From NCBI GenBank assembly GCA_051294375.1, contig CM119271.1, forward strand, positions 16,516,212-16,580,211: DNA of 64,000 nucleotides. The letters run 5' to 3'. Source of the stretch: Paraspadella gotoi (lineage: Eukaryota; Animalia; Chaetognatha). The position numbers and the translations under genes were made by a program. The notes under the pieces are model-generated. The model was not told where the DNA came from. It ran no database searches and saw only the letters and a list, made by a program, of their open reading frames with translations. Position 1 is the stretch's first letter. Every line of letters begins with the position of its first letter. Below, one piece after another: positions 1 to 64,000 of this stretch.

Positions 1-43
1 TCCTCTCTCCTCCTATTCTCTCTTTCTCTCTCTTTCTCTCTCT

Positions 44-84
<41 letters not shown>

Positions 85-108
85 TCTCTCTCTCTCACTC
101 CACCCTAC

Positions 109-1025
109 CTCCTTCAAAATCTTCTTCTTCGTCGCCAACACCGAAGTCGCAGCCACGAGCCAACAATTCCCCAACCGCCCTTGAGAGACATCGCCCGAAG
201 AACTTCCATCCACGAACAACTTGGGGTCGTCGCAGATCTCGGATGGACGTTTCCATTCCACGGCGCCAGCCTGTTGGAATTTAAGAACAAGTGGTTGCTC
301 ATTTTTCTTTTGTTTATATCGAACTGGATCAATGTCTGGCTTTTTCTGTCCGAGACGGTGGGTCTTTCAGACTTTCTCTTTCACAAACTGTCCGATGATC
401 ATCACTGGGCGCTATTTTCCGAAAGTTCCCCAGTTCAAGTCATTAATAAAGTATTAAGTTTTAACCAAATATATAATCTTATATATTTTATTCAATCGAT
501 GACTGAATTTTTAATTTTAATTTTAATCCATAACTCTATCCCCTAACCCAAAACCAAAATCTGTTACCCTTATCCAAAACCGAATAACTAACCTGATCTC
601 TAACTTAAATCGCTAACCTAACCAAACCTTAACTGAATCATGAATATAAACCAAACCTATTCTTAACTCTTAACTAAATATTTAAATATTGTCTTAAGAC
701 TATTGTTTATAAACAAATAAACTTTATTTTCTTTTTAATATTTTTATATAAAAATAAATTCTGAATATGAACTGTGTCACCTTTGGAAAACATGGCCCAT
801 CTCTGTATGTCTCCCGCCATATCTTACTCTGTGTCTACATCTGACAGACAGACGGACTGACTGAAACTCTCACAGACAGACAGACCGATCTAGTACCTTT
901 CCCGGCGTAAAGAAAAGACTGGAATCTACGGCTGGGAACTCCGGATCCTCGAAGAGCGTGCCCGAGTCGGTCGAGGATTTTTTGAGGCTCTCAAAGTCTT
1001 GACCTTTAAAGGGTTTGACCGGCAT
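109..1025 (-). CDS. Calpain-5/TRA-3-like cysteine protease, first two coding exons (1025-897, 270-109); the gene continues past the window start
   Basis: Exon 1 is MPVKPFKGQDFESLKKSSTDSGTLFEDPEFPAVDSSLFFTPGK|GT. Exon 2 is AG|AGAVEWKRPSEICDDPKLFVDGSSSGDVSQGRLGNCWLVAATSVLATKKKILKE|GT. Both junctions are phase 0. Calpain motifs LFEDPxFP, WKRP and catalytic QGxLGNCW are present. The short VKPF N-terminus resembles CAPN5/6. Confidence 0.9.
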
Positions 1026-1556
1026 GATGGAGACGAAGGAGGTATGTAATTGGATTCAGTGGTAAAGGACGAGACGTCCGAGGATGTAATTAGATTTAGT
1101 GTTAAAATAATCGTTTGGAAGTAAAAAAGACTTTGGTTTGACTAACGATTTAGTTTATAATGATTTTTGATCTGCGGATTTAAAAAAGTGATTTTAAACA
1201 TTTTATTCAGAAAAAACCATCATGGTAAAAAATACCCGAATAAAAAATACAACTGATTTAAAGAAAATGAGTATTTTCTCTCAGACGAAATACGTCAAAA
1301 CAATAAAATCGTCAAAAGTAAAAAATGGATATAGACATCGGTGTTTTTAAAAAATGGAACGTGGAACAAGTGAGAAAATTTAAAAAACATTTTAATGTCA
1401 TATGAACCAATTCCCAAATCAAAGGTAATGTGATATTGTAATACAAAAACGTGGTGTAAATAAAGTAAAAAAAAGGTGAAAAATTACCCAAACTTTTCCG
1501 TATAAAAACGAAAGAAGGCATGTGACATGACAGTATTAAAAAGAACAAGTCATTAT

Positions 1557-2360
1557 TAACAAGATCGGTCCATCAAATGTGTTGCGCCGCAGTGACTTTC
1601 TTTTCACATGTGATCTCGTGACTATGAAATTTATGTATAACAAACGTCTTATGGTTGATCACTCTGTAAAGTTTCAACTCAAACAACCCGACATTACAAG
1701 AAATATGCCGCATTTACTTTTTGATTTAGATATATTTAGTCAGATAAGTATTCACTAAAATGACTCTGTATTTTGTGAATTATGCCGCATTACATTTTAT
1801 CCCGAGTATTTCCATGTATTTTTGACATGTACTGCATTGGAATTCTCTCTTTTACTTTTTAAAGTTTATATAAGATTTCTTTAAAAAAACAATAGGTAGC
1901 GCTAGCAGTCGCTTAGATTTGAAGGTATTTCCTGTCATAACAAAGTATAGGCGAGTTATGTACTTTTTATCGTAAGTGGGACAGACCGTTGGACAGACAT
2001 ACCGACCGTTCGACAGACCGATCGAAAAATGACTTATAGAGTTGCTCCGCGAGTAATTGCGGCGTAACAAAAAACATAATAACAAGAATGGTAATTAAAA
2101 TGTGTTGCACCGCAGTGACTTTTTCTTCACGTGTATTTATGACACGAATTTCATCGAAATCTTGTCTTTTATTATCTAAAGTTTTAGGATTTCCTGAAGG
2201 CGGTGCTAGCAGTCACTTAGATTGCAGGTTTTTTCCTGTCTTAACAAAAGAGCAACCAACTATAGGCAAATTTTATGCGTTTTCAACATAAGTGTGACAG
2301 ACAGTCGGACAGACAGACCGACCAACAGACCGACCGAAAAGTGACTTATAGACTAACTAA
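1557..2360 (+). mobile_element. Two adjacent HINE/DINE-1-like (Helentron-associated) non-autonomous repeats
   Basis: Both copies start aacaag..aaatgtgttgc(g/a)ccgcagtgactt and contain (GACA/GACC)n runs followed by gacttataga. The first copy ends in the hairpin gttgctccgc-gagtaatt-gcggcgtaac before an A-run. Confidence 0.5.
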
Positions 2361-2568
2361 AAACGAAACAGGAAACATGTACAATTGTTATAAATGTATA
2401 AGTAGTTCCCTCGCTTTTCCTAAAGTAAAAATAATTTCAACCACTTAAATAAAATTTAAACAAATTCAATTCAATTCAATTAAATTCAAAAAACGTCACT
2501 CAAGCCCCTCGGGGCCCTTAGTTGTTTAATTTCATACGGATATCCCATGGTAAACAACCGGATGTAAA

Positions 2569-2763
2569 TCAAGGATCGGGAGGATCGACGACGGAGGATG
2601 AGATCCGGGGTTGCGAGTTCGAGTCCCGTATGTAACCGCGAAAACCGCGAAAGACGGAGATGATGAAGAGGGGGAGGAGAAGGAGGAGGAAGAAGGGGAG
2701 GAGGAAGAGGAAGAGAGGGGTGGGGACGGAGGAGATGGTTTGAGGCATAGGAGAAACAGGCAT
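2569..2763 (-). CDS. Small single-pass membrane protein (64 aa), paralog of 3324-3581
   Basis: MPVSPMPQTISSVPTPLFLFLLPFFLLLLLPLFIISVFRGFRG... An A-rich context precedes the ATG, and basic residues follow the hydrophobic segment. Shares MPVSP and VFR with the neighbouring ORF. Confidence 0.4.
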   Translation of the reverse strand: MPVSPMPQTISSVPTPLFLFLLPFFLLLLLPLFIISVFRGFRGYIRDSNSQPRISSSVVDPPDP

Positions 2764-3323
2764 TTTTTATGGAGAGAGTGAGAGGGAGAGAGAGAGATGG
2801 ATGTTTATGCTTTTTTAATGTTTCTGTTTTTCTCCGCGGAATTTTTGGTCCTTTGGAAACCTCGTCCCAAATAACAACGACGACTGAGGCTTCACAGTAG
2901 TTTGGTGAACGGTCGACAGAGTCCCAATATGTTTTTCTATCAAAACACCGATATTTTGAATGTAGATATTTTTTGAAATTTTAGTTTTAAGTGTAAATTT
3001 GTATTTACGTATATGAATTCCAAACGCAGTTCTAGAAACACGAAACAGATTTTTAAGGCAACAAAAAAAATCAATGAAAAGTCATTTTCAAAAAAGATTG
3101 AAATCAAAAAAAGAGATCGTTGTTTGTTAACAAAACTTCGTTTTCTCGTTAAAATCGTAAAATAAGTAAATTATAAAAAGGGGTTAAAATTTAAAAATTT
3201 GTTTAAAATTTGCTCACTTTTCACGTTATTTTAGTGAAAGACGCCAAACAACAATAATAAACAATATCTTTTCAAATTTTAAAAAATAAATGTAACAATC
3301 ATAAATGAACGTAATGGTGATAG

Positions 3324-3581
3324 TTAAACTTGGTCGGCCGAGGAAAGAATTTTGTTCGATTCTTGATCTGCACCAGTAAACCCGGGGTTCGAAACCCGTT
3401 CCACTCCCCCAGGTCCTAGGTTCGAGACCTGGTCGGAACCGCGTCGTCGCCGGAAGACGAGGAGGAGGAGGAGGAGGAGGAAGAGAAGAGAGGAGACGAG
3501 GAAGAGGGAGAGAAGAGGAGGAGAGAAGGAGGAGGAAGAGGAGGGAGGAGGAAGGGAGGGAGGAACGGGAGAAACTGGCAT
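3324..3581 (-). CDS. Small single-pass membrane protein (85 aa), paralog of 2569-2763
   Basis: The sequence is MPVSPVPPSLPPP...PLLSLFLVSSLLFLLLLLLLVFRRRRG..NPGF.. It has a TM segment with a positive-inside RRRR and sits in a GC-rich island amid AT-rich DNA. Confidence 0.45.
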   Translation of the reverse strand: MPVSPVPPSLPPPSSSSSFSPPLLSLFLVSSLLFLLLLLLLVFRRRRGSDQVSNLGPGGVERVSNPGFTGADQESNKILSSADQV

Positions 3582-4071
3582 CTTTATTTGGTTGTAGGAA
3601 TTTTTTTGATTCAATTGTTCCTTTGCCTTCGTAGTTATCAGTTTGAAACCAAAACTTGAATTTTTAAAAAATGAATTCTGGAAAAATAACATAAATTTAT
3701 TTTATTATAGATACGTTTTTTGTTTAGAAAGAAGAAAACAAAACAGACTATTTTTTTTCGAGCCTTCTTCAGTGCAAATCCGATATTGTTTGCTCAAACT
3801 TATTTAGGTATAGTTTTAAACATAGATAAAATCTGAAATAAAAATATTGGGTAAAGGTTAACCATAATGACTTAAAATTAACTAAGTTTTTTTGAGTCAT
3901 ACATTAATAAAACATTTAGAGATCAACGTCACCAAATTAGTGTAAATGAGAATATAAATTATAAAAACAAAGTAATGAATTCTAAAATAAGAGGATCACA
4001 AGTTTCATGATTGCTTCATGTAAAAGTTTTGAGAGAGTGAAGATCTGTTAATCAAAAGATGCTTTTTAATT

Positions 4072-4131
<60 letters not shown>

Positions 4132-4217
4132 GTTTAAAGAAAAGTCAAAAAGAAAAAAACATTTGTTGATGTTGAGATGAGACAGTTTTTGGTAAGAGAT
4201 ACGAGTGCAGTTTTTTT

Positions 4218-4876
4218 TATCAGCAGATCCCGACTCTATAATCCAATTTGTCGGTCGGTCGGTCCACCCCCTCAATCTTATCGAGCAATCACTTAAATCA
4301 TGTCAGAACATCAAATTATGATTGAAATTTTAAATTATGATAAATTATGCCAAAAAAATGATCCGTCCGACTGTCTGTCCGTCCGTCCCCCTTAGCAAAA
4401 AACTACAATTATTCGTATTTGGACTGATGGATTGGAATGAAATTTTGTGTGTGGGTAGGGAAGTGTGATTGAGCTTGATATAAAGTTTCGATGGAATCGT
4501 GCGAGTAGAAATGAGTTTATTTAAATCTTTTTCTTAATTTGAACCCAAAATTACTATAATTAATCATAATTTAATGGATAAATTAAGATGAAATTTTGTG
4601 TGTGGGTAGGAAAGTGTGTGATGAAGCTGGATCTAAAGTTTCGATGGAATCATAAGAGTGGAAATTAGTTTTAGTGGAAAAAACCAAAGTCAAGTTGACT
4701 TGAATTTTTATTATTTATGCTTCTTCATAATGTTTTTAATTAATTAAATAATTAAAAACTTGAAATTAGTTTTTCAATTAAAATTAATTTCAATTAATTA
4801 ATTAATAAATCATCTGATTAGCTGATAACCGCTTAATTATTGTAGGCAGATCCGACAATGTTTGCTCAAACTTGTT
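4218..4876 (-). mobile_element. HINE/DINE-1-like repeat, family 2
   Basis: gcagatcc(c)gac occurs at both ends, with a (GTCC)n microsatellite and an internal ~115-bp duplication (aattttgtgtgtgggtagg...). The terminus is gtttgctcaaacttgtt. Homologous to 20498-21216 and 47468-48240. Confidence 0.6.
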
Positions 4877-5339
4877 AATTGTATCTCCGACCAAAAACTG
4901 TTTTATCTCAACTGTTTTATCTCAATATATTTCACCTTATTCAAAATTTTATGTTTTTTATTGCATTTTACTCCTTGTTTAGTTTTTTTTTAGGAATCGT
5001 ACATTCTCACAAATAATATGAATTCGATTAAAATAAATTAGTAAAATTCTTTAAAAGTCATCACATTCACTGTGAGTTGTTTAAGTAATAATTGTATTTC
5101 ACTATGGAGAGGCAGGGCAAATACAAAAAAAAACCAATATTTTTGCCAAATATTTCGACTTATTTTTTAAGTCATCATCAGTGGTAAAAGCCTTAACAAG
5201 AATAAAGGTTCCAGGAAAAATAGTGAAATACAATTATTACATAAATTAGTAAAATATTATGAAATTAATTTTCAATGTACCTAACCACGTTAATAAATAA
5301 AAGTTGAGAAATATTCATTCTAACCGATACGTTCATTTG

Positions 5340-8300
5340 TTAGTAGCGTATCTTCTCGTAAGAATCGTTCGTGCTCCTGGCGTCGGACGAGCGAACCAAG
5401 TCTTCTTCGGCGGGAACCGAGGCGACAGTAAATTCGGTTGGAGAGAGGGAAACATTTTCCGTCTGAAACGTGAATGTAAATGTGTCACTGTGAATGAAAT
5501 ATGCAATTGAAACAGTTCATAAAAAATTATATCACTTCATAGACAGAGAATCCAAGTACTTTAAAGTTAATAAACCAGACTAGTAGAAATAAGTTTGAGT
5601 TTATTGGCAACAACGATTTTATTAGTACATAAGGACGTACTAATAAAATCGTTGTTGCAAATAAACTCAAACTTATTTCTACTAATCCAAACACAACGAA
5701 AAGAAAGGAAATTCGCTATAAACCAGACTTTAATAGAGTCTTGATTAAAAGCTTGCAGGGTCTTGGGAGGTTATTATTTTGTAAGTGGGTCCAAAGTTAA
5801 GAGCAAGTTAGTTTATTTGACACAATTTGTTCGTTGTTGTCGTCGTCGTTGTTGTTGTTATCAGATGAGTTTCTACAACTAGTTAATTTTTTTGTATTGG
5901 TTGTACCAACTTCATGTATCAATTGTCAATTGAATTGTTAAATGAATGATATAAACAAATTAATGATTGTATCGATAGCTAAATTTACTAAATCAATCAT
6001 CCAATCAAATCAATCAATCAAACAATTAAATAATTAAATAATTAAAATGAAAAAAATCTTCACTTTCGAGTCTCCCACAACCACTAGCTTATCCGCCAGC
6101 CCCGGACAGCAGCTGGACCAGCAGCAGATTTTCTCCGACGCGGCGACGCAGGGAGGAAGAGTCTCGTCGATCTGCAGCAGACAGCAGACGAGGATGAAGA
6201 GGAGAATAACCGAGACGCAGGTGACCACACCGTAGATTCCTAAATGTAGAAGGGTTGTACAAAACAGTGGAGGCAAAACAGTGAAGGCGAAACAGTTAAG
6301 ACAGTAAACAGTGAAGATTCAAAACATAATTGAGTGAAAAAAAAACTGCAACATTTAAATTTGAAGTGCAAAATTTTTATAGGAAAGATTACTTTTTTAG
6401 AATTATTTTAGATTCTATAAGTATAGTTTATTATTTTCCTTAAGTATATAATTAAATAAAGAAAAGTATTTTTAATTTAAAACAATGAATAAATAGTATA
6501 TTCTGAATATTTAATCTTAAATTAGGTACCTACAGTGGTGGGACCCTGTATCGAGACAAAACTTAACGTCCTGCCCTGTCTGAACGATTTGAGATACAAT
6601 AATAAAATGAGTAGCAAAAGTTTTTTCTGGCTTTTTACTTTTATATACAATGAAACAAAACAAATATTTTAAGCAACTACAAGGCGTCGTGGTTGTCTTC
6701 AAAACATTTAGTCGTTTTTATTGCATACGGTAAAAGCCATACTTGTTAATAGTTTTCCGTGATTGTTACTGAATATGATAGTGGTATGTCTTATCTTCAA
6801 TTCATCTGATTTTAAGTTTTTCATCACTAGTCAAATTAAACCTATTTAATTTTTTTTCAGGTAAGTAAAACAAAATTTTAGGAAAGATTTTAACAAATAT
6901 ACTTAAATAAAATATTTTATACATTTCTTATCTTTTTCACACTTTTATTATGCTTACATGATTAATTTAATTATCTGACAATATCGTTAATAATTTTTTT
7001 GATAAAAATAAGTTTTAATAAAAAAGTAAACCATAACAGTAATTCACCGAACCTTACCTGCTTACTTCAAAATTTTTTAAACCAAAATGTAATGTACATC
7101 TTGCCAGAAGCATTATTATACTACAGATAAGTACTTCCAAAAATATTTTAACTGTTATGCATTAGAATGAGATTATAAGTATTAAGGCGTAGTAAAATTT
7201 CTAAATTTAACTTTAATTAAAATTCTAAAAGTGAGGAACGAACAACATTATACTATGGTAGACGAGAATCTCGATTTAAAAAGATTCAACATTTTCTTAT
7301 AGAGATTTCCGTTCTCAAATCTGACTACCCAAATTGCAAACGCGATTGCCAAAAATCCGGGATAAATCAGTTGTAAAAACGCAGGATTCCGATAGCGTTA
7401 CATCTGAAGAGCTTGTCCTATTCGTTTTTTCACATTTGATGAAGGATTTGATATCAAACAAGCCAGGGGAATGCACTCCTCATAGTCAGAGAATTTTCAA
7501 ACCTCATTTTTACTATAGAAATGAAAGGGAAAGTTTACAAACGAAAATTGCAAACGGGATTGCTATATGTTCCTGTTACATGAGAGACTTCGAATTTCGC
7601 GATTCCGATAGCTTTGTGTCTGAATAGCGGTCCTATTTTTCTTTTTTCATTTATTAATGATTTTGACATAAAATGATCAGGTTTAAATGAAATAGTCTGG
7701 TTTGAATCGCGAAATTTTTATTTAAAAAGAAATTAAAAGGAAGGTTGAGAAAAAAACTGATTTTTCCTAATATTCTTTGAAGGAATAAAGATAAAGGGAT
7801 GGCAATAGTACCAAAATGAAGCCATAATCATAGGGCACTTACAAGATACAATTTTAGAATTACTTTTACTGAAAACCTCCTTACAGGGTAAGTGTCAAAC
7901 TAAGTCAAAATTATAATGAATTTTTAAAACTAATGACACCCCATAAGAATAAATGAAAATTAAATATATTTTTAATGATTCTGAAAGAAAAAAGGCTAAA
8001 TTGTACTCTAGTAAAACTTTAAGTTTTTTGGATAAAGAAAATGTGAATTTTTTGTCACTTAAATATTTGCTTGTCTGATTTTACAAGCATGCTTACAAAA
8101 TTCTACAAAATATTATTTACCCAATCACAGCCTAAGTATTTATCCTTCTTTTCCACCAGCAAAAAGTAAACATTATCTTATTGAAGAAACAGGGATGTTT
8201 ACTGAAAGGAGCTGGAAGACATTCAACTTCTTCACTTTGATGTTATTTTTCAATAATAAAATAAGCGATTTTTTAATTATTTAACTCTCACAGGCTTCAT

Positions 8301-11300
8301 AAGATATTACACTTTCATAATATCCCAATTAATGTAATTTATTATATTTTTTACCCAGATATCATAAAATAACAGAAAGTTGTGGATTCCCTTCGCTCGT
8401 TTAAGAAAAAAAAATTACTAGCGGAATTATAAGTTTGTAAGAGAAGTCAGAATCGGCGAAAATCTTAAAAGGCTAGAATGTTGAAAAAAGGAGACTAAAA
8501 TCCACCAACCGTTCATCAGCGGCCATTGGTGCCGGAGGCAAGTCATTCTCCTCCCATCCCAAAGGACCGGGGTTCTAGCCGCGGTGGTCGTCTGGCAGTT
8601 AAGAGAGACGCGGCGCTTAACCCGCCGTAACATGGTGTTACAGCCTGATCCGAAACGCAGGGACTGCTTTATATTGAACGTTCTGTCTTTAACACATAAC
8701 AATAATTACTGTCTCTTCATTGTGAGCCCACTTCCGAACACAACAGCAACAACAACACTTTCAGGCGACATGCCTCAACCTGGCGATGCACTTCTGCCCA
8801 CAACACATCAGGCGACATGCTTCAACTTGGTGACGAACTTTCCACCAACAACAATTCACTGAAGGACGCAAATGACTTCTCCCTACGGGAGGGTGGATGT
8901 ATGGTGGACTAAAATCCACCAACCGTTCATCAGCGGCCATTGGTGCCGGAGGCAAGTTATTCGCCTCCCAACCCAAAGGTCCGGGGTTCTTGCCCGGTGG
9001 TTGTCTGGCAGTTAAGAGGGACGGGGCGCTTAACCCGCCTGTAACATGCCAGTTTACAGCCTGATCCGAAGCTCAGGGACTGCTTTATTGAATGGTTCTG
9101 TCTTTAACACATATCAATAATTACTGTCTCTTCAATACTAATGAAAATTTATGTATAAAAAAAATTTATAATAAATTTTACAATTTACGCAGTAGGCTAT
9201 ATTTATACTAGTATTAATCCAATAAATGTTAAAATTTCAAAACAGTTTTTTCTAAGATTTTTTTGCAGATTTGGATTCGTCATAAAAAGTTGATGAAAAG
9301 AAATATAACTCTTTTTAAAAAATTCCTTTATTAAGTTGGCAAAAATTTAGAAAAAGCTATATTTTAAGGTGAAAATTAATTTTTTATATATTAAATATGT
9401 GGATAAGGCGCTACTTGGGCTGAAGATGACTGTCCGTAACTTCTATAACCCCCTCTAGCAGCCATGGAACGGGTCCCTGGGCTTGGAACCAGGCTTGAGG
9501 GTTTGCCATGCCCCCAAGGCGGCTTACGGCCATCCTCACGCTTCCCATAGGGTAGGTACCGGGTTGGGATTGAATCCGGTACCTAGTGGTCATGAGCTGA
9601 TGGCTTTACTCAATGAGCCACCGGGTCACAACTGACAGAGTCATTCTTATAGGCGGGGTGAACCTAGGCAATGCCCGACTACATGCCCCCAGATTGTAAC
9701 CCACCCTGCACTGCTTCCAGTGGAGGGAGGGGAGCAATCTTCAGCTAGACCAAGGGCCTGGAATCAGAAGGTTGGAATACGCTCGACAGGATGGGCTCAC
9801 CAGTGTGGATAAGGCGCTACGTGAGCTGAAGATGACTGTCCGTAACTTCTATAACCCCCTCTAGCAGCCATGGAACGGGTCCCTGGGCTTGGAACCAGGC
9901 TTGAGGGTTTGCCATGCCCCCAAGGTGGCTTACGGCCATCCTCACGCTTCCCACAGGGTAGGTACCTAGTGGTCATGAGCTGATGGCTGATGAGCCACCG
10001 GGTCACAACTGAAAGTGTCATGATTCTAGGCGGGGTGAACCTAGTCAATGCCCGACTACAAATATAGTTTTTTAATTTTTAACCCACTTAATGAAAGAAT
10101 TTTTAAAAATGATTTATATTTTCTTTTATCAACTTTTGACGAGGAATTCAAATCTGCAATCAAAATTAAGAAAAGCCTATTTTGAAATTTTTAGATTTTA
10201 TAAATATAGTCTACTGCAAAAATTAAAAAAACATAAAATTATTTTTTTTTACAAATTAATGTTCACTGATGGTATGTTGTTCATAATTGACTTTTAGAAT
10301 TTCCGTACGTAACTTTCACTAAGTATCCAAAGCGCATGGAGAAAACTGAACAAAAAAAGCATAAAATCAAAGAATTTAAAAGCTAAGAAAGAGTATTATA
10401 CAAATATTTATTCAGATTTTAAAAATCATTAAGAATTTTAGAGTAATGATTTTTTAAACTTTGTCTCGATATATGGTCCCACCACTGTATTAGCCTCATT
10501 TATTATATTTGTAAATCCATGAAGAGGAGAGGAAGAATAAGGTTTTAAGGAAAACGAGGAATTGTGGTAAATCCTAAATTCGCCTCCCGTATAGCAAGGT
10601 GAAAGTCAGCTCGTCCCATTAGCTTGGACAGCTAAGTACTCGTTCACCAGCCGTGAGTTCCGCGTTCAATCCCCTCACAGTCACGCTGGTTAAAATCTGA
10701 TAGTGTCGTCATAAACACCCCAGTGACATGGGGTAGTCACTGCAGGTCCAAACCCCTGAGCGCCAGCTGTCGGGAGATGCCTCTCACCACTGTCATCACT
10801 CCTGTCCCTCCGTTGCCATAAAATCACCAAAAAAAGATTAATTAACTCTTTGTTATATTTTTAAATAAAAGTTGATCTTTTTTTTATTCGTACTTCCTTT
10901 ACCCTTTCAACCCAAACCATTTCTTACCAGCCATCGCCTCAGACGCTTCTGCTTTCTCCATCCAATCCTCAGAAATTCGAAAAGTGACGCTACAAGGTTT
11001 CGGCGCCGGACCGACGAATCCTATTTCCGGCAAAGAGCAGACGAACGTCGTCGTCGTCGTCTTCGGCGCAAAATGGAATTCGGCCGACATTTGTCGTCCG
11101 TTGTCTGTATTGGTGAATGTGAGTTCGTGTTTGTCGTTATTGAGATCCTGGTTATGAGAAAATTTTATGGTATAGTATTGTTTAAACTTTATAGTATAGT
11201 ATTCTCTGATGTTATACTTAAGCTAAAAGGAGTGGTCACTTTATCTAAAAAAAATTCAAAGACAGGTACTCTAGAAGTGAATAAACGAGACTGTGAGAAG

Positions 11301-13261
11301 GTCTTGATTGAAAGCTTGTAGGTAGCTGCTATGTCATCATCTTGTAAACCACCAAAGCCTGTCCAAAGGCAGGGTCACGATAGCTTATTTATTGAATGAA
11401 TGGATAATTTTCATATTGGTTGTACCAATTTCCTCCCTGAATCATTTTTATGTTTTTGGTTTGAGTAACAATAACTCTAACTTTATATTTATTTTTTGTT
11501 TAATAGTTCTTATCACATTCATCAGTTAAAACAAGTTAAAACAGCATATTTTACTATACTAAATATACGTGGATTTAAATGCTGTTAAAGAATGACATAG
11601 CTGTTTACATTTGATAATAAAGAAACAATAAGTAGAAGCAACTCACGTTTGATACATTGCTCTTTGCGCCCAACGCGTTGTCTTTATCTCTATCATTGCC
11701 ATCTCCCTCACTGTATCCATCTCTATCATTGCCATCTCCCTCACTGTTTCCATCTTCATCATCGTTTATTTTCCTCCATCGCAGCTTCAACCCATTGATA
11801 TCTCCCGACCAGTTCAATCGGCACTTGACGTTAAAAGTCTCGTCAGCCACGCCCCCTTCCGGCACTGGAAATACGACGACCGAGATATTGGCGCCGGAGA
11901 TGGTATTGGCGCTGCACTTGATGAGGCTGGAATAGAGGACAGCCTTGATGGAGGTCTGTGGCTTTGGCAGTGATGCACCTAAAACGGATGGCGTCCACGA
12001 GCAGTCGTATCTAAATGGGAACGAGCCAAATGTCTAAAGAGTAAAGAGTGATCCTATTATTCTTATTACAAAGAGAAGTCCAGACTCACCTCCCGGCATC
12101 TTCCGGCGTTGGCGAATCTTCAAACCGACGCTCAAAGTCACGTAAATTGACGCCGCTCAATTCATTCGTCAAATTATTGGCGTCGTGAAAGAGATTTGGA
12201 TGGATGAAGGTGTTTGGATGACTGCAACTATAGGGGTTAAAATTGAGGGGGTTTAAAACATTGATAAAAATTTATTATACAGTTTAACATTTTGTTAAAA
12301 AAGAAATTTATTACTTTGCTCATTAATTAAAAACAAAAATTTTCGTGGAACAACAATAAAGTTTTTTATTAACTTTGGACATATTTCGGCTTACAACTCA
12401 AGCCTTCATCAGCATTTTGCAGCTTGAGTTGTAAGCCGAAACATGTCCAAAGTTAATAAAAAACTTTATTGTTGTTCCACAAAAATTTTCGTTTTTTAAT
12501 TAATCTCAACAAACAACAAAAGAAAGGATTAATACAATATCTACTTTGCTCATTAAAATTTAATGTTACCTAAACTTCACAGCGCCGGAAAATCTCGCCG
12601 TCTTAACTTCAGCATCAACTCGCCGATTTTGCACAAAGATGCCAGCATTGATGGGTGCTGCAGAAAGAACTTCGCTGTGAACTTTGATGGAAATATCGTC
12701 GAGTCCATCACGAGTAAAAAATACTTTGCGATGCTCTTCGGTGGGTGGCATTGAGTGGCAGTGGATGAGGGAAAAGCCATTGTTGAGCCTGGTACATGTT
12801 ATTATGGACATGTAACATGTTTTTTCTTAAAATTTGTTAGAAATTTATAAACCTTACCTGTTATCTCTGTCCCCAAATGAGATGTCAAAACAGTCAGCAA
12901 TGTCTCTGGTTGACATCTTGTAAAAGCTGATCTCAGTTCTTTCACCATGAGTTTTGTTTAAACGTAACTTCAACTCACAATAGTTTCCATTTCTATAAAA
13001 AAAATAAATACTTAGTAAACAAAAAATTATAACAATAACAATCAAACTATAAAAATATGTCATTCACCTGTCTGTTTGGACCCCGCCCCTCTCCACGGTT
13101 GCGATGTCAACAAAGATTCCCTCATGGATCTCTTCAGGTGTCACTTTTGTGACAGAATCACATATATCAACATGAGTCTTTGATTTAGAAATAGACGTGG
13201 CCAGAAGCAGTAGAAGGGAAAGGATTTGAACGTGGCGAAAACAGAAAAGCAAGGTTGACAT
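5340..13261 (-). CDS. Type-I membrane receptor, paralog 1 (~522 aa): signal peptide, CUB-like, Ig, Ig, TM, Cys-rich segment, tail ending SYEKIRY
   Basis: Exons are 13261-13068, 12992-12858, 12788-12570, 12227-12090, 12010-11647, 11147-10928, 6239-6064 and 5462-5340. All introns are GT-AG, phases are consistent, and the total is 1569 nt. Motifs: Ig F-strand DAGRYDCSW, second Ig FNVKCRLNWSG..LRW..FVC, TM GIYGVVTCVSVILLFILVCCLL. Confidence 0.85.
5571..5729. mobile_element. Palindromic insertion with TSD, probable Penelope-like (PLE) inverted remnant
   Basis: Inverted arms at 5581-5628 and 5637-5684, followed by the tail caacgaaaagaaagg. The flanking direct repeat taaaccagact is at 5571-5581 and 5719-5729. 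Confidence 0.6.
8493..9134 (+). mobile_element. TRIM family A: two LTRs (~8493-8719 and ~8898-9134) carrying a tRNA-Gly-like module
   Basis: The direct repeats end in ..gtctcttCA. PBS-like ttgtgagccca lies at 8720-8730 and PPT-like gggagggtgga at 8887-8897. The LTR has A-box tggtgccggagg, tcgcctcccaa (similar to the tRNA-Gly CCC anticodon arm) and B-box ggttct(a/t)gcc. The 5' LTR start is eroded. Confidence 0.7.
9398..10060 (-). mobile_element. TRIM family B: LTRs 10060-9804 and 9683-9398 carrying a tRNA-Met-like module, with a 4-bp TSD
   Basis: Both LTRs run TGT...ACA. TSD aata is at 9394-9397 and 10061-10064. On the minus strand, PBS TGGTGAGCCCA is at 9802-9792 and a GGGGG PPT lies 2 nt before the 3' LTR. 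The LTR module is GGTGGCTCATTGAGTAAAGCCATCAGCTCATGACC...GGATTCAATCCC. Confidence 0.85.
10563..10820 (+). mobile_element. Solo LTR related to TRIM family C
   Basis: Termini are TGTGGTA...TGCCATA, with flanks gaat/aaat. It carries the tRNA-like gctcgtcccattagcttggacagctaag...gcgttcaatccc and shares the 3' end ccgttgccata with family C. Confidence 0.6.
11230..11432. repeat. Copy of a dispersed ~200-330 bp repeat (others at 17455-17610, 23310-23492, 42275-43077 and 51680-51865)
   Basis: The shared core is gtgaataaacgagactgtgaga..cttgattgaaagcttg..aaaccaccaaagcctgtccaaa..gatagcttattta..attggttgtaccaat. Confidence 0.75.
12312..12556. mobile_element. Palindromic Penelope-like insertion with a hammerhead core and 15-bp TSD, in intron 3 of receptor paralog 1
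   Basis: Arms are at ~12322-12403 and ~12422-12504. TSD tactttgctcattaa is at 12312-12326 and 12542-12556. The insertion is absent from the homologous intron of paralog 2 (16796-16901). Confidence 0.8.
12376..12415 (-). ncRNA. Minimal type-I hammerhead ribozyme motif (PLE type)
   Basis: The minus strand reads tg-CTGATGA-a-GGCTT-gagttgt-AAGCC-GAAA-tatg-TC-ca. This is an intact core with a 5-bp stem II and a very short stem III. Stem I is only about 2 bp. Confidence 0.65.
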
Positions 13262-14261
13262 TCTGGTTGATAAAAGTATATAATGAATGCATCACTAAAA
13301 AAGTCAATTTACTAATTACTATTTTAAAATAATTAGTTTTGGATCAAGACAATATTTAAATGCAAATTAATAAAAATACATAATTTTTTTAAATAATTAA
13401 GCTTTACTTGATTTTTGAGGCTGCTGTACATTTCACAACTTTGGCTTTTTGAATGCTGATACAGTATTAAGGGGCAACTCTACTGGCGCTGCTTCAAAGC
13501 CATTGAAAACATTGCACAGGCGTTGTTGCTTCATACTTCATGTTGTTGCAGCAGAAAGCGATTTAATAAAAATTGATGTGTTTGAAAGAGAGAAAAACAT
13601 TGTTTTGTTTTTTCAGTCATCTCCTTTCATTTTGAATCTGAAAATGAAGCTTATGAGATTATTTAAATCAGTAATATAATAGAGAGTGTAAAAAATTTAG
13701 ACACCAAAAAATCAATTGTGTAAAAAATTCTGTATATACTAAGAACAAGTCAAAAGATAATAAGTAAACTTTTTACACATAGTATAGACACTTTAATTGA
13801 AGTCAAATAATGTGTTAGTAAAAAAAATATTGCAAATGTAGAGATCATAATCACCAAAATGACTTAAATGCCTGTAAATAGGTACATTTTAAAATGTTAC
13901 AGTAGAAGGAAGATTTGATCAAATTCAATTTAATTGTAATGTATGATTTGCAAAACGGCTTTGAGTTTCTCTTAATGTCTTAATGTTATGACTTTTTCTT
14001 GTTGGCAAAAAAAACAACATTTTTAATACCCCGAACTGTTTGACTAGGAATAATGGAGCAGCTTTTACTGTATCAAGCTAACCAAATTTTAAATGATAAA
14101 ACCTTTTTTTTCATTCACTCTTCTAAATTTAAAGTTTATATTGATAATTAATAATTAATAATTAATAATTTTCCTCAATTTTTCTATCAAATCGCCCACG
14201 AGTTTCTCAGCTTTCATATGAATCATATTAATTAATTAGATAATTAATTAATTCATATTAA

Positions 14262-15592
14262 TCAATAACGAATCTCGTCGTAAGGGTTGTGAGGTCGTCT
14301 CACTTCACCATTGCTGACGACGTCGATGGCGAAAACGTCGTCGTCGTCGTTGTTGTTGTCGTCGTTCTTATCGTCGTTGCGGTTTAGACGAGAGACTCGG
14401 GGTGAAGGTTGGGAGTCGAGGGTAAGTTCAGTTGGAGCCAGAGAGACATTGTCATTCTGTGAAGAGATTTGCCAATAAATATAGAATTAAATAAACATAA
14501 AATTAAATAAATATATAAATAAATAAATATATAAATCAATAAATCAATCAATCAATTCTACCTTTAAGCCTTTCACTCTCATTAACTTTTCCATCTGCCC
14601 AGGACAGCAGAAGAAACCGCAGCAGAGTTTCTCCAGCGCAGTGAAGCAGCAGGGGCGCGTCCTTTCAAAGTGGAAGAGACAGATGATGATGGCGATGATG
14701 AAAATTACGATGACACAGATGATGGCGGCGTAAAGACCTGGTTGGATGAAAGATGGTTAGAAAAGAAATAGGTAAGAAATAAATTAGTATATTATGGGTT
14801 GGGTTAAAGGAAAAAAGGAATTGTTTTGTAAATTGCTTCAGCGATTTACTTTACCCTTGAATTTCGTTCATTTTTTCCCCTTTTTTTTGTCCATCATTTT
14901 TTTCCCCGTCATCTCCTCTCTCCTACTAGGAGGTTTTCTTTCATTTTGGTTCAGATTCCTATTGATTTCTATAAAGATTTGCTATTTTGTCTGCACCCAC
15001 CTATTTTTCACTTGCATTGCTTTACACAAAATAGCATATTTGCATGTTTTCAACATATTTTTCTAGAGGGAACCATAAATAAGATAATTTTTTAGGACAA
15101 AAGAACACTTCTTTAAAGGTCCTGTTCTTTTTTGTCAAACAAAACAATATTCAACTTAAGTTTTTTTATATTTTAAGCTTTATTTACTAGAGGGCTCCCT
15201 AAACAAAAGAATATTCAGTAAAACAAGATAGCACTTTTGATTAAGTTTTCCAAATCATTTACCAGATGTCTTATTCTTTTTTAAAAAATAAAGGAACATG
15301 CATAATAAATTTGATCTGCACCTGCTAGATTTTCCTTTGCTCCTGCTTTTAAACAAAGTAACAATTAAAAAAATTGTGCAAGTTGAAAAAATGATGCAAG
15401 CTAAAAAAATGATGCAAGCTGAAAAAATAAAAAAGTTAAAAAATGATGCAAATTTAAAAAGATATTATAAGTGCCGCAGTAACAGTTCAGTTTAAGCCCT
15501 TTAAAGCGATTTATATGTATTGGCGCATCCACTGGTTTGAGTATGTACCCCCTTAACAACTCCATATAAGCCTCTATTTTATCGTTTGGTCG

Positions 15593-15630
<38 letters not shown>

Positions 15631-17880
15631 TTCTGGCTTTAATACCATTTTTTCAATTATCTATAATTTAAGTGATAATGTATCATCTTAATTAATATTT
15701 CAGCAGAAGATCAGTAACTACAAGGTGCATAATGAAATCAGTTTTGCACTTGATATGTATTGTTTATGTAATAGTTTTTAGTTATTTTACCTAATACTTA
15801 GTAAAAAGTTAAAGCATTATTAAACCCATTTTGTTCTAACTTTTACACTTGCTAATATGAAAATGCGTAGACCTAAAAAATTAACTGCGGTGCAACACCT
15901 TGATCATGTCAGTTCTTCTCTCAATAAGAAAATTAGACTACATTTCATTTTTCCTTCTTCTCAACTCTTTACCTCTAAAATCCTGCTCATCATCATCGTC
16001 CATTCGTGGGATCGGCGAGACACGAAAATTCACGCTGCACGCTTCCGGCGCGGGCCCTTCGAATCCCCTCCGATCCATCAAATCGCAAACGTAGGTCGTC
16101 GTCGTCTTCCAAGTTTTCGGCGTCACTCTGAAATCGGCCTTCATGCGGCGTCCATCGTCGTTGGAAACGACGCCGGGAACGTCGATGCCTTTGAAGGTTT
16201 CGTTCCATTCCGTCCACTGAAGTCTCAAGCCATTGGCATCGCCGACCCAGTCGAGTTGGCACTGCATGTCGAAGGTTTCGTCAGCAACATCTCCGGTTGA
16301 AGCTGGAAAGATAATGATAGATTCGTTCTTATCGGAAATATAGTTTGCGCCACAATTGATTCGACGCTGATAAAGGATGGCGTTTATGGAAGTACGCGGT
16401 GGTGGAGGGGAACCGCCAGCATCTTGATGCGTCCACGAGCAGTCGTATCTTTAAAAAAAGAAAAAGTGGAGGGAAAAGTGGGTGCTCCAAATTAAATGCA
16501 TAAAAATAACAAATCAAAATACTCAATGGAAAAAATCAAAATTAGGCACCATTTTCTGAACACGCTTAATTTCTGTTATTAATTCCCAAACTTAATTTTT
16601 GATATCTAACTCTTCTGGAAAAGATGTTTTAAAATTGAAATCTACAATAAGATTTACCTTCCAGCATCAGCTAAAGTCGGCGCGTATTCAAACTTTCGCT
16701 CAAAGTCACGTAAATTCTCTCCGTTCAATTCATTTGTCAAATTATTGGCGCCATGGAAGAGATTTGGATGGATGAAAGGGTTGGGATGACTGCAACTTTT
16801 GGGCGGTTAGAGTTAAAGGAGTTTAAAACATTGATGAAAATTATGACATTATTAAACATTTAGTTTAAATAGGAAGTTACTATTTTAAATTTTAATGTTA
16901 CCTAAACTTCACAGCACCGGAAAATCTTGCCATCTTAACTTCAGCATCAACTCGCCGATTTTGCACAAAGATACCAGCATTGATGGGTGCTGCAGAAAGA
17001 ACTTCGCTGTGAACTTTAATGGTAATGTCGTCGAGTCCATCACGAGTGAAAAAGACTTTGCGATGCTCATCGGTGGGAGTCATTGAGTGGCAGTGGATTG
17101 GGGTGTGACCTTGGTTTGCACTGATGAATAAGGGTTGACAGTCGGTGTTTATATTTTAATTGTTATCACTCTTGAAACTCACTTGTTATCTCTGTCCCCA
17201 AACTCGATGTCGAAACAGTCAGCAACGTATCTGGTCGACGTCTTGGAGAAGCTGATCTCAGTTCTTTCTCCGTGAGTTTTGTTGAGGCGTAACGCGACTT
17301 CGCAATATTCACCATTTCTAAGACATGAAGAGGGCAAAAGTATTAAAATTAGATGGGTACAAACTATCTTGTTATAAAATGTTATACTTTTTTCAAATTA
17401 AATAAGATTACTTTAGATTTTCATCGATTGAATGGTTAATTTTTATTTTATGAGATTGGTACAACCAATATAAAAATTAAGCATTTATTTTTATTAAGAA
17501 ATAATCTATTTTGCCTTTGCCTTTTGACGGGTTGCGGTTAGGGCCTCCATCACTCTTTCAAACTAATAACATAGAATGACCCTGAAAGATTTCAATCAAG
17601 ACTATATTTTTAACAATATTTTCTTACATTTTAACAATGTCTCATACATACGCGGTCAAAACCCGCGAAAGATGTTCACTGACCTGTCTTTCAGGACACC
17701 AGCCCTCTCCGCTGTTCCGATTTCAATAAAGACGCCGGCGTGGACTTCATCCGGAGTCACTTTTGGATCCTTGGCGCAGACGTCAACGCGTTTGTGATGG
17801 TCGGAAGTGGGCGTGGCCGAGTGGAGGAGGAGGAGGCAAAGGAGGGAGAGAGCGAGTAAGGGAGAGAGAGAGGAAGGCAT
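14262..17880 (-). CDS. Type-I membrane receptor, paralog 2 (~511 aa): signal peptide, CUB-like, Ig, Ig, TM, Cys-rich segment, tail ending PYDEIRY
   Basis: Exons are 17880-17684, 17317-17183, 17120-16902, 16795-16658, 16448-15973, 14737-14562 and 14456-14262. Introns are GT-AG, phases are consistent, and the total is 1536 nt. Exon sizes of 135, 219, 138 and 176 nt match paralog 1. Motifs: DAGRYDCSW and TM GLYAAIICVIVIFIIAIIICLF. Confidence 0.88.
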
Positions 17881-19027
17881 AGTTTGGGCGAAGAGTTTTT
17901 GTTTGATTGATTGATTGATTCGGACAGATTGTGTTGGAGTTTTTGTTGTCGTTGTTGCTGCTTTCATTCACTTGGTCGGGGTTTAATTCGTTGTCGAGTT
18001 TTCTCGATAGTCATCGTTGTCGTCGTCGTCATTTGAGATTCTTTCAATTGAGATCCATTTAAAACTAAAAAATAAAAAAATAAGACATCCGAAAGTAAAC
18101 TAATGAAAACTTAACGAATATAAATTCTAAAAATAAATCCGTATTTAAAAATTGTAGATCTCCGAGCTTGACAAAACATAAAGAGGGGATTTGAATTATA
18201 AACGACAGTAGTTTTAATTCGTGAACAATATACGTAGCCTTTTTTCATATTGGCACGGAAAGATGTTATCGAAAATCATTTTAAACTCTCGAAAATGGAA
18301 TGCGAAAAGTTTTACAAATATGCGAAGAGTTTGAGCGATATATGCGACATTTAGTAGCATAAAGTGCAATCATGAGAAATGAAATCACAAGGTGTAGTCT
18401 TATAGGGGATAGATGGGAAGGCACAGGTTTCCTTTTGTAAACAAAAATATAATTCTAGTATATACGAAACATAATTCGAGAGTAAAGCTTTTTTCGGTAA
18501 CTAATGAGACAAAGTTATAAAGCTACTATTCGTTGAATAAGATCAGTATAAAAATTGAAAATAATAATCTTGAAAGCTTTTCAATAATTTTACGAGTAAA
18601 AATGATAAAAATGATTTTTCTGCACATTTGAATATTTGGTGGACTTTTATACGATTTTTCCTTTTCTTATCGGTTATCACTTCATCGTTTCCTTTTTCCA
18701 TTCCTGTTTTAGTAAAATCTATTGTCATTTTTCGTTCGGCTGTATTTTCGGCACCGTTTTCCAAAAGCGCCCTATTTCAGTTTCTAATTTTAAACTAATC
18801 TTAAACCCGATGAAATTTAAATGCTAATGCATATAGCGTTACAAGCCTAATTAAAATTATTATATTACTATGTAAAGGGAAAAAAAAATTGAAATCTTAA
18901 AATTTTTTTTTGGATTCTGATAGAGCATAAAAAGTTAAACAAGAAATATAATTACAGCTTTTAAAAATTCTTAAATTCTCAGTAAAAATATAAAAAAACT
19001 AATAAAATCATCGAAAGATGATGATGA

Positions 19028-19097
19028 TGAGCCACCGGGTCACGACTGAGGGTGTCATGCTTATAGACGAGGTGAACTTGTGCAACGCCCGACTACA
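19028..19097 (-). mobile_element. TRIM family B LTR fragment
   Basis: tgagccaccgggtcacgactga...gcccgactaca matches 9614-9683. Confidence 0.7.
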
Positions 19098-19417
19098 CTT
19101 ATCATAAAAATAATTCCTAGGGTATATAAGGAATTATTATATTCCATATAAGGAATTTTTGTCCATTTTGTCCAATTTTTTGAAAGTATACTTAAAAATG
19201 TATAAATTTTCGTTTGAGAATGTACTCACTCAAAATTTCTGACTCACCCCATTGAGTGCGGCTACCCCTAACCCTAAATTTTAAAATTTTGAAAATAGTA
19301 CCGGTTTTTCTTTGAGTTTTTGCTTTCCCAACATTTTCTTTTTTGGTTCAATCATCCTTAGAAGCTGCGTTGTACTTTTGTTCATCATTTCCTCTCAACC
19401 AGCGCCACCTTTTTTTT

Positions 19418-19677
19418 TCAAATCTGCGACGTCCGATAACTCCGGGTTCGTCCGCCAGGATCTCCCTCTACCGACGAGACTGAGTGGGCGAGGGAGTTGA
19501 GCGAGGGATGCTGCGAGATGCTCTTCTCGTTGAAGTCCGTATCCATGGAGATGCTGTCGTTTTTGTCGTCGCTCCAGAGAGAGTTGGGAGGAGGGAGAGA
19601 GTCGAGGGCGGGGTTGCTGGCGGCCACGGAGGCGTCGTCGGTCTAATCAAGAGTTGGGGGAGAGAGAGGGAGAGAGA

Positions 19678-19720
<43 letters not shown>

Positions 19721-20104
19721 AGAGAATCAAGTCTTATCCCTATTAGTTAAAAAAATCATGTATAACTTTGGTCCCTCAAAAAAATGATCCATTCCCACCC
19801 CTTTCTGTTCAGCCTATTAGATATTATGATTTTTCATTAATGACTCTCTAACAGGAATGATGTGTGATATCTATTAGAAAACTAGGACAGATTGTAATCT
19901 ATTTCCAGAAGACAACACTGACTTCCCCTTCCTAAATTGAGTTATTATATATAATGATGAGTAAAAAATATTTAAGAAAGCAATACATATATAAATTATA
20001 TATTTAAAGAATATCTAGATTAAAAAATAAATCCTTCATAAAATATAAAAATAGAAAATAGTGAAACAAGCAATTTGAAAATTTTCATAGAAAGATGAGA
20101 GAGA

Positions 20105-20191
<87 letters not shown>

Positions 20192-23100
20192 GGAGGATAA
20201 AAAGAGAGATAGCTAGCGAGATTGACAGAGAGAACCAAAGAGATAGAGAGAGAGAATGAGAGAGAGATTAAGAGAGAGTGATAGAGAGAGAAAAAAGAAA
20301 GAGAATAAGAGAATCAAATAGAAAGAGAGATAGAGAAAGAGAGATAGAGAAAGAGAGAGAGAGAGAGAGAGGGCTAAAAGAGAGAAAGAGCTAGCGAGAT
20401 TGACAAAGAGAACCAAAGAGATTGAGAGAGAGAATGAGAGAGAGATTAAGAGAGACACAGAGTTAACGAGAGATAGAGAGAGAGCGAGAGAGAAAAAACA
20501 AGTTTGAGCAAACTATGTTGGATATGCCTACGATAATAAAGCGGTAATCAGCTAATCAGATGATAAATGACGATAATTCTTTCAATTTGTGATCCTAACT
20601 GATAATAACAGATTGTACCATACCAAACCAATGCTTGCGCTAATACATGTAAATCGCTTGCCAAGGATTAATTTTTTTAACTATTATCATTTTTTCAACT
20701 CGCACCATTTTTCTAACTTTATATTCTGCTCAGTCACACACTTTCTTACCCACACACAAAATTTTATTTCATTCTAGCCATCCAATTATGAATAATTTGA
20801 GTACTTACGGGTTAAAATTAGTAAAAAGATTCAAGTTTAATTTGGCTTATGTTTTTTCCATTTAAACTAATTTCCACTCGCACAATTCCATCGAATATTT
20901 ATATCCAGGTTCGTCACACACTTTCTCACTCACACACAAAATTTCATGCCAATCCATTCATCCAATCACGAATAATTGGAGTTTTTTGTTAAGGTGGGAT
21001 GAACGGACGGACGGACGGACGGACGGACGGACGGACGGACATACAGAAAGATGGACGGACGGACGGACGGACAGACATCTTTTTTTAAAATAATTTATTA
21101 TAATTTGATGTTCTCACATGATTTAAGTTAATGCCCGACAAGATTGAGGGGGCGGACCGACGAACCGACAAAGTGAATTATAGAGTTGGAATCTGCTGAT
21201 TAGCAGATCCGACTAAAAAGAAACCGAGAGACCAAGAGACAGAAAGACCAAGATAAACCTTACCCTATAACTTCCCCAATGAGTCATTCCCTCCATTCCT
21301 CTGCAACATCCTCTGCATGTTCTCGTCAAATCTCCCCACGCAGTCGAAGCCTCTTCCTCACTTCCTCGTCTTCTCTTGAAGAACAGAACGGCAACGACGA
21401 CGGCGACGACGACGACGACGATAAAGACGCCCAGGGCGACGAAACCGCCCTAAGAGATTTAATTAAAGGGTGTAAGAGAGAGTTAATTATTTAATTAAAG
21501 GGGGCTTGGGGAGATTTAGATTAATTAAAGGGGGCTGAGGAGATTTAGATTTAGATTTATATTTAATTAAAAGGGGTTGGGAAGATTTAGATTAATTAAA
21601 GGGGGTTGGGGAGATTTAGTTTTAGATTTAATAAGGGGGTTGGAGATTTAGATTTAGATTTAATTAAGGGAGGTTGGGGAGATTTAGATTAATTAAAGGG
21701 GGGTTGGGGAGATTTAGATAAATTGAAGGGGGTTGGGAGATTTAGATTTAGATTTAATTAAAGGGGGGTTGGGGAAATTTAGATATAGATTAATTTAAGG
21801 GAGGTTGGGGAGATTTAGATTTAGTTTAATTTATGTGAGTTGGGGAGATTTATATTAATTAAAGATGGTTGGGAGATTTAGATTTAGATTTAATTAAAGG
21901 GGGTTGGGTAGATTTAGATTAATTAAAAAGGGGTTGGGGAGATTTAAATTTAGATTTAATTAAAGGGGGGTTGCGCAGATTTAGATTTAAATTAATTAAA
22001 AGAGGGAAGTTTTAGATTTAGATTAATTAGATTTTGAGGGATAGAGTGATTAATATTTAGGAATTTAAAATTTTTATAAATGGGGGCGATTAGGGATTTA
22101 GAATTTTGGATTTAGAGAATTAGAGATTTAAATTCTAGATTTTCTAATAGAATTTTGGGATTTGATATCAGATATTTCAATTTCAGGTTATTGGAGAATT
22201 AGGGAAAATATTGACAATTATCATGGACGAGTGATTGAGATTTGCGAATTTGAAATATTATAAAAAAAGTATCCATTCCCTCCCCTTTCTGTTCAGCCCT
22301 CTTAGATATTATGATTTTTCATTAATGACTTTCTAACAGGAATGATGTGTGATATCTACTAGGACAGATTGTACTATCTTGGAAAAAAGTATATGACATT
22401 TTTAATAAAAGATATCTACTCAAAAACTTATTTAATTTAAAAAAAATCAGAATGTTTCCGAATCTATATTGAATTTCCTCTCAGTAGCTTCCTTCTATTT
22501 TTTTTGTTGGTCAAATCGTTTAGAAGTTACAGAAAAAAAAATATTGCTATTTAAATGAAAAATGGCGAAAAAAAATATATTTAATTTTCCACCATTTTTG
22601 GTATTTATTTATTTGTTTTTATTTTAAATAGAGTTAGTTATTTTTTTAATATTTTTTTTAATTTGGTAATGCTAACGGCCTTGCACCTCTTTCTGGTTCA
22701 ATAAAGTAAAGAAGGAAAGATGCGCAACATTAATATCGAGGCTGCGCAGAATTGCGTTAAAGATGTCGAAAAACATTTCTTTGTCATACCTCAATTTGCT
22801 GTATAAGAGCATACCCAGACAAAGGCAGGCAGTAATTGATGCCGAGGAAGGGTTTACCAAATATTGAGAATGTTATCATTGAGGCGACTTACCACCGGTC
22901 TCTCTCTCTAAACCCGGTCAATCTAAGGTCATTGCCAAAGCTAGGGCAAAGTGACCGTGTGGAACAGACCGGCTCGAAGAAAGAGGAGAGAGGAAGGGTT
23001 TAGAGAGAGAGACCGGTGGTAAGTCGCCTCATCATGATGTTTTACCCATGTTTTATATACTTTTTATTGAATAAAGGAATTATGTCATATACTTTTTTCC

Positions 23101-26100
23101 TAGATAGTAGTCTAACCTTGAGTAGTATAGATGCTCCCTCTTTTTTCGGAAGACAACATTGACCTTGATATTATGATAAATAAAAAAGCAATATATATAT
23201 AATTAATTAATATGAATTAAATATTAAAACCTTTATAAAATATAGAAAATAATGAAACAAGTAGTTTTGCAAATTTTTACACAATTGAAACATTCTTTTA
23301 ACCATTATACCAATTCATTGATAAGGAAGCCAGCTACTCTGGGAGTGAATAAATGAGACTGTGAGAGAGTCTTGATTGAAAGCTTGTCATTATCTTGTAA
23401 GAAGGAGGCCTTAAACCACCAAAGACTGTCCAAAATAAGGGCCAAGATAGCTTATTTATTAAATTAAATTTACATTGGATGTACCAATTTATTAACAATA
23501 GAGGAAAATTATGTAGATTTAAGAGTTAGGTTTAAGCTAAGAGGATTTAACATTTATGGGTTATTTAGAATTGAATTAGCATTAGAGATTTTAGGTTTAG
23601 AGAAAAAATAGATTTTTCATAGAATATCCCGATGTAAAAAACTGATTTCGTTTCCTTTCCTCATACACAATCTCACACACAACCTGCGATCCTCCTTTAT
23701 ATTTCTCAGGCGGCGGAGGAACAGGAACGAAGACTACTGAGCAAGAACGCGGCTTGTCGTTGTCGTTGTTGTTGTTGTTGTCATTCTCCTCGACGACGCA
23801 TCGAAACGTCTTTCGTCTTGTGACGTTAACACTTCCAACCAGAGCGACGAGGCGTTTGAGTCTCAGGGAATCCGCGATAGACGTTGAAACTTCGTTGTTG
23901 TTGTTGTCTTCCTCTTCCTCCTCCTTCCTCCACGTCAACGCCAATCTTCCGTCGTTTCCCGCCCACGCCAAAGAGCACGTCAACTCGACGTCCTCAACGA
24001 CGACGCCGACGACGACGGGAATTTCCACGGAACCGGCGCCGGAAATTTTGGCGGGAAGAAATGAATTTCCAGTCGCTGTGAAGATTTTAGAAAGTATAAG
24101 TTAACGATATGTAAGTAATAATTATGAGTCATTTATCACTATCACAAGATATATTGTCTCTCTCTTTCTCTCTTCTCTCTTCTTTGCTCTCTTTCTCTCC
24201 TCTGTCTCTCTTCTGCTCTCTCTTCTCCTCTGCTCTCATCTCTCGCCCTACGCTTTCTTCTCTCCTCCCTCTTCTATTTCTCCCCTCTCTCTATCCTCTC
24301 GCCTTTTCTCTCTCTCCTCGTATCTATGTCTTACCTCTTCTCTCTCCCCTCCTTTCTCTCTCTCCCTCCTCTCTATTTCTCCCTCTCTCTCTCTCTCTCC
24401 CTTTCTCTCTCCCCTCCTCTCTATTTCTCCCTCTCTCTCTCCCTCCTTTCTCTCTCTCCCTCCCTCTTCTATTTCCCTCCTCTCCTCTCCCCCTCCCTTC
24501 TCTCTCCCTCCCTCCTCTATTTCTCCCTCTCTCTCTCCTCCCTTTCTCTCTCTCCTCTCTCTTTCTCCTCTTCTCTCTCTCCCTTTCTCTCTCCCCCTCC
24601 TCTCTCTTTTCCCCTCTCTCTCTCCCCCTCTTTTCTCTCTCCTCCCTCTCTATTTCTCCCCTCTCTCTCTCCCTCCCTTTCTCTCTCCCCTCCTCTCTAT
24701 TCTCCCCTCTCTCTCTCCCCTCCCTTTCTCTCTCCCTCCCTCTCTATTTCTCCCCTCTCTCTCTCTCTCCCTTTCTCTCTCTCCCCTCCTCTCTTTTCTC
24801 CCTCTCTCTCTCCCCCTCCCTTTCCTCTCTCTCCCTCCCTCTCTATTTCTCTTCTCCCCTCTCTCTCTCCCCCTCCCTTTCTCTCTCTCCCTCCCTCTCT
24901 ATTTCTCCCCTCTCTCTCTCCCTCTCCCTTCCTCCCACCTCCTTTAATCTCGCAAATCGTTTCGTTGGCGAAGATGCTGACGTCGAATCTCGTAGTGGGC
25001 GTGGCGGGCGGCGCTCCATCCCCAGGTGGCGCCGTCCAGGAGCAGTCGTAGGAGCCGGCGAGATCGGGCGATGGAGCTGCGCCAAATTTGACGCCGTAGG
25101 AGCGACGGGCGACGCCGGTCAGATTGGCCGTAAGATCGGTGGAACCCTGAAGGTTTCGAGCAATCAATTTTATTTTATACCATAATTTTCTCAGTTAACG
25201 TAATTTACTAAACCTTTCTTAGGTTACTTAATTTACATAATTATTTATTTACATTAAGATACTTTAAATTACCTAATTTTCCTAATTGTTCTAATTACTT
25301 ATTTTCCTTAATTTACCATGTACCAAAATCTCCTCGAACAAAAGATAAATTTATCCACAAACTCTTCGGGCCCTCAGTGACCTCCTCCGGGCACAGGCAT
25401 GTTAAAAGTGATACCGTAAGGGATCGAACCCGGGACGCACAGGTAATTAAAGGTTATTTAGGCTGCTCAGCCAGTGAGACGAGGCAGCGGATCAACCGCG
25501 GAGAGGCAGGTTTGAGTCGAAACGCCACAACCTCATGTAATTTCAGGCTTCCCTCTCAATGAAGTGGTTAATGGTTTATTATTTTCATGAACTGTTTAGA
25601 TTTTTTAAAAAGGACTTAGATTTTTATTTAGATTTAGATTTATATTTTAGATTTTGAGAAAAAGAGATTGAGCAATCGACCTTCTCTCCACACACTACTG
25701 CCCACACACACATTTACCTTCCACAGATTCGGTCTCAATTCTTTGTTTTTGTGTGGACATTCGATCTCGAATCCTCCGACGCCGACGACGCCCACGTTAC
25801 GCGGCGTCGAGCTGCGCTGCTGGACGAACACTGCCGCGTCTACTGCCGCTGCGCCGACGACGACGACGTCGCTGCCATGGATCTTGATTTTGAGATAGTC
25901 GACGCCGCGGCGTTGGAAGATGACGCCGGTGGGCGTCGCGCCGGGGGTGGCGCTGCAGGGGAATTGAGAGAAGCCGTTGTTGGACCTGGAAAGTAGGAGT
26001 CGGACGAAAGGCGAGAGAAAAGTTAATACACGTAGAATGTAAAAACGTTTAATTCATCCAGGCCCTGCATTGCAGGGTATTCCTTCAACTCATTAGTAAT

Positions 26101-27304
26101 ATGTTTTTATCGACATCTCTGAGCAACTTTCTACGTTCTGTTACAAGGTTTACTCAATAAAACTCTACATCGTAAAAAATATAATATTAAACGGTAATTA
26201 TGAATTGTTCAATGTTCATTGATTAAAGCGGGAGGCAAGTTTTAAATCAGAACCTTGTTATGGTAATTGTTGAAATAACTTATACCACGCAAATATTAAA
26301 ATAAAAGTCCATAACGTTTATTATTTTCTAAGCCTCTCGATCTCGGGAAAGCGATTCGCAATAAATGTTCTTTTCCACGAAAGAAAAGGAAAATTTAAAG
26401 CGACAGAGTTTTTTCTGGGTTTCGACTCGCGACTGGGCTCGGCAGGTGGCAGCATCGTCGTCGTCGTCTTAACGGGTGCAACCAGGTGTCGCTATCGGAG
26501 TTGCGATAAGTTTTGAGCGCATCTATCTTTGCCGAGAAACGCGGTAAAAGAAACATTTGACGCTAAAAGACGCAATACATTTGGAGGGAGATGTGACCCG
26601 ACAGATGCGTACAGAGGCGTGCAGTTTCGTTCAGATGCCGGCAGATGTGATAGGAGTCCTAACAGATGTCGAAGAAACGCATATGAATAAAAAAAGGGAA
26701 AAATTAGAAGAAAAACAAATTTTGGGAAAAGAAATGTTTACATTAAAAGTAAACAAAACTCATATTTTCAATGAGAGATTGAAAAGCTAATAATGTAATT
26801 TTTGTTTCAAAAAATTAAATTTTCAATGAAATTTAACTTTTTATTGACTAAAGAAAATAGAGAATTAATTATTGAAAAAATTTAGACTTTTTAAAATTTA
26901 AACTGTTTTCTTTTTTTTTAGAAGATGTAATTAGAACCGAAGAAAAGAAAATAATCGAGGGAGAGAAAATCAGAAAAAAAAAAACAAGAAATTATATTTT
27001 CATTATTTTTCTTTTCGCCTTCGAGTTGTGACCCTTTTTTTATGTTTCTTTCAAATTGATGACGAAAATCTTCACTGGTTTCCTAATTTTTTTTTTCGAG
27101 GACACTTGGGCGTTTGTGATAATTTTTATTTTAAATTTTGGAGATGGATATTAGATTAAGTGATATGTAGTTTTCAATTTAGTTTTGAATTGCTTTGAAA
27201 CAGTATACAACTTTTGAGAGTAGAACAGTTTTTCAAACTGTTTCTCTTTTTACTTCTTCATCCAAGTTTGACTCAAACACGAAAACCTTGATTTCGTGAA
27301 CTAA

Positions 27305-27351
<47 letters not shown>

Positions 27352-27571
27352 TAACATTCGAAAATCCAAAAAAAGAATTTAAAAACAAAGCGAAGGAAGA
27401 AAATCTAAACTGACTAAAGAGATGCATCCCCTCATCTTAAAAAAATATTGGAACAAAATGAAAAGAACATTTTTTGGGAAACTGATTTCGGGAGTTTCCT
27501 TTCATTCTTTTGATTCTTTAGATTTGAAGTCGATTTAGACCGAATAAAAGATTTAAAGAATTGAAAATAGT

Positions 27572-27634
<63 letters not shown>

Positions 27635-28184
27635 TCAAAAACAATAAATGATTTACAAGAAAATGGGAGAATAAATAATAATTTGTAAATTTTACAATTT
27701 TCTTGAATTGTTTAAACAGTTTCTGCTATTCTAAGATTGAACAATATTAGGATAATAATTAAAACTAAATTCAGAGTCACGAACGAAAAAAAAATTAAAA
27801 CATAAAAAGAGCAACGAAATTAATTTTGAACTTTGAGAATATTAATTAAACATTAGGTCAAATTTTGTTTTCGCCGCACCCAAAGACTTTTAATTTGAAC
27901 AATTTAAATTACTTTATATAATTTAGGTAAGAACAGGGCCGTGACTCATGATGTCCTGCTCGTTTTTTTAGCAGTTCTTTTTTTATTTTAACTATCTTTT
28001 TCAAAAATATAGTGTACCAAACGAATACGGTTGTAAAAGTAAAAAGTATTTAAGATTTAAGAATATTCAGGATAATTTTAAGAAAAGATTTATTTTGGAA
28101 GAAGATAAAAATTTAGATTTTACACACGGTTCTTCAAACAAACTGTTCCGCCAATAATGTAAAATGTATTTTGGCCTTGAGACA

Positions 28185-28256
<72 letters not shown>

Positions 28257-28861
28257 TCTCTCGCTAAAAAGGTCCGTATGTAAGTATATGTACGAAAAAA
28301 TTAAAATTCAAATTAATTTGTTAGGGATTTAATTCTTCAGTTAATTATTAATAATTAAACCTTCGAGTAAATTGTAATTATCATTTACAATGTGATTGAA
28401 AATCAATCTCTTGAAAAAATTCTCTCTCTCGCTCAATTCAAATATTTTGCGCTGAAGATAAAAAAGAAAAAAAAGATTGCAAAGAACATAGAGAGAGGAT
28501 AGAAAGATAGAGGAAGAGAAAAAGTAAAAAAAAGATAGCAAAGAAAAAGAAAATAGCAAAGAACATAGAGAGAAGATAGAAAGATAGAGGAAGAGAAAAA
28601 GTAAAAAAAGATAGAAAATAAGCGGGAAAGAAATAATAAATTAAAGGGAAAAAATCAAAACAGAAAAACTGGGACACATTTAGGAAACTTTTCTTTCAGT
28701 ACTACATGATGGAGATTGAAATATCTTTTGAGCTTACTGAGAGGAAGAGAGAAAGACAGAGAGAGAGAGAAGGAGAGAGAGAGAGACTTAAGAGATACTT
28801 GAACCCGCTGGAGAGATTTAGGGGGGAAAATCTTTGACTAATCTCAAAGTAAGTAACTTTT

Positions 28862-28906
<45 letters not shown>

Positions 28907-30510
28907 GATTAATCGAAGGAAATCTTAAAATCGTAAAGTCGTATGACGTTTCAATTTTATTACCTTTAATGTTTGTTTTAAAAAATAAAGTCTCAAATAT
29001 CCCGCAATATAGCATTCATTTTGTTTTAAAGTTTTGCATTTTTAATATTACTTATTATAGTAAAATTTGACTTTTTTACTTTGTGTAAATTCCTTCTTTC
29101 GTTGTGTTTGTGATTTAGAGATAGTTTGACTTTTTTACTACAGCTTTTTGAATTTATTCACTGTAAATTCAGGGAGTCTGAAGTAGATTTTTACTTATAA
29201 AAATTGCAAAATTACTTGTCATACTTTATAAAACTACTACATTTGAAAAAAATAGTCTAAAAATTAAAATATATTCTTCATATATATTAAACCTGATGCA
29301 TATTTTTACTTAATATATTTGTAATATGGTAGGGTGAGAGATGTTAGCAATGTCTTCTGAAAATACTAAGAGGATTCTATACACCACGAGTCAAGAGGCT
29401 AAAAATTTTTGTTTGCCCTTTGTTGGTTTCTAATCAGATATTATACATAATTGTTGTTAGGAAGTCATTTATTAAAAAGTGCAAATATCTATACTTCCAT
29501 ATTTGCCTTCGTCAATAACCCACTTAATCTAAGGCTTCCACACAAACTTCTCCCGACAACACTTGTTTTCCAAAAACTCCCCAATTCATCCTAAATTCGG
29601 AATCAGGTTAAATTTTGGGGTTAAGAATTAGGAGGTGAGGTGAGGTAAGGTATTTGGTTAGTGATTGAGATTAGGGATTTGATTGATTACCGATTAGGGT
29701 CGGCGAATTTGGGTACTTAAAGTTAAATGTTACGGTCAAAAGAATGGGATGAAAGAAGAGAAATGGGGCGCTTTTAGAAAAGAGAGCCCCTCCCTTTTAC
29801 CTGTCCTCACTGTCGCTGTAAATGACATCAAAACAATCCTCGACTTGTTTTCTTCCTCCTTTAACGAAACTGAGTTCGACTAAGTCGCCGTAAGACGGAT
29901 CCAGGCGAAGGGACAGTACGCAGGAGATTCCTTGGAAGGAGAAATGATTCAACTCTCAGGGTCCTTTGCTATGCTGTTTTATTGTACAATGAATGAAGAG
30001 ACAGACTGAGAGAGAGAGACAGACATTCAGACAGTCTTACCCATGTCTTACCTAAGTCATCCACCCAGGGAGATAGACAGATGATCATCTCATCCAACAG
30101 ACAAAGAGACGGTTAGACGAACAGACAGACAGTCATGCCCATCGACGGTAGTCTTACCCGAGCAGTTTACCACAGGGTCTTCCATTTTCGCGCAGGACAG
30201 GCTCGCTTTGACGCCCACAGATGGATAGATATACGGATAGACAAGACATGCAGACAGACAAACGGACAGGCAGACCGACCAACTAACCGGACGAATCCAC
30301 CTCCGGATCTTCGACTTTTCCGCTGGAGATGGCGACATGTACGCCGACGACCAAATCCTCGGAGGTGAGTTTCTCTTTGGAGGATCGAAGGGTGCAGACG
30401 TCGATGGAGGTAGGGGTAGGGGTGGTGGAGGGAGGCGGAGGGGTGGTGGAGGTGGTGGAGGAAGAGGAGAAGAGGAAGAGGAAGAAGAAGAGACGAGATG
30501 ATTGGGTCAT
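19418..30510 (-). CDS. Type-I membrane receptor, paralog 3 (~543 aa, most divergent): hydrophobic leader plus Thr/Pro stretch, CUB-like, Ig, Ig, TM, tail ending SYRTSQI
   Basis: Exons are 30510-30288, 29930-29801, 25985-25718, 25146-24939, 24075-23684, 21449-21264 and 19642-19418. Introns are GT-AG, phases are consistent, and the total is 1632 nt. Motifs shared with paralogs 1 and 2: IDVC, CVLSLRL..ELSF..DCFDV, LAGSYDCSW, LTCSLAWAG..LTW, PRSCSVVF. The TM is GFVALGVFIVVVVVAVVVAVLFF followed by KRRR. Confidence 0.8.
20498..21216 (+). mobile_element. HINE/DINE-1-like repeat, family 2
   Basis: It starts aacaagtttgagcaaac and contains (GGAC)n. The 3' hairpin gttggaatctgct-gatt-agcagatccgac is followed by taaaaa. 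Confidence 0.65.
21455..22030. repeat. G-rich minisatellite of ~30-35 bp units (gatttagattaattaaagggggttgggga)
   Basis: Visible tandem array directly next to the acceptor of the TM exon of paralog 3. Confidence 0.85.
22880..23031. mobile_element. MITE with TG..CA termini, ~36-bp TIRs and a 4-bp TSD (Ginger-like signature)
   Basis: TIR tgaggcgacttaccaccggtctctctctctaaaccc is present at both ends. TSD tcat is at 22876-22879 and 23032-23035. A related copy lies at 54708-54825. Confidence 0.75.
24156..24936. repeat. ~780-bp polypyrimidine (CT-rich) tract filling an intron of paralog 3
   Basis: Almost pure C/T, with recurring ctctatttctccc units. Confidence 0.9.
25372..25529 (-). mobile_element. 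Partial LTR of TRIM family C
   Basis: cagtgacc..gggatcgaacccggg..tttaggctgctcagccagtgagacgag..gccaca is homologous to 41590-41770. Confidence 0.65.
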
Positions 30511-32057
30511 CTTCGTTTTTTTAAGGAGAAGGAACAGATTACGTTTTGTAACGGAGCTGTCTTGTTTTTTTGTTTTGTTTTATAGTTTTTGGTTGTTTTT
30601 CTTTTTCGTTTTGGTTTTGTTTTATTGTTTTTATTGTTTTTTTTTCTTTTGTGATTTGGTGTTTTGTTGTTGTTTTAATAATTGAATATGCTTTAAAAAA
30701 ACGCGGCAAAGACGGCATCCAGAGGATCCTCGATGCTGTTAGAGATTTTCTATTGAAGAGGCCCGTTGTACGGGAGAGATACAGCGAGATCGTTTTCGTT
30801 CTAGTGATATTTTATGTGGAACCTCATAAAATCGTTGTAAAAATTCAAAAACTTTGCTAATGTGGTACCTCGAAGTTTGTCCGATTGTTATTCACAATCT
30901 CCTACATTTTTGTTTGAGAAAAATTTTTCTCACTTTTTAAACTAAAAAAAAATGAAATAAAATGAATGTTAATGTGAATATAGTTGACTTTGAATGGACA
31001 ATGCAGTGATGTTTTTGCTTTTTCCACCATCGACGAAAACTTCGCTTTCCTTGTGACACTGAAGCGTGAAACCTTCTTCCGTGAAATTTGCTTTGTGTAA
31101 CGTCACGAGAAAGAATTTCGAGTTACAAAATCAGAGAAGAGAAAATCTGACGAATTTTCGTTTGAAGATTCACGATTTTAATGTCGTTGTTGTTGTTATT
31201 GTTGCTTTGGTTTTCAGTCACTTAATAATCGACTAATTGCTAACAAATGCAGAATTAATCACAGTTTTCAATCGTACTATATCACAATATATACTATAAA
31301 TCCCGCGCTTGCAAGAATTTACAAGCTTGCAAGAATTTACAAGCTTGCAAGCTTTAACCGGCTGGCTTCAAACACTTTTGTTTTGATTCATTATATTTAC
31401 TACTAAACATAATTTGGCTGAAATGTTTAGTCATAAACTGTTATTTCCTCACTCCGAGCATTGAAAATTTTAAGGATAAACTAAACAATATACGTTCCGG
31501 GGCATGCAGCTTGTTCAGGGGCAAGCAGCTTGTGATACACGGATAAAATATGAACCTTGGTGGCAGAACCATCATGATTTGATATAGATGGTTATGACGA
31601 TGCATTGACGATTCATTGACGATATAGTGTATGATTTATGCAAGCAAAACATTATTAAAAACAATCGAAAGAAAGATGAGAGCAAAAACGCCCGACCTCT
31701 GTTGTTTTTGTTGTTTTTGTTGTTGTTGTTGTTGTTTGACAAAAGCCGTTGTCCCCGTGCGGCAATCCGAATTCCTTAAGATCAATTTCTTGTTTTTTTT
31801 TCTTTTTTTGAATTTTTTTTATTTTCAACGGTTTTTTCTTTAATTTCTTTACGCGAGTAAGGATCAAATGAAATTGAAAGCAGGTAAGAGGAGAACAAAA
31901 AACCTAGTTTTTTGTTTCAGTTGAAAGTAGGAGCCGTACACAGGTCAATGACAGAAAAAGAGAGAGAGAGAAGAGAGAAAGAGAGAGAGAAGAGAAGAGA
32001 GAGAGAGAGAAGAGGAGNNNNNNNNNNNNNNNNNNNNNNNNNCATGAAAGAGAGAGC

Positions 32058-32088
<31 letters not shown>

Positions 32089-32559
32089 AGGTATAAGCTG
32101 GGTAGTTGACAGGGTGGAAGAGTGATAGTAGAAATGGTGGCAGGGCAGGAAGGGGAGAGTGAGGGAGAGAGTAGCCGAGAAGGTTGAGAGAGAGTCACTT
32201 ACCCCGGCAACTCGTCCTCTAACCCGCGGTTGAAGAGATATGACGAGAACAAAACCAGTTTTTTTGATATTTTGAGGAAGCAGCAGCATGAAAAGAGAGC
32301 GAAGAGAGAAGGAGAGAGAGTAGAGAGAGAAGAGAGAGATGAAGAGAAGAGAAGTAGAGAGATGAGAGAGAAGAGAAGAGACAGAGAGAGAAATTTTAGT
32401 ACCGTAGTGGCCGGGAGGAGGAGGAACAGCTTTTGACAATGATATTTGAAATAACTGATTCTCTGAGTCGTAAAATCAGAGGGAAATGGATAATAGTGAG
32501 ACAGCAGCACGTAACGCATAGTATATCCAGAAAGACCTGCGAGAACAGCCCCTAGCTCG

Positions 32560-35377
32560 CATCAAATTGCAGATGCTTCGTACGGGCGCGTTCAAAAAAA
32601 GCGTCTTCGTCGAGAAATCTAAGAATTAATACGGCCAAACAATGTAAACGGTTATATGCAAATAGTAGTTAGAACGTTGCTATGTTGTCAGTTCATAATA
32701 TAGCTCTAGAATCCGGGGAAGGTAAGGTCGTGCACGTCGAGTTTTAGTCAGAGTCTCACCAGAGGAACGGATTGGTATACGAAACTAGAACTGATTGATT
32801 CTGTTACGGGTGGTAAACAAATATAAAATGAGAAAGTAAGATTCTTTGCACGAAAGTTTATGACAAGGAAAACCTGAGAAGAAGTGTAGAAGAAGAGTAG
32901 AAGAGGAGAGGAGAGAGAGAGAGAGAGGGGATGAGGAAGAAGAAGAGAGCAGAGAGAGAGAGAGAGAGAGGAGAGGAGACGAGAGAGAGAGAACGAGAGA
33001 ATATTCTTATTATCAAGAAGCAATTTATCCCATCAATGAAAGAGAAGTCAGAAATGAAGATAAAATTTTTAAAAAGGAGTTTTGGTGAATGTTGTTTTGG
33101 TGAGTTGGGTGAAGTAAAGTTTGGATCAAAATGTCCTAGCAGTTAGATCTTGAAAGACTATCATGATTAGTCGAATTCTATCTGTAGTTAATTTTTTTTT
33201 TTTTTACAAAAAAAGGTAACACCAGTCAGCTTATTTTTTATATAGTATCTCACCTTCATATATATTGTCAAATTTTAAATGTTTTTTTTCTAATATCTGA
33301 GACAGATTCAGATTTCTAGTTAACAATATTATAAGAAGAAAATGTAAATCTTTTTCAAATAGATTAATCGTTCAACCCTAAAGGTGGCTCATTGAGTAAA
33401 GCTATCAGCTTATGACACTGTACCAAGGGTTCCAACATATTAGGGCAACGCCAACCCGTACTACCCATGCGGGATCGTGAGTACGGCGTAAGCGACTTTG
33501 GGAGCGTGGCAAACCCTACCAAGCCTGGATTCCACAGCTCAGGGCCCATTCCATGCCTGCTAGAGGGGGTCTATAGAAGTTATGAGACAGTCATTTCAGC
33601 CACGTAGGCCTTATTCAGAGAAGTAATGCTTCTGCTTATATGATTTTCACCAAAATTTCCCAAAATTTTGTTAGAAACCGGCGCAAAAAAATATGACTAA
33701 TGTTAATCAAAAAGCGGATATCATGTACAGGATAACTCCGATAACGATTCCTATTTAATTTTTTCAGACGTTTATCGAGCAGACAGAACTTAAGCTGGGA
33801 CCTTCCCTGCAATTATTTTTCTGCCTGGTTTGATTAAATAAAGAGACAGAACACTAACATCATCCATTATATTATCAAGGGATATACTTTATATTAAGAA
33901 TAAATTGATATTATTGAAATTTTATTAAAATTATTTGACATTTATAAATTTTAATATACACATTTTAAGTCTAACTATATAAATACAAGTTATCTTTGGC
34001 CATTAAAAGTGATTTTTTTTTCCTACACAATAAAATCTTTTTATTTGATCCTTTTTTGTCCGTATTATTCTGATTTTTTGTTAATATTGTTATTTACCTC
34101 ATCTTAATAAAAAAAATGAATCGATGGGAGTAATTAGACTAAATTTATTAGCGCTCCCACATTACACGCCGCCCGTGTTGACGCGACCGCTCGAGCCGAC
34201 CAACGCCAAAGAAGATTGATTGGAACTTATTATTATTTGCCGAATCGAATTAGTTTCGAGCGTTGGAAGTCTGTCTGACTTATTATCCTCTATCTCGTCG
34301 AATCGGTCGGTTTGTTTTGTCCTGTCTGTTTATCTGTCTGTCAGTTTGGCTAACTGTCTCTCGAGGACTATGGTTTTTGGTTTGTACATTTCTTAAATAG
34401 AATGAAAGGATGACTAAAAGGACGCAAGCAACCTCAGATTCTCTCTCTCTTCTATCTCTTTCTCTCTCTTCTACATTCTCATCTCTCTCTCATCTCTCTC
34501 GATCTCTCCTCTCTCTCTCGACTCGTCTCTCTCTCAGGTCTACGTCTCTCTCTAATGCGCTCGTGAATTGAACGGAGAAAGATCTGAGACAAAAGAAAGG
34601 GAGGAAAGGGACAAAAGGGAAACAGAGGAAAGTGAAAAAGAAAGTAAAAAGAAAGCAAAGAATGTAAAAAAAGAAAAATTATGATATTCAAAACGGAACT
34701 AAAGCAAATAGTATAAATTCCATTACTAAACTCATTACTTTCAACGATATAATTCAACGGTGATCGCCACTCTTATACCCTTTCCATACCCTGTTATACT
34801 GGAGTTAAAACAACCTTTCTCTACTCCCTCCCTCTCCTCGCTCCTCTACGCTCAGATCATTTCCCTTTTTGATTTCCTGCAATATCAATTTTTTTATTCG
34901 ATTTCTCGCCACTCGAAATCTCGCAGGCAGCCTCTACTGGAAGAGGCCCATCTTAATGGAGGGCTTTTCTCAAAATGATGTCCGCGCACTTTTATGTTTT
35001 CGATTATTAGTGACGACGACGACGACGACGACGACGAACGAACGACGACGACGACCGAACGATAATGACTAGACAGTGACCCGTCCATTTTGCTATTCAA
35101 GAACTTTTTATTAGTCAAAGATTTCTACTTAAAATTAAGGGGAGTAAGTTCTGACCAAGAACAGAAGACTATTTTAATAAGAATGGGGCACATGAATTTT
35201 TGATATTTATTTCAATTACTAATAAATTAGATATCAACGGTAGATCTTAGGAGAAAATTCTTATTTAATAAATTGAGAACAGACAAAGATGCGTGCCTAA
35301 TAGTAATATAAAAACCAAAAGGTTAAAACTTATATAAAATTGTTATGATAACATTTAACAAACAAGCCTGCGTATCC

Positions 35378-35413
<36 letters not shown>

Positions 35414-35714
35414 TAGTCCTGTATGAATCAGCCTTCAGCACCTCTGCATCAATTCAGTCTTCGTGCCGTTCAAACTTTTCGTCAGAAAAGAATTATAGCA
35501 ACAGTAACGGGTTATCAAAGTAGTAGACGTTGCATGTTTCAGTTCTATAATAAGCTCTAGAATCCGGAAGGTAAGTCGCCGTCGAGTTTTTAGTTTCAGA
35601 GTCTCACCAAGGAACGGATTGTAACGAAACTACTGATTGATTCTGGTTACGGTGGTAAGAAAAAATAGGAGAAAAGTCAAGATTCTTTGCACGAAAGTTT
35701 TGACAAGAAAACCT

Positions 35715-35748
<34 letters not shown>

Positions 35749-37779
35749 NNNNNNNNNNNNNNNNNNNNNNNNNNNNNNNNNNNNNNNNNNNNNNNNNNNN
35801 NNNNNNNNNNNNNNNNNNNNNNNNNNNNNNNNNNNNNNNNNNNNNNNNNNNNNNNNNNNNNNNNNNNNNNNNNNNNNNNNNNNNNNNNNNNNNNNNNNNN
35901 NNNNNNNNNNNNNNNNNNNAGAGAGAGAGAGAGAGAGAGAGAGAAAATATTCTTTTATTTCAAGAAAGAATTTATCAATCAATGAAAGAATCGAAATGAA
36001 GATAAAATTTTTAAAGNNNNNNNNNNNNNNNNNNNNNNNNNNNNNNNNNNNNNNNNNNNNNNNNNNNNNNNNNNNNNNNNNNNNNNNNNNNNNNNNNNNN
36101 NNNNNNNNNNNNNNNNNNNNNNNNNNNNNNNNNNNNNNNNNNNNNNNNNNNNNNNNNNNNNNNNNNNNNNNNNNNNNNNNNNNNNNNNNNNNNNNNNNNN
36201 NNNNNNNNNNNNNNNNNNNNNNNNNNNNNNNNNNNNNNNNNNNNNAAACTATCATATTAGTGAATTCTAATCTGTAGTTATTTTTCTTTTTTTTTACAAA
36301 AAAANNNNNNNNNNATCTGTAGTTATTTTTTATTTTTTTACAAAAAAAGTAACCCAGTCAGCTTATTTTTATNNNNNNNNNNNNNNNNNNNNNNNNNNNN
36401 NNNNNNNNNNNNNNNNNNNNNNNNNNNNNNNNNNNNNNNNNNNNNNNNNNNNNNNNNNNNNNNNNNNNNNNNNNNNNNNNNNNNNNNNNNNNNNNNNNNN
36501 NNNNNNNNNNNNNNNNNNNNNNNNNNNNNNNNNNNNNNNNNNNNNNNNNNNNNNNNNNNNNNNNNNNNNNNNNNNNNNNNNNNNNNNNNNNNNNNNNNNN
36601 NNNNNNNNNNNNNNNNNNNNNNNNNNNNNNNNNNNNNNNNNNNNNNNNNNNNNNNNNNNNNNNNNNNNNNNNNNNNNNNNNNNNNNNNNNNNNNNNNNNN
36701 NNNNNNNNNNNNNNNNNNNNNNNNNNNNNNNNNNNNNNNNNNNNNNNNNNNNNNNNNNNNNNNNNNNNNNNNNNNNNNNNNNNNNNNNNNNNNNNNNNNN
36801 NNNNNNNNNNNNNNNNNNNNNNNNNNNNNNNNNNNNNNNNNNNNNNNNNNNNNNNNNNNNNNNNNNNNNNNNGGGAGTGGCAAAACCCTCAAGCCTGGTT
36901 CCAAGCTCAGGGACCCATTCCATGCCTGCTAGAGGGGGTTATAGAAGTTATGGACAGTCATCTTCAGCCCACGTAGCGCCTTATTCAGAGAAGTAATCTT
37001 CCTTCATATTGATTTTCACCAAAATTTCCCAAAATTTTGTTAGAAACCGGCGCAAAAAAATATGATATGTTATGCAAAAAGCATCAATTACAGGATAACT
37101 CGATAACTCCTATTTAATTTTTCAGACGTTTATCGAGCGACAGAATTAGAGCTGGACCTCCCTGCACTTATTTTCTGTCCTGGTTTGATTAAATAAGAAG
37201 ACAACACTAACATCCCCATTATATTATCAAGGAATATACTTTATATTAAGAATATAATTGATATATAGTGAAATTTATTAAATTTTTACATTTATAAATT
37301 TTAATATACAATTTTAAAGTCTACTATAGTAAAACAAGTTATCTTTCATTAAAAGTGATTTTTTTTCCTACACATAAAATTCTTTTTATTTGATCCTTTT
37401 TGTCCGTATATTTCTGAATTTTTGTTAAATATTGTTATTTCCTCATTATAATAATAAAAAATAATCGATGGAGTAATTTTAAACTAAATTTATTGCGCTC
37501 CCACACGCCGTGTTGACGCGACCCTCGAGCGACCAACGCAAAGAAGATTGATTGGAACTCTTTTTTTGCCGAATCGAATTATTTCGACGTTGGAGAGTCT
37601 GTCTGACTTATTATCCCTCTATCTGTCGATCTGTCCGGTTTGTTTGTCTGTCTGTTTATCTGTCTGTCAGTTTGGCTAACTGTCTTCTCGAAGGAACTAT
37701 GGTTTTACATTTTCTTAAATAGAAATGAAAGGATGGAAGAAAGACAGCAAGCACCTCAAGATTCTCTCTCTCTCTCTCA

Positions 37780-37835
<56 letters not shown>

Positions 37836-38254
37836 GTGAAGACGGGAGAAAGATTGAGACAAGAAAAGGGGAGGAAAGGGACAAAGGGGAGAAAGAGGGA
37901 AGTGAAAAAGAAAAGTAAAAAAGAAAAGAAAAGAAATGTAAAAAAAGAAAAAATGATATCAAAACGGAACTAAAAGCAAATAGTATAAAATTCCATTACT
38001 AAACTCTTACTTTTCAAGATATATCAACGGTGATCCCACTTTACCTTTCCATTACCTGTTATTACTGAGTTAACAACACCTTTCTCTACCTCCCTCCTCC
38101 TCCTCCTCCTCCTCCTCTCATTTCCCTTTTGTTTCCTCAATATCATTTTTCGATTTCTCCGCCTCGAAATCTCGCACGCCTCTACTGGGAAAGAGGCCTC
38201 TTAATGGAAGGGCTTTTCTCAGAAATGATGTCCGCCTTTTATGTATCCGGTTAT

Positions 38255-38287
<33 letters not shown>

Positions 38288-38600
38288 TAATGACTAGACA
38301 AGTGACTCCGTCATTTTGCAATTTCAAGAAACTTTTTATTAGCAGAAGATTTCTACTTAAAATTAAGGGGAGTAAGTTCTGACCAAAACAGAAGACTATT
38401 TTAATATGATAGGCAAGAATTTTTGATATTTTATTATCAATTACTAATAAAAATTAGATATCAAACGTAGGATTTCGAAAAATTCTTTATTATAAATTGA
38501 GAACAGACAAAGATGCGTGCCAATGTAATATAAAAACCAAATGGTAAAACTTATATAAAAATTGTTGATACATTTAACAAACAAGCTGACGTATCCCTAA
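32560..38600. repeat. ~2.9-kb tandem duplication (~32560-35360 and ~35445-38600), possibly an assembly artefact
   Basis: The copies are colinear and differ mostly by 1-2 nt indels. Copy 2 is interrupted by several N gaps. Confidence 0.8.
33383..33615 (+). mobile_element. Degenerate TRIM family B LTR (second copy at 36872-36985 in the duplicate)
   Basis: ggtggctcattgagtaaagctatcagc...gctagaggggg..tatagaagtta..acagtca..tcagc is the reverse complement of the 9400-9625 LTR. Confidence 0.7.
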
Positions 38601-39041
38601 CTTTAAACAGACAAGGTTGGGCTAATACTTGTTAAGAGATTGCTCGCATGATTTCGCCTATAGGATTGTGCCTCTAAAATTGAACACACATAAAGTTGAA
38701 CCCATAGTATTCTATCCATGAAGGATTGTTCTAGCAGGATTAAACCATAGTATTGGGACCCTAAAATTGCACCTCCTATATATCTGGGCGCAATCCTACG
38801 TGGGTTTAGTTTGTTTTGATTTTTGACCTCTTTCTCGAAGTCGAAATATTTTGAAAAAAAAAATGTTTCTGTTATGCACTGTATTTCTCCATAATGAAAA
38901 TATACTCGTATATTAGAATTTTTGTATAAGTTTTACCATTTGGATTTTATATTAAATTGGCACGCGTCTTTTTCTATTCTCAATTTATAATAAAGAATTA
39001 TTCGAAATCGTACCTTTGATATCTAATTTTATCTTGTAATT

Positions 39042-39072
<31 letters not shown>

Positions 39073-39217
39073 CATTACAATTTAAAATTTGAGGCATCGA
39101 ATGTAAAGTCGTAATTGAGAACAGAGTTGGTCAGAGAAGACGAGGAAGAAGAAGAAGAAGAAGAAGAAGAAGAAGAAGAAGAAGAAGAAGATGAAGAAGA
39201 AGAGAAAAAAGATAAAG

Positions 39218-39252
<35 letters not shown>

Positions 39253-39349
39253 GGAAGAAGAACCGGAAGAGAATGGCGTCGAGTTTCGACGCGCGCAAAA
39301 AACTTCTCTGTGAAAAGAAAATTATTTCATCCCCGTTCCATCGTCGTCG

Positions 39350-39381
<32 letters not shown>

Positions 39382-39816
39382 GTCGTCGTCGTTGTTTTCT
39401 CCGAATTCGTCACTTTTATCGTCTTCTTTGTCGTCGTCGTCGTCTTTGTACTCGTCACTGCTATTTCCTCTAGTATAAAGAAAGAGTTTATGTCGACGCC
39501 GATTCTAATTTAATTAAAAATCGAATATTTAAGACTGAAAGTTTTCGTTTTCATGAAAGCTTGAGCATTAAAGAGATTTAGTACGAATGATATCACCTCT
39601 GCTCTTCCCTGTTTCTGGCGAAAAATTACGCGTCGTTAATTATGAAGTCGAATTAAATAAAGACAACAGAATCCTGATTATTGTTTGACGGATTTCAAGT
39701 GTTTATTTACATTTTTAAGATGTCCGACGCCAACAACGAAAACTTAAAATATATAACTTTGTTAAAATAAAAAACAAAAACTACAAAATAATAATAATAA
39801 AAGAATTCGGAACAAA

Positions 39817-40146
39817 ATGACGGCGCAGTTGATGCTTTTGATTCCTGGAGTTTTGGTCGTAACAATTATGTGCGTCTGCTGCTTTAAACAATTTTTGGTC
39901 AGTCAACAGGTGAATTCGTTGGGGTTTGAGGGAAACTTGATCGTTGGGGGGAATCAATCACGTTTTCTACTCTATTACTATTTTTCATATCGTCTCTAGA
40001 GTTTTATCGTACTCTCGTAGTCTCAGTCTTCCTCATTCTTCTACGTCTCTCCTCTCTCTCAGGGCAGTCAACAATTTCGCCGCGCGAAATTGGACAGAAG
40101 ATGCAAAAAGTTGAAGAAAAGACGAGAGGACAGTTTCAGCAGTTAG
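39817..40146 (+). CDS. Two-exon 54-aa single-TM micropeptide (exons 39817-39897 and 40063-40146)
   Basis: The peptide is MTAQLMLLIPGVLVVTIMCVCCFKQFL|GSQQFRRAKLDRRCKKLKKRREDSFSS*. The start context is aaaATG, the donor GTCAGT and the acceptor a pyrimidine-rich ctctcAG, in phase 0. Confidence 0.55.
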
Positions 40147-40324
40147 AGTTAAATATATCGGTGGGTCTTAGTGTATGCATTTGTTAACACATTTGTATGC
40201 GCATTTGTGTGCGCAGTTGTGTGCGCCTTTGCGTGCGCAGTTGTGAAGCGTTCGTGTGCATTCGATGACATTCCGGATACCATTCTAATTTGGTTGGGAA
40301 ACACACAGCAAGAGAGAAAGAGAA

Positions 40325-40375
<51 letters not shown>

Positions 40376-40689
40376 AAAAGAGAGAGGAAAAGAAAGAGAA
40401 GAGAGGCAGAGAAACAGAGAGAGAGAAGAGAGAGAGAGAGAAAAAGAAGAGAGATAAAGAGATAAATTACAAAAACAAAACACTTATTTCATCTCATTAA
40501 AAAAAATTGCGAACTCAACAAAGACAAATTTTGGTCTCGTTAGTCAAAAAAAAAAATTCGTCTGCAAAAACTGATCCCCTTTACTATTTAACCCTTAGTC
40601 CTTAGCCCTTAAGCCTTTTTCTTTAGCCCTTATGCATTTTTCTTTAGCCATCAATACTTAGCTATTTACTCTTAGTCCTTAGCCCTTAA

Positions 40690-41098
40690 CCCTTTTAATC
40701 CTGATCCTAATCTTAATCCTTAACACTAGGCTTAATCCGGTTCCCTAATATTAATCGTAAACCCTAATCTTAATCCTGATCCCTAATCTTAATATTTAAC
40801 CCTATTCTTAATCCTGATCCTAATATTAATCCTTAACCCTAATCTTAATCCTGAACCACAATCTTAATCCTGATCCCTAATCTTAATCCTTAACCCTAAT
40901 CTCTAATCCTGAAGCCTAATATTAATCTTTAACCCTAATCTTAATCCTGATCCCTAATATTTATCCTTAACCCTGGTCTTAATTCTGAACCACAATCTTA
41001 ATCCTGATCCCTAATCTTAATATTTAACCCTAATCTTAATCCTGATCCCTAATATTAATCCTTAACCCTGATCTTAATCCTGAACCCTAATCTTAATC
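40690..41098. repeat. Minisatellite of degenerate telomere-like units (taaccctaatcttaatcctgatccc)
   Basis: Visible tandem array of CCCTAA/CCTTAA-derived units. Confidence 0.75.
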
Positions 41099-41513
41099 GG
41101 ACATTTGGGAAAATAAGGGCCACTATTTTGTGCAAGTTATTCGCATTTGCTCATTTTTCGCTTTTTTATGACTTTTTGGAATAAAAAAAAAATTTTTTTG
41201 TCTTCAACTTATATTTTTTTAACTCATTTTTTTCTTTTATTTTTGGCTTTCTTTTTTTAAAAAATCCTGAGTTGGCGACTTTTTTTTCTATGAAGTTAAT
41301 CACGTTTCTCCTTTAGATTCTTCTCTCTATCTCTCTCTCTCTCTCTCTCCTATATATATTTCTTTATTTGTTTCCTTCCTTTTTTTCCCACTATTTATTT
41401 TTCGAATAAATTATAATTAGGTATTATAATTTTTCTACATAAGAGCTAATTAGCATTCACCCAGTAATAACTTGCTGTAAAATAAATTTTAAAGATAAAA
41501 AAATACTATTACC

Positions 41514-42266
41514 TATGGCCAACGGGAGGATAACCTGTGATACCCGGGGCGCGGGGTATCTCACCAACTGGGTAGGGCTGCGGCACCTCAGTGACCGCCT
41601 CCTGTCACTGGCATGTTTATACCAGCACCGTCACATTTAAGCCAGAACCGGGATACCCAGGGATTGAACTCGGCACGCACGCGATGGTAATGAGATGATT
41701 TAGCCTGCTCAGCCATTGAGACGAGCTGAGGACGGACAGCAGTGAGGCAGCTTTAAGTCTCGCTGCCACAGGATCCCCCCACCAGACTTCTCCACAGGGG
41801 CCTCAATCCTGAGAAGATGTCTGAGAGAAGGTTTTTGATCTCATTGCCATAGTGAGAGCGAGCTGCCATGCGAAGCGACGCGTGACGCGAGTCTGGACGC
41901 GGTTACCAGAGAAGTAGGCATAGGCGTGATGATATGCATACCCTAAGCGACGTAAGCGTGGGCCCGCACGGTGCGCAGCGGTTGCGTTTCGAGAGTAGGG
42001 CGTCACCACTTATGGCAACGGAGGATAGCCTGTGATACCCCGCGGCGCGGGGTATCTCACCAACGTGCGTAGGGGCTGCGACCCTCAGTGACCGCCTCCT
42101 GTCACTGCATGTTTATACCGGCACCGTCACATTTAAGCCAGAACCGGGATACCCAGGGATGGACCCGGGGGACGCACGGATGAAATGAGATGATTTAGCC
42201 TGCTCAGCCATTGAGATGAGGCTGAGACCGACAGCAGTGAGGGCAGCTTTAAGTCTTGCTGCCACA
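41514..42266 (-). mobile_element. TRIM family C: LTRs 42266-42011 and 41770-41514 carrying a tRNA-like module
   Basis: On the minus strand the LTRs run TGTGGCA...GCCATA. PBS TGGTGACGCCC is at 42008-41998 and PPT ggtgggggg lies just before the 3' LTR. The LTR has A-box-like tggctgagcagg and B-box gagttcaatccc. The TSD is unresolved. Confidence 0.8.
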
Positions 42267-42274
42267 ATACTATG

Positions 42275-43077
42275 AGAATTGGTACAACCAATTAAAAATT
42301 ATCCATTCATTTAATAAATAAGCTATCTTGCCCTGACTTTGGACAGGCTTTGGTGGTTTTAAGGCCTCCATCACTCTTACAAGATAATGACATAGCAGGT
42401 CCCTGCAAGCTTTCAATCAAGACCTCTCTCACAGTCTCGTTTATTCACTAGAAGTACCTGGCTTCCCTATCAATGAAGTGGAAAATATTTCAAAGAATGT
42501 TTCAATTGTATGAAAAGACACACTCCCTTAAGTATTAGATCGGGAATACTTATGTACTCGCCACTAGCATCAAAATACAAGGAGCTGAATTTTATGAAAT
42601 TGGTACAACCAATATAAAAATTATCCATTCATTTAATAAATAAGCTATCTTGCCCCTGACTTTGGACAGGCTTTGGTGGTTTAAGCGCCTCCATCACTCT
42701 TACAAGATAATGACATAGCAGGTCCTGCCCAAGCTTTCAATCAAGACTCTCTCACAGTCTCGTTTATTCACTCCCAGAAGTACCTGGCTTCCTATCAATG
42801 AAGTGGAAAATATTCAAAGAATGTTTCAGATTGTGATGAAAAGACCACTCCCTTAAGTATTAGATCGGGGAATACTTATTGTACTTCGCCACTAGCATCA
42901 AAATACAAGGAGCTGAATTTTATGAAAATTGGTACAACCAATATAAAAATTATCCATTGCATTTAAATGAATAACGCTATCTTGCCTCCTGACTGTTGGA
43001 CAGGTCTTTGGTGGTTTTAAGGCCAGTCAATCATCTCTGTTACGAAGATAATGACATAGCAGGTCCCTGCAAGCTTT
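42275..43077. repeat. About 2.5 head-to-tail copies (~320-330 bp) of the dispersed repeat
   Basis: Units start aattggtacaaccaat at about 42277, 42598 and 42927. Confidence 0.85.
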
Positions 43078-43925
43078 CTGTTTCTGTTTCAAACCTTGGC
43101 TCTAACTAACCCTAACCCTAACCTTAATCCCAAATTCTCTAACCCAAATCTTTAACCCACTCTCCCTAACAATAACCTTTAACCTAAAAATTGAAATTAA
43201 ATAACTTTTCAGTCTTCTTTAAAATTTTAAAAATACAGGGATAAATCTCTAAGACTCAGCGGGTCCAAGATGATTTGCGTAAAAATATTCAATTTAACTC
43301 CCTCTAGCAGCCATTGCCATCCCAACGACGAATATTTCATTGTAACGAAGCAGTAATACTGTAATACTGCCCGATTACAATAACTCGTTTGTTACACATT
43401 GTAATCTTCTGCGATTAAATAAACAAGCTTTTACAGCTTGTAAAATGTAAAAGGTTTGACATGAAAAAATCTTAATTAATCGAAACTGTAAACTTAATTT
43501 TTATAGGATTTATTTTTATTTTAATATACTATATAAATGAGTAATAAATGAATAGTACAAATAGAAAATAATAAACTAAACTAAAATGAATATAAAAAAC
43601 AAACGTCTAACAAACCAGGAAATGTAGTCGATGTCTTCGTCGTCGTCGTCGTCTTCGTCGTTGTTTTTGTTTTAAAATGTTTTCTTACCTCATTGTCATT
43701 CACCTTTGAACTTTAACTCTTAACTTTCTATAACTATCTTTTTATGTAAACTTTTAATTCAAATTTAAACTTGGGTTATTAACTTATATTTGTACAGAAA
43801 TTTATTCCATAAATATATTTTTTTAAGGTCGGTTCCTTTTCTAATTCAATTTTCAATTATTGTGAAACGATAACTTTTTCCTTTTTGTCCTTTTTGAGTA
43901 AAACGTAAAAAAATGAGTAAAAAGC

Positions 43926-43987
<62 letters not shown>

Positions 43988-44602
43988 GAGGAAAGAAGAG
44001 AAGAGGGTGAGGGAAGGAGGAAAGAGGGAGGAGGGAATGAGGAGAGTGGGAGAAAGAGAGAAGAAAAAGAGGAGAGGAGGAAGGTGAAGAGAAGAAAAGA
44101 GGGAGGGATGAGAGGGGAAGTAGAAGAGGAGAGGAGCGAAGAGGGAAATGAGAAAAAGGAGTGAGGAATGTCACAAGTGACACGAGTACCACAAATGTGA
44201 CAAAATCACGGATCTAAAATTTCTTTCTTCCCGAGTTGAAGCCTGAAGAGTAATTTTTATTGGCCATCTTCTCCGAAAGCTTCTCATTTCAGATTTAGAA
44301 TTAATTTAGTTTAGTTTATTTAATTTAGGTTAACTTAAAATAAAATTAGATTTCTTTTTAGATTTAAAAATAAAAATAAAATATTAAGAGACAGAGATTG
44401 GGATTAGGTTAAGGAATGGGATTAAAGTTTAAGGGTAAAGAGATAAGGTTATGGATTATGGTTAAAGATTAGGTATTAAGATTAAGATTAGAAATTAAGG
44501 ATAAGGTTAGGGTTAGGGATTAGCGTTAGAAATTGAATTAAGCATTTTAAAAAGGATTAGGCTTAGGTTAAAAATAAATTAAGGGATTAGAAACAGACAT
44601 AG

Positions 44603-45019
44603 TGTGGCAGTTATTAAAGGGACAAAGTTCAGATCGAGAATGATATATTCTCCAACAACAAATATAAAAACAACAAGTGAAAATGCTAAGTCTAAAACAG
44701 TAAACAAAAACTTGACCAAGGAACAGGCTAAGGACAGACGAGAGAGAATCAATGATAACAGTGGTGATCCTTCGGCGATTGAGTGAGAGAGAGTTCCATC
44801 TGCTAAGGTCGCGTCTTCTTCTTGCCACACATTCCCCCCAGACCCCCCAGACCAGGGGGAAAAGGCTGAGAGTTCTGATCGTTCCCATCTTTGACCGGTG
44901 GTTGCAGCATTGTTGGGAGGTTGCTGATGAGGCACACCACATATGGCAACGGGAGGAATGCCCGTGATACCAGGGGCGCGGGATATCTCACCAACCTCCT
45001 CCTGTCACTGGTATGTTTA
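44603..45019 (-). mobile_element. Chimeric mini-LTR element: family C LTR end, PBS, PPT, then an unrelated LTR
   Basis: On the minus strand, a family C LTR end (..gttgccata, 44942) is followed by PBS-like TGGTGTGCCTCA (44939-44928) and PPT ggggggtctggggggaa. Next comes a 227-bp segment TGTGGCA...TGCCACA (44829-44603). Confidence 0.6.
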
Positions 45020-45020
45020 G

Positions 45021-45995
45021 TAGGCCGGAACAGGTTGAAAACTAGAAGTTCTTTCAANNNNNNNNNNNNNNNNNNNNNNNNNNNNNNNNNNNNNNNNNNN
45101 NNNNNNNNNNNNNNNNNNNNNNNNNNNNNNNNNNNNNNNNNNNNNNNNNNNNNNNNNNNNNNNNNNNNNNNNNNNNNNNNNNNNNNNNNNNNNNNNNNNN
45201 NNNNNNNNNNNNNNNNNNNNNNNNNNNNNNNNNNNNNNNNNNNNNNNNNNNNNNNNNNNNNNNNNNNNNNNNNNNNNNNNNNNNNNNNNNNNNNNNNNNN
45301 NNNNNNNNNNNNNNNNNNNNNNNNNNNNNNNNNNNNNNNNNNNNNNNNNNNNNNNNNNNNNNNNNNNNNNNNNNNNNNNNNNNNNNNNNNNNNNNNNNNN
45401 NNNNNNNNNNNNNNNNNNNNNNNNNNNNNNNNNNNNNNNNNNNNNNNNNNNNNNNNNNNNNNNNNNNNNNNNNNNNNNNNNNNNNNNNNNNNNNNNNNNN
45501 NNNNNNNNNNNNNNNNATAAAATAATGGTTAAGTGACTGTTAGAAATAATGAAAATGAAAATAATTTTTAAATTTATCTTATTAATTAGCCACGGAGGCA
45601 TTTAAAGATTATTTTAATTACAATATAAATTTAAAATATTTTTTAATTTTTTCAATTTTTTTTTAATAGATTCAGATAAAGCTTTAAAAATTAGATAAAG
45701 GTTATTAAACAAATTTTAAAAAATTTTGTTTATTGATAAAAATTTTAAAAAAACCATGAAATTAAGCAATGATGATGATGATAATAATTTTTTCAGGTTT
45801 TTCTATTTTTAATTAATTATTGTCAAAATTTTAAAAAATGTAGGACTAACCTTTTAAACTTTTAAGCTCTATAGGAATCGTTCTTAAAAAATATTAATTA
45901 AATTTTTTATTTGTTATATATTAATAAATATTTAAAAGCTTAAGTGCAAACAACCCAATGAACTAATTCAAAAAGTTGCATTGAAAATCGATTAA
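45021..45995 (+). repeat. AT-rich dispersed repeat (gapped), with a second copy at 52326-52833
   Basis: Both copies start taggccggaacaggttgaaaactagaagttct and end aacaacccaatgaactaattcaaaaagttgcattgaaaatcgatt. Confidence 0.75.
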
Positions 45996-46933
45996 TCAAT
46001 CAATCAATCAATCAATAAACAAATAAATAAAGTAAGTTTGCTGTTGCCTTACTTTTTTTAAAAATTGAAAGAAGACGATTTCTTGTTTTACTTATTTTTT
46101 TATAAAATATAAAGAGTTATGATATATTTTATATACATATATATAAATAAAAATTCAAAATTTAAAATTTAAAGGTACGATTTATGTAATGACTTTTTGC
46201 TGGTCATTAAAATCGTCGTTACAAACAGTACATTAAAGTACAATTACAATACATTTCTGAATTTGACATTGGTCTTGTCTGCGAATCTGAAGCCATCTAT
46301 CTTAATTTCCAAACGCTCCCTATTTCAGACTAAATTCAGAATAATGATTAATTAATTTTTTTGCTTTAAAGATTAAGTTTAAGATTAGGAATGAGGCTCA
46401 AGTTAGGGATTAAAGTTAATAGTTTAGTTTAGAATTTGGCTAAAAATTTGGCTTTAGATTATGGTTAAAAATTAGTGAAAACAAAGTTTAGATTTGTACT
46501 ACAACGGTTTTATTTANNNNNNNNNNNNNNNNNNNNNNNNNNNNNNNNNNNNNNNNNNNNNNNNNNNNNNNNNNNNNNNNNNNNNNNNNNNNNNNNNNNN
46601 NNNNNNNNNNNNNNNNNNNNNNNNNNNNNNNNNNNNNNNNNNNNNNNNNNNNNNNNNNNNNNNNNNNNNNNNNNNNNNNNNNNNNNNNNNNNNNNNNNNN
46701 NNNNNNNNNNNNNNNNNNNNNNNNNNTAGGTTTTAAGATTACATTAAGTATTTGGTAGATATAAAAGATTAGAGTTAACTATTTTGGTTAAAACTAAGTT
46801 AGGAGATGGGAATAGAATTGAGGCGCGTTCGGAAAATAGTGCCTTCTTTTCACAACGCAGAACGCAAAATCGTCGAGAGGAGTTCTTTTACGACACGAGT
46901 TAAAAATTGAGTTTGAGCGTAAACGTGAAGAGG

Positions 46934-46974
<41 letters not shown>

Positions 46975-47467
46975 ATGGAACTTGATTTTCGTTCCTAATC
47001 TGTTTTCATGTCGACGGATTATAAGTTAAGCTTTACTTCGTCTACGATTTAAGTTCGAGTCTTCCCAAAGTCTTCCTCTCAGACTCCTTTAAGTCTTCCT
47101 CCTTTCTCAATCTCTCCTCTTTTCTTAGTTTCAGTCTTCCTCTTCTTAGACTCTCAGCCTTCCTCCAAACTTCTTTTTTTCTCTTCGGGAATTTTGGTCA
47201 AGTCCTTTCTCGGCTCTCTTTTCCGAAAGTGGACCAATTTTTGTTCAATTATCCCATTTAACTGAAAAATATTCTTAAACTTATAAACTAATTTTTAACC
47301 TTAATCCCTAACCCTAATCTTTAAACCTAACCTAATTCTGAACCCTTATCCTTTAACCTAACCACTAACCTTAAACACGAGACCTTAACCCAAATTCCTA
47401 ATCACAAACTAAGTCCATAACCTTAATCTCCTACCTAATCCATAATCTCTTACATAATCTTTAACTA

Positions 47468-48240
47468 AACAAATTTGAGCAAACAATGTCGGATCTGCCC
47501 ACGATCATTAATTAAAAAATTAATAAATTTGATCTGAAATGTTTGTTTTTTGGTCTTTTTGTCACTGACCACGACAAAAGCAACGACGACGATGATGGCG
47601 ACGACGACAATAATGCCGATAACGATTGACTTGATTGATTGATTGAGTGATTAAGTAATTCATTAATTTATAAATAAATTGATTGATTGAATAATTAATT
47701 AACAGGTAACTAAATAAATTGATTGATTAAATAATTGATTGATAAATTGACCGATTAATTCATTATTTATTAATTAATTGATTAATTTTTTGATTAATTA
47801 TTACATCTTGCATTTACATTTAATATAAAAAGAAAAAGAAGCATAATCAATTAGTGAAACAGGTTTTTTGTCTTTTCCATTAAAACTCATTTCCACTCAG
47901 ACGATTCCATCGAAACTTGATTTCCAGTTTAATCACACACTTTTCTACCCAAATACAAAATTTCAAGTCAATCGTCCCATTCATATCCAGTAATTGAAGT
48001 TAAAATAGTGAAATAGATTTTTTGGTTTTTTCCATTTTAACTCATTTCCACTCGTACGGTTCAATCGAAACTTCATATCCAGCTTAATCACACACTTCCC
48101 TACCCACATACAAAATTCCATTCCAATCCATTCATCCAATCACGAGTAATCACGAGTTTTTTGCTAAGGTGGGATGGACGGACAGACGGACGGACAGACA
48201 GACGGACGCACAGATGGCGAATGGACGGATGGACGGACGT
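47468..48240 (+). mobile_element. HINE/DINE-1-like repeat, family 2 (interrupted)
   Basis: It starts aacaaatttgagcaaacaatgtcggatctgcc and has the same duplicated core and (GGAC/AGAC)n as the other copies. Confidence 0.55.
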
Positions 48241-50377
48241 CTTTTTCTGCATAATTTTCTCCCTTAATTTTTTTCCTTTGTCAGGTCAGCGACCTCTGGT
48301 ATCTCTTACCTAGGAGTGACCTTGTTTGACGTCATCTGAATCCGTACATCTGTTTTTTTATGCAAAGAAAATGAAAGAATTAAAGAAAGAAAGAAAGAAC
48401 AAAGGAAAGAAAGAAAGAAAAATAAAAAGTATAAAAGACAGAAAGCGAAATAGAATGAACAAAATGAAAAAGAGAAAAAGAAAAAGAAAGGAAGACAAAA
48501 AAATAATAAAATATTGAAGAAAAAAAAAGATAGAAAGAAAGAAAGAAAGAAAAAAAGAAAGAAAGACAAAAATAAAGGAAAACAAAACAAAAAATAAGGA
48601 AAGACAGAAAAAAAAAGAAAAATAGAAAGAGCAAAAGAAAAAAAAAGAAAGACAGAAGAATTACAAGAGCCAAAAGGAAAGGAAAACAAAGAAAAAAATA
48701 AAGAAAGAAGAAAGAAAGAAAGAAAGAAGAAAAGAAAGAAAGAAAGAAAGAAAGAAAAAGAAAGAAAGAAAGAAAGAAAGAAAAAGCAAAAAGGAGCAAA
48801 AGAAAGAAAGACAGAAAGATAAAGAAAGACTGAAGAAAGAGCAAAAGAAAGAGCAAAAGAAAGGCAAAAGAAAGAGCAAAAGAAAGCAAGCCATTTAAAA
48901 AAAGTCGGTACAAACTCAATTATCATCGAAGTCGCTTCCTCGTTTTTTCGTCGTCGCTCGAATCTCAATGGAGGAACAGGTTTCGATCGGCAGGCGTTGT
49001 TGTTTCGTCGTTGTTGTTGTTGTTGTTTGTTGTTGTTTCGTTGTTGACATCTTATCTTATCTTATCTTACTATATTTGGGATTTAAGAAAGAAATCTAAT
49101 CGAAACTTTTCATCCACATTTTCTTTGAACAAAAACGATCAATTTTTCAATTTTCTTTCTTTTATTTCTCTTCTCTTTCTTATCTTCTCTTCTCTTCTCT
49201 TCTCTCTTCTCTTCTCTTCTCTTCTCTCTCTTTCTCTCTCTTCTCTTCTCTTCTCTTTCTTCTCTTCTCTCTTTTTATTTTCCTTCCTTCACTTCTTTTC
49301 TCTATTCTATTCTATTCTATTCTATTATATTCTATTCTATGTATGTATGCTTTTCTGTTCTATGTAATTGTCTGATTTCTTATTTAATTTTTCTCCACGA
49401 ATTCCTTTTCTCTTTCCCTTTCCATTCTTTTCTTTCCTTCACTCTCTCTCCCTGTCCTTTTCCACTCCCTCTCCCTCTTTTATGCCCACTCCCTCTCTCT
49501 CTTTTTCTCTCACGAATTCAATTACTATCCGATTTGACTCGTAGTATCAACCACGGGATCCAAGCGCCTGACGAGGCCCGGATGTTCGGCCCCGGATGTT
49601 TAGCCATTGACAAAAAAGAGAAATAGTGAAATCTTTTTTTAAAAATCATTGATGTCGTAATCGTCGTCGTTGTTGTTGTTGTTTAGTTGTTGTTGTAGTT
49701 CAACTTCAACTTCTAATTTAAATTTTATTCGTTAAATTCATTTAAATTTAAGATGTGAAAGTTGCAGATCAAAATTTGAAAAGTTAATCATGAACAGTCT
49801 TAGAGTAAAAAACTTTGATATATAAAAAAAATTGTTTTTAAATTTCTCAATTTTCGTATACGACAATATTTATACATAGTACTTACCATAGAAAATGTTA
49901 AAATTTTAAAATAATGTTTCTTAATTTTGAAAGCAGATTCGAATTCCTCAAAAAAAAATTGATAAAAGAAAATATAAGTCTTAAACAAAAATGTTTTAAT
50001 TAAGTTTGCCAAAAAATTAAAAAACTATATTTTTTAAACTAAAATTTAATTATAATAGTTTTTTCCGATTTTGATCCACTTAATGAAATAATTTTCTAAA
50101 AAGAGTTATATTTCTTTATATCAACTTTTCGTAAGGAATTCTAATCTCCTTTTAAAAATAAGGAAAAAACATTTTTAACATTTTCTATGGTGAGTACTGT
50201 ATAAATATGGGCGTATGCAAAAATTGAAAAATAAATATTAAATTTTTTAATTTAAGAATGTTCACAGGTACTAGCCTGTTCGTGATCTACTATTTGAATT
50301 TTGATTCTACTTGATTTGAATATTTTTGCTACGCTTTAATATATATATTTATTTTTTTATTATTTATTATTTATTTT

Positions 50378-50477
<100 letters not shown>

Positions 50478-50643
50478 ATTTACCTCTTTATCGTTTTTTA
50501 TCAACTTAGGATTTATCAATTCCCACATCAAAATAAACTTGTACATGGTGTCAATATAAATCGATTTTTATATGTCTTGACAAAAATAGATTTGAAAATC
50601 TTTGAAAATTTTGAATAAGATCATATTAATATTATTAATATTA

Positions 50644-50679
<36 letters not shown>

Positions 50680-50913
50680 GTTGTTGTTGTTGTGTGTTGT
50701 TGTTGTTGTTGTTGTTATTATTATTATTATTATTTGTATTATTATTAATATTATTATATCTGAAAGCAAATATGTAGAGAATGAGTTACTTAGTACGAAT
50801 ATTTAAGTATAAAACTTAACCTGCCATCTTTAATGTAATTAGGATAATAAAAACCGAGACAACTTTCAAAAAATAAATAGCTAAAAGGCAAATTTATGAT
50901 TATTATTAAATTG

Positions 50914-51136
50914 TGATTAGCTATTTTAGCAGATTCGAAAACGAAAGTTTTAGTATTTTTTTACAACGATTTTTATTTACAAAATATTGGACATGTTTCG
51001 ACTCTTGTCGACATGTCCAATATTTTGTAAATAAAAATCGTTGTAAAAAAATACTAAAACTTTCGTTTTCGAATCTGCTATCTTATTGAACAACGAAAAG
51101 AGAGAAAAAAAAATTACACAATGATTAGCTATTTTA
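50914..51136. mobile_element. Palindromic Penelope-like insertion with a 15-bp TSD and a half hammerhead
   Basis: Arms are at ~50927-50996 and ~51011-51080. The minus-strand centre reads GAC-aaga-GTC-GAAA-CATG-TC-CAA, and the tail is caacgaaaagaga. TSD tgattagctatttta is at 50914-50928 and 51122-51136. Confidence 0.75.
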
Positions 51137-52930
51137 AATAATTTTTTTCTTGGGTATTATCATGATACCCCAATAAATGATGACTCTTTAAAATATAATA
51201 ATTTAAACAGGTTATATATGTTAAAAACAGATTTAAAATTTTGGATAATTCAATTTCTATTTTCTTATTTGAACAGAGGCTGGGCAGGTTAACTTTTTTA
51301 TTAGAGCTTTAATAAGCAAATCAGCTTTCAGAAGATATTATTATTAATAAGATTTTAAATAATATTTTTTTTAAAAACGTACTTGAAGTTAAATAAAAAA
51401 AATAAAATTTAGAAATAATGAGTTAAACAATGAAAGCCCATTTTTAGAGCTAACTTTGTCCACTTTGTCAAGGCATATTTTAACTGATGAATAAGAAATT
51501 TTTACACAGTTTGGTATTTTCCACTAAACCCATTTTTTAAATTAATGAAGTGCGCAATGGCAGCGCTTTTTTAGCTGGGGGTTTAAAATTGTTATCATGT
51601 ACAATGGTACATCCTTAACGGTCCCGTAACTTGACAGAGAATGTTCTTGACGATTTCCAAATAGACAAAAAATTATAAAATTACTCTGAGAGTGAATAAA
51701 CGTGACTGTGAGTCTTGATTGAAAGCTTGCAGGGACCTGCTATGTCATTATCTTGTAAGAGTGATGGAGGCCTTAAACCACCATAGCCTGTCCAAAGTCA
51801 GGGGCAGGATAGCTTATTTATTAAATGAATGAAAATTTTTTATATTGGTTGTAACAATTTCATATAATAATTAATATTAATAATAATAAATATATAATAA
51901 ATTATAAATGCGCGTTATCTTGCATTTTGTCCTCTTTCTAAACTCAACGCAATAATATATTTATTTAATTTTCTACTCTTGAAAACTTGAACCGATTCGA
52001 TGTTTTAAACAGAAACAAAACCAGTGGCTGCGCTAATAGATGTAAATCACTTTCAAGGGCTTAAACTGAACTGTTACTGTGGCACTAATAATATTTTTCT
52101 ACTTGCAAAAATATTTTATAAATCAAAATAATATTATTTTTGTTTCGATATATTGTATATGATTAAAATGCTTTGATCATTACATAGAATAAGAAAAAGA
52201 ATAAACTAAAAAATTGCTATTTTGTTGAAGAGCAGGTGGAAGTGAAGATCTAGTGGGTAAAGATTAAGTATATTTTGAATGTCCTTTTGTCTTATAAAAG
52301 CTTCCTTTGAAGAGACAGTAATAATTAGGCCGGAACAGGTTGAAAACTAGAAGTTCTCTCAAATAAATAATGGTTAAGTGACTGTTAAAGAATATGAAAA
52401 TGAAAATAATTTTTAAAATTTATCTTATTAATTAGCGCACGGAAGCATTTAAAGATTATTTTATTACTATATAAAATTTAAAATTTTTTTAAAATTTTTT
52501 AATTTTTTTAATAGATTCTGATAGAGCTTTAAAACGTTAGATAAAGGTTATTAATAAAAATTTTTAAAATTTTGTTGTTTTATGGATGAAAATTTTAAAA
52601 AACCATAAAATTCAGCCGATGATAATGATGATGATGATTTTTTAAGGTTTTTTCTATTTTTATCCAATTTATTGTCAAAATTTTAAAAAATTGTAGTACT
52701 AACCTTCATTTAACTTTTTAAGCTTTATAGGAATCCGTTTTTAAAAAATTTTGTTATTTGTTATATATTAATAAATATTTAAAAGCTTCAACAACCCAAT
52801 GAACTAATTCAAAAAGTTGCATTGAAAATCGATTTAGTAATAGAAGGAAAAAATAAATTTTTTTGAAAGAACTAGAAGTTATAAAGTGTTAAATTTTGGC
52901 CCGCCTTAGTAATTATTGCTATGAATTAGT

Positions 52931-53133
52931 GACAGAACCGTTCAATATAAGCAGTACCTGAGCTTCAGATCAGGCTGTAACACTGTGTTACAGGCGGGTT
53001 AAGTGCCCCGTCCCTTTTAACTGCTCGGCAACCACCGGGCTAGAACCCTGGACCTTTGGGTTGGCAGGCGAATGACTTGCCTCTGGCACCAATGGCCGCT
53101 GATGAACGATTGGTGGATTTCAGTCCACCATAC
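52931..53133 (-). mobile_element. Solo or partial LTR of TRIM family A
   Basis: Reverse-complement match to 8899-9100, including the tRNA-like module and the tggtggac..atccacca hairpin. Confidence 0.8.
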
Positions 53134-53876
53134 CTTCTTTGTAAAGCCCTGGAGTAGAATAGGATGAAAACTATTTCTGTAGAAAATAAAGGGAAAATGC
53201 TCATAGTAGAGAAATTAAGAGACAAATCCTCCTAGTAGGAAGATATAGACGGAAAAAAAAGAAAAAAAAAGAAACTAAATGGTACAATTTCAGAGGTTAA
53301 GTGATTCACAATATAGTTCACCATTGCTACAGTCACTGTCATTTTGTGCAGGGGCGGCGAGAGAAATGGCCGCCCCCCCCCTGCTCTCGATAATTTTAGT
53401 TTTTAGTTTTCGATTACAGACTTTCTGCTTTGAGAATTTCTCCAGTGCTCAAACTTCTGCCTCCTCTTCTTTTTATCTTCTTTTTTTCTTCTTTTTTTCC
53501 TACTTTTTTCTCTCTTCTCAGGGCCATCCCGGGCCCTCCGCCTGAAACGAATGAAATCCTCCCTCTCACCGCCCCTGATTTTGTGAGATTAGCGAGAAGA
53601 CAAATTTGTATTGATTTAAAGATAGAAAAAATCACAGAATCACAGATTCAAAGTTCAAAGAGCGTTTGTGAATGAAAGACATACAAATACATAGAAGCAG
53701 AAAACAGAAGGCAAACGAAAACTTATACGCGCTTCAATGTAAAAAAAAAGAAAGAAAAGAGAGAGAGAGAGAGACGAGAGATGAGAGGAGAGACGAGGAG
53801 AGGAGGAGAGAGAGAGAAGAGTAGAGAGAGAGAGAGAGAGATATTTTATTTTTTTCTCGATCAAAGACAAAGAAAT

Positions 53877-56800
53877 TCAAGCCTTTAAATCAAACTTGAT
53901 CACGTGACATGGATGCGTAGTTGTTTCCTTGTCGACGTATCCGCCGAAACAAAAGGCGCCAATGACTCGGTTCCGCTTCTTAACGGCGACAGCGGCGTGC
54001 AGCATCAGTCCGCCGCCGTCGACGCAGAGCTCCGCCGGAAGGTCGGGCTCATCTTTCCAAGTCGAGTTTCTGGTTTCAGGTGGTGGTGGGGTTCAAAGAA
54101 ATATTATATTTAGTTATTTGATGACTTTAATCTGTGATTTATTTGTGATCACTCTGTATTAAAAAGTCGTGAATGCGTCGTGTACGCATCCAGAAAAAAA
54201 ATCTTAAAAGTAGTATTGATCGAGCCTGCTAGCTATTAAAGAAAATCAATGAAAAAATCCGGAAAAAAAACCAATGCTTGATGCGATAACGAATTATTAA
54301 TGTAATAGTAAATTATTGATGTAATAGGATATATTGATTGTGATGATAACCAATTATTGACGCGATTTGATAACCAAATATTGATGCGATATTATCCAAT
54401 AATTGATGCGATGATAACCAAATGATTGATGTGATGATAACCAAATGATTGATGTGATGATAACCAAATGATTGATGCGATGATAGTCATCATTGATGTG
54501 ATGATAATCATTCATCGATACGATAATAGTCATTCATTGACGCGATGAAACATTCATCGTAAATAAAACAAACAAATGCGTGTATGAGTGAAGAGAAGAG
54601 AAAGAGAGAGAGAAAGAGAAAGAAAGAGAGAGAGAAAGAAAGAGAATAAATCCACGAAAATCTCGGATGTAAATTTGGGATTTTGTATTGAAAAAAAAGC
54701 GCGGATTGAGGCGACTTACCACCGGTCTCTCTCTCTTAACCCTTCCTCTCTCCTCTTTATCCGAGCCGGTCTATCCACACGGTCACTTTGCCCTCGTCTT
54801 TGGCAATGACCTTAGATTGACCGGACACAGGAATAGGGCCGAGGCGACCGTAAGGTCAAGTTGGTCCGGGCGATGATAAAAGTGGATCAGGAGAGAGCTC
54901 GTCTCACTTCTTTTCTAATTCTCTTACATCGTCACAATTCTTCACCTTCTCCTCACTTTTATTATTACTATTTTCGTCTTCTACAGGATTAAATTTTTTC
55001 AAAAAACGAACGATCACGCAAGAGATCGTACAGTGAGAGAGAGACAGAGAGAAAGACAGAGGAAAGACAGAGAGAAACAGAGAGAGACAGAGAGAAGAAA
55101 GCTGGACAGCCGCTGGAAGGCAGCTGTACAGTCACTGCATAGCCTGAACTCGTTTTTAAACGGTTCAGATAAGGCAGCGCCTGACAAAAATAAGAAGAAA
55201 AATATATATAAAAGAAAGGCAAAAAAATGTTACAATTTTTTCCAATCATAGCTTGTAAAAGATTTTATTTTTATTTGTATTAAAATTAAGATATAGCTGC
55301 TCATTAAAAAGGTCTTTTTATTTCTCATGTTTTTTATTGTTTCAAAGATTTCTTTATGAATTTCATCTTCAATGTTATTTACTGCAATATGTAAATAAGA
55401 TTAAAGCGTTTCTATAAAATAATTTGGATATTATATTGAGTACTATAATCTCATTTGAATATGGCAGTAAATCATAATGAAGTGGAAATTCAAACAAAAA
55501 ATAATTGAATCAAATGTAATATTTAATATTTAATATTTTTAACTTACTATGATCACACACTTTTGTAAAACTTTATCATAATTCATAATAATTTTTATTT
55601 AAAAAAAAACGGTAAGTCCCAGCCAAACCTATAAAATCGTAGTAGTTTTTATATAAAAACAGCGTGACGCCGACGACGACGACGACGACGCCGACGACGA
55701 CGACGACGACGACGACTACGTCACAAAGAAGCAATCCTAAAACATTAAATAGAGCCAGGACCTGGCTCGATAAAAAGCGGCTGGAAGGCAAGCGCACCAG
55801 TGGTTTTGATGTAAAGTATTATCAATTTGCCTTTTTGGAACTTAAACGTCAGGGAATTTACTAATAAAATGATCAAATATCAATCATATTCAATCAGTTA
55901 ATAGTAATAACAAATATTTTCATTTCACTCCCATTTAAAATCCGAGTATAATCTATGTTTCGACTACTTAATATTAATTGTAAAATAATGTTTCATTGAA
56001 TTAATACTATTAATCTCTTCAGTTAAATAACTAATCCCCTCGTTTCAAACCTCGCATCATAGATCCCGACTTTTTTAGAAATTTGACCAAGCTTGCTGCC
56101 CCCAACGACCAGAAACTTTGACCCAGTGATCGGGGTCATCGTTTGGGTGCAGATTGATCGCCCTATTCCCGTATCAGTCAGTCGACTCCAGGCTGCGGTC
56201 TTCATCTCAAGGGAGAAAAAACCCTCGGCAATTTCTTCTCCACAGATTCCACCGTGGAGAAAAACCTTGGTTCTGAGCCGGGCCACGCCAAAGTTGGCTC
56301 TGGGAGAGGGAGGTGTACCGGATGTCTCCGGCAGGGAAAAGTTGTTGGGCCCTGGATCATAGCGGAGCAATTGGTTGTTGGCAAAGCGGCCTGGTTGCCC
56401 TTCCCATTGAGACCAGTCGCCGCCCTGGAGACGGGGTACAAAAAAGGTTGTCTTTAGTTTTTAAAAATACATATACTCACATATCTCGTACTACAAGCAC
56501 ACTTCAATAAAATTCTTTGATAAAATCAATTTTTTCAATATATCTATCACTATTTACTTTTTTAAATGTGCTACCTGGAGAAATCCTGCAAATGTGAGTC
56601 CAAGCTTTGGCCCACAGCCACCAAAATAGTACAAAGCACCTTCATATTCCCAGCCACAAAGGTGGCTTCTTGGAGCTGGGAGTTGGCCAACGGGATTGAT
56701 CTTTTCAAACCTCCCTGTTAGATCGAGGGTATAAAGCTTATTGGAAGCTTTGCCCTCAGCAAGCCCACCAAATAGGTAGATGGATTCTTTAGTTGCAACG

Positions 56801-59691
56801 CCTATGGCTGAGGTTGTTGGCGGTGGCACATCGCCTGATGCTTTGATTCGTTGCCAAGAGTTGTCCTTTGGATCCATGACAAAAAGGTCAACAGGTAGAA
56901 AAAAAAGTGCTCCATTTGGCTGCTCTTGATATCCTCCCCAAATATAAATCTTTCCCTTGAAGGAAACTGCGATTATCCCGACGCCAATCGGGAATCGATT
57001 TGCTGTCGCGTGATGCGAGCGGAAGATCGGAGGAGCCTCAACCAATTCCACTGGAATAGGATCAGGCAGCCGAATGGTCCGTGCATGGAAAGTTGAACCT
57101 TAAAATTTAAAATTTATAAATAATTACACTAAAGTATCATTGTTCATATCTTTACCTTTGAGGCAAATCATGGGCATTCTTAGAATAAATGTGGAGTTTC
57201 CTGTAGCATGTTCTTGAACCGTGAAACTATCCTTTTCGTGCAAGCACAAAAAAAAGAAATCGTCAGAAATAAAAAAAATTTTATGGATGTAAAACAACTC
57301 TTCATGGGGCCAACTTTGCTCTGAAAATGTATACTCTGCCACAAAAGCAAATTGAGCTAATTTCTTGACAAGTTTACGAGGTAAGGCGCACAAAGTACAG
57401 AATGTAGCCACTAAATGTGATCTTAAATGCTCGTAAAACTCCTGGTTTATTTTGTTTTGCAGAATAGTCACTTCTTCTGGAGAAAAAAAAGATTCTCCCC
57501 TTGTCTGGACATATCTTATGACCTCAGATGCCATGAGTATGCATGATGATTTTTTAATTACAATTTTTATCATCTGAACTATGATTTGCCAGCATCTCCA
57601 TCTTGTGAACGATTTGGAAGAATCAAAAATGTATTTCACATATTCTACAAACGCGGTGGATGAGTGTTTCTTCTTAAACATATCCTTAAGTAACAAGGTT
57701 GAAGCGCACCTCAATACATTGATATGCTTTTGCCCAATGTTTGAGCGAACAACCTCTTTACCAATTGGTGAAGAATTCGTGATGAGGAAAATACCAATGA
57801 TAAGTTCCTCCAATTTTTTGTCAATGACATAAAAGGAAGACCATGATTTAGTTCCTTGGTCAACCACAACTTGATGTAGTATGGCCAGCCTGCAAGCGAT
57901 ACTAGCTTGGTCTTGTGTAAGCGACTTCTCCAGCTTTTCATAAAATCTATCCTCAGATATATAAAAATCACTTCTCAGAAATACTTTGCCAAGGGCAGCC
58001 AGGATACGAATATTTTCAGTGAGAAGCACCATCGTGCCTCTTCTGTACAATTTATCCATATCCTCTCCCAAACGACCAATTTCTTGTTTGATCGTCATGG
58101 CCAGAATGTGAAGGAAGCCCCCCAGCTCATCTGAGATTGTTCTGTCATCAAAAATCGCGCAAATCATAACTAGAAACATTGGAAAAGTCATTAAGTTGAT
58201 CATGGAGGAACTGCTTTTGTACTTTTGTCTAATTGCTTCACGTTTTTTATCCTGGTCATCGCAAAACTGAAAACGATTCACAAATTCTAAACTGTGGTCT
58301 TTGGATAAAGGCGCAATAGTAAACTCTGTCACATCAGCCACAATTCCTTTGAGCAAGTCTCTGGATTTTGGTCGAGTGAGAAACAAAAAAGAACTGCTGC
58401 CAAAGACCGATGAACCAGAAATGTTTTTCCGTAGAAAATTCCTAGCAATGGGTTTGGATGAACAATCATCCAACCCATCAAGTATCCAGAGCAAGTTTGA
58501 TGACTTATTGATCAACGTTTCATGCAAGTTGCTGTAATTTTCTAAATGATGGTGTTGAATAATAATATTTTCAAACAAATCCTTTGAAAAATCGAGATGT
58601 TTAATCATTAAGTGGAAAACCATGAAAAAGCTCGTCAAGCATTCATCATTGGCCCATTTGTAGGTTATGTTTTTGGCAACTGTGGTTTTTCCAAAGCCAC
58701 CATTGGCACAGATCAGCAGTTTTAGACTTTTTTGATTTTCAATCTCGGACACGAGACCCTGGAAAAAGCAGTCAATTGTCGTTGTGCTTTCCAGCCTTGG
58801 TTTCCAAGTGGTTTTTCCCAAAACTTCATCATCATCGTCACTATCCTCATCGAGGCAAAGATTTTGCTTTTCCATTTCATTGGTAATTTTTTTGAAACCA
58901 ACGTCAATGTAATCTTTGGATACGTCCAGCTGTTGCCTCGATCCTGGCACGTAGAAGATCTTGCACATTTGCTTCACATCTTCTTTGAAATCCTTTGACA
59001 TTTCCGCAGAATCTTTGAACTCTTTGCTTTTTCTTGATGGTACCTGATTCAAAGGATACAGCGTCTTTAAATTTTGATGCGATAATCCTTTCCTTAGCTG
59101 AGGCGCTTTTTCTCTCTTCATAAAATTTTCAAAATCTGTGTTGTACATTTCTAAGAGAAGCGCATAAATTTGTTCCATTCGATCCTGGTTATGAATTTCT
59201 TCCAGAAGAAGTTTGGTCAAATATTCCTCCCACTTTTGGCGAATATCAGGATAATCTTGGAACAGTTCCCGACAAATGACGACAATCTCGCCAAAGGCAA
59301 CAACAAAGTTCAAAACATTCATCTCCTTAACGTTTGTATGGGCGTATTCGTTCCGTTTGTCCTTCAGCTTCTTTAGAAGTTCCAGGTTTTTCACGAACTT
59401 TTGCAGAACGTGATAAAGGAAAGTAACGTCGGCTTGGTCCAAATCGGGAACGTCTTCGCCTTCGAATTTGATGGTCGACATTTTGTTGGCGAACCTGAAC
59501 TTCTTGATGTGCTCGATGTTCTCCACGCACCACTTTTTCCACAATTCCCCGTCTTCCCATGGTTGCTCTGTGTGACGAGGGAGTTCGACTTGGACCAAGT
59601 CTTTGAGGATCAAGGGACTTCCCTCAAACGAAAATTGCAAGAGTTTCAGATGAAATAATTTGTTGGAGGCGAGTGGATTCTTGTCCGTCAT
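53877..59691 (-). CDS. NLR-like STAND protein (~1217 aa): DZIP3/hRUL138-type HEPN, NACHT NTPase, helical region, six-blade KLHDC1/2-like Kelch propeller
   Basis: Exons are 59691-57156, 57098-56575, 56451-56051 and 54069-53877. Introns are GT-AG with phases 1/0/2, and the total is 3654 nt. Motifs: HEPN DLDQADVTFLYHVL..LKDKRNEYAH, Walker A ANGGFGKTT, Walker B LLWILDGLDD, sensor-1 FLFLTRP and motif FPMFLVMIC. The six Kelch GG motifs are IYIWGG, IYLFGG, LYYFGG, VFLHGG, FLVVGG and AFCFGG. Confidence 0.88.
54330..54548. repeat. 22-bp tandem repeat (ttgatgtgatgataaccaaatga) in the last intron of the NLR-like gene
   Basis: About 9-10 visible degenerate units. Confidence 0.8.
54708..54825. mobile_element. 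Second copy, with one TIR, of the TG..CA MITE at 22880-23031
   Basis: tgaggcgacttaccaccggtctctctctc..ccacacggtcactttgccct..ggcaatgaccttagattgaccgg is the reverse-complement match to that element. Confidence 0.7.
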
Positions 59692-60380
59692 GATGGAAGC
59701 TCTGTCGTGATAAGAGTGGTCATAGGAAAGTCGATGCGCAAAATATACTTTTCATTACACATATGTATCCAATATCAAATTGAAACCGAAGAAAAATGTA
59801 ATGATTCAACTAGGTAGAAGATAAATATTTTCATTGTATTCATTCAGTACATTTAGTATTATCATAATGATACAAACTGTCAATTTAAAAGCAACAACAC
59901 ATTTTAAAAACCATCCAATTTAAGTTAAAGCTACAAAATTATTAAAAATGAAGAATTATGTTCTTTTCTTTATTTTAACTTGGTTCCGCCTCCCAAATTT
60001 TTTGGTAGATAAGTAAAAATAAATAAGTAAAAGATCAAATGTTTAAGATAAGTGATAAGAGGTCATCATAACTTTTGTGCCGAGTCTCACAACCTTGGAC
60101 TAAGTAGTGGTCGATCTTATCAAATGCACTTTGACTTTCAGTTTAATTTTAAGTTCTCTGAAAGATTTTGATTAAAGAATTAACATTAACATTAACAATC
60201 GGTTATATTGTTAATCATTTAAGAATAAAAAATGGGTTAAGAAATAAGAAGATTGGTTATAACGAAATTTCCTTTTCAATGACTCTACTAAAAACTTTCT
60301 TTACATTGCGTGATTTCAGATTAAGAAGGGGAGAGAGAAAAAGAGAAAGAGAGAGAAAAAGAGCGAGTACTAGAGACAAG

Positions 60381-60436
<56 letters not shown>

Positions 60437-61139
60437 GAAAAAAATTAGTGAAGAGTCTGGAAAGAAAGAGGGGCCGAGAGGCGGTCGTCTTAATCAAAAC
60501 CCTTTTATCATTGCGGACTCAGCATTAAGTATTCATGGTCATTAATTGGAAGGTCTCTGTGGGGGACAAGGGGGTGATAAAGGAAAGGAAGGAAAGGAAG
60601 GAAAAAAAGGAAAAAGAGGAAAGAAAGAAAAGTGAAAAAAATAAAGGATGAAGAGGGATGATAAACAAAAGAGAAGACTAAAAAAGGTGGGGTCTGGAGG
60701 GGCTTGATAAAAAGAAGAGAAGATTTAAAAAGGTGGGGTCTGGAGGGGCTTGCTAAATTATAGAAAGGATCTTGAAGGGAGATTTAAAAAGTTTGATCTG
60801 GAGGAAAATGAAAAAAAATAAGCTCTCTTTTCCGAGAGTGCTCCATTTCTGTTCGTTTATCCCAGAATTTAATTTTAACCTCAAGAGATAACCTAAATAT
60901 ATTTTTGAACTTATAGACAAATCCTTAAATCTAACTGTAATCCTTTTTCCTAATCCTGAACCCTACTCCTGCACCCTAATCCTGAACCCTTATCCCTAAT
61001 TTTTTAACCTTAACCTCTAAACCTTAACAATAGTCCTTAACCCAAATCCATAACTCTAATGAAGAACCAAATCCCTAACCTTAATCACTAACCTAATCCC
61101 TAAATAAAATGGGGCATCCAGTGAAAATAAGGTTAAAAA

Positions 61140-61358
61140 GGCTTGGGTCTGGAGGGAGACAAATAAAATAGACTTTGGGTCTAGCGGAGGAGGATAAAAA
61201 AAGACTTGTGGGTCTTGAGGGTTGAGGTCTTGTGGTCTTGAGGTCTTGAGGGGTGTCGGTAAAAATATTTGGGATCTGGAAGGGGGTGATAAAAAAATTT
61301 GGGATCTGGAAGGGGGTGATAAAAATATTTGGGATCTAGAAGGGGGTGATAAAAAAAG
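61140..61358. repeat. 30-bp tandem repeat (tttgggatctggaagggggtgataaaaaaa)
   Basis: Three near-perfect units plus degenerate ones. Related units lie at 60680-60800. Confidence 0.75.
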
Positions 61359-62227
61359 GCTGGCAACGACGAAAAACGGATTATTGCGCCACAAGAGAAT
61401 TCCGGAGGCTGAAAGAAATGTGAGGAGGAAGAGGGTGAAGAGGAGGACAAAGAGGAGAAAGAGGAGGAGGAAGAAGAGGAGGAGCGAGAAGAGGAAGAGG
61501 AAGAAGAGGAGGAGGTAAAGGAAGAAGATGAAGAGGAAGAAAAGAAAGAGGAGGAAGAAGAGGAAAAGGAGGAAGAGAAAGAGGAGGAAGAGAAGGAGGA
61601 GGAAGAGGAAGAAGAAGGGAAGAGGAGGAAAAAGAAGAGGAAGAGGAGGAGGAAGAGGATGAAGAAAATGAAGAGGAGGAGGAAGATGAGGGAGAAGAGG
61701 AGGATACATAAAGAGCGAAACTCTAGCAAATGATGGAGAAGAAATTGATGCGGAAGGACAAAGAATGAATGCTGGGGAACAGATTTTGATGGAGTCGGCG
61801 ACGGAAATGATGTGAACGATGGAGAAAGGATGGACATTGTGACATTGATTTGGGCAAGGAGGAAACATGGTGACATGATTTGGGCAAGGCGGAAACATGT
61901 TGACAATGATCCATACATAATGATGTACACGCTGATGCCGAAAAAAATAACTCGAAGCCGCAAATGACTACTTACTATTGACCACTGACCATACCAGTCT
62001 TCACCAAGATTTTAGTCACCCTAAGTTAGGGCCTAACACTGGATGCAGTTTCCACTGGCAAATCGAATGGAGCTTTCTCTAGAAATGAGGGAGAGACAGC
62101 TTTTCAGTCAAGTCAGCGATTTCGCTGAGACTCAGTCTCACTTTTCTGGAATCAAAACTGAAAATGTCTTCGTCGTTGGGATACTTTTTTCGCTCCACGT
62201 GATTTTAAAAGTTTTTGACGCGATAGA

Positions 62228-62278
<51 letters not shown>

Positions 62279-62476
62279 TGAAGGAGGGAGTGAGGGAGAG
62301 AGGAAAAGAGAGAGGGAGAGGGATTTAACCAAGATATGCCTCGCCCCCTCAATTAATCCCGTTTAGTATCTTTGTTACTTTAGCTTCTCCGTGAAATTCA
62401 AATGCCAGAGAAAGGAAAGAAGAGAAAGAGAAGTTATATGTAGAAAAGAGAGGGAGAGACAGAAAAGGAAAGTAGA

Positions 62477-62522
<46 letters not shown>

Positions 62523-62598
62523 CTTCTTCGGCGTCTTTACAATAGACAAACAGGGTTAAAAGAGAAAAAAAAAGAGCTGACGATAGGTGGCCCTGTTT

Positions 62599-62665
<67 letters not shown>

Positions 62666-62739
62666 TTAAGAAAAAAAGAGCAACGCTTCACGATTTTGAC
62701 TTTTAATGTTTTTTCTTTCTTTTGATGAAATTATTAGAT

Positions 62740-63442
62740 GGTGAAGAAGGAGGGGACGGCAGAAGGAAGGGAGAGGAAGGGAAGGTGATAAGAGGGAGGG
62801 GAAGGGAGAAGGAGAGGGAGAGGAGGGAAGGGATAAGAGAGAGGAAGGAAGGCAGAAGTAGAGAGGGAGAGGGAGGGGAGAAAGGGATAAAGAGGGAGGG
62901 GAAGGAGAAGGAGGAAGGGAGAAGGAGGGAAAGGGGATAAGAGGGAGGAGACGGAAAGAAGGAGAAGGGAAGAGGAGGGGAAGGGGATAAGAGGGAGGGG
63001 AAGGGAGAAGGAAGAGGAGAGGAGGGGAGGGGGATAAGGGGGAGAGGGAAGGGAGAAGGAGAGGGAAGAGAGGGAGAAGGAAGGGGATAAGAGAGGGAAG
63101 GGAGAGGAAAGAAGGAGAGGGAGAGGGAGGGGGAGGGAAAAGAGGAGGGGAAAGGGAGAAGGAGAGGGAGAGGGGGAGGGGAAGGGGATAAGAGGGAGGG
63201 GAATGGGAAGGAGAGGGAGTGGAGGGGAAGGGGATAAAGGGAGGGGAATGGGAAGGAGAGGAGAGGAGGGGAAAGGGATAAGAGGGAGGAGACGGAAGAA
63301 GGATAGGGAGAGGAGGGGAAGGGGATAAGAGGGAGGGGAATGGAGAAGGAGGGAAGGGGATAGAAAGGGGAGGATAGGGGAGGATAGGGGAAGGGATAGA
63401 AGGAAGGATAGGGGGAGGATAGAAGGGGAGGATAGGGGAGGA
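62740..63442. repeat. ~700-bp polypurine tract with recurring ggggataagagggagg units
   Basis: Almost pure G/A. Confidence 0.9.
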
Positions 63443-64000
63443 CGTGATTGGAATTAACAATATTTTCTAAGGCGTTTTGGTAAAGATGACAGTTATTAAT
63501 ATGTTGTTGTTTATGTATTTATGTATTAATGTTTTATGTATTAATATGTATTAATTATTAATTGATTTGTTATTTGGTTATTTATGTAATTTATGTTTGT
63601 TTATTTAAATTTTCTATACCCTACATTTCATCTCTTTTCTCCTCTTTTTTCCTTTTTCCCTCCTCCCTACTATCTCTCTCTCTCCCCCTCTCACTCTCTC
63701 TCTCTCTCAGTCGGTCGACGTCGAACCTTTTGCTCTTTTCTCTGATTCTCCGATTTCTTGGAAAAGCGGAGTGAGAGAGGAACTGGAGGAAGGGTTGCTG
63801 AACAGGTGAGAGGGAGAGAGGGAGGAATGGAGGGAGAAAGAAAGAGAGAAGAGGAAAAGAGGAAGTAGAGGGAGAGAGAGAAGAGACAGATTATATCTTA
63901 ATATAAGGAGGGGTTGCCAATTTGGAGAAAGGACAGAAAAAAGAGAGAGAGAGAGAGAAAGAAAGAGAGAGAGAGAGAGAGAAAGAAAGAAATAGAGAGA

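Follow-up and report, generated by a model that had tools for sequence, protein, structure and literature searches.

A four-exon gene on the minus strand of the window (the whole 64,000-nucleotide stretch of Paraspadella gotoi DNA that was analysed) encodes a spliced product of 1208 aa, and sequence comparison supports the presence of HEPN, NACHT and Kelch parts in this single protein. The gene is genuine, and its introns are backed by presumed-RNA contigs of run X1. By analogy with related systems, we infer that the protein acts as an RNase, is gated by a ligand and serves in immunity, and we modestly favour the reading that it is an immune receptor working inside the cell: a ligand of the propeller would release the switch, oligomerisation would pair the predicted RNase heads, and RNA would be cut.

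Exon structure and transcript contigs

The features are as follows, all on the minus strand.

57156..59691, minus: coding exon 1, aa 1-845 (open reading frame; X1 contigs; collinear with protein P0154)
59182..59691, minus: DZIP3/CXorf38-like HEPN head, aa ~1-170, predicted RNase (18 homologues; profiles; Atlas; helical model)
59338..59355, minus: RNEYAH, putative catalytic Rx4H with R113, N114 and H118 (homologue conservation)
58270..58719, minus: NACHT NTPase, aa 325-474 (PF05729)
57820..57822, minus: D624, at the winged-helix position of the family His (alignment of relatives)
57157..57429, minus: family-specific CxxC (C765, C768) and WP domain, lying after the helical domains and ahead of the sensor (alignment of relatives)
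57099..57155, minus: intron 1, 57 nt, GT..AG, phase 1 (skipped in X1 contig)
56575..57098, minus: exon 2, Kelch blades 1-3, KLHDC2-like (PF24681; KLHDC2 as top PDB match)
56425..56574, minus: intron 2, 150 nt, GT..AG, acceptor corrected (skip in X1 contig)
56051..56424, minus: exon 3, Kelch blades 4-5 (PF24681; alignment of relatives)
54070..56050, minus: intron 3, 1981 nt, containing multi-copy repeats (joint 54069/56051; very high summed depth inside)
53877..54069, minus: exon 4, end of blade 5, blade 6 and stop (28-letter overhang; alignment to P0005 tail)
53850-53845, minus: AATAAA 3' of exon 4 (sequence)

An earlier sequence-only reading had proposed that an 855-aa open reading frame is spliced in phase, through a first intron of 57 nt, into three further exons. 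This frame was found at 59691-57127 on the minus strand, the introns have GT..AG ends, and the splicing was borne out by the assembled contigs of run X1, the sole transcript source, whose RNA status was guessed rather than recorded. A 2064-nt X1 contig crosses all three introns and couples the back half of NACHT (from aa ~476) to exon 4; two of the three proposed junctions, 57156/57098 and 56051/54069, are present in it with no substitution. The proposed junction 56575/56451 did not hold, since the contig leaves out 150 nt bounded by GT..AG and places the acceptor at 56424, which rules out the acceptor at 56451 and the 1217-aa protein it would give. The corrected junction aligns to P0005 without gaps. 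A spliced overhang of 28 letters matches exon 4, and the reading of this exon as the end of the Kelch part was upheld by alignment to the P0005 tail (score 78, reached by 0/1000 shuffles); on its own, exon 4 had no Pfam or PDB match.

Exon 1 holds, in order, the HEPN head, a linker, NACHT, the helical and winged-helix domains, and the CxxC/WP domain. It is covered by X1 contigs at 57154-58266, 58345-58513, 58539-58930, 58934-59275 and 59325-59748, and the listed X1 contigs show no substitutions relative to the genome. A contig search of runs X2 and X3 did not find the gene.

HEPN head, NACHT switch and Kelch propeller

The assignment of the head as a DZIP3/CXorf38-like HEPN domain comes, at the level of sequence, through its relatives rather than through its own Pfam match. 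The profile matches expected by the sequence-only reading were thus obtained directly for NACHT, above the Pfam cut-off, and only by way of relatives for HEPN: the head itself has no HEPN_DZIP3 match and hits only HEPN_RiboL-PSP (E 0.074), and 7/19 members show weak HEPN_DZIP3 matches (best E 6.6e-4). When the head profile was compared with 132 other proteins, its top match was to the two HEPN_DZIP3 domains of P0030 (E 3.6e-6), followed by the DUF4559 domain of P0025 (E 0.012), and the D-x-T/S and RN..H motifs fell in register; hhalign gave E 1.7e-4 over 160 columns. The Atlas HEPN value was 0.95, with a recognition value of 2280, under the 2300 mark. The head model is helical (pLDDT 86), and structure comparison returned Csm6 (Z 7.6, rmsd 3.7, 110 aligned) and the C-terminal domain of Swt1 (Z 6.4, rmsd 4.2, 117 aligned), both tied with unrelated bundles. 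Foldseek gave no match to this model at E<=0.001, a poor single-sequence model (pLDDT 50) also gave an empty Foldseek search, and the head profile met nothing meaningful among PDB sequences.

The RNEYAH motif lies at 59355-59338 (aa 113-118), where it had been reported. Bare RxxxxH is weak evidence, as the protein contains three copies and shuffling aa 1-170 yields a copy in 17% of cases; the copies at aa 200 and aa 601 were set aside, both being outside the HEPN domain. The motif is credible because it is conserved across homologues: among the 18 found by sequence search, 12 of the 13 spanning the motif keep RNxxAH at 21-32% identity; one homologue, P0093, lacks the Arg. According to passages of PMC3710099, HEPN RNases have a conserved Rx4-6H with a polar residue after the Arg, a pattern that RNxxAH matches.

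NACHT was recognised by PF05729 with E 7e-12 (45.9 bits, cut-off 26.7). The P-loop was located at 58707-58681 as previously noted, and Walker A (ANGGFGKT, 58707-58684) retains its Lys-Thr; the sensor 1 Arg in FLTRP (58383-58369) and the HD1 Pro in TFPMF are likewise intact. In Walker B (ILDGLDD, 58485-58465), by contrast with DG[LI]DE in 8/8 relatives, the final Glu is replaced by Asp. The winged-helix His, which holds ADP in NACHT-type STAND NTPases in their closed state, is present in 9/9 aligned relatives and is Asp624 here, with no substitution at this site in the X1 contig; judged by motif position, Asp624 would be equivalent to NLRC4 His443. The CNG..GF segment has a 7-residue gap relative to the family. 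The CxxC, found in 10/10 aligned rows (WP in 9/10), may mark a metal site, and the domain has no informative Pfam match. Pfam scans of all four exons gave no LRR family, which sets the protein apart from canonical NACHT-LRR proteins.

The spliced protein contains six Kelch GG motifs, matching the six blades originally counted, and PF24681 matched exon 2 (E 5e-23) and exon 3 (E 1e-10), in agreement with a six-blade KLHDC2-like propeller. KLHDC2 (PDB 8ebl, 6do3) is the best solved match for exon 2, blade for blade (E 1.5e-20), and also for P0005 (E 1.4e-24), and the likeness includes the insert between blades 3 and 4; for exon 3 alone, KLHDC2 ranks only 9 among the PDB matches. Mapped by eye and through P0005, the blade-4 loop GGICGEEI (56253-56230) corresponds to GGRYRDAR of KLHDC2, and the two arginines with which KLHDC2 binds C-termini are both Ile here, whereas P0005 retains both. 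The KLHDC2-type Arg-Ser-Arg carboxylate anchor, the only anchor type compared, is therefore missing from blade 4. The likeness to KLHDC2, the departures from the family at switch residues and the intron 2 end at 56424 had no place in the sequence-only reading.

Relatives, proposed mechanism and rival readings

A HMMER search of the full protein library gave 242 matches, so that three word-seeded protein searches, which found nothing at E<=0.001, are insensitive for these sequences. Kelch occurs in 1/150 among the matches listed. P0005 shares the NACHT core and the propeller but has a different head; it is one uninterrupted protein that ends at the same FDL. P0154, with HEPN and core, is collinear with exon 1 (E 3e-51, 24% identity over 945 columns), and P0031, like P0154, repeats HEPN and NACHT, while P0151 has a second NTPase in the propeller's place. 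The relatives are many, divergent and module-swapping (about 20-35% identity), and paralogue-like contigs occur in run X1. On these alignments, the family is modular, heads and tails varying around one NACHT core, as in immune receptor families. Two metagenome scans gave no confirmed loci and hence no view downstream of exon-truncated relatives, and the Atlas held no NACHT-Kelch cluster for P0005 (best 0.84), which indicates neither novelty nor absence.

As known STAND and HEPN biology would suggest, the resting protein would be autoinhibited; binding of a ligand by the Kelch propeller would release the NACHT switch and lead to oligomerisation, two HEPN heads would pair into a composite active site, and the paired heads would cleave RNA, with cell death or an antiviral state as the output. 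Homology points to a propeller derived from a KLHDC1/2-type ubiquitin-ligase substrate receptor that has lost its cullin-adaptor tail and may read a peptide in its top pocket. Since this pocket lacks the carboxylate-binding arginines, the ligand is probably something other than a diglycine C-terminus. A bolder and doubtful extension is that the lineage fused a ubiquitin-ligase degron reader to the NACHT switch, either reading protein ends, such as termini cut by pathogen proteases, or baiting effectors that hijack KLHDC2-type ligases, with RNase output; P0005 keeps the arginines, and this copy's pocket would have been retuned to another peptide.

That the HEPN-NACHT frame is one gene and the Kelch exons another is largely refuted and hardly credible. 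The unspliced frame does have its own stop at 57124, the gene is not covered end to end by any X1 contig, its HEPN part sitting on separate contigs, and GC3 varies along it (0.58 in the head, 0.41 in NACHT, 0.57-0.65 in exons 3-4). However, transcripts ending at 57124, named beforehand as counter-evidence, were not what the contigs showed: an X1 contig runs on into the Kelch exons, matching long stretches exactly on either side of intron 1, and P0005 joins NACHT and Kelch without interruption. The HEPN part shares a single genomic exon with NACHT. Rather unlikely is a decaying or switch-defective copy, which would be transcribed and spliced but have its nucleotide switch damaged or null alleles segregating, and would at most serve as a sensor dependent on an intact partner. 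The His-to-Asp and Glu-to-Asp changes and the 7-residue gap, all at family-conserved sites, speak for it, as do a long end branch (1.19) in the tree and three frameshifting indels in X1 contigs; the bridging 2064-nt contig carries one surplus base at 57482, within a T8 run, and shows a non-canonical skip of 32 nt at its 5' end, one base is missing from another contig at 58424, and a frame shifted by either of these single-base indels would meet a stop within 35 codons. On the other side, the four exons in the genome give 1208 codons with no interruption, the copy retains an intact HEPN motif, Walker A, CxxC and all six GG motifs, and listed contigs without substitutions and with two indels in homopolymers fit sequencing or assembly error. 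Moreover, the change of NLRC4 His443 weakens ADP binding and promotes activation instead of killing the protein, according to part of PMC8260849.

The head might also be a dimerisation or RNA-binding scaffold that signals via partners without cutting RNA, which we regard as improbable. In P0005 and P0006 the core occurs without a HEPN head, the Arg is lost in P0093, and inactive HEPN families exist; but R, N and H rank with the best-conserved head columns against a median column identity of 12.5%, the pattern tied to active RNases (both points on activity from passages of PMC3710099). A housekeeping role outside immunity, in which the protein would recognise aberrant protein ends as part of quality control and link this to RNA decay, seems more improbable still. 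KLHDC-family propellers do read aberrant C-termini in protein quality control (part of PMC11568203), but the divergent, module-swapping relatives and paralogue-like contigs fit an expanded conflict family better than a conserved gene present once, and this copy no longer has the degron anchor.

If the immune-receptor reading holds, the gene would represent a new sensor class for NACHT receptors, with a suggested origin in a ubiquitin-system substrate receptor. The ligand question lends itself to direct testing on this copy and P0005, since the structure of the KLHDC2 pocket has been mapped, and the compact 170-aa head offers a simple test case for RNase function in eukaryotic HEPN-NACHT proteins.

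Comparison with known systems

Apaf-1 and fungal HET-E are STANDs in which a beta-propeller sensor follows the NTPase, as here, but their blades are WD40 instead of Kelch and their heads are adaptors or other effectors instead of HEPN. The KLHDCX proteins are C-degron receptors of cullin-RING ligases (part of PMC11568203); KLHDC2 carries a BC-box cullin-adaptor tail, whereas in the present protein only two residues follow the last strand, and its propeller is fused behind a NACHT module. Among plant NB-ARC receptors, Kelch is a rare sensor solenoid that follows the STAND switch as it does here, but these belong to a different STAND class, all their non-LRR solenoids together number <500 sequences and often stand beside LRRs, and the passages concerned mention no HEPN head (PMC9825502).

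There is also a close likeness to the DZIP3/hRUL138-like HEPN-NACHT proteins (PF18738 and PF05729) of bivalves and cnidarians, which share an N-terminal Rx4H HEPN, a central NACHT, C-terminal repeats, an expanded family and a proposed RNase effector. Parts of PMC9646362, PMC8260672 and PMC3710099 describe HEPN-NACHT-repeat proteins as candidate immune receptors with C-terminal LRR, TPR or WD40 and propose their eukaryotic RNase activity without demonstration; 'kelch' occurs 0 times in the three main texts. The present protein differs in having a CxxC/WP domain ahead of the sensor and a head too divergent to match PF18738 itself. We found no description of a NACHT-Kelch architecture in the literature, which accords with the sequence-only reading that it was undescribed. 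HEPN-NACHT is thus already known, and it is the Kelch propeller that is likely the unusual sensor for NACHT receptors.

Gene structure and transcript contigs

The gene under study lies on the minus strand, where an 855-aa ORF is followed downstream by three Kelch-coding segments, which the sequence-only reading had joined into one protein of 1217 aa. The proposed splice is in phase and has GT..AG ends. It was checked on assembled contigs of the sequencing run X1, in which 63% of the sampled words were present and which is taken as RNA by guess only. One contig of 2064 nt lacks all three introns: its segments 58266-57154, 57096-56574 and 56423-56051 are followed by 28 letters matching the start of exon 4. 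Upstream of 59748, 250 to 700 bases lack X1 cover; together with the skipped introns, this is the pattern expected of mRNA. Junctions 1 and 3 were confirmed as proposed, whereas the second acceptor lies at 56424 instead of 56451, and the corrected protein has 1208 aa. The front of exon 1 is spread over four separate X1 contigs, so that no single record spans the gene; the HEPN head and NACHT core are encoded within one genomic exon. Other features of the window are as follows.

16-366, minus strand: calpain-family protease exon (Peptidase_C2, E 1e-19) with the catalytic Cys motif
about 11600-13300 and 15900-18000, minus strand: tandem pair of paralogous multi-exon genes whose starts resemble signal peptides; exons 12569-12826 and 16901-17155 are nearly identical; no clear Pfam match in the pieces scanned
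32018-46726: seven N runs (1604 bases) of a gapped draft assembly, none touching the gene
54070-56050: intron 3, with multi-copy repeats; summed contig depth in X1 of hundreds to thousands
54042-54226: region also covered by an unspliced X1 contig
57157-57429, minus strand: domain with CxxC and WP motifs, located after the NACHT helical domains and before the sensor, matching no Pfam family

Probable HEPN head

Searching 1.84 billion representatives with HMMER gave 242 matches; 150 of them were listed, and 18 of these match the head (aa 11-176). Five of these end or diverge upstream of the motif, and RNxxAH is kept in 12 of the remaining 13, against a median column identity of 12.5%. Since RxxxxH occurs in 17% of shuffles, the motif by itself is weak evidence. 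Pfam found only HEPN_RiboL-PSP on the window head (E 0.074), while HEPN_DZIP3 is weakly matched by 7 of the 19 head family members, alongside matches to four further HEPN families. When the head profile was compared with 132 other proteins, the two HEPN_DZIP3 domains of the compared protein P0030 ranked first and the DUF4559 domain of P0025 second, both in register; hhalign aligned 160 columns (E 1.7e-4, probability 49%). The top Atlas cluster (0.95) carries HEPN_DZIP3 on 21% of its members, its recognition value being just below the reliable mark. The structure model of the head is helical and confident (pLDDT 86), and its fold matches include Csm6, which contains a HEPN domain, and the Swt1 C-terminal domain, tied with unrelated bundles. 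Taken together, motif conservation, profile matches, the Atlas cluster and the helical model make the head a likely DZIP3/CXorf38-like HEPN of the active type, judged by the criteria of PMC3710099.

NACHT core and integrity of the copy

PF05729 matched aa 332-474 above the cut-off. A quick tree was built from the first 70 of 110 matches with long NACHT alignments plus the window protein, which groups with the matches P0001, P0003-P0006 and P0009 (SH-aLRT 83), and with the same set plus P0014 and P0055 (SH-aLRT 95). The domain after the helical region is common to ten aligned rows (CxxC in 10/10, WP in 9/10) and is a candidate small metal-binding domain. The winged-helix His, present in 9/9 relatives, is Asp in the window copy, the last Walker B Glu (8/8 relatives) is likewise Asp, and a 7-residue gap falls in a conserved winged-helix segment. 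By motif position, the winged-helix His site would correspond to His443 of NLRC4, whose activation is promoted when the His443-ADP contact is lost (PMC8260849). The unusual residues at conserved sites and the NLRC4 effect imply that the switch of this copy may be loose or damaged.

The main rival reading is that the copy is decaying or depends on a partner, and a null allele may lie behind the indels of the contigs. In the bridging 2064-nt contig, a T8 run at 57482 is one base too long and the 5' end shows a non-canonical skip of 32 nt; in a low-depth X1 contig, an A5 run at 58424 is one base short. Either single-base indel would end the reading frame within 35 codons. Sequencing or assembly error is the simpler reading of the indels, because the listed X1 contigs are free of substitutions and the genomic frame still aligns with relatives past both sites.

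Kelch propeller, module arrangement and known systems

The propeller has six GG motifs (aa 900-1188). KLHDC2, the Kelch substrate receptor of a cullin-RING ligase, is the best PDB match of exon 2, blade for blade; exon 3 matches KLHDC2 181-286 with E about 5e-6 to 9e-6, other Kelch proteins ranking above. Best matches and a shared insert, rather than a tree, suggest descent from KLHDC1/2. The homologue P0005 (1332 aa, from another source) has a different head, and its core and propeller align end to end, exon 4 included; no other of the 150 matches listed, mostly short gene calls, carries Kelch repeats. P0154, with 954 aa, aligns collinearly over the whole of exon 1, the HEPN part as well, and ends at the point where the propeller would start; P0151 has a second P-loop domain in the propeller's place. 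Given these arrangements, the full three-part architecture was seen in the window only, each pairwise junction occurring elsewhere among the proteins compared.

The second P-loop domain of P0151 (residues ~480-832, after the family core) is NB-ARC-like; the P0151 tail weakly resembles the P0005 head (residues ~45-100; score 57, 1/2000 shuffles as high), which hints at module shuffling. Run X1 also contains paralogue-like contigs, about 83% alike at blade 1. Further X1 rows share one depth and touch Walker B, HD1 and the start of the Kelch part; these are probably one more NACHT-Kelch transcript. A further member, P0155, was submitted under a Bacteroidota MAG as a partial hypothetical protein and is probably a mis-binned eukaryotic contig, since its relatives carry introns.

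Most likely, the propeller and the CxxC domain would keep the NACHT module shut, its opening would be triggered by a peptide ligand, and HEPN heads paired through oligomerisation would cut RNA. The diglycine-binding arginines of KLHDC2 are presumably those of GGRYRDAR, which fits the blade; both are kept in P0005, and the blade-4 loop of the window copy reads GGICGEEI instead. In KLHDC2, an Arg-Ser-Arg trio in blade 4 binds the C-terminal diglycine and a BC-box joins the cullin (PMC11568203), whereas the window protein reaches its C-terminus directly after the last strand.

NLRscape describes Kelch as a rare solenoid of plant NB-ARC receptors (PMC9825502). Searches of a mostly open-access literature found no description of a NACHT-Kelch fusion among the papers listed; one of these papers held Kelch, in separate genes. 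The word 'kelch' is absent from the texts of PMC9646362 and PMC8260672 and from the 8 supplementary files of the latter; the supplement of PMC9646362 may list such architectures. HEPN-NACHT proteins ending in LRR, TPR or WD40 repeats have been described from oyster and cnidarians (PMC9646362, PMC8260672), and Kelch as a NACHT tail appears new within the literature searched.
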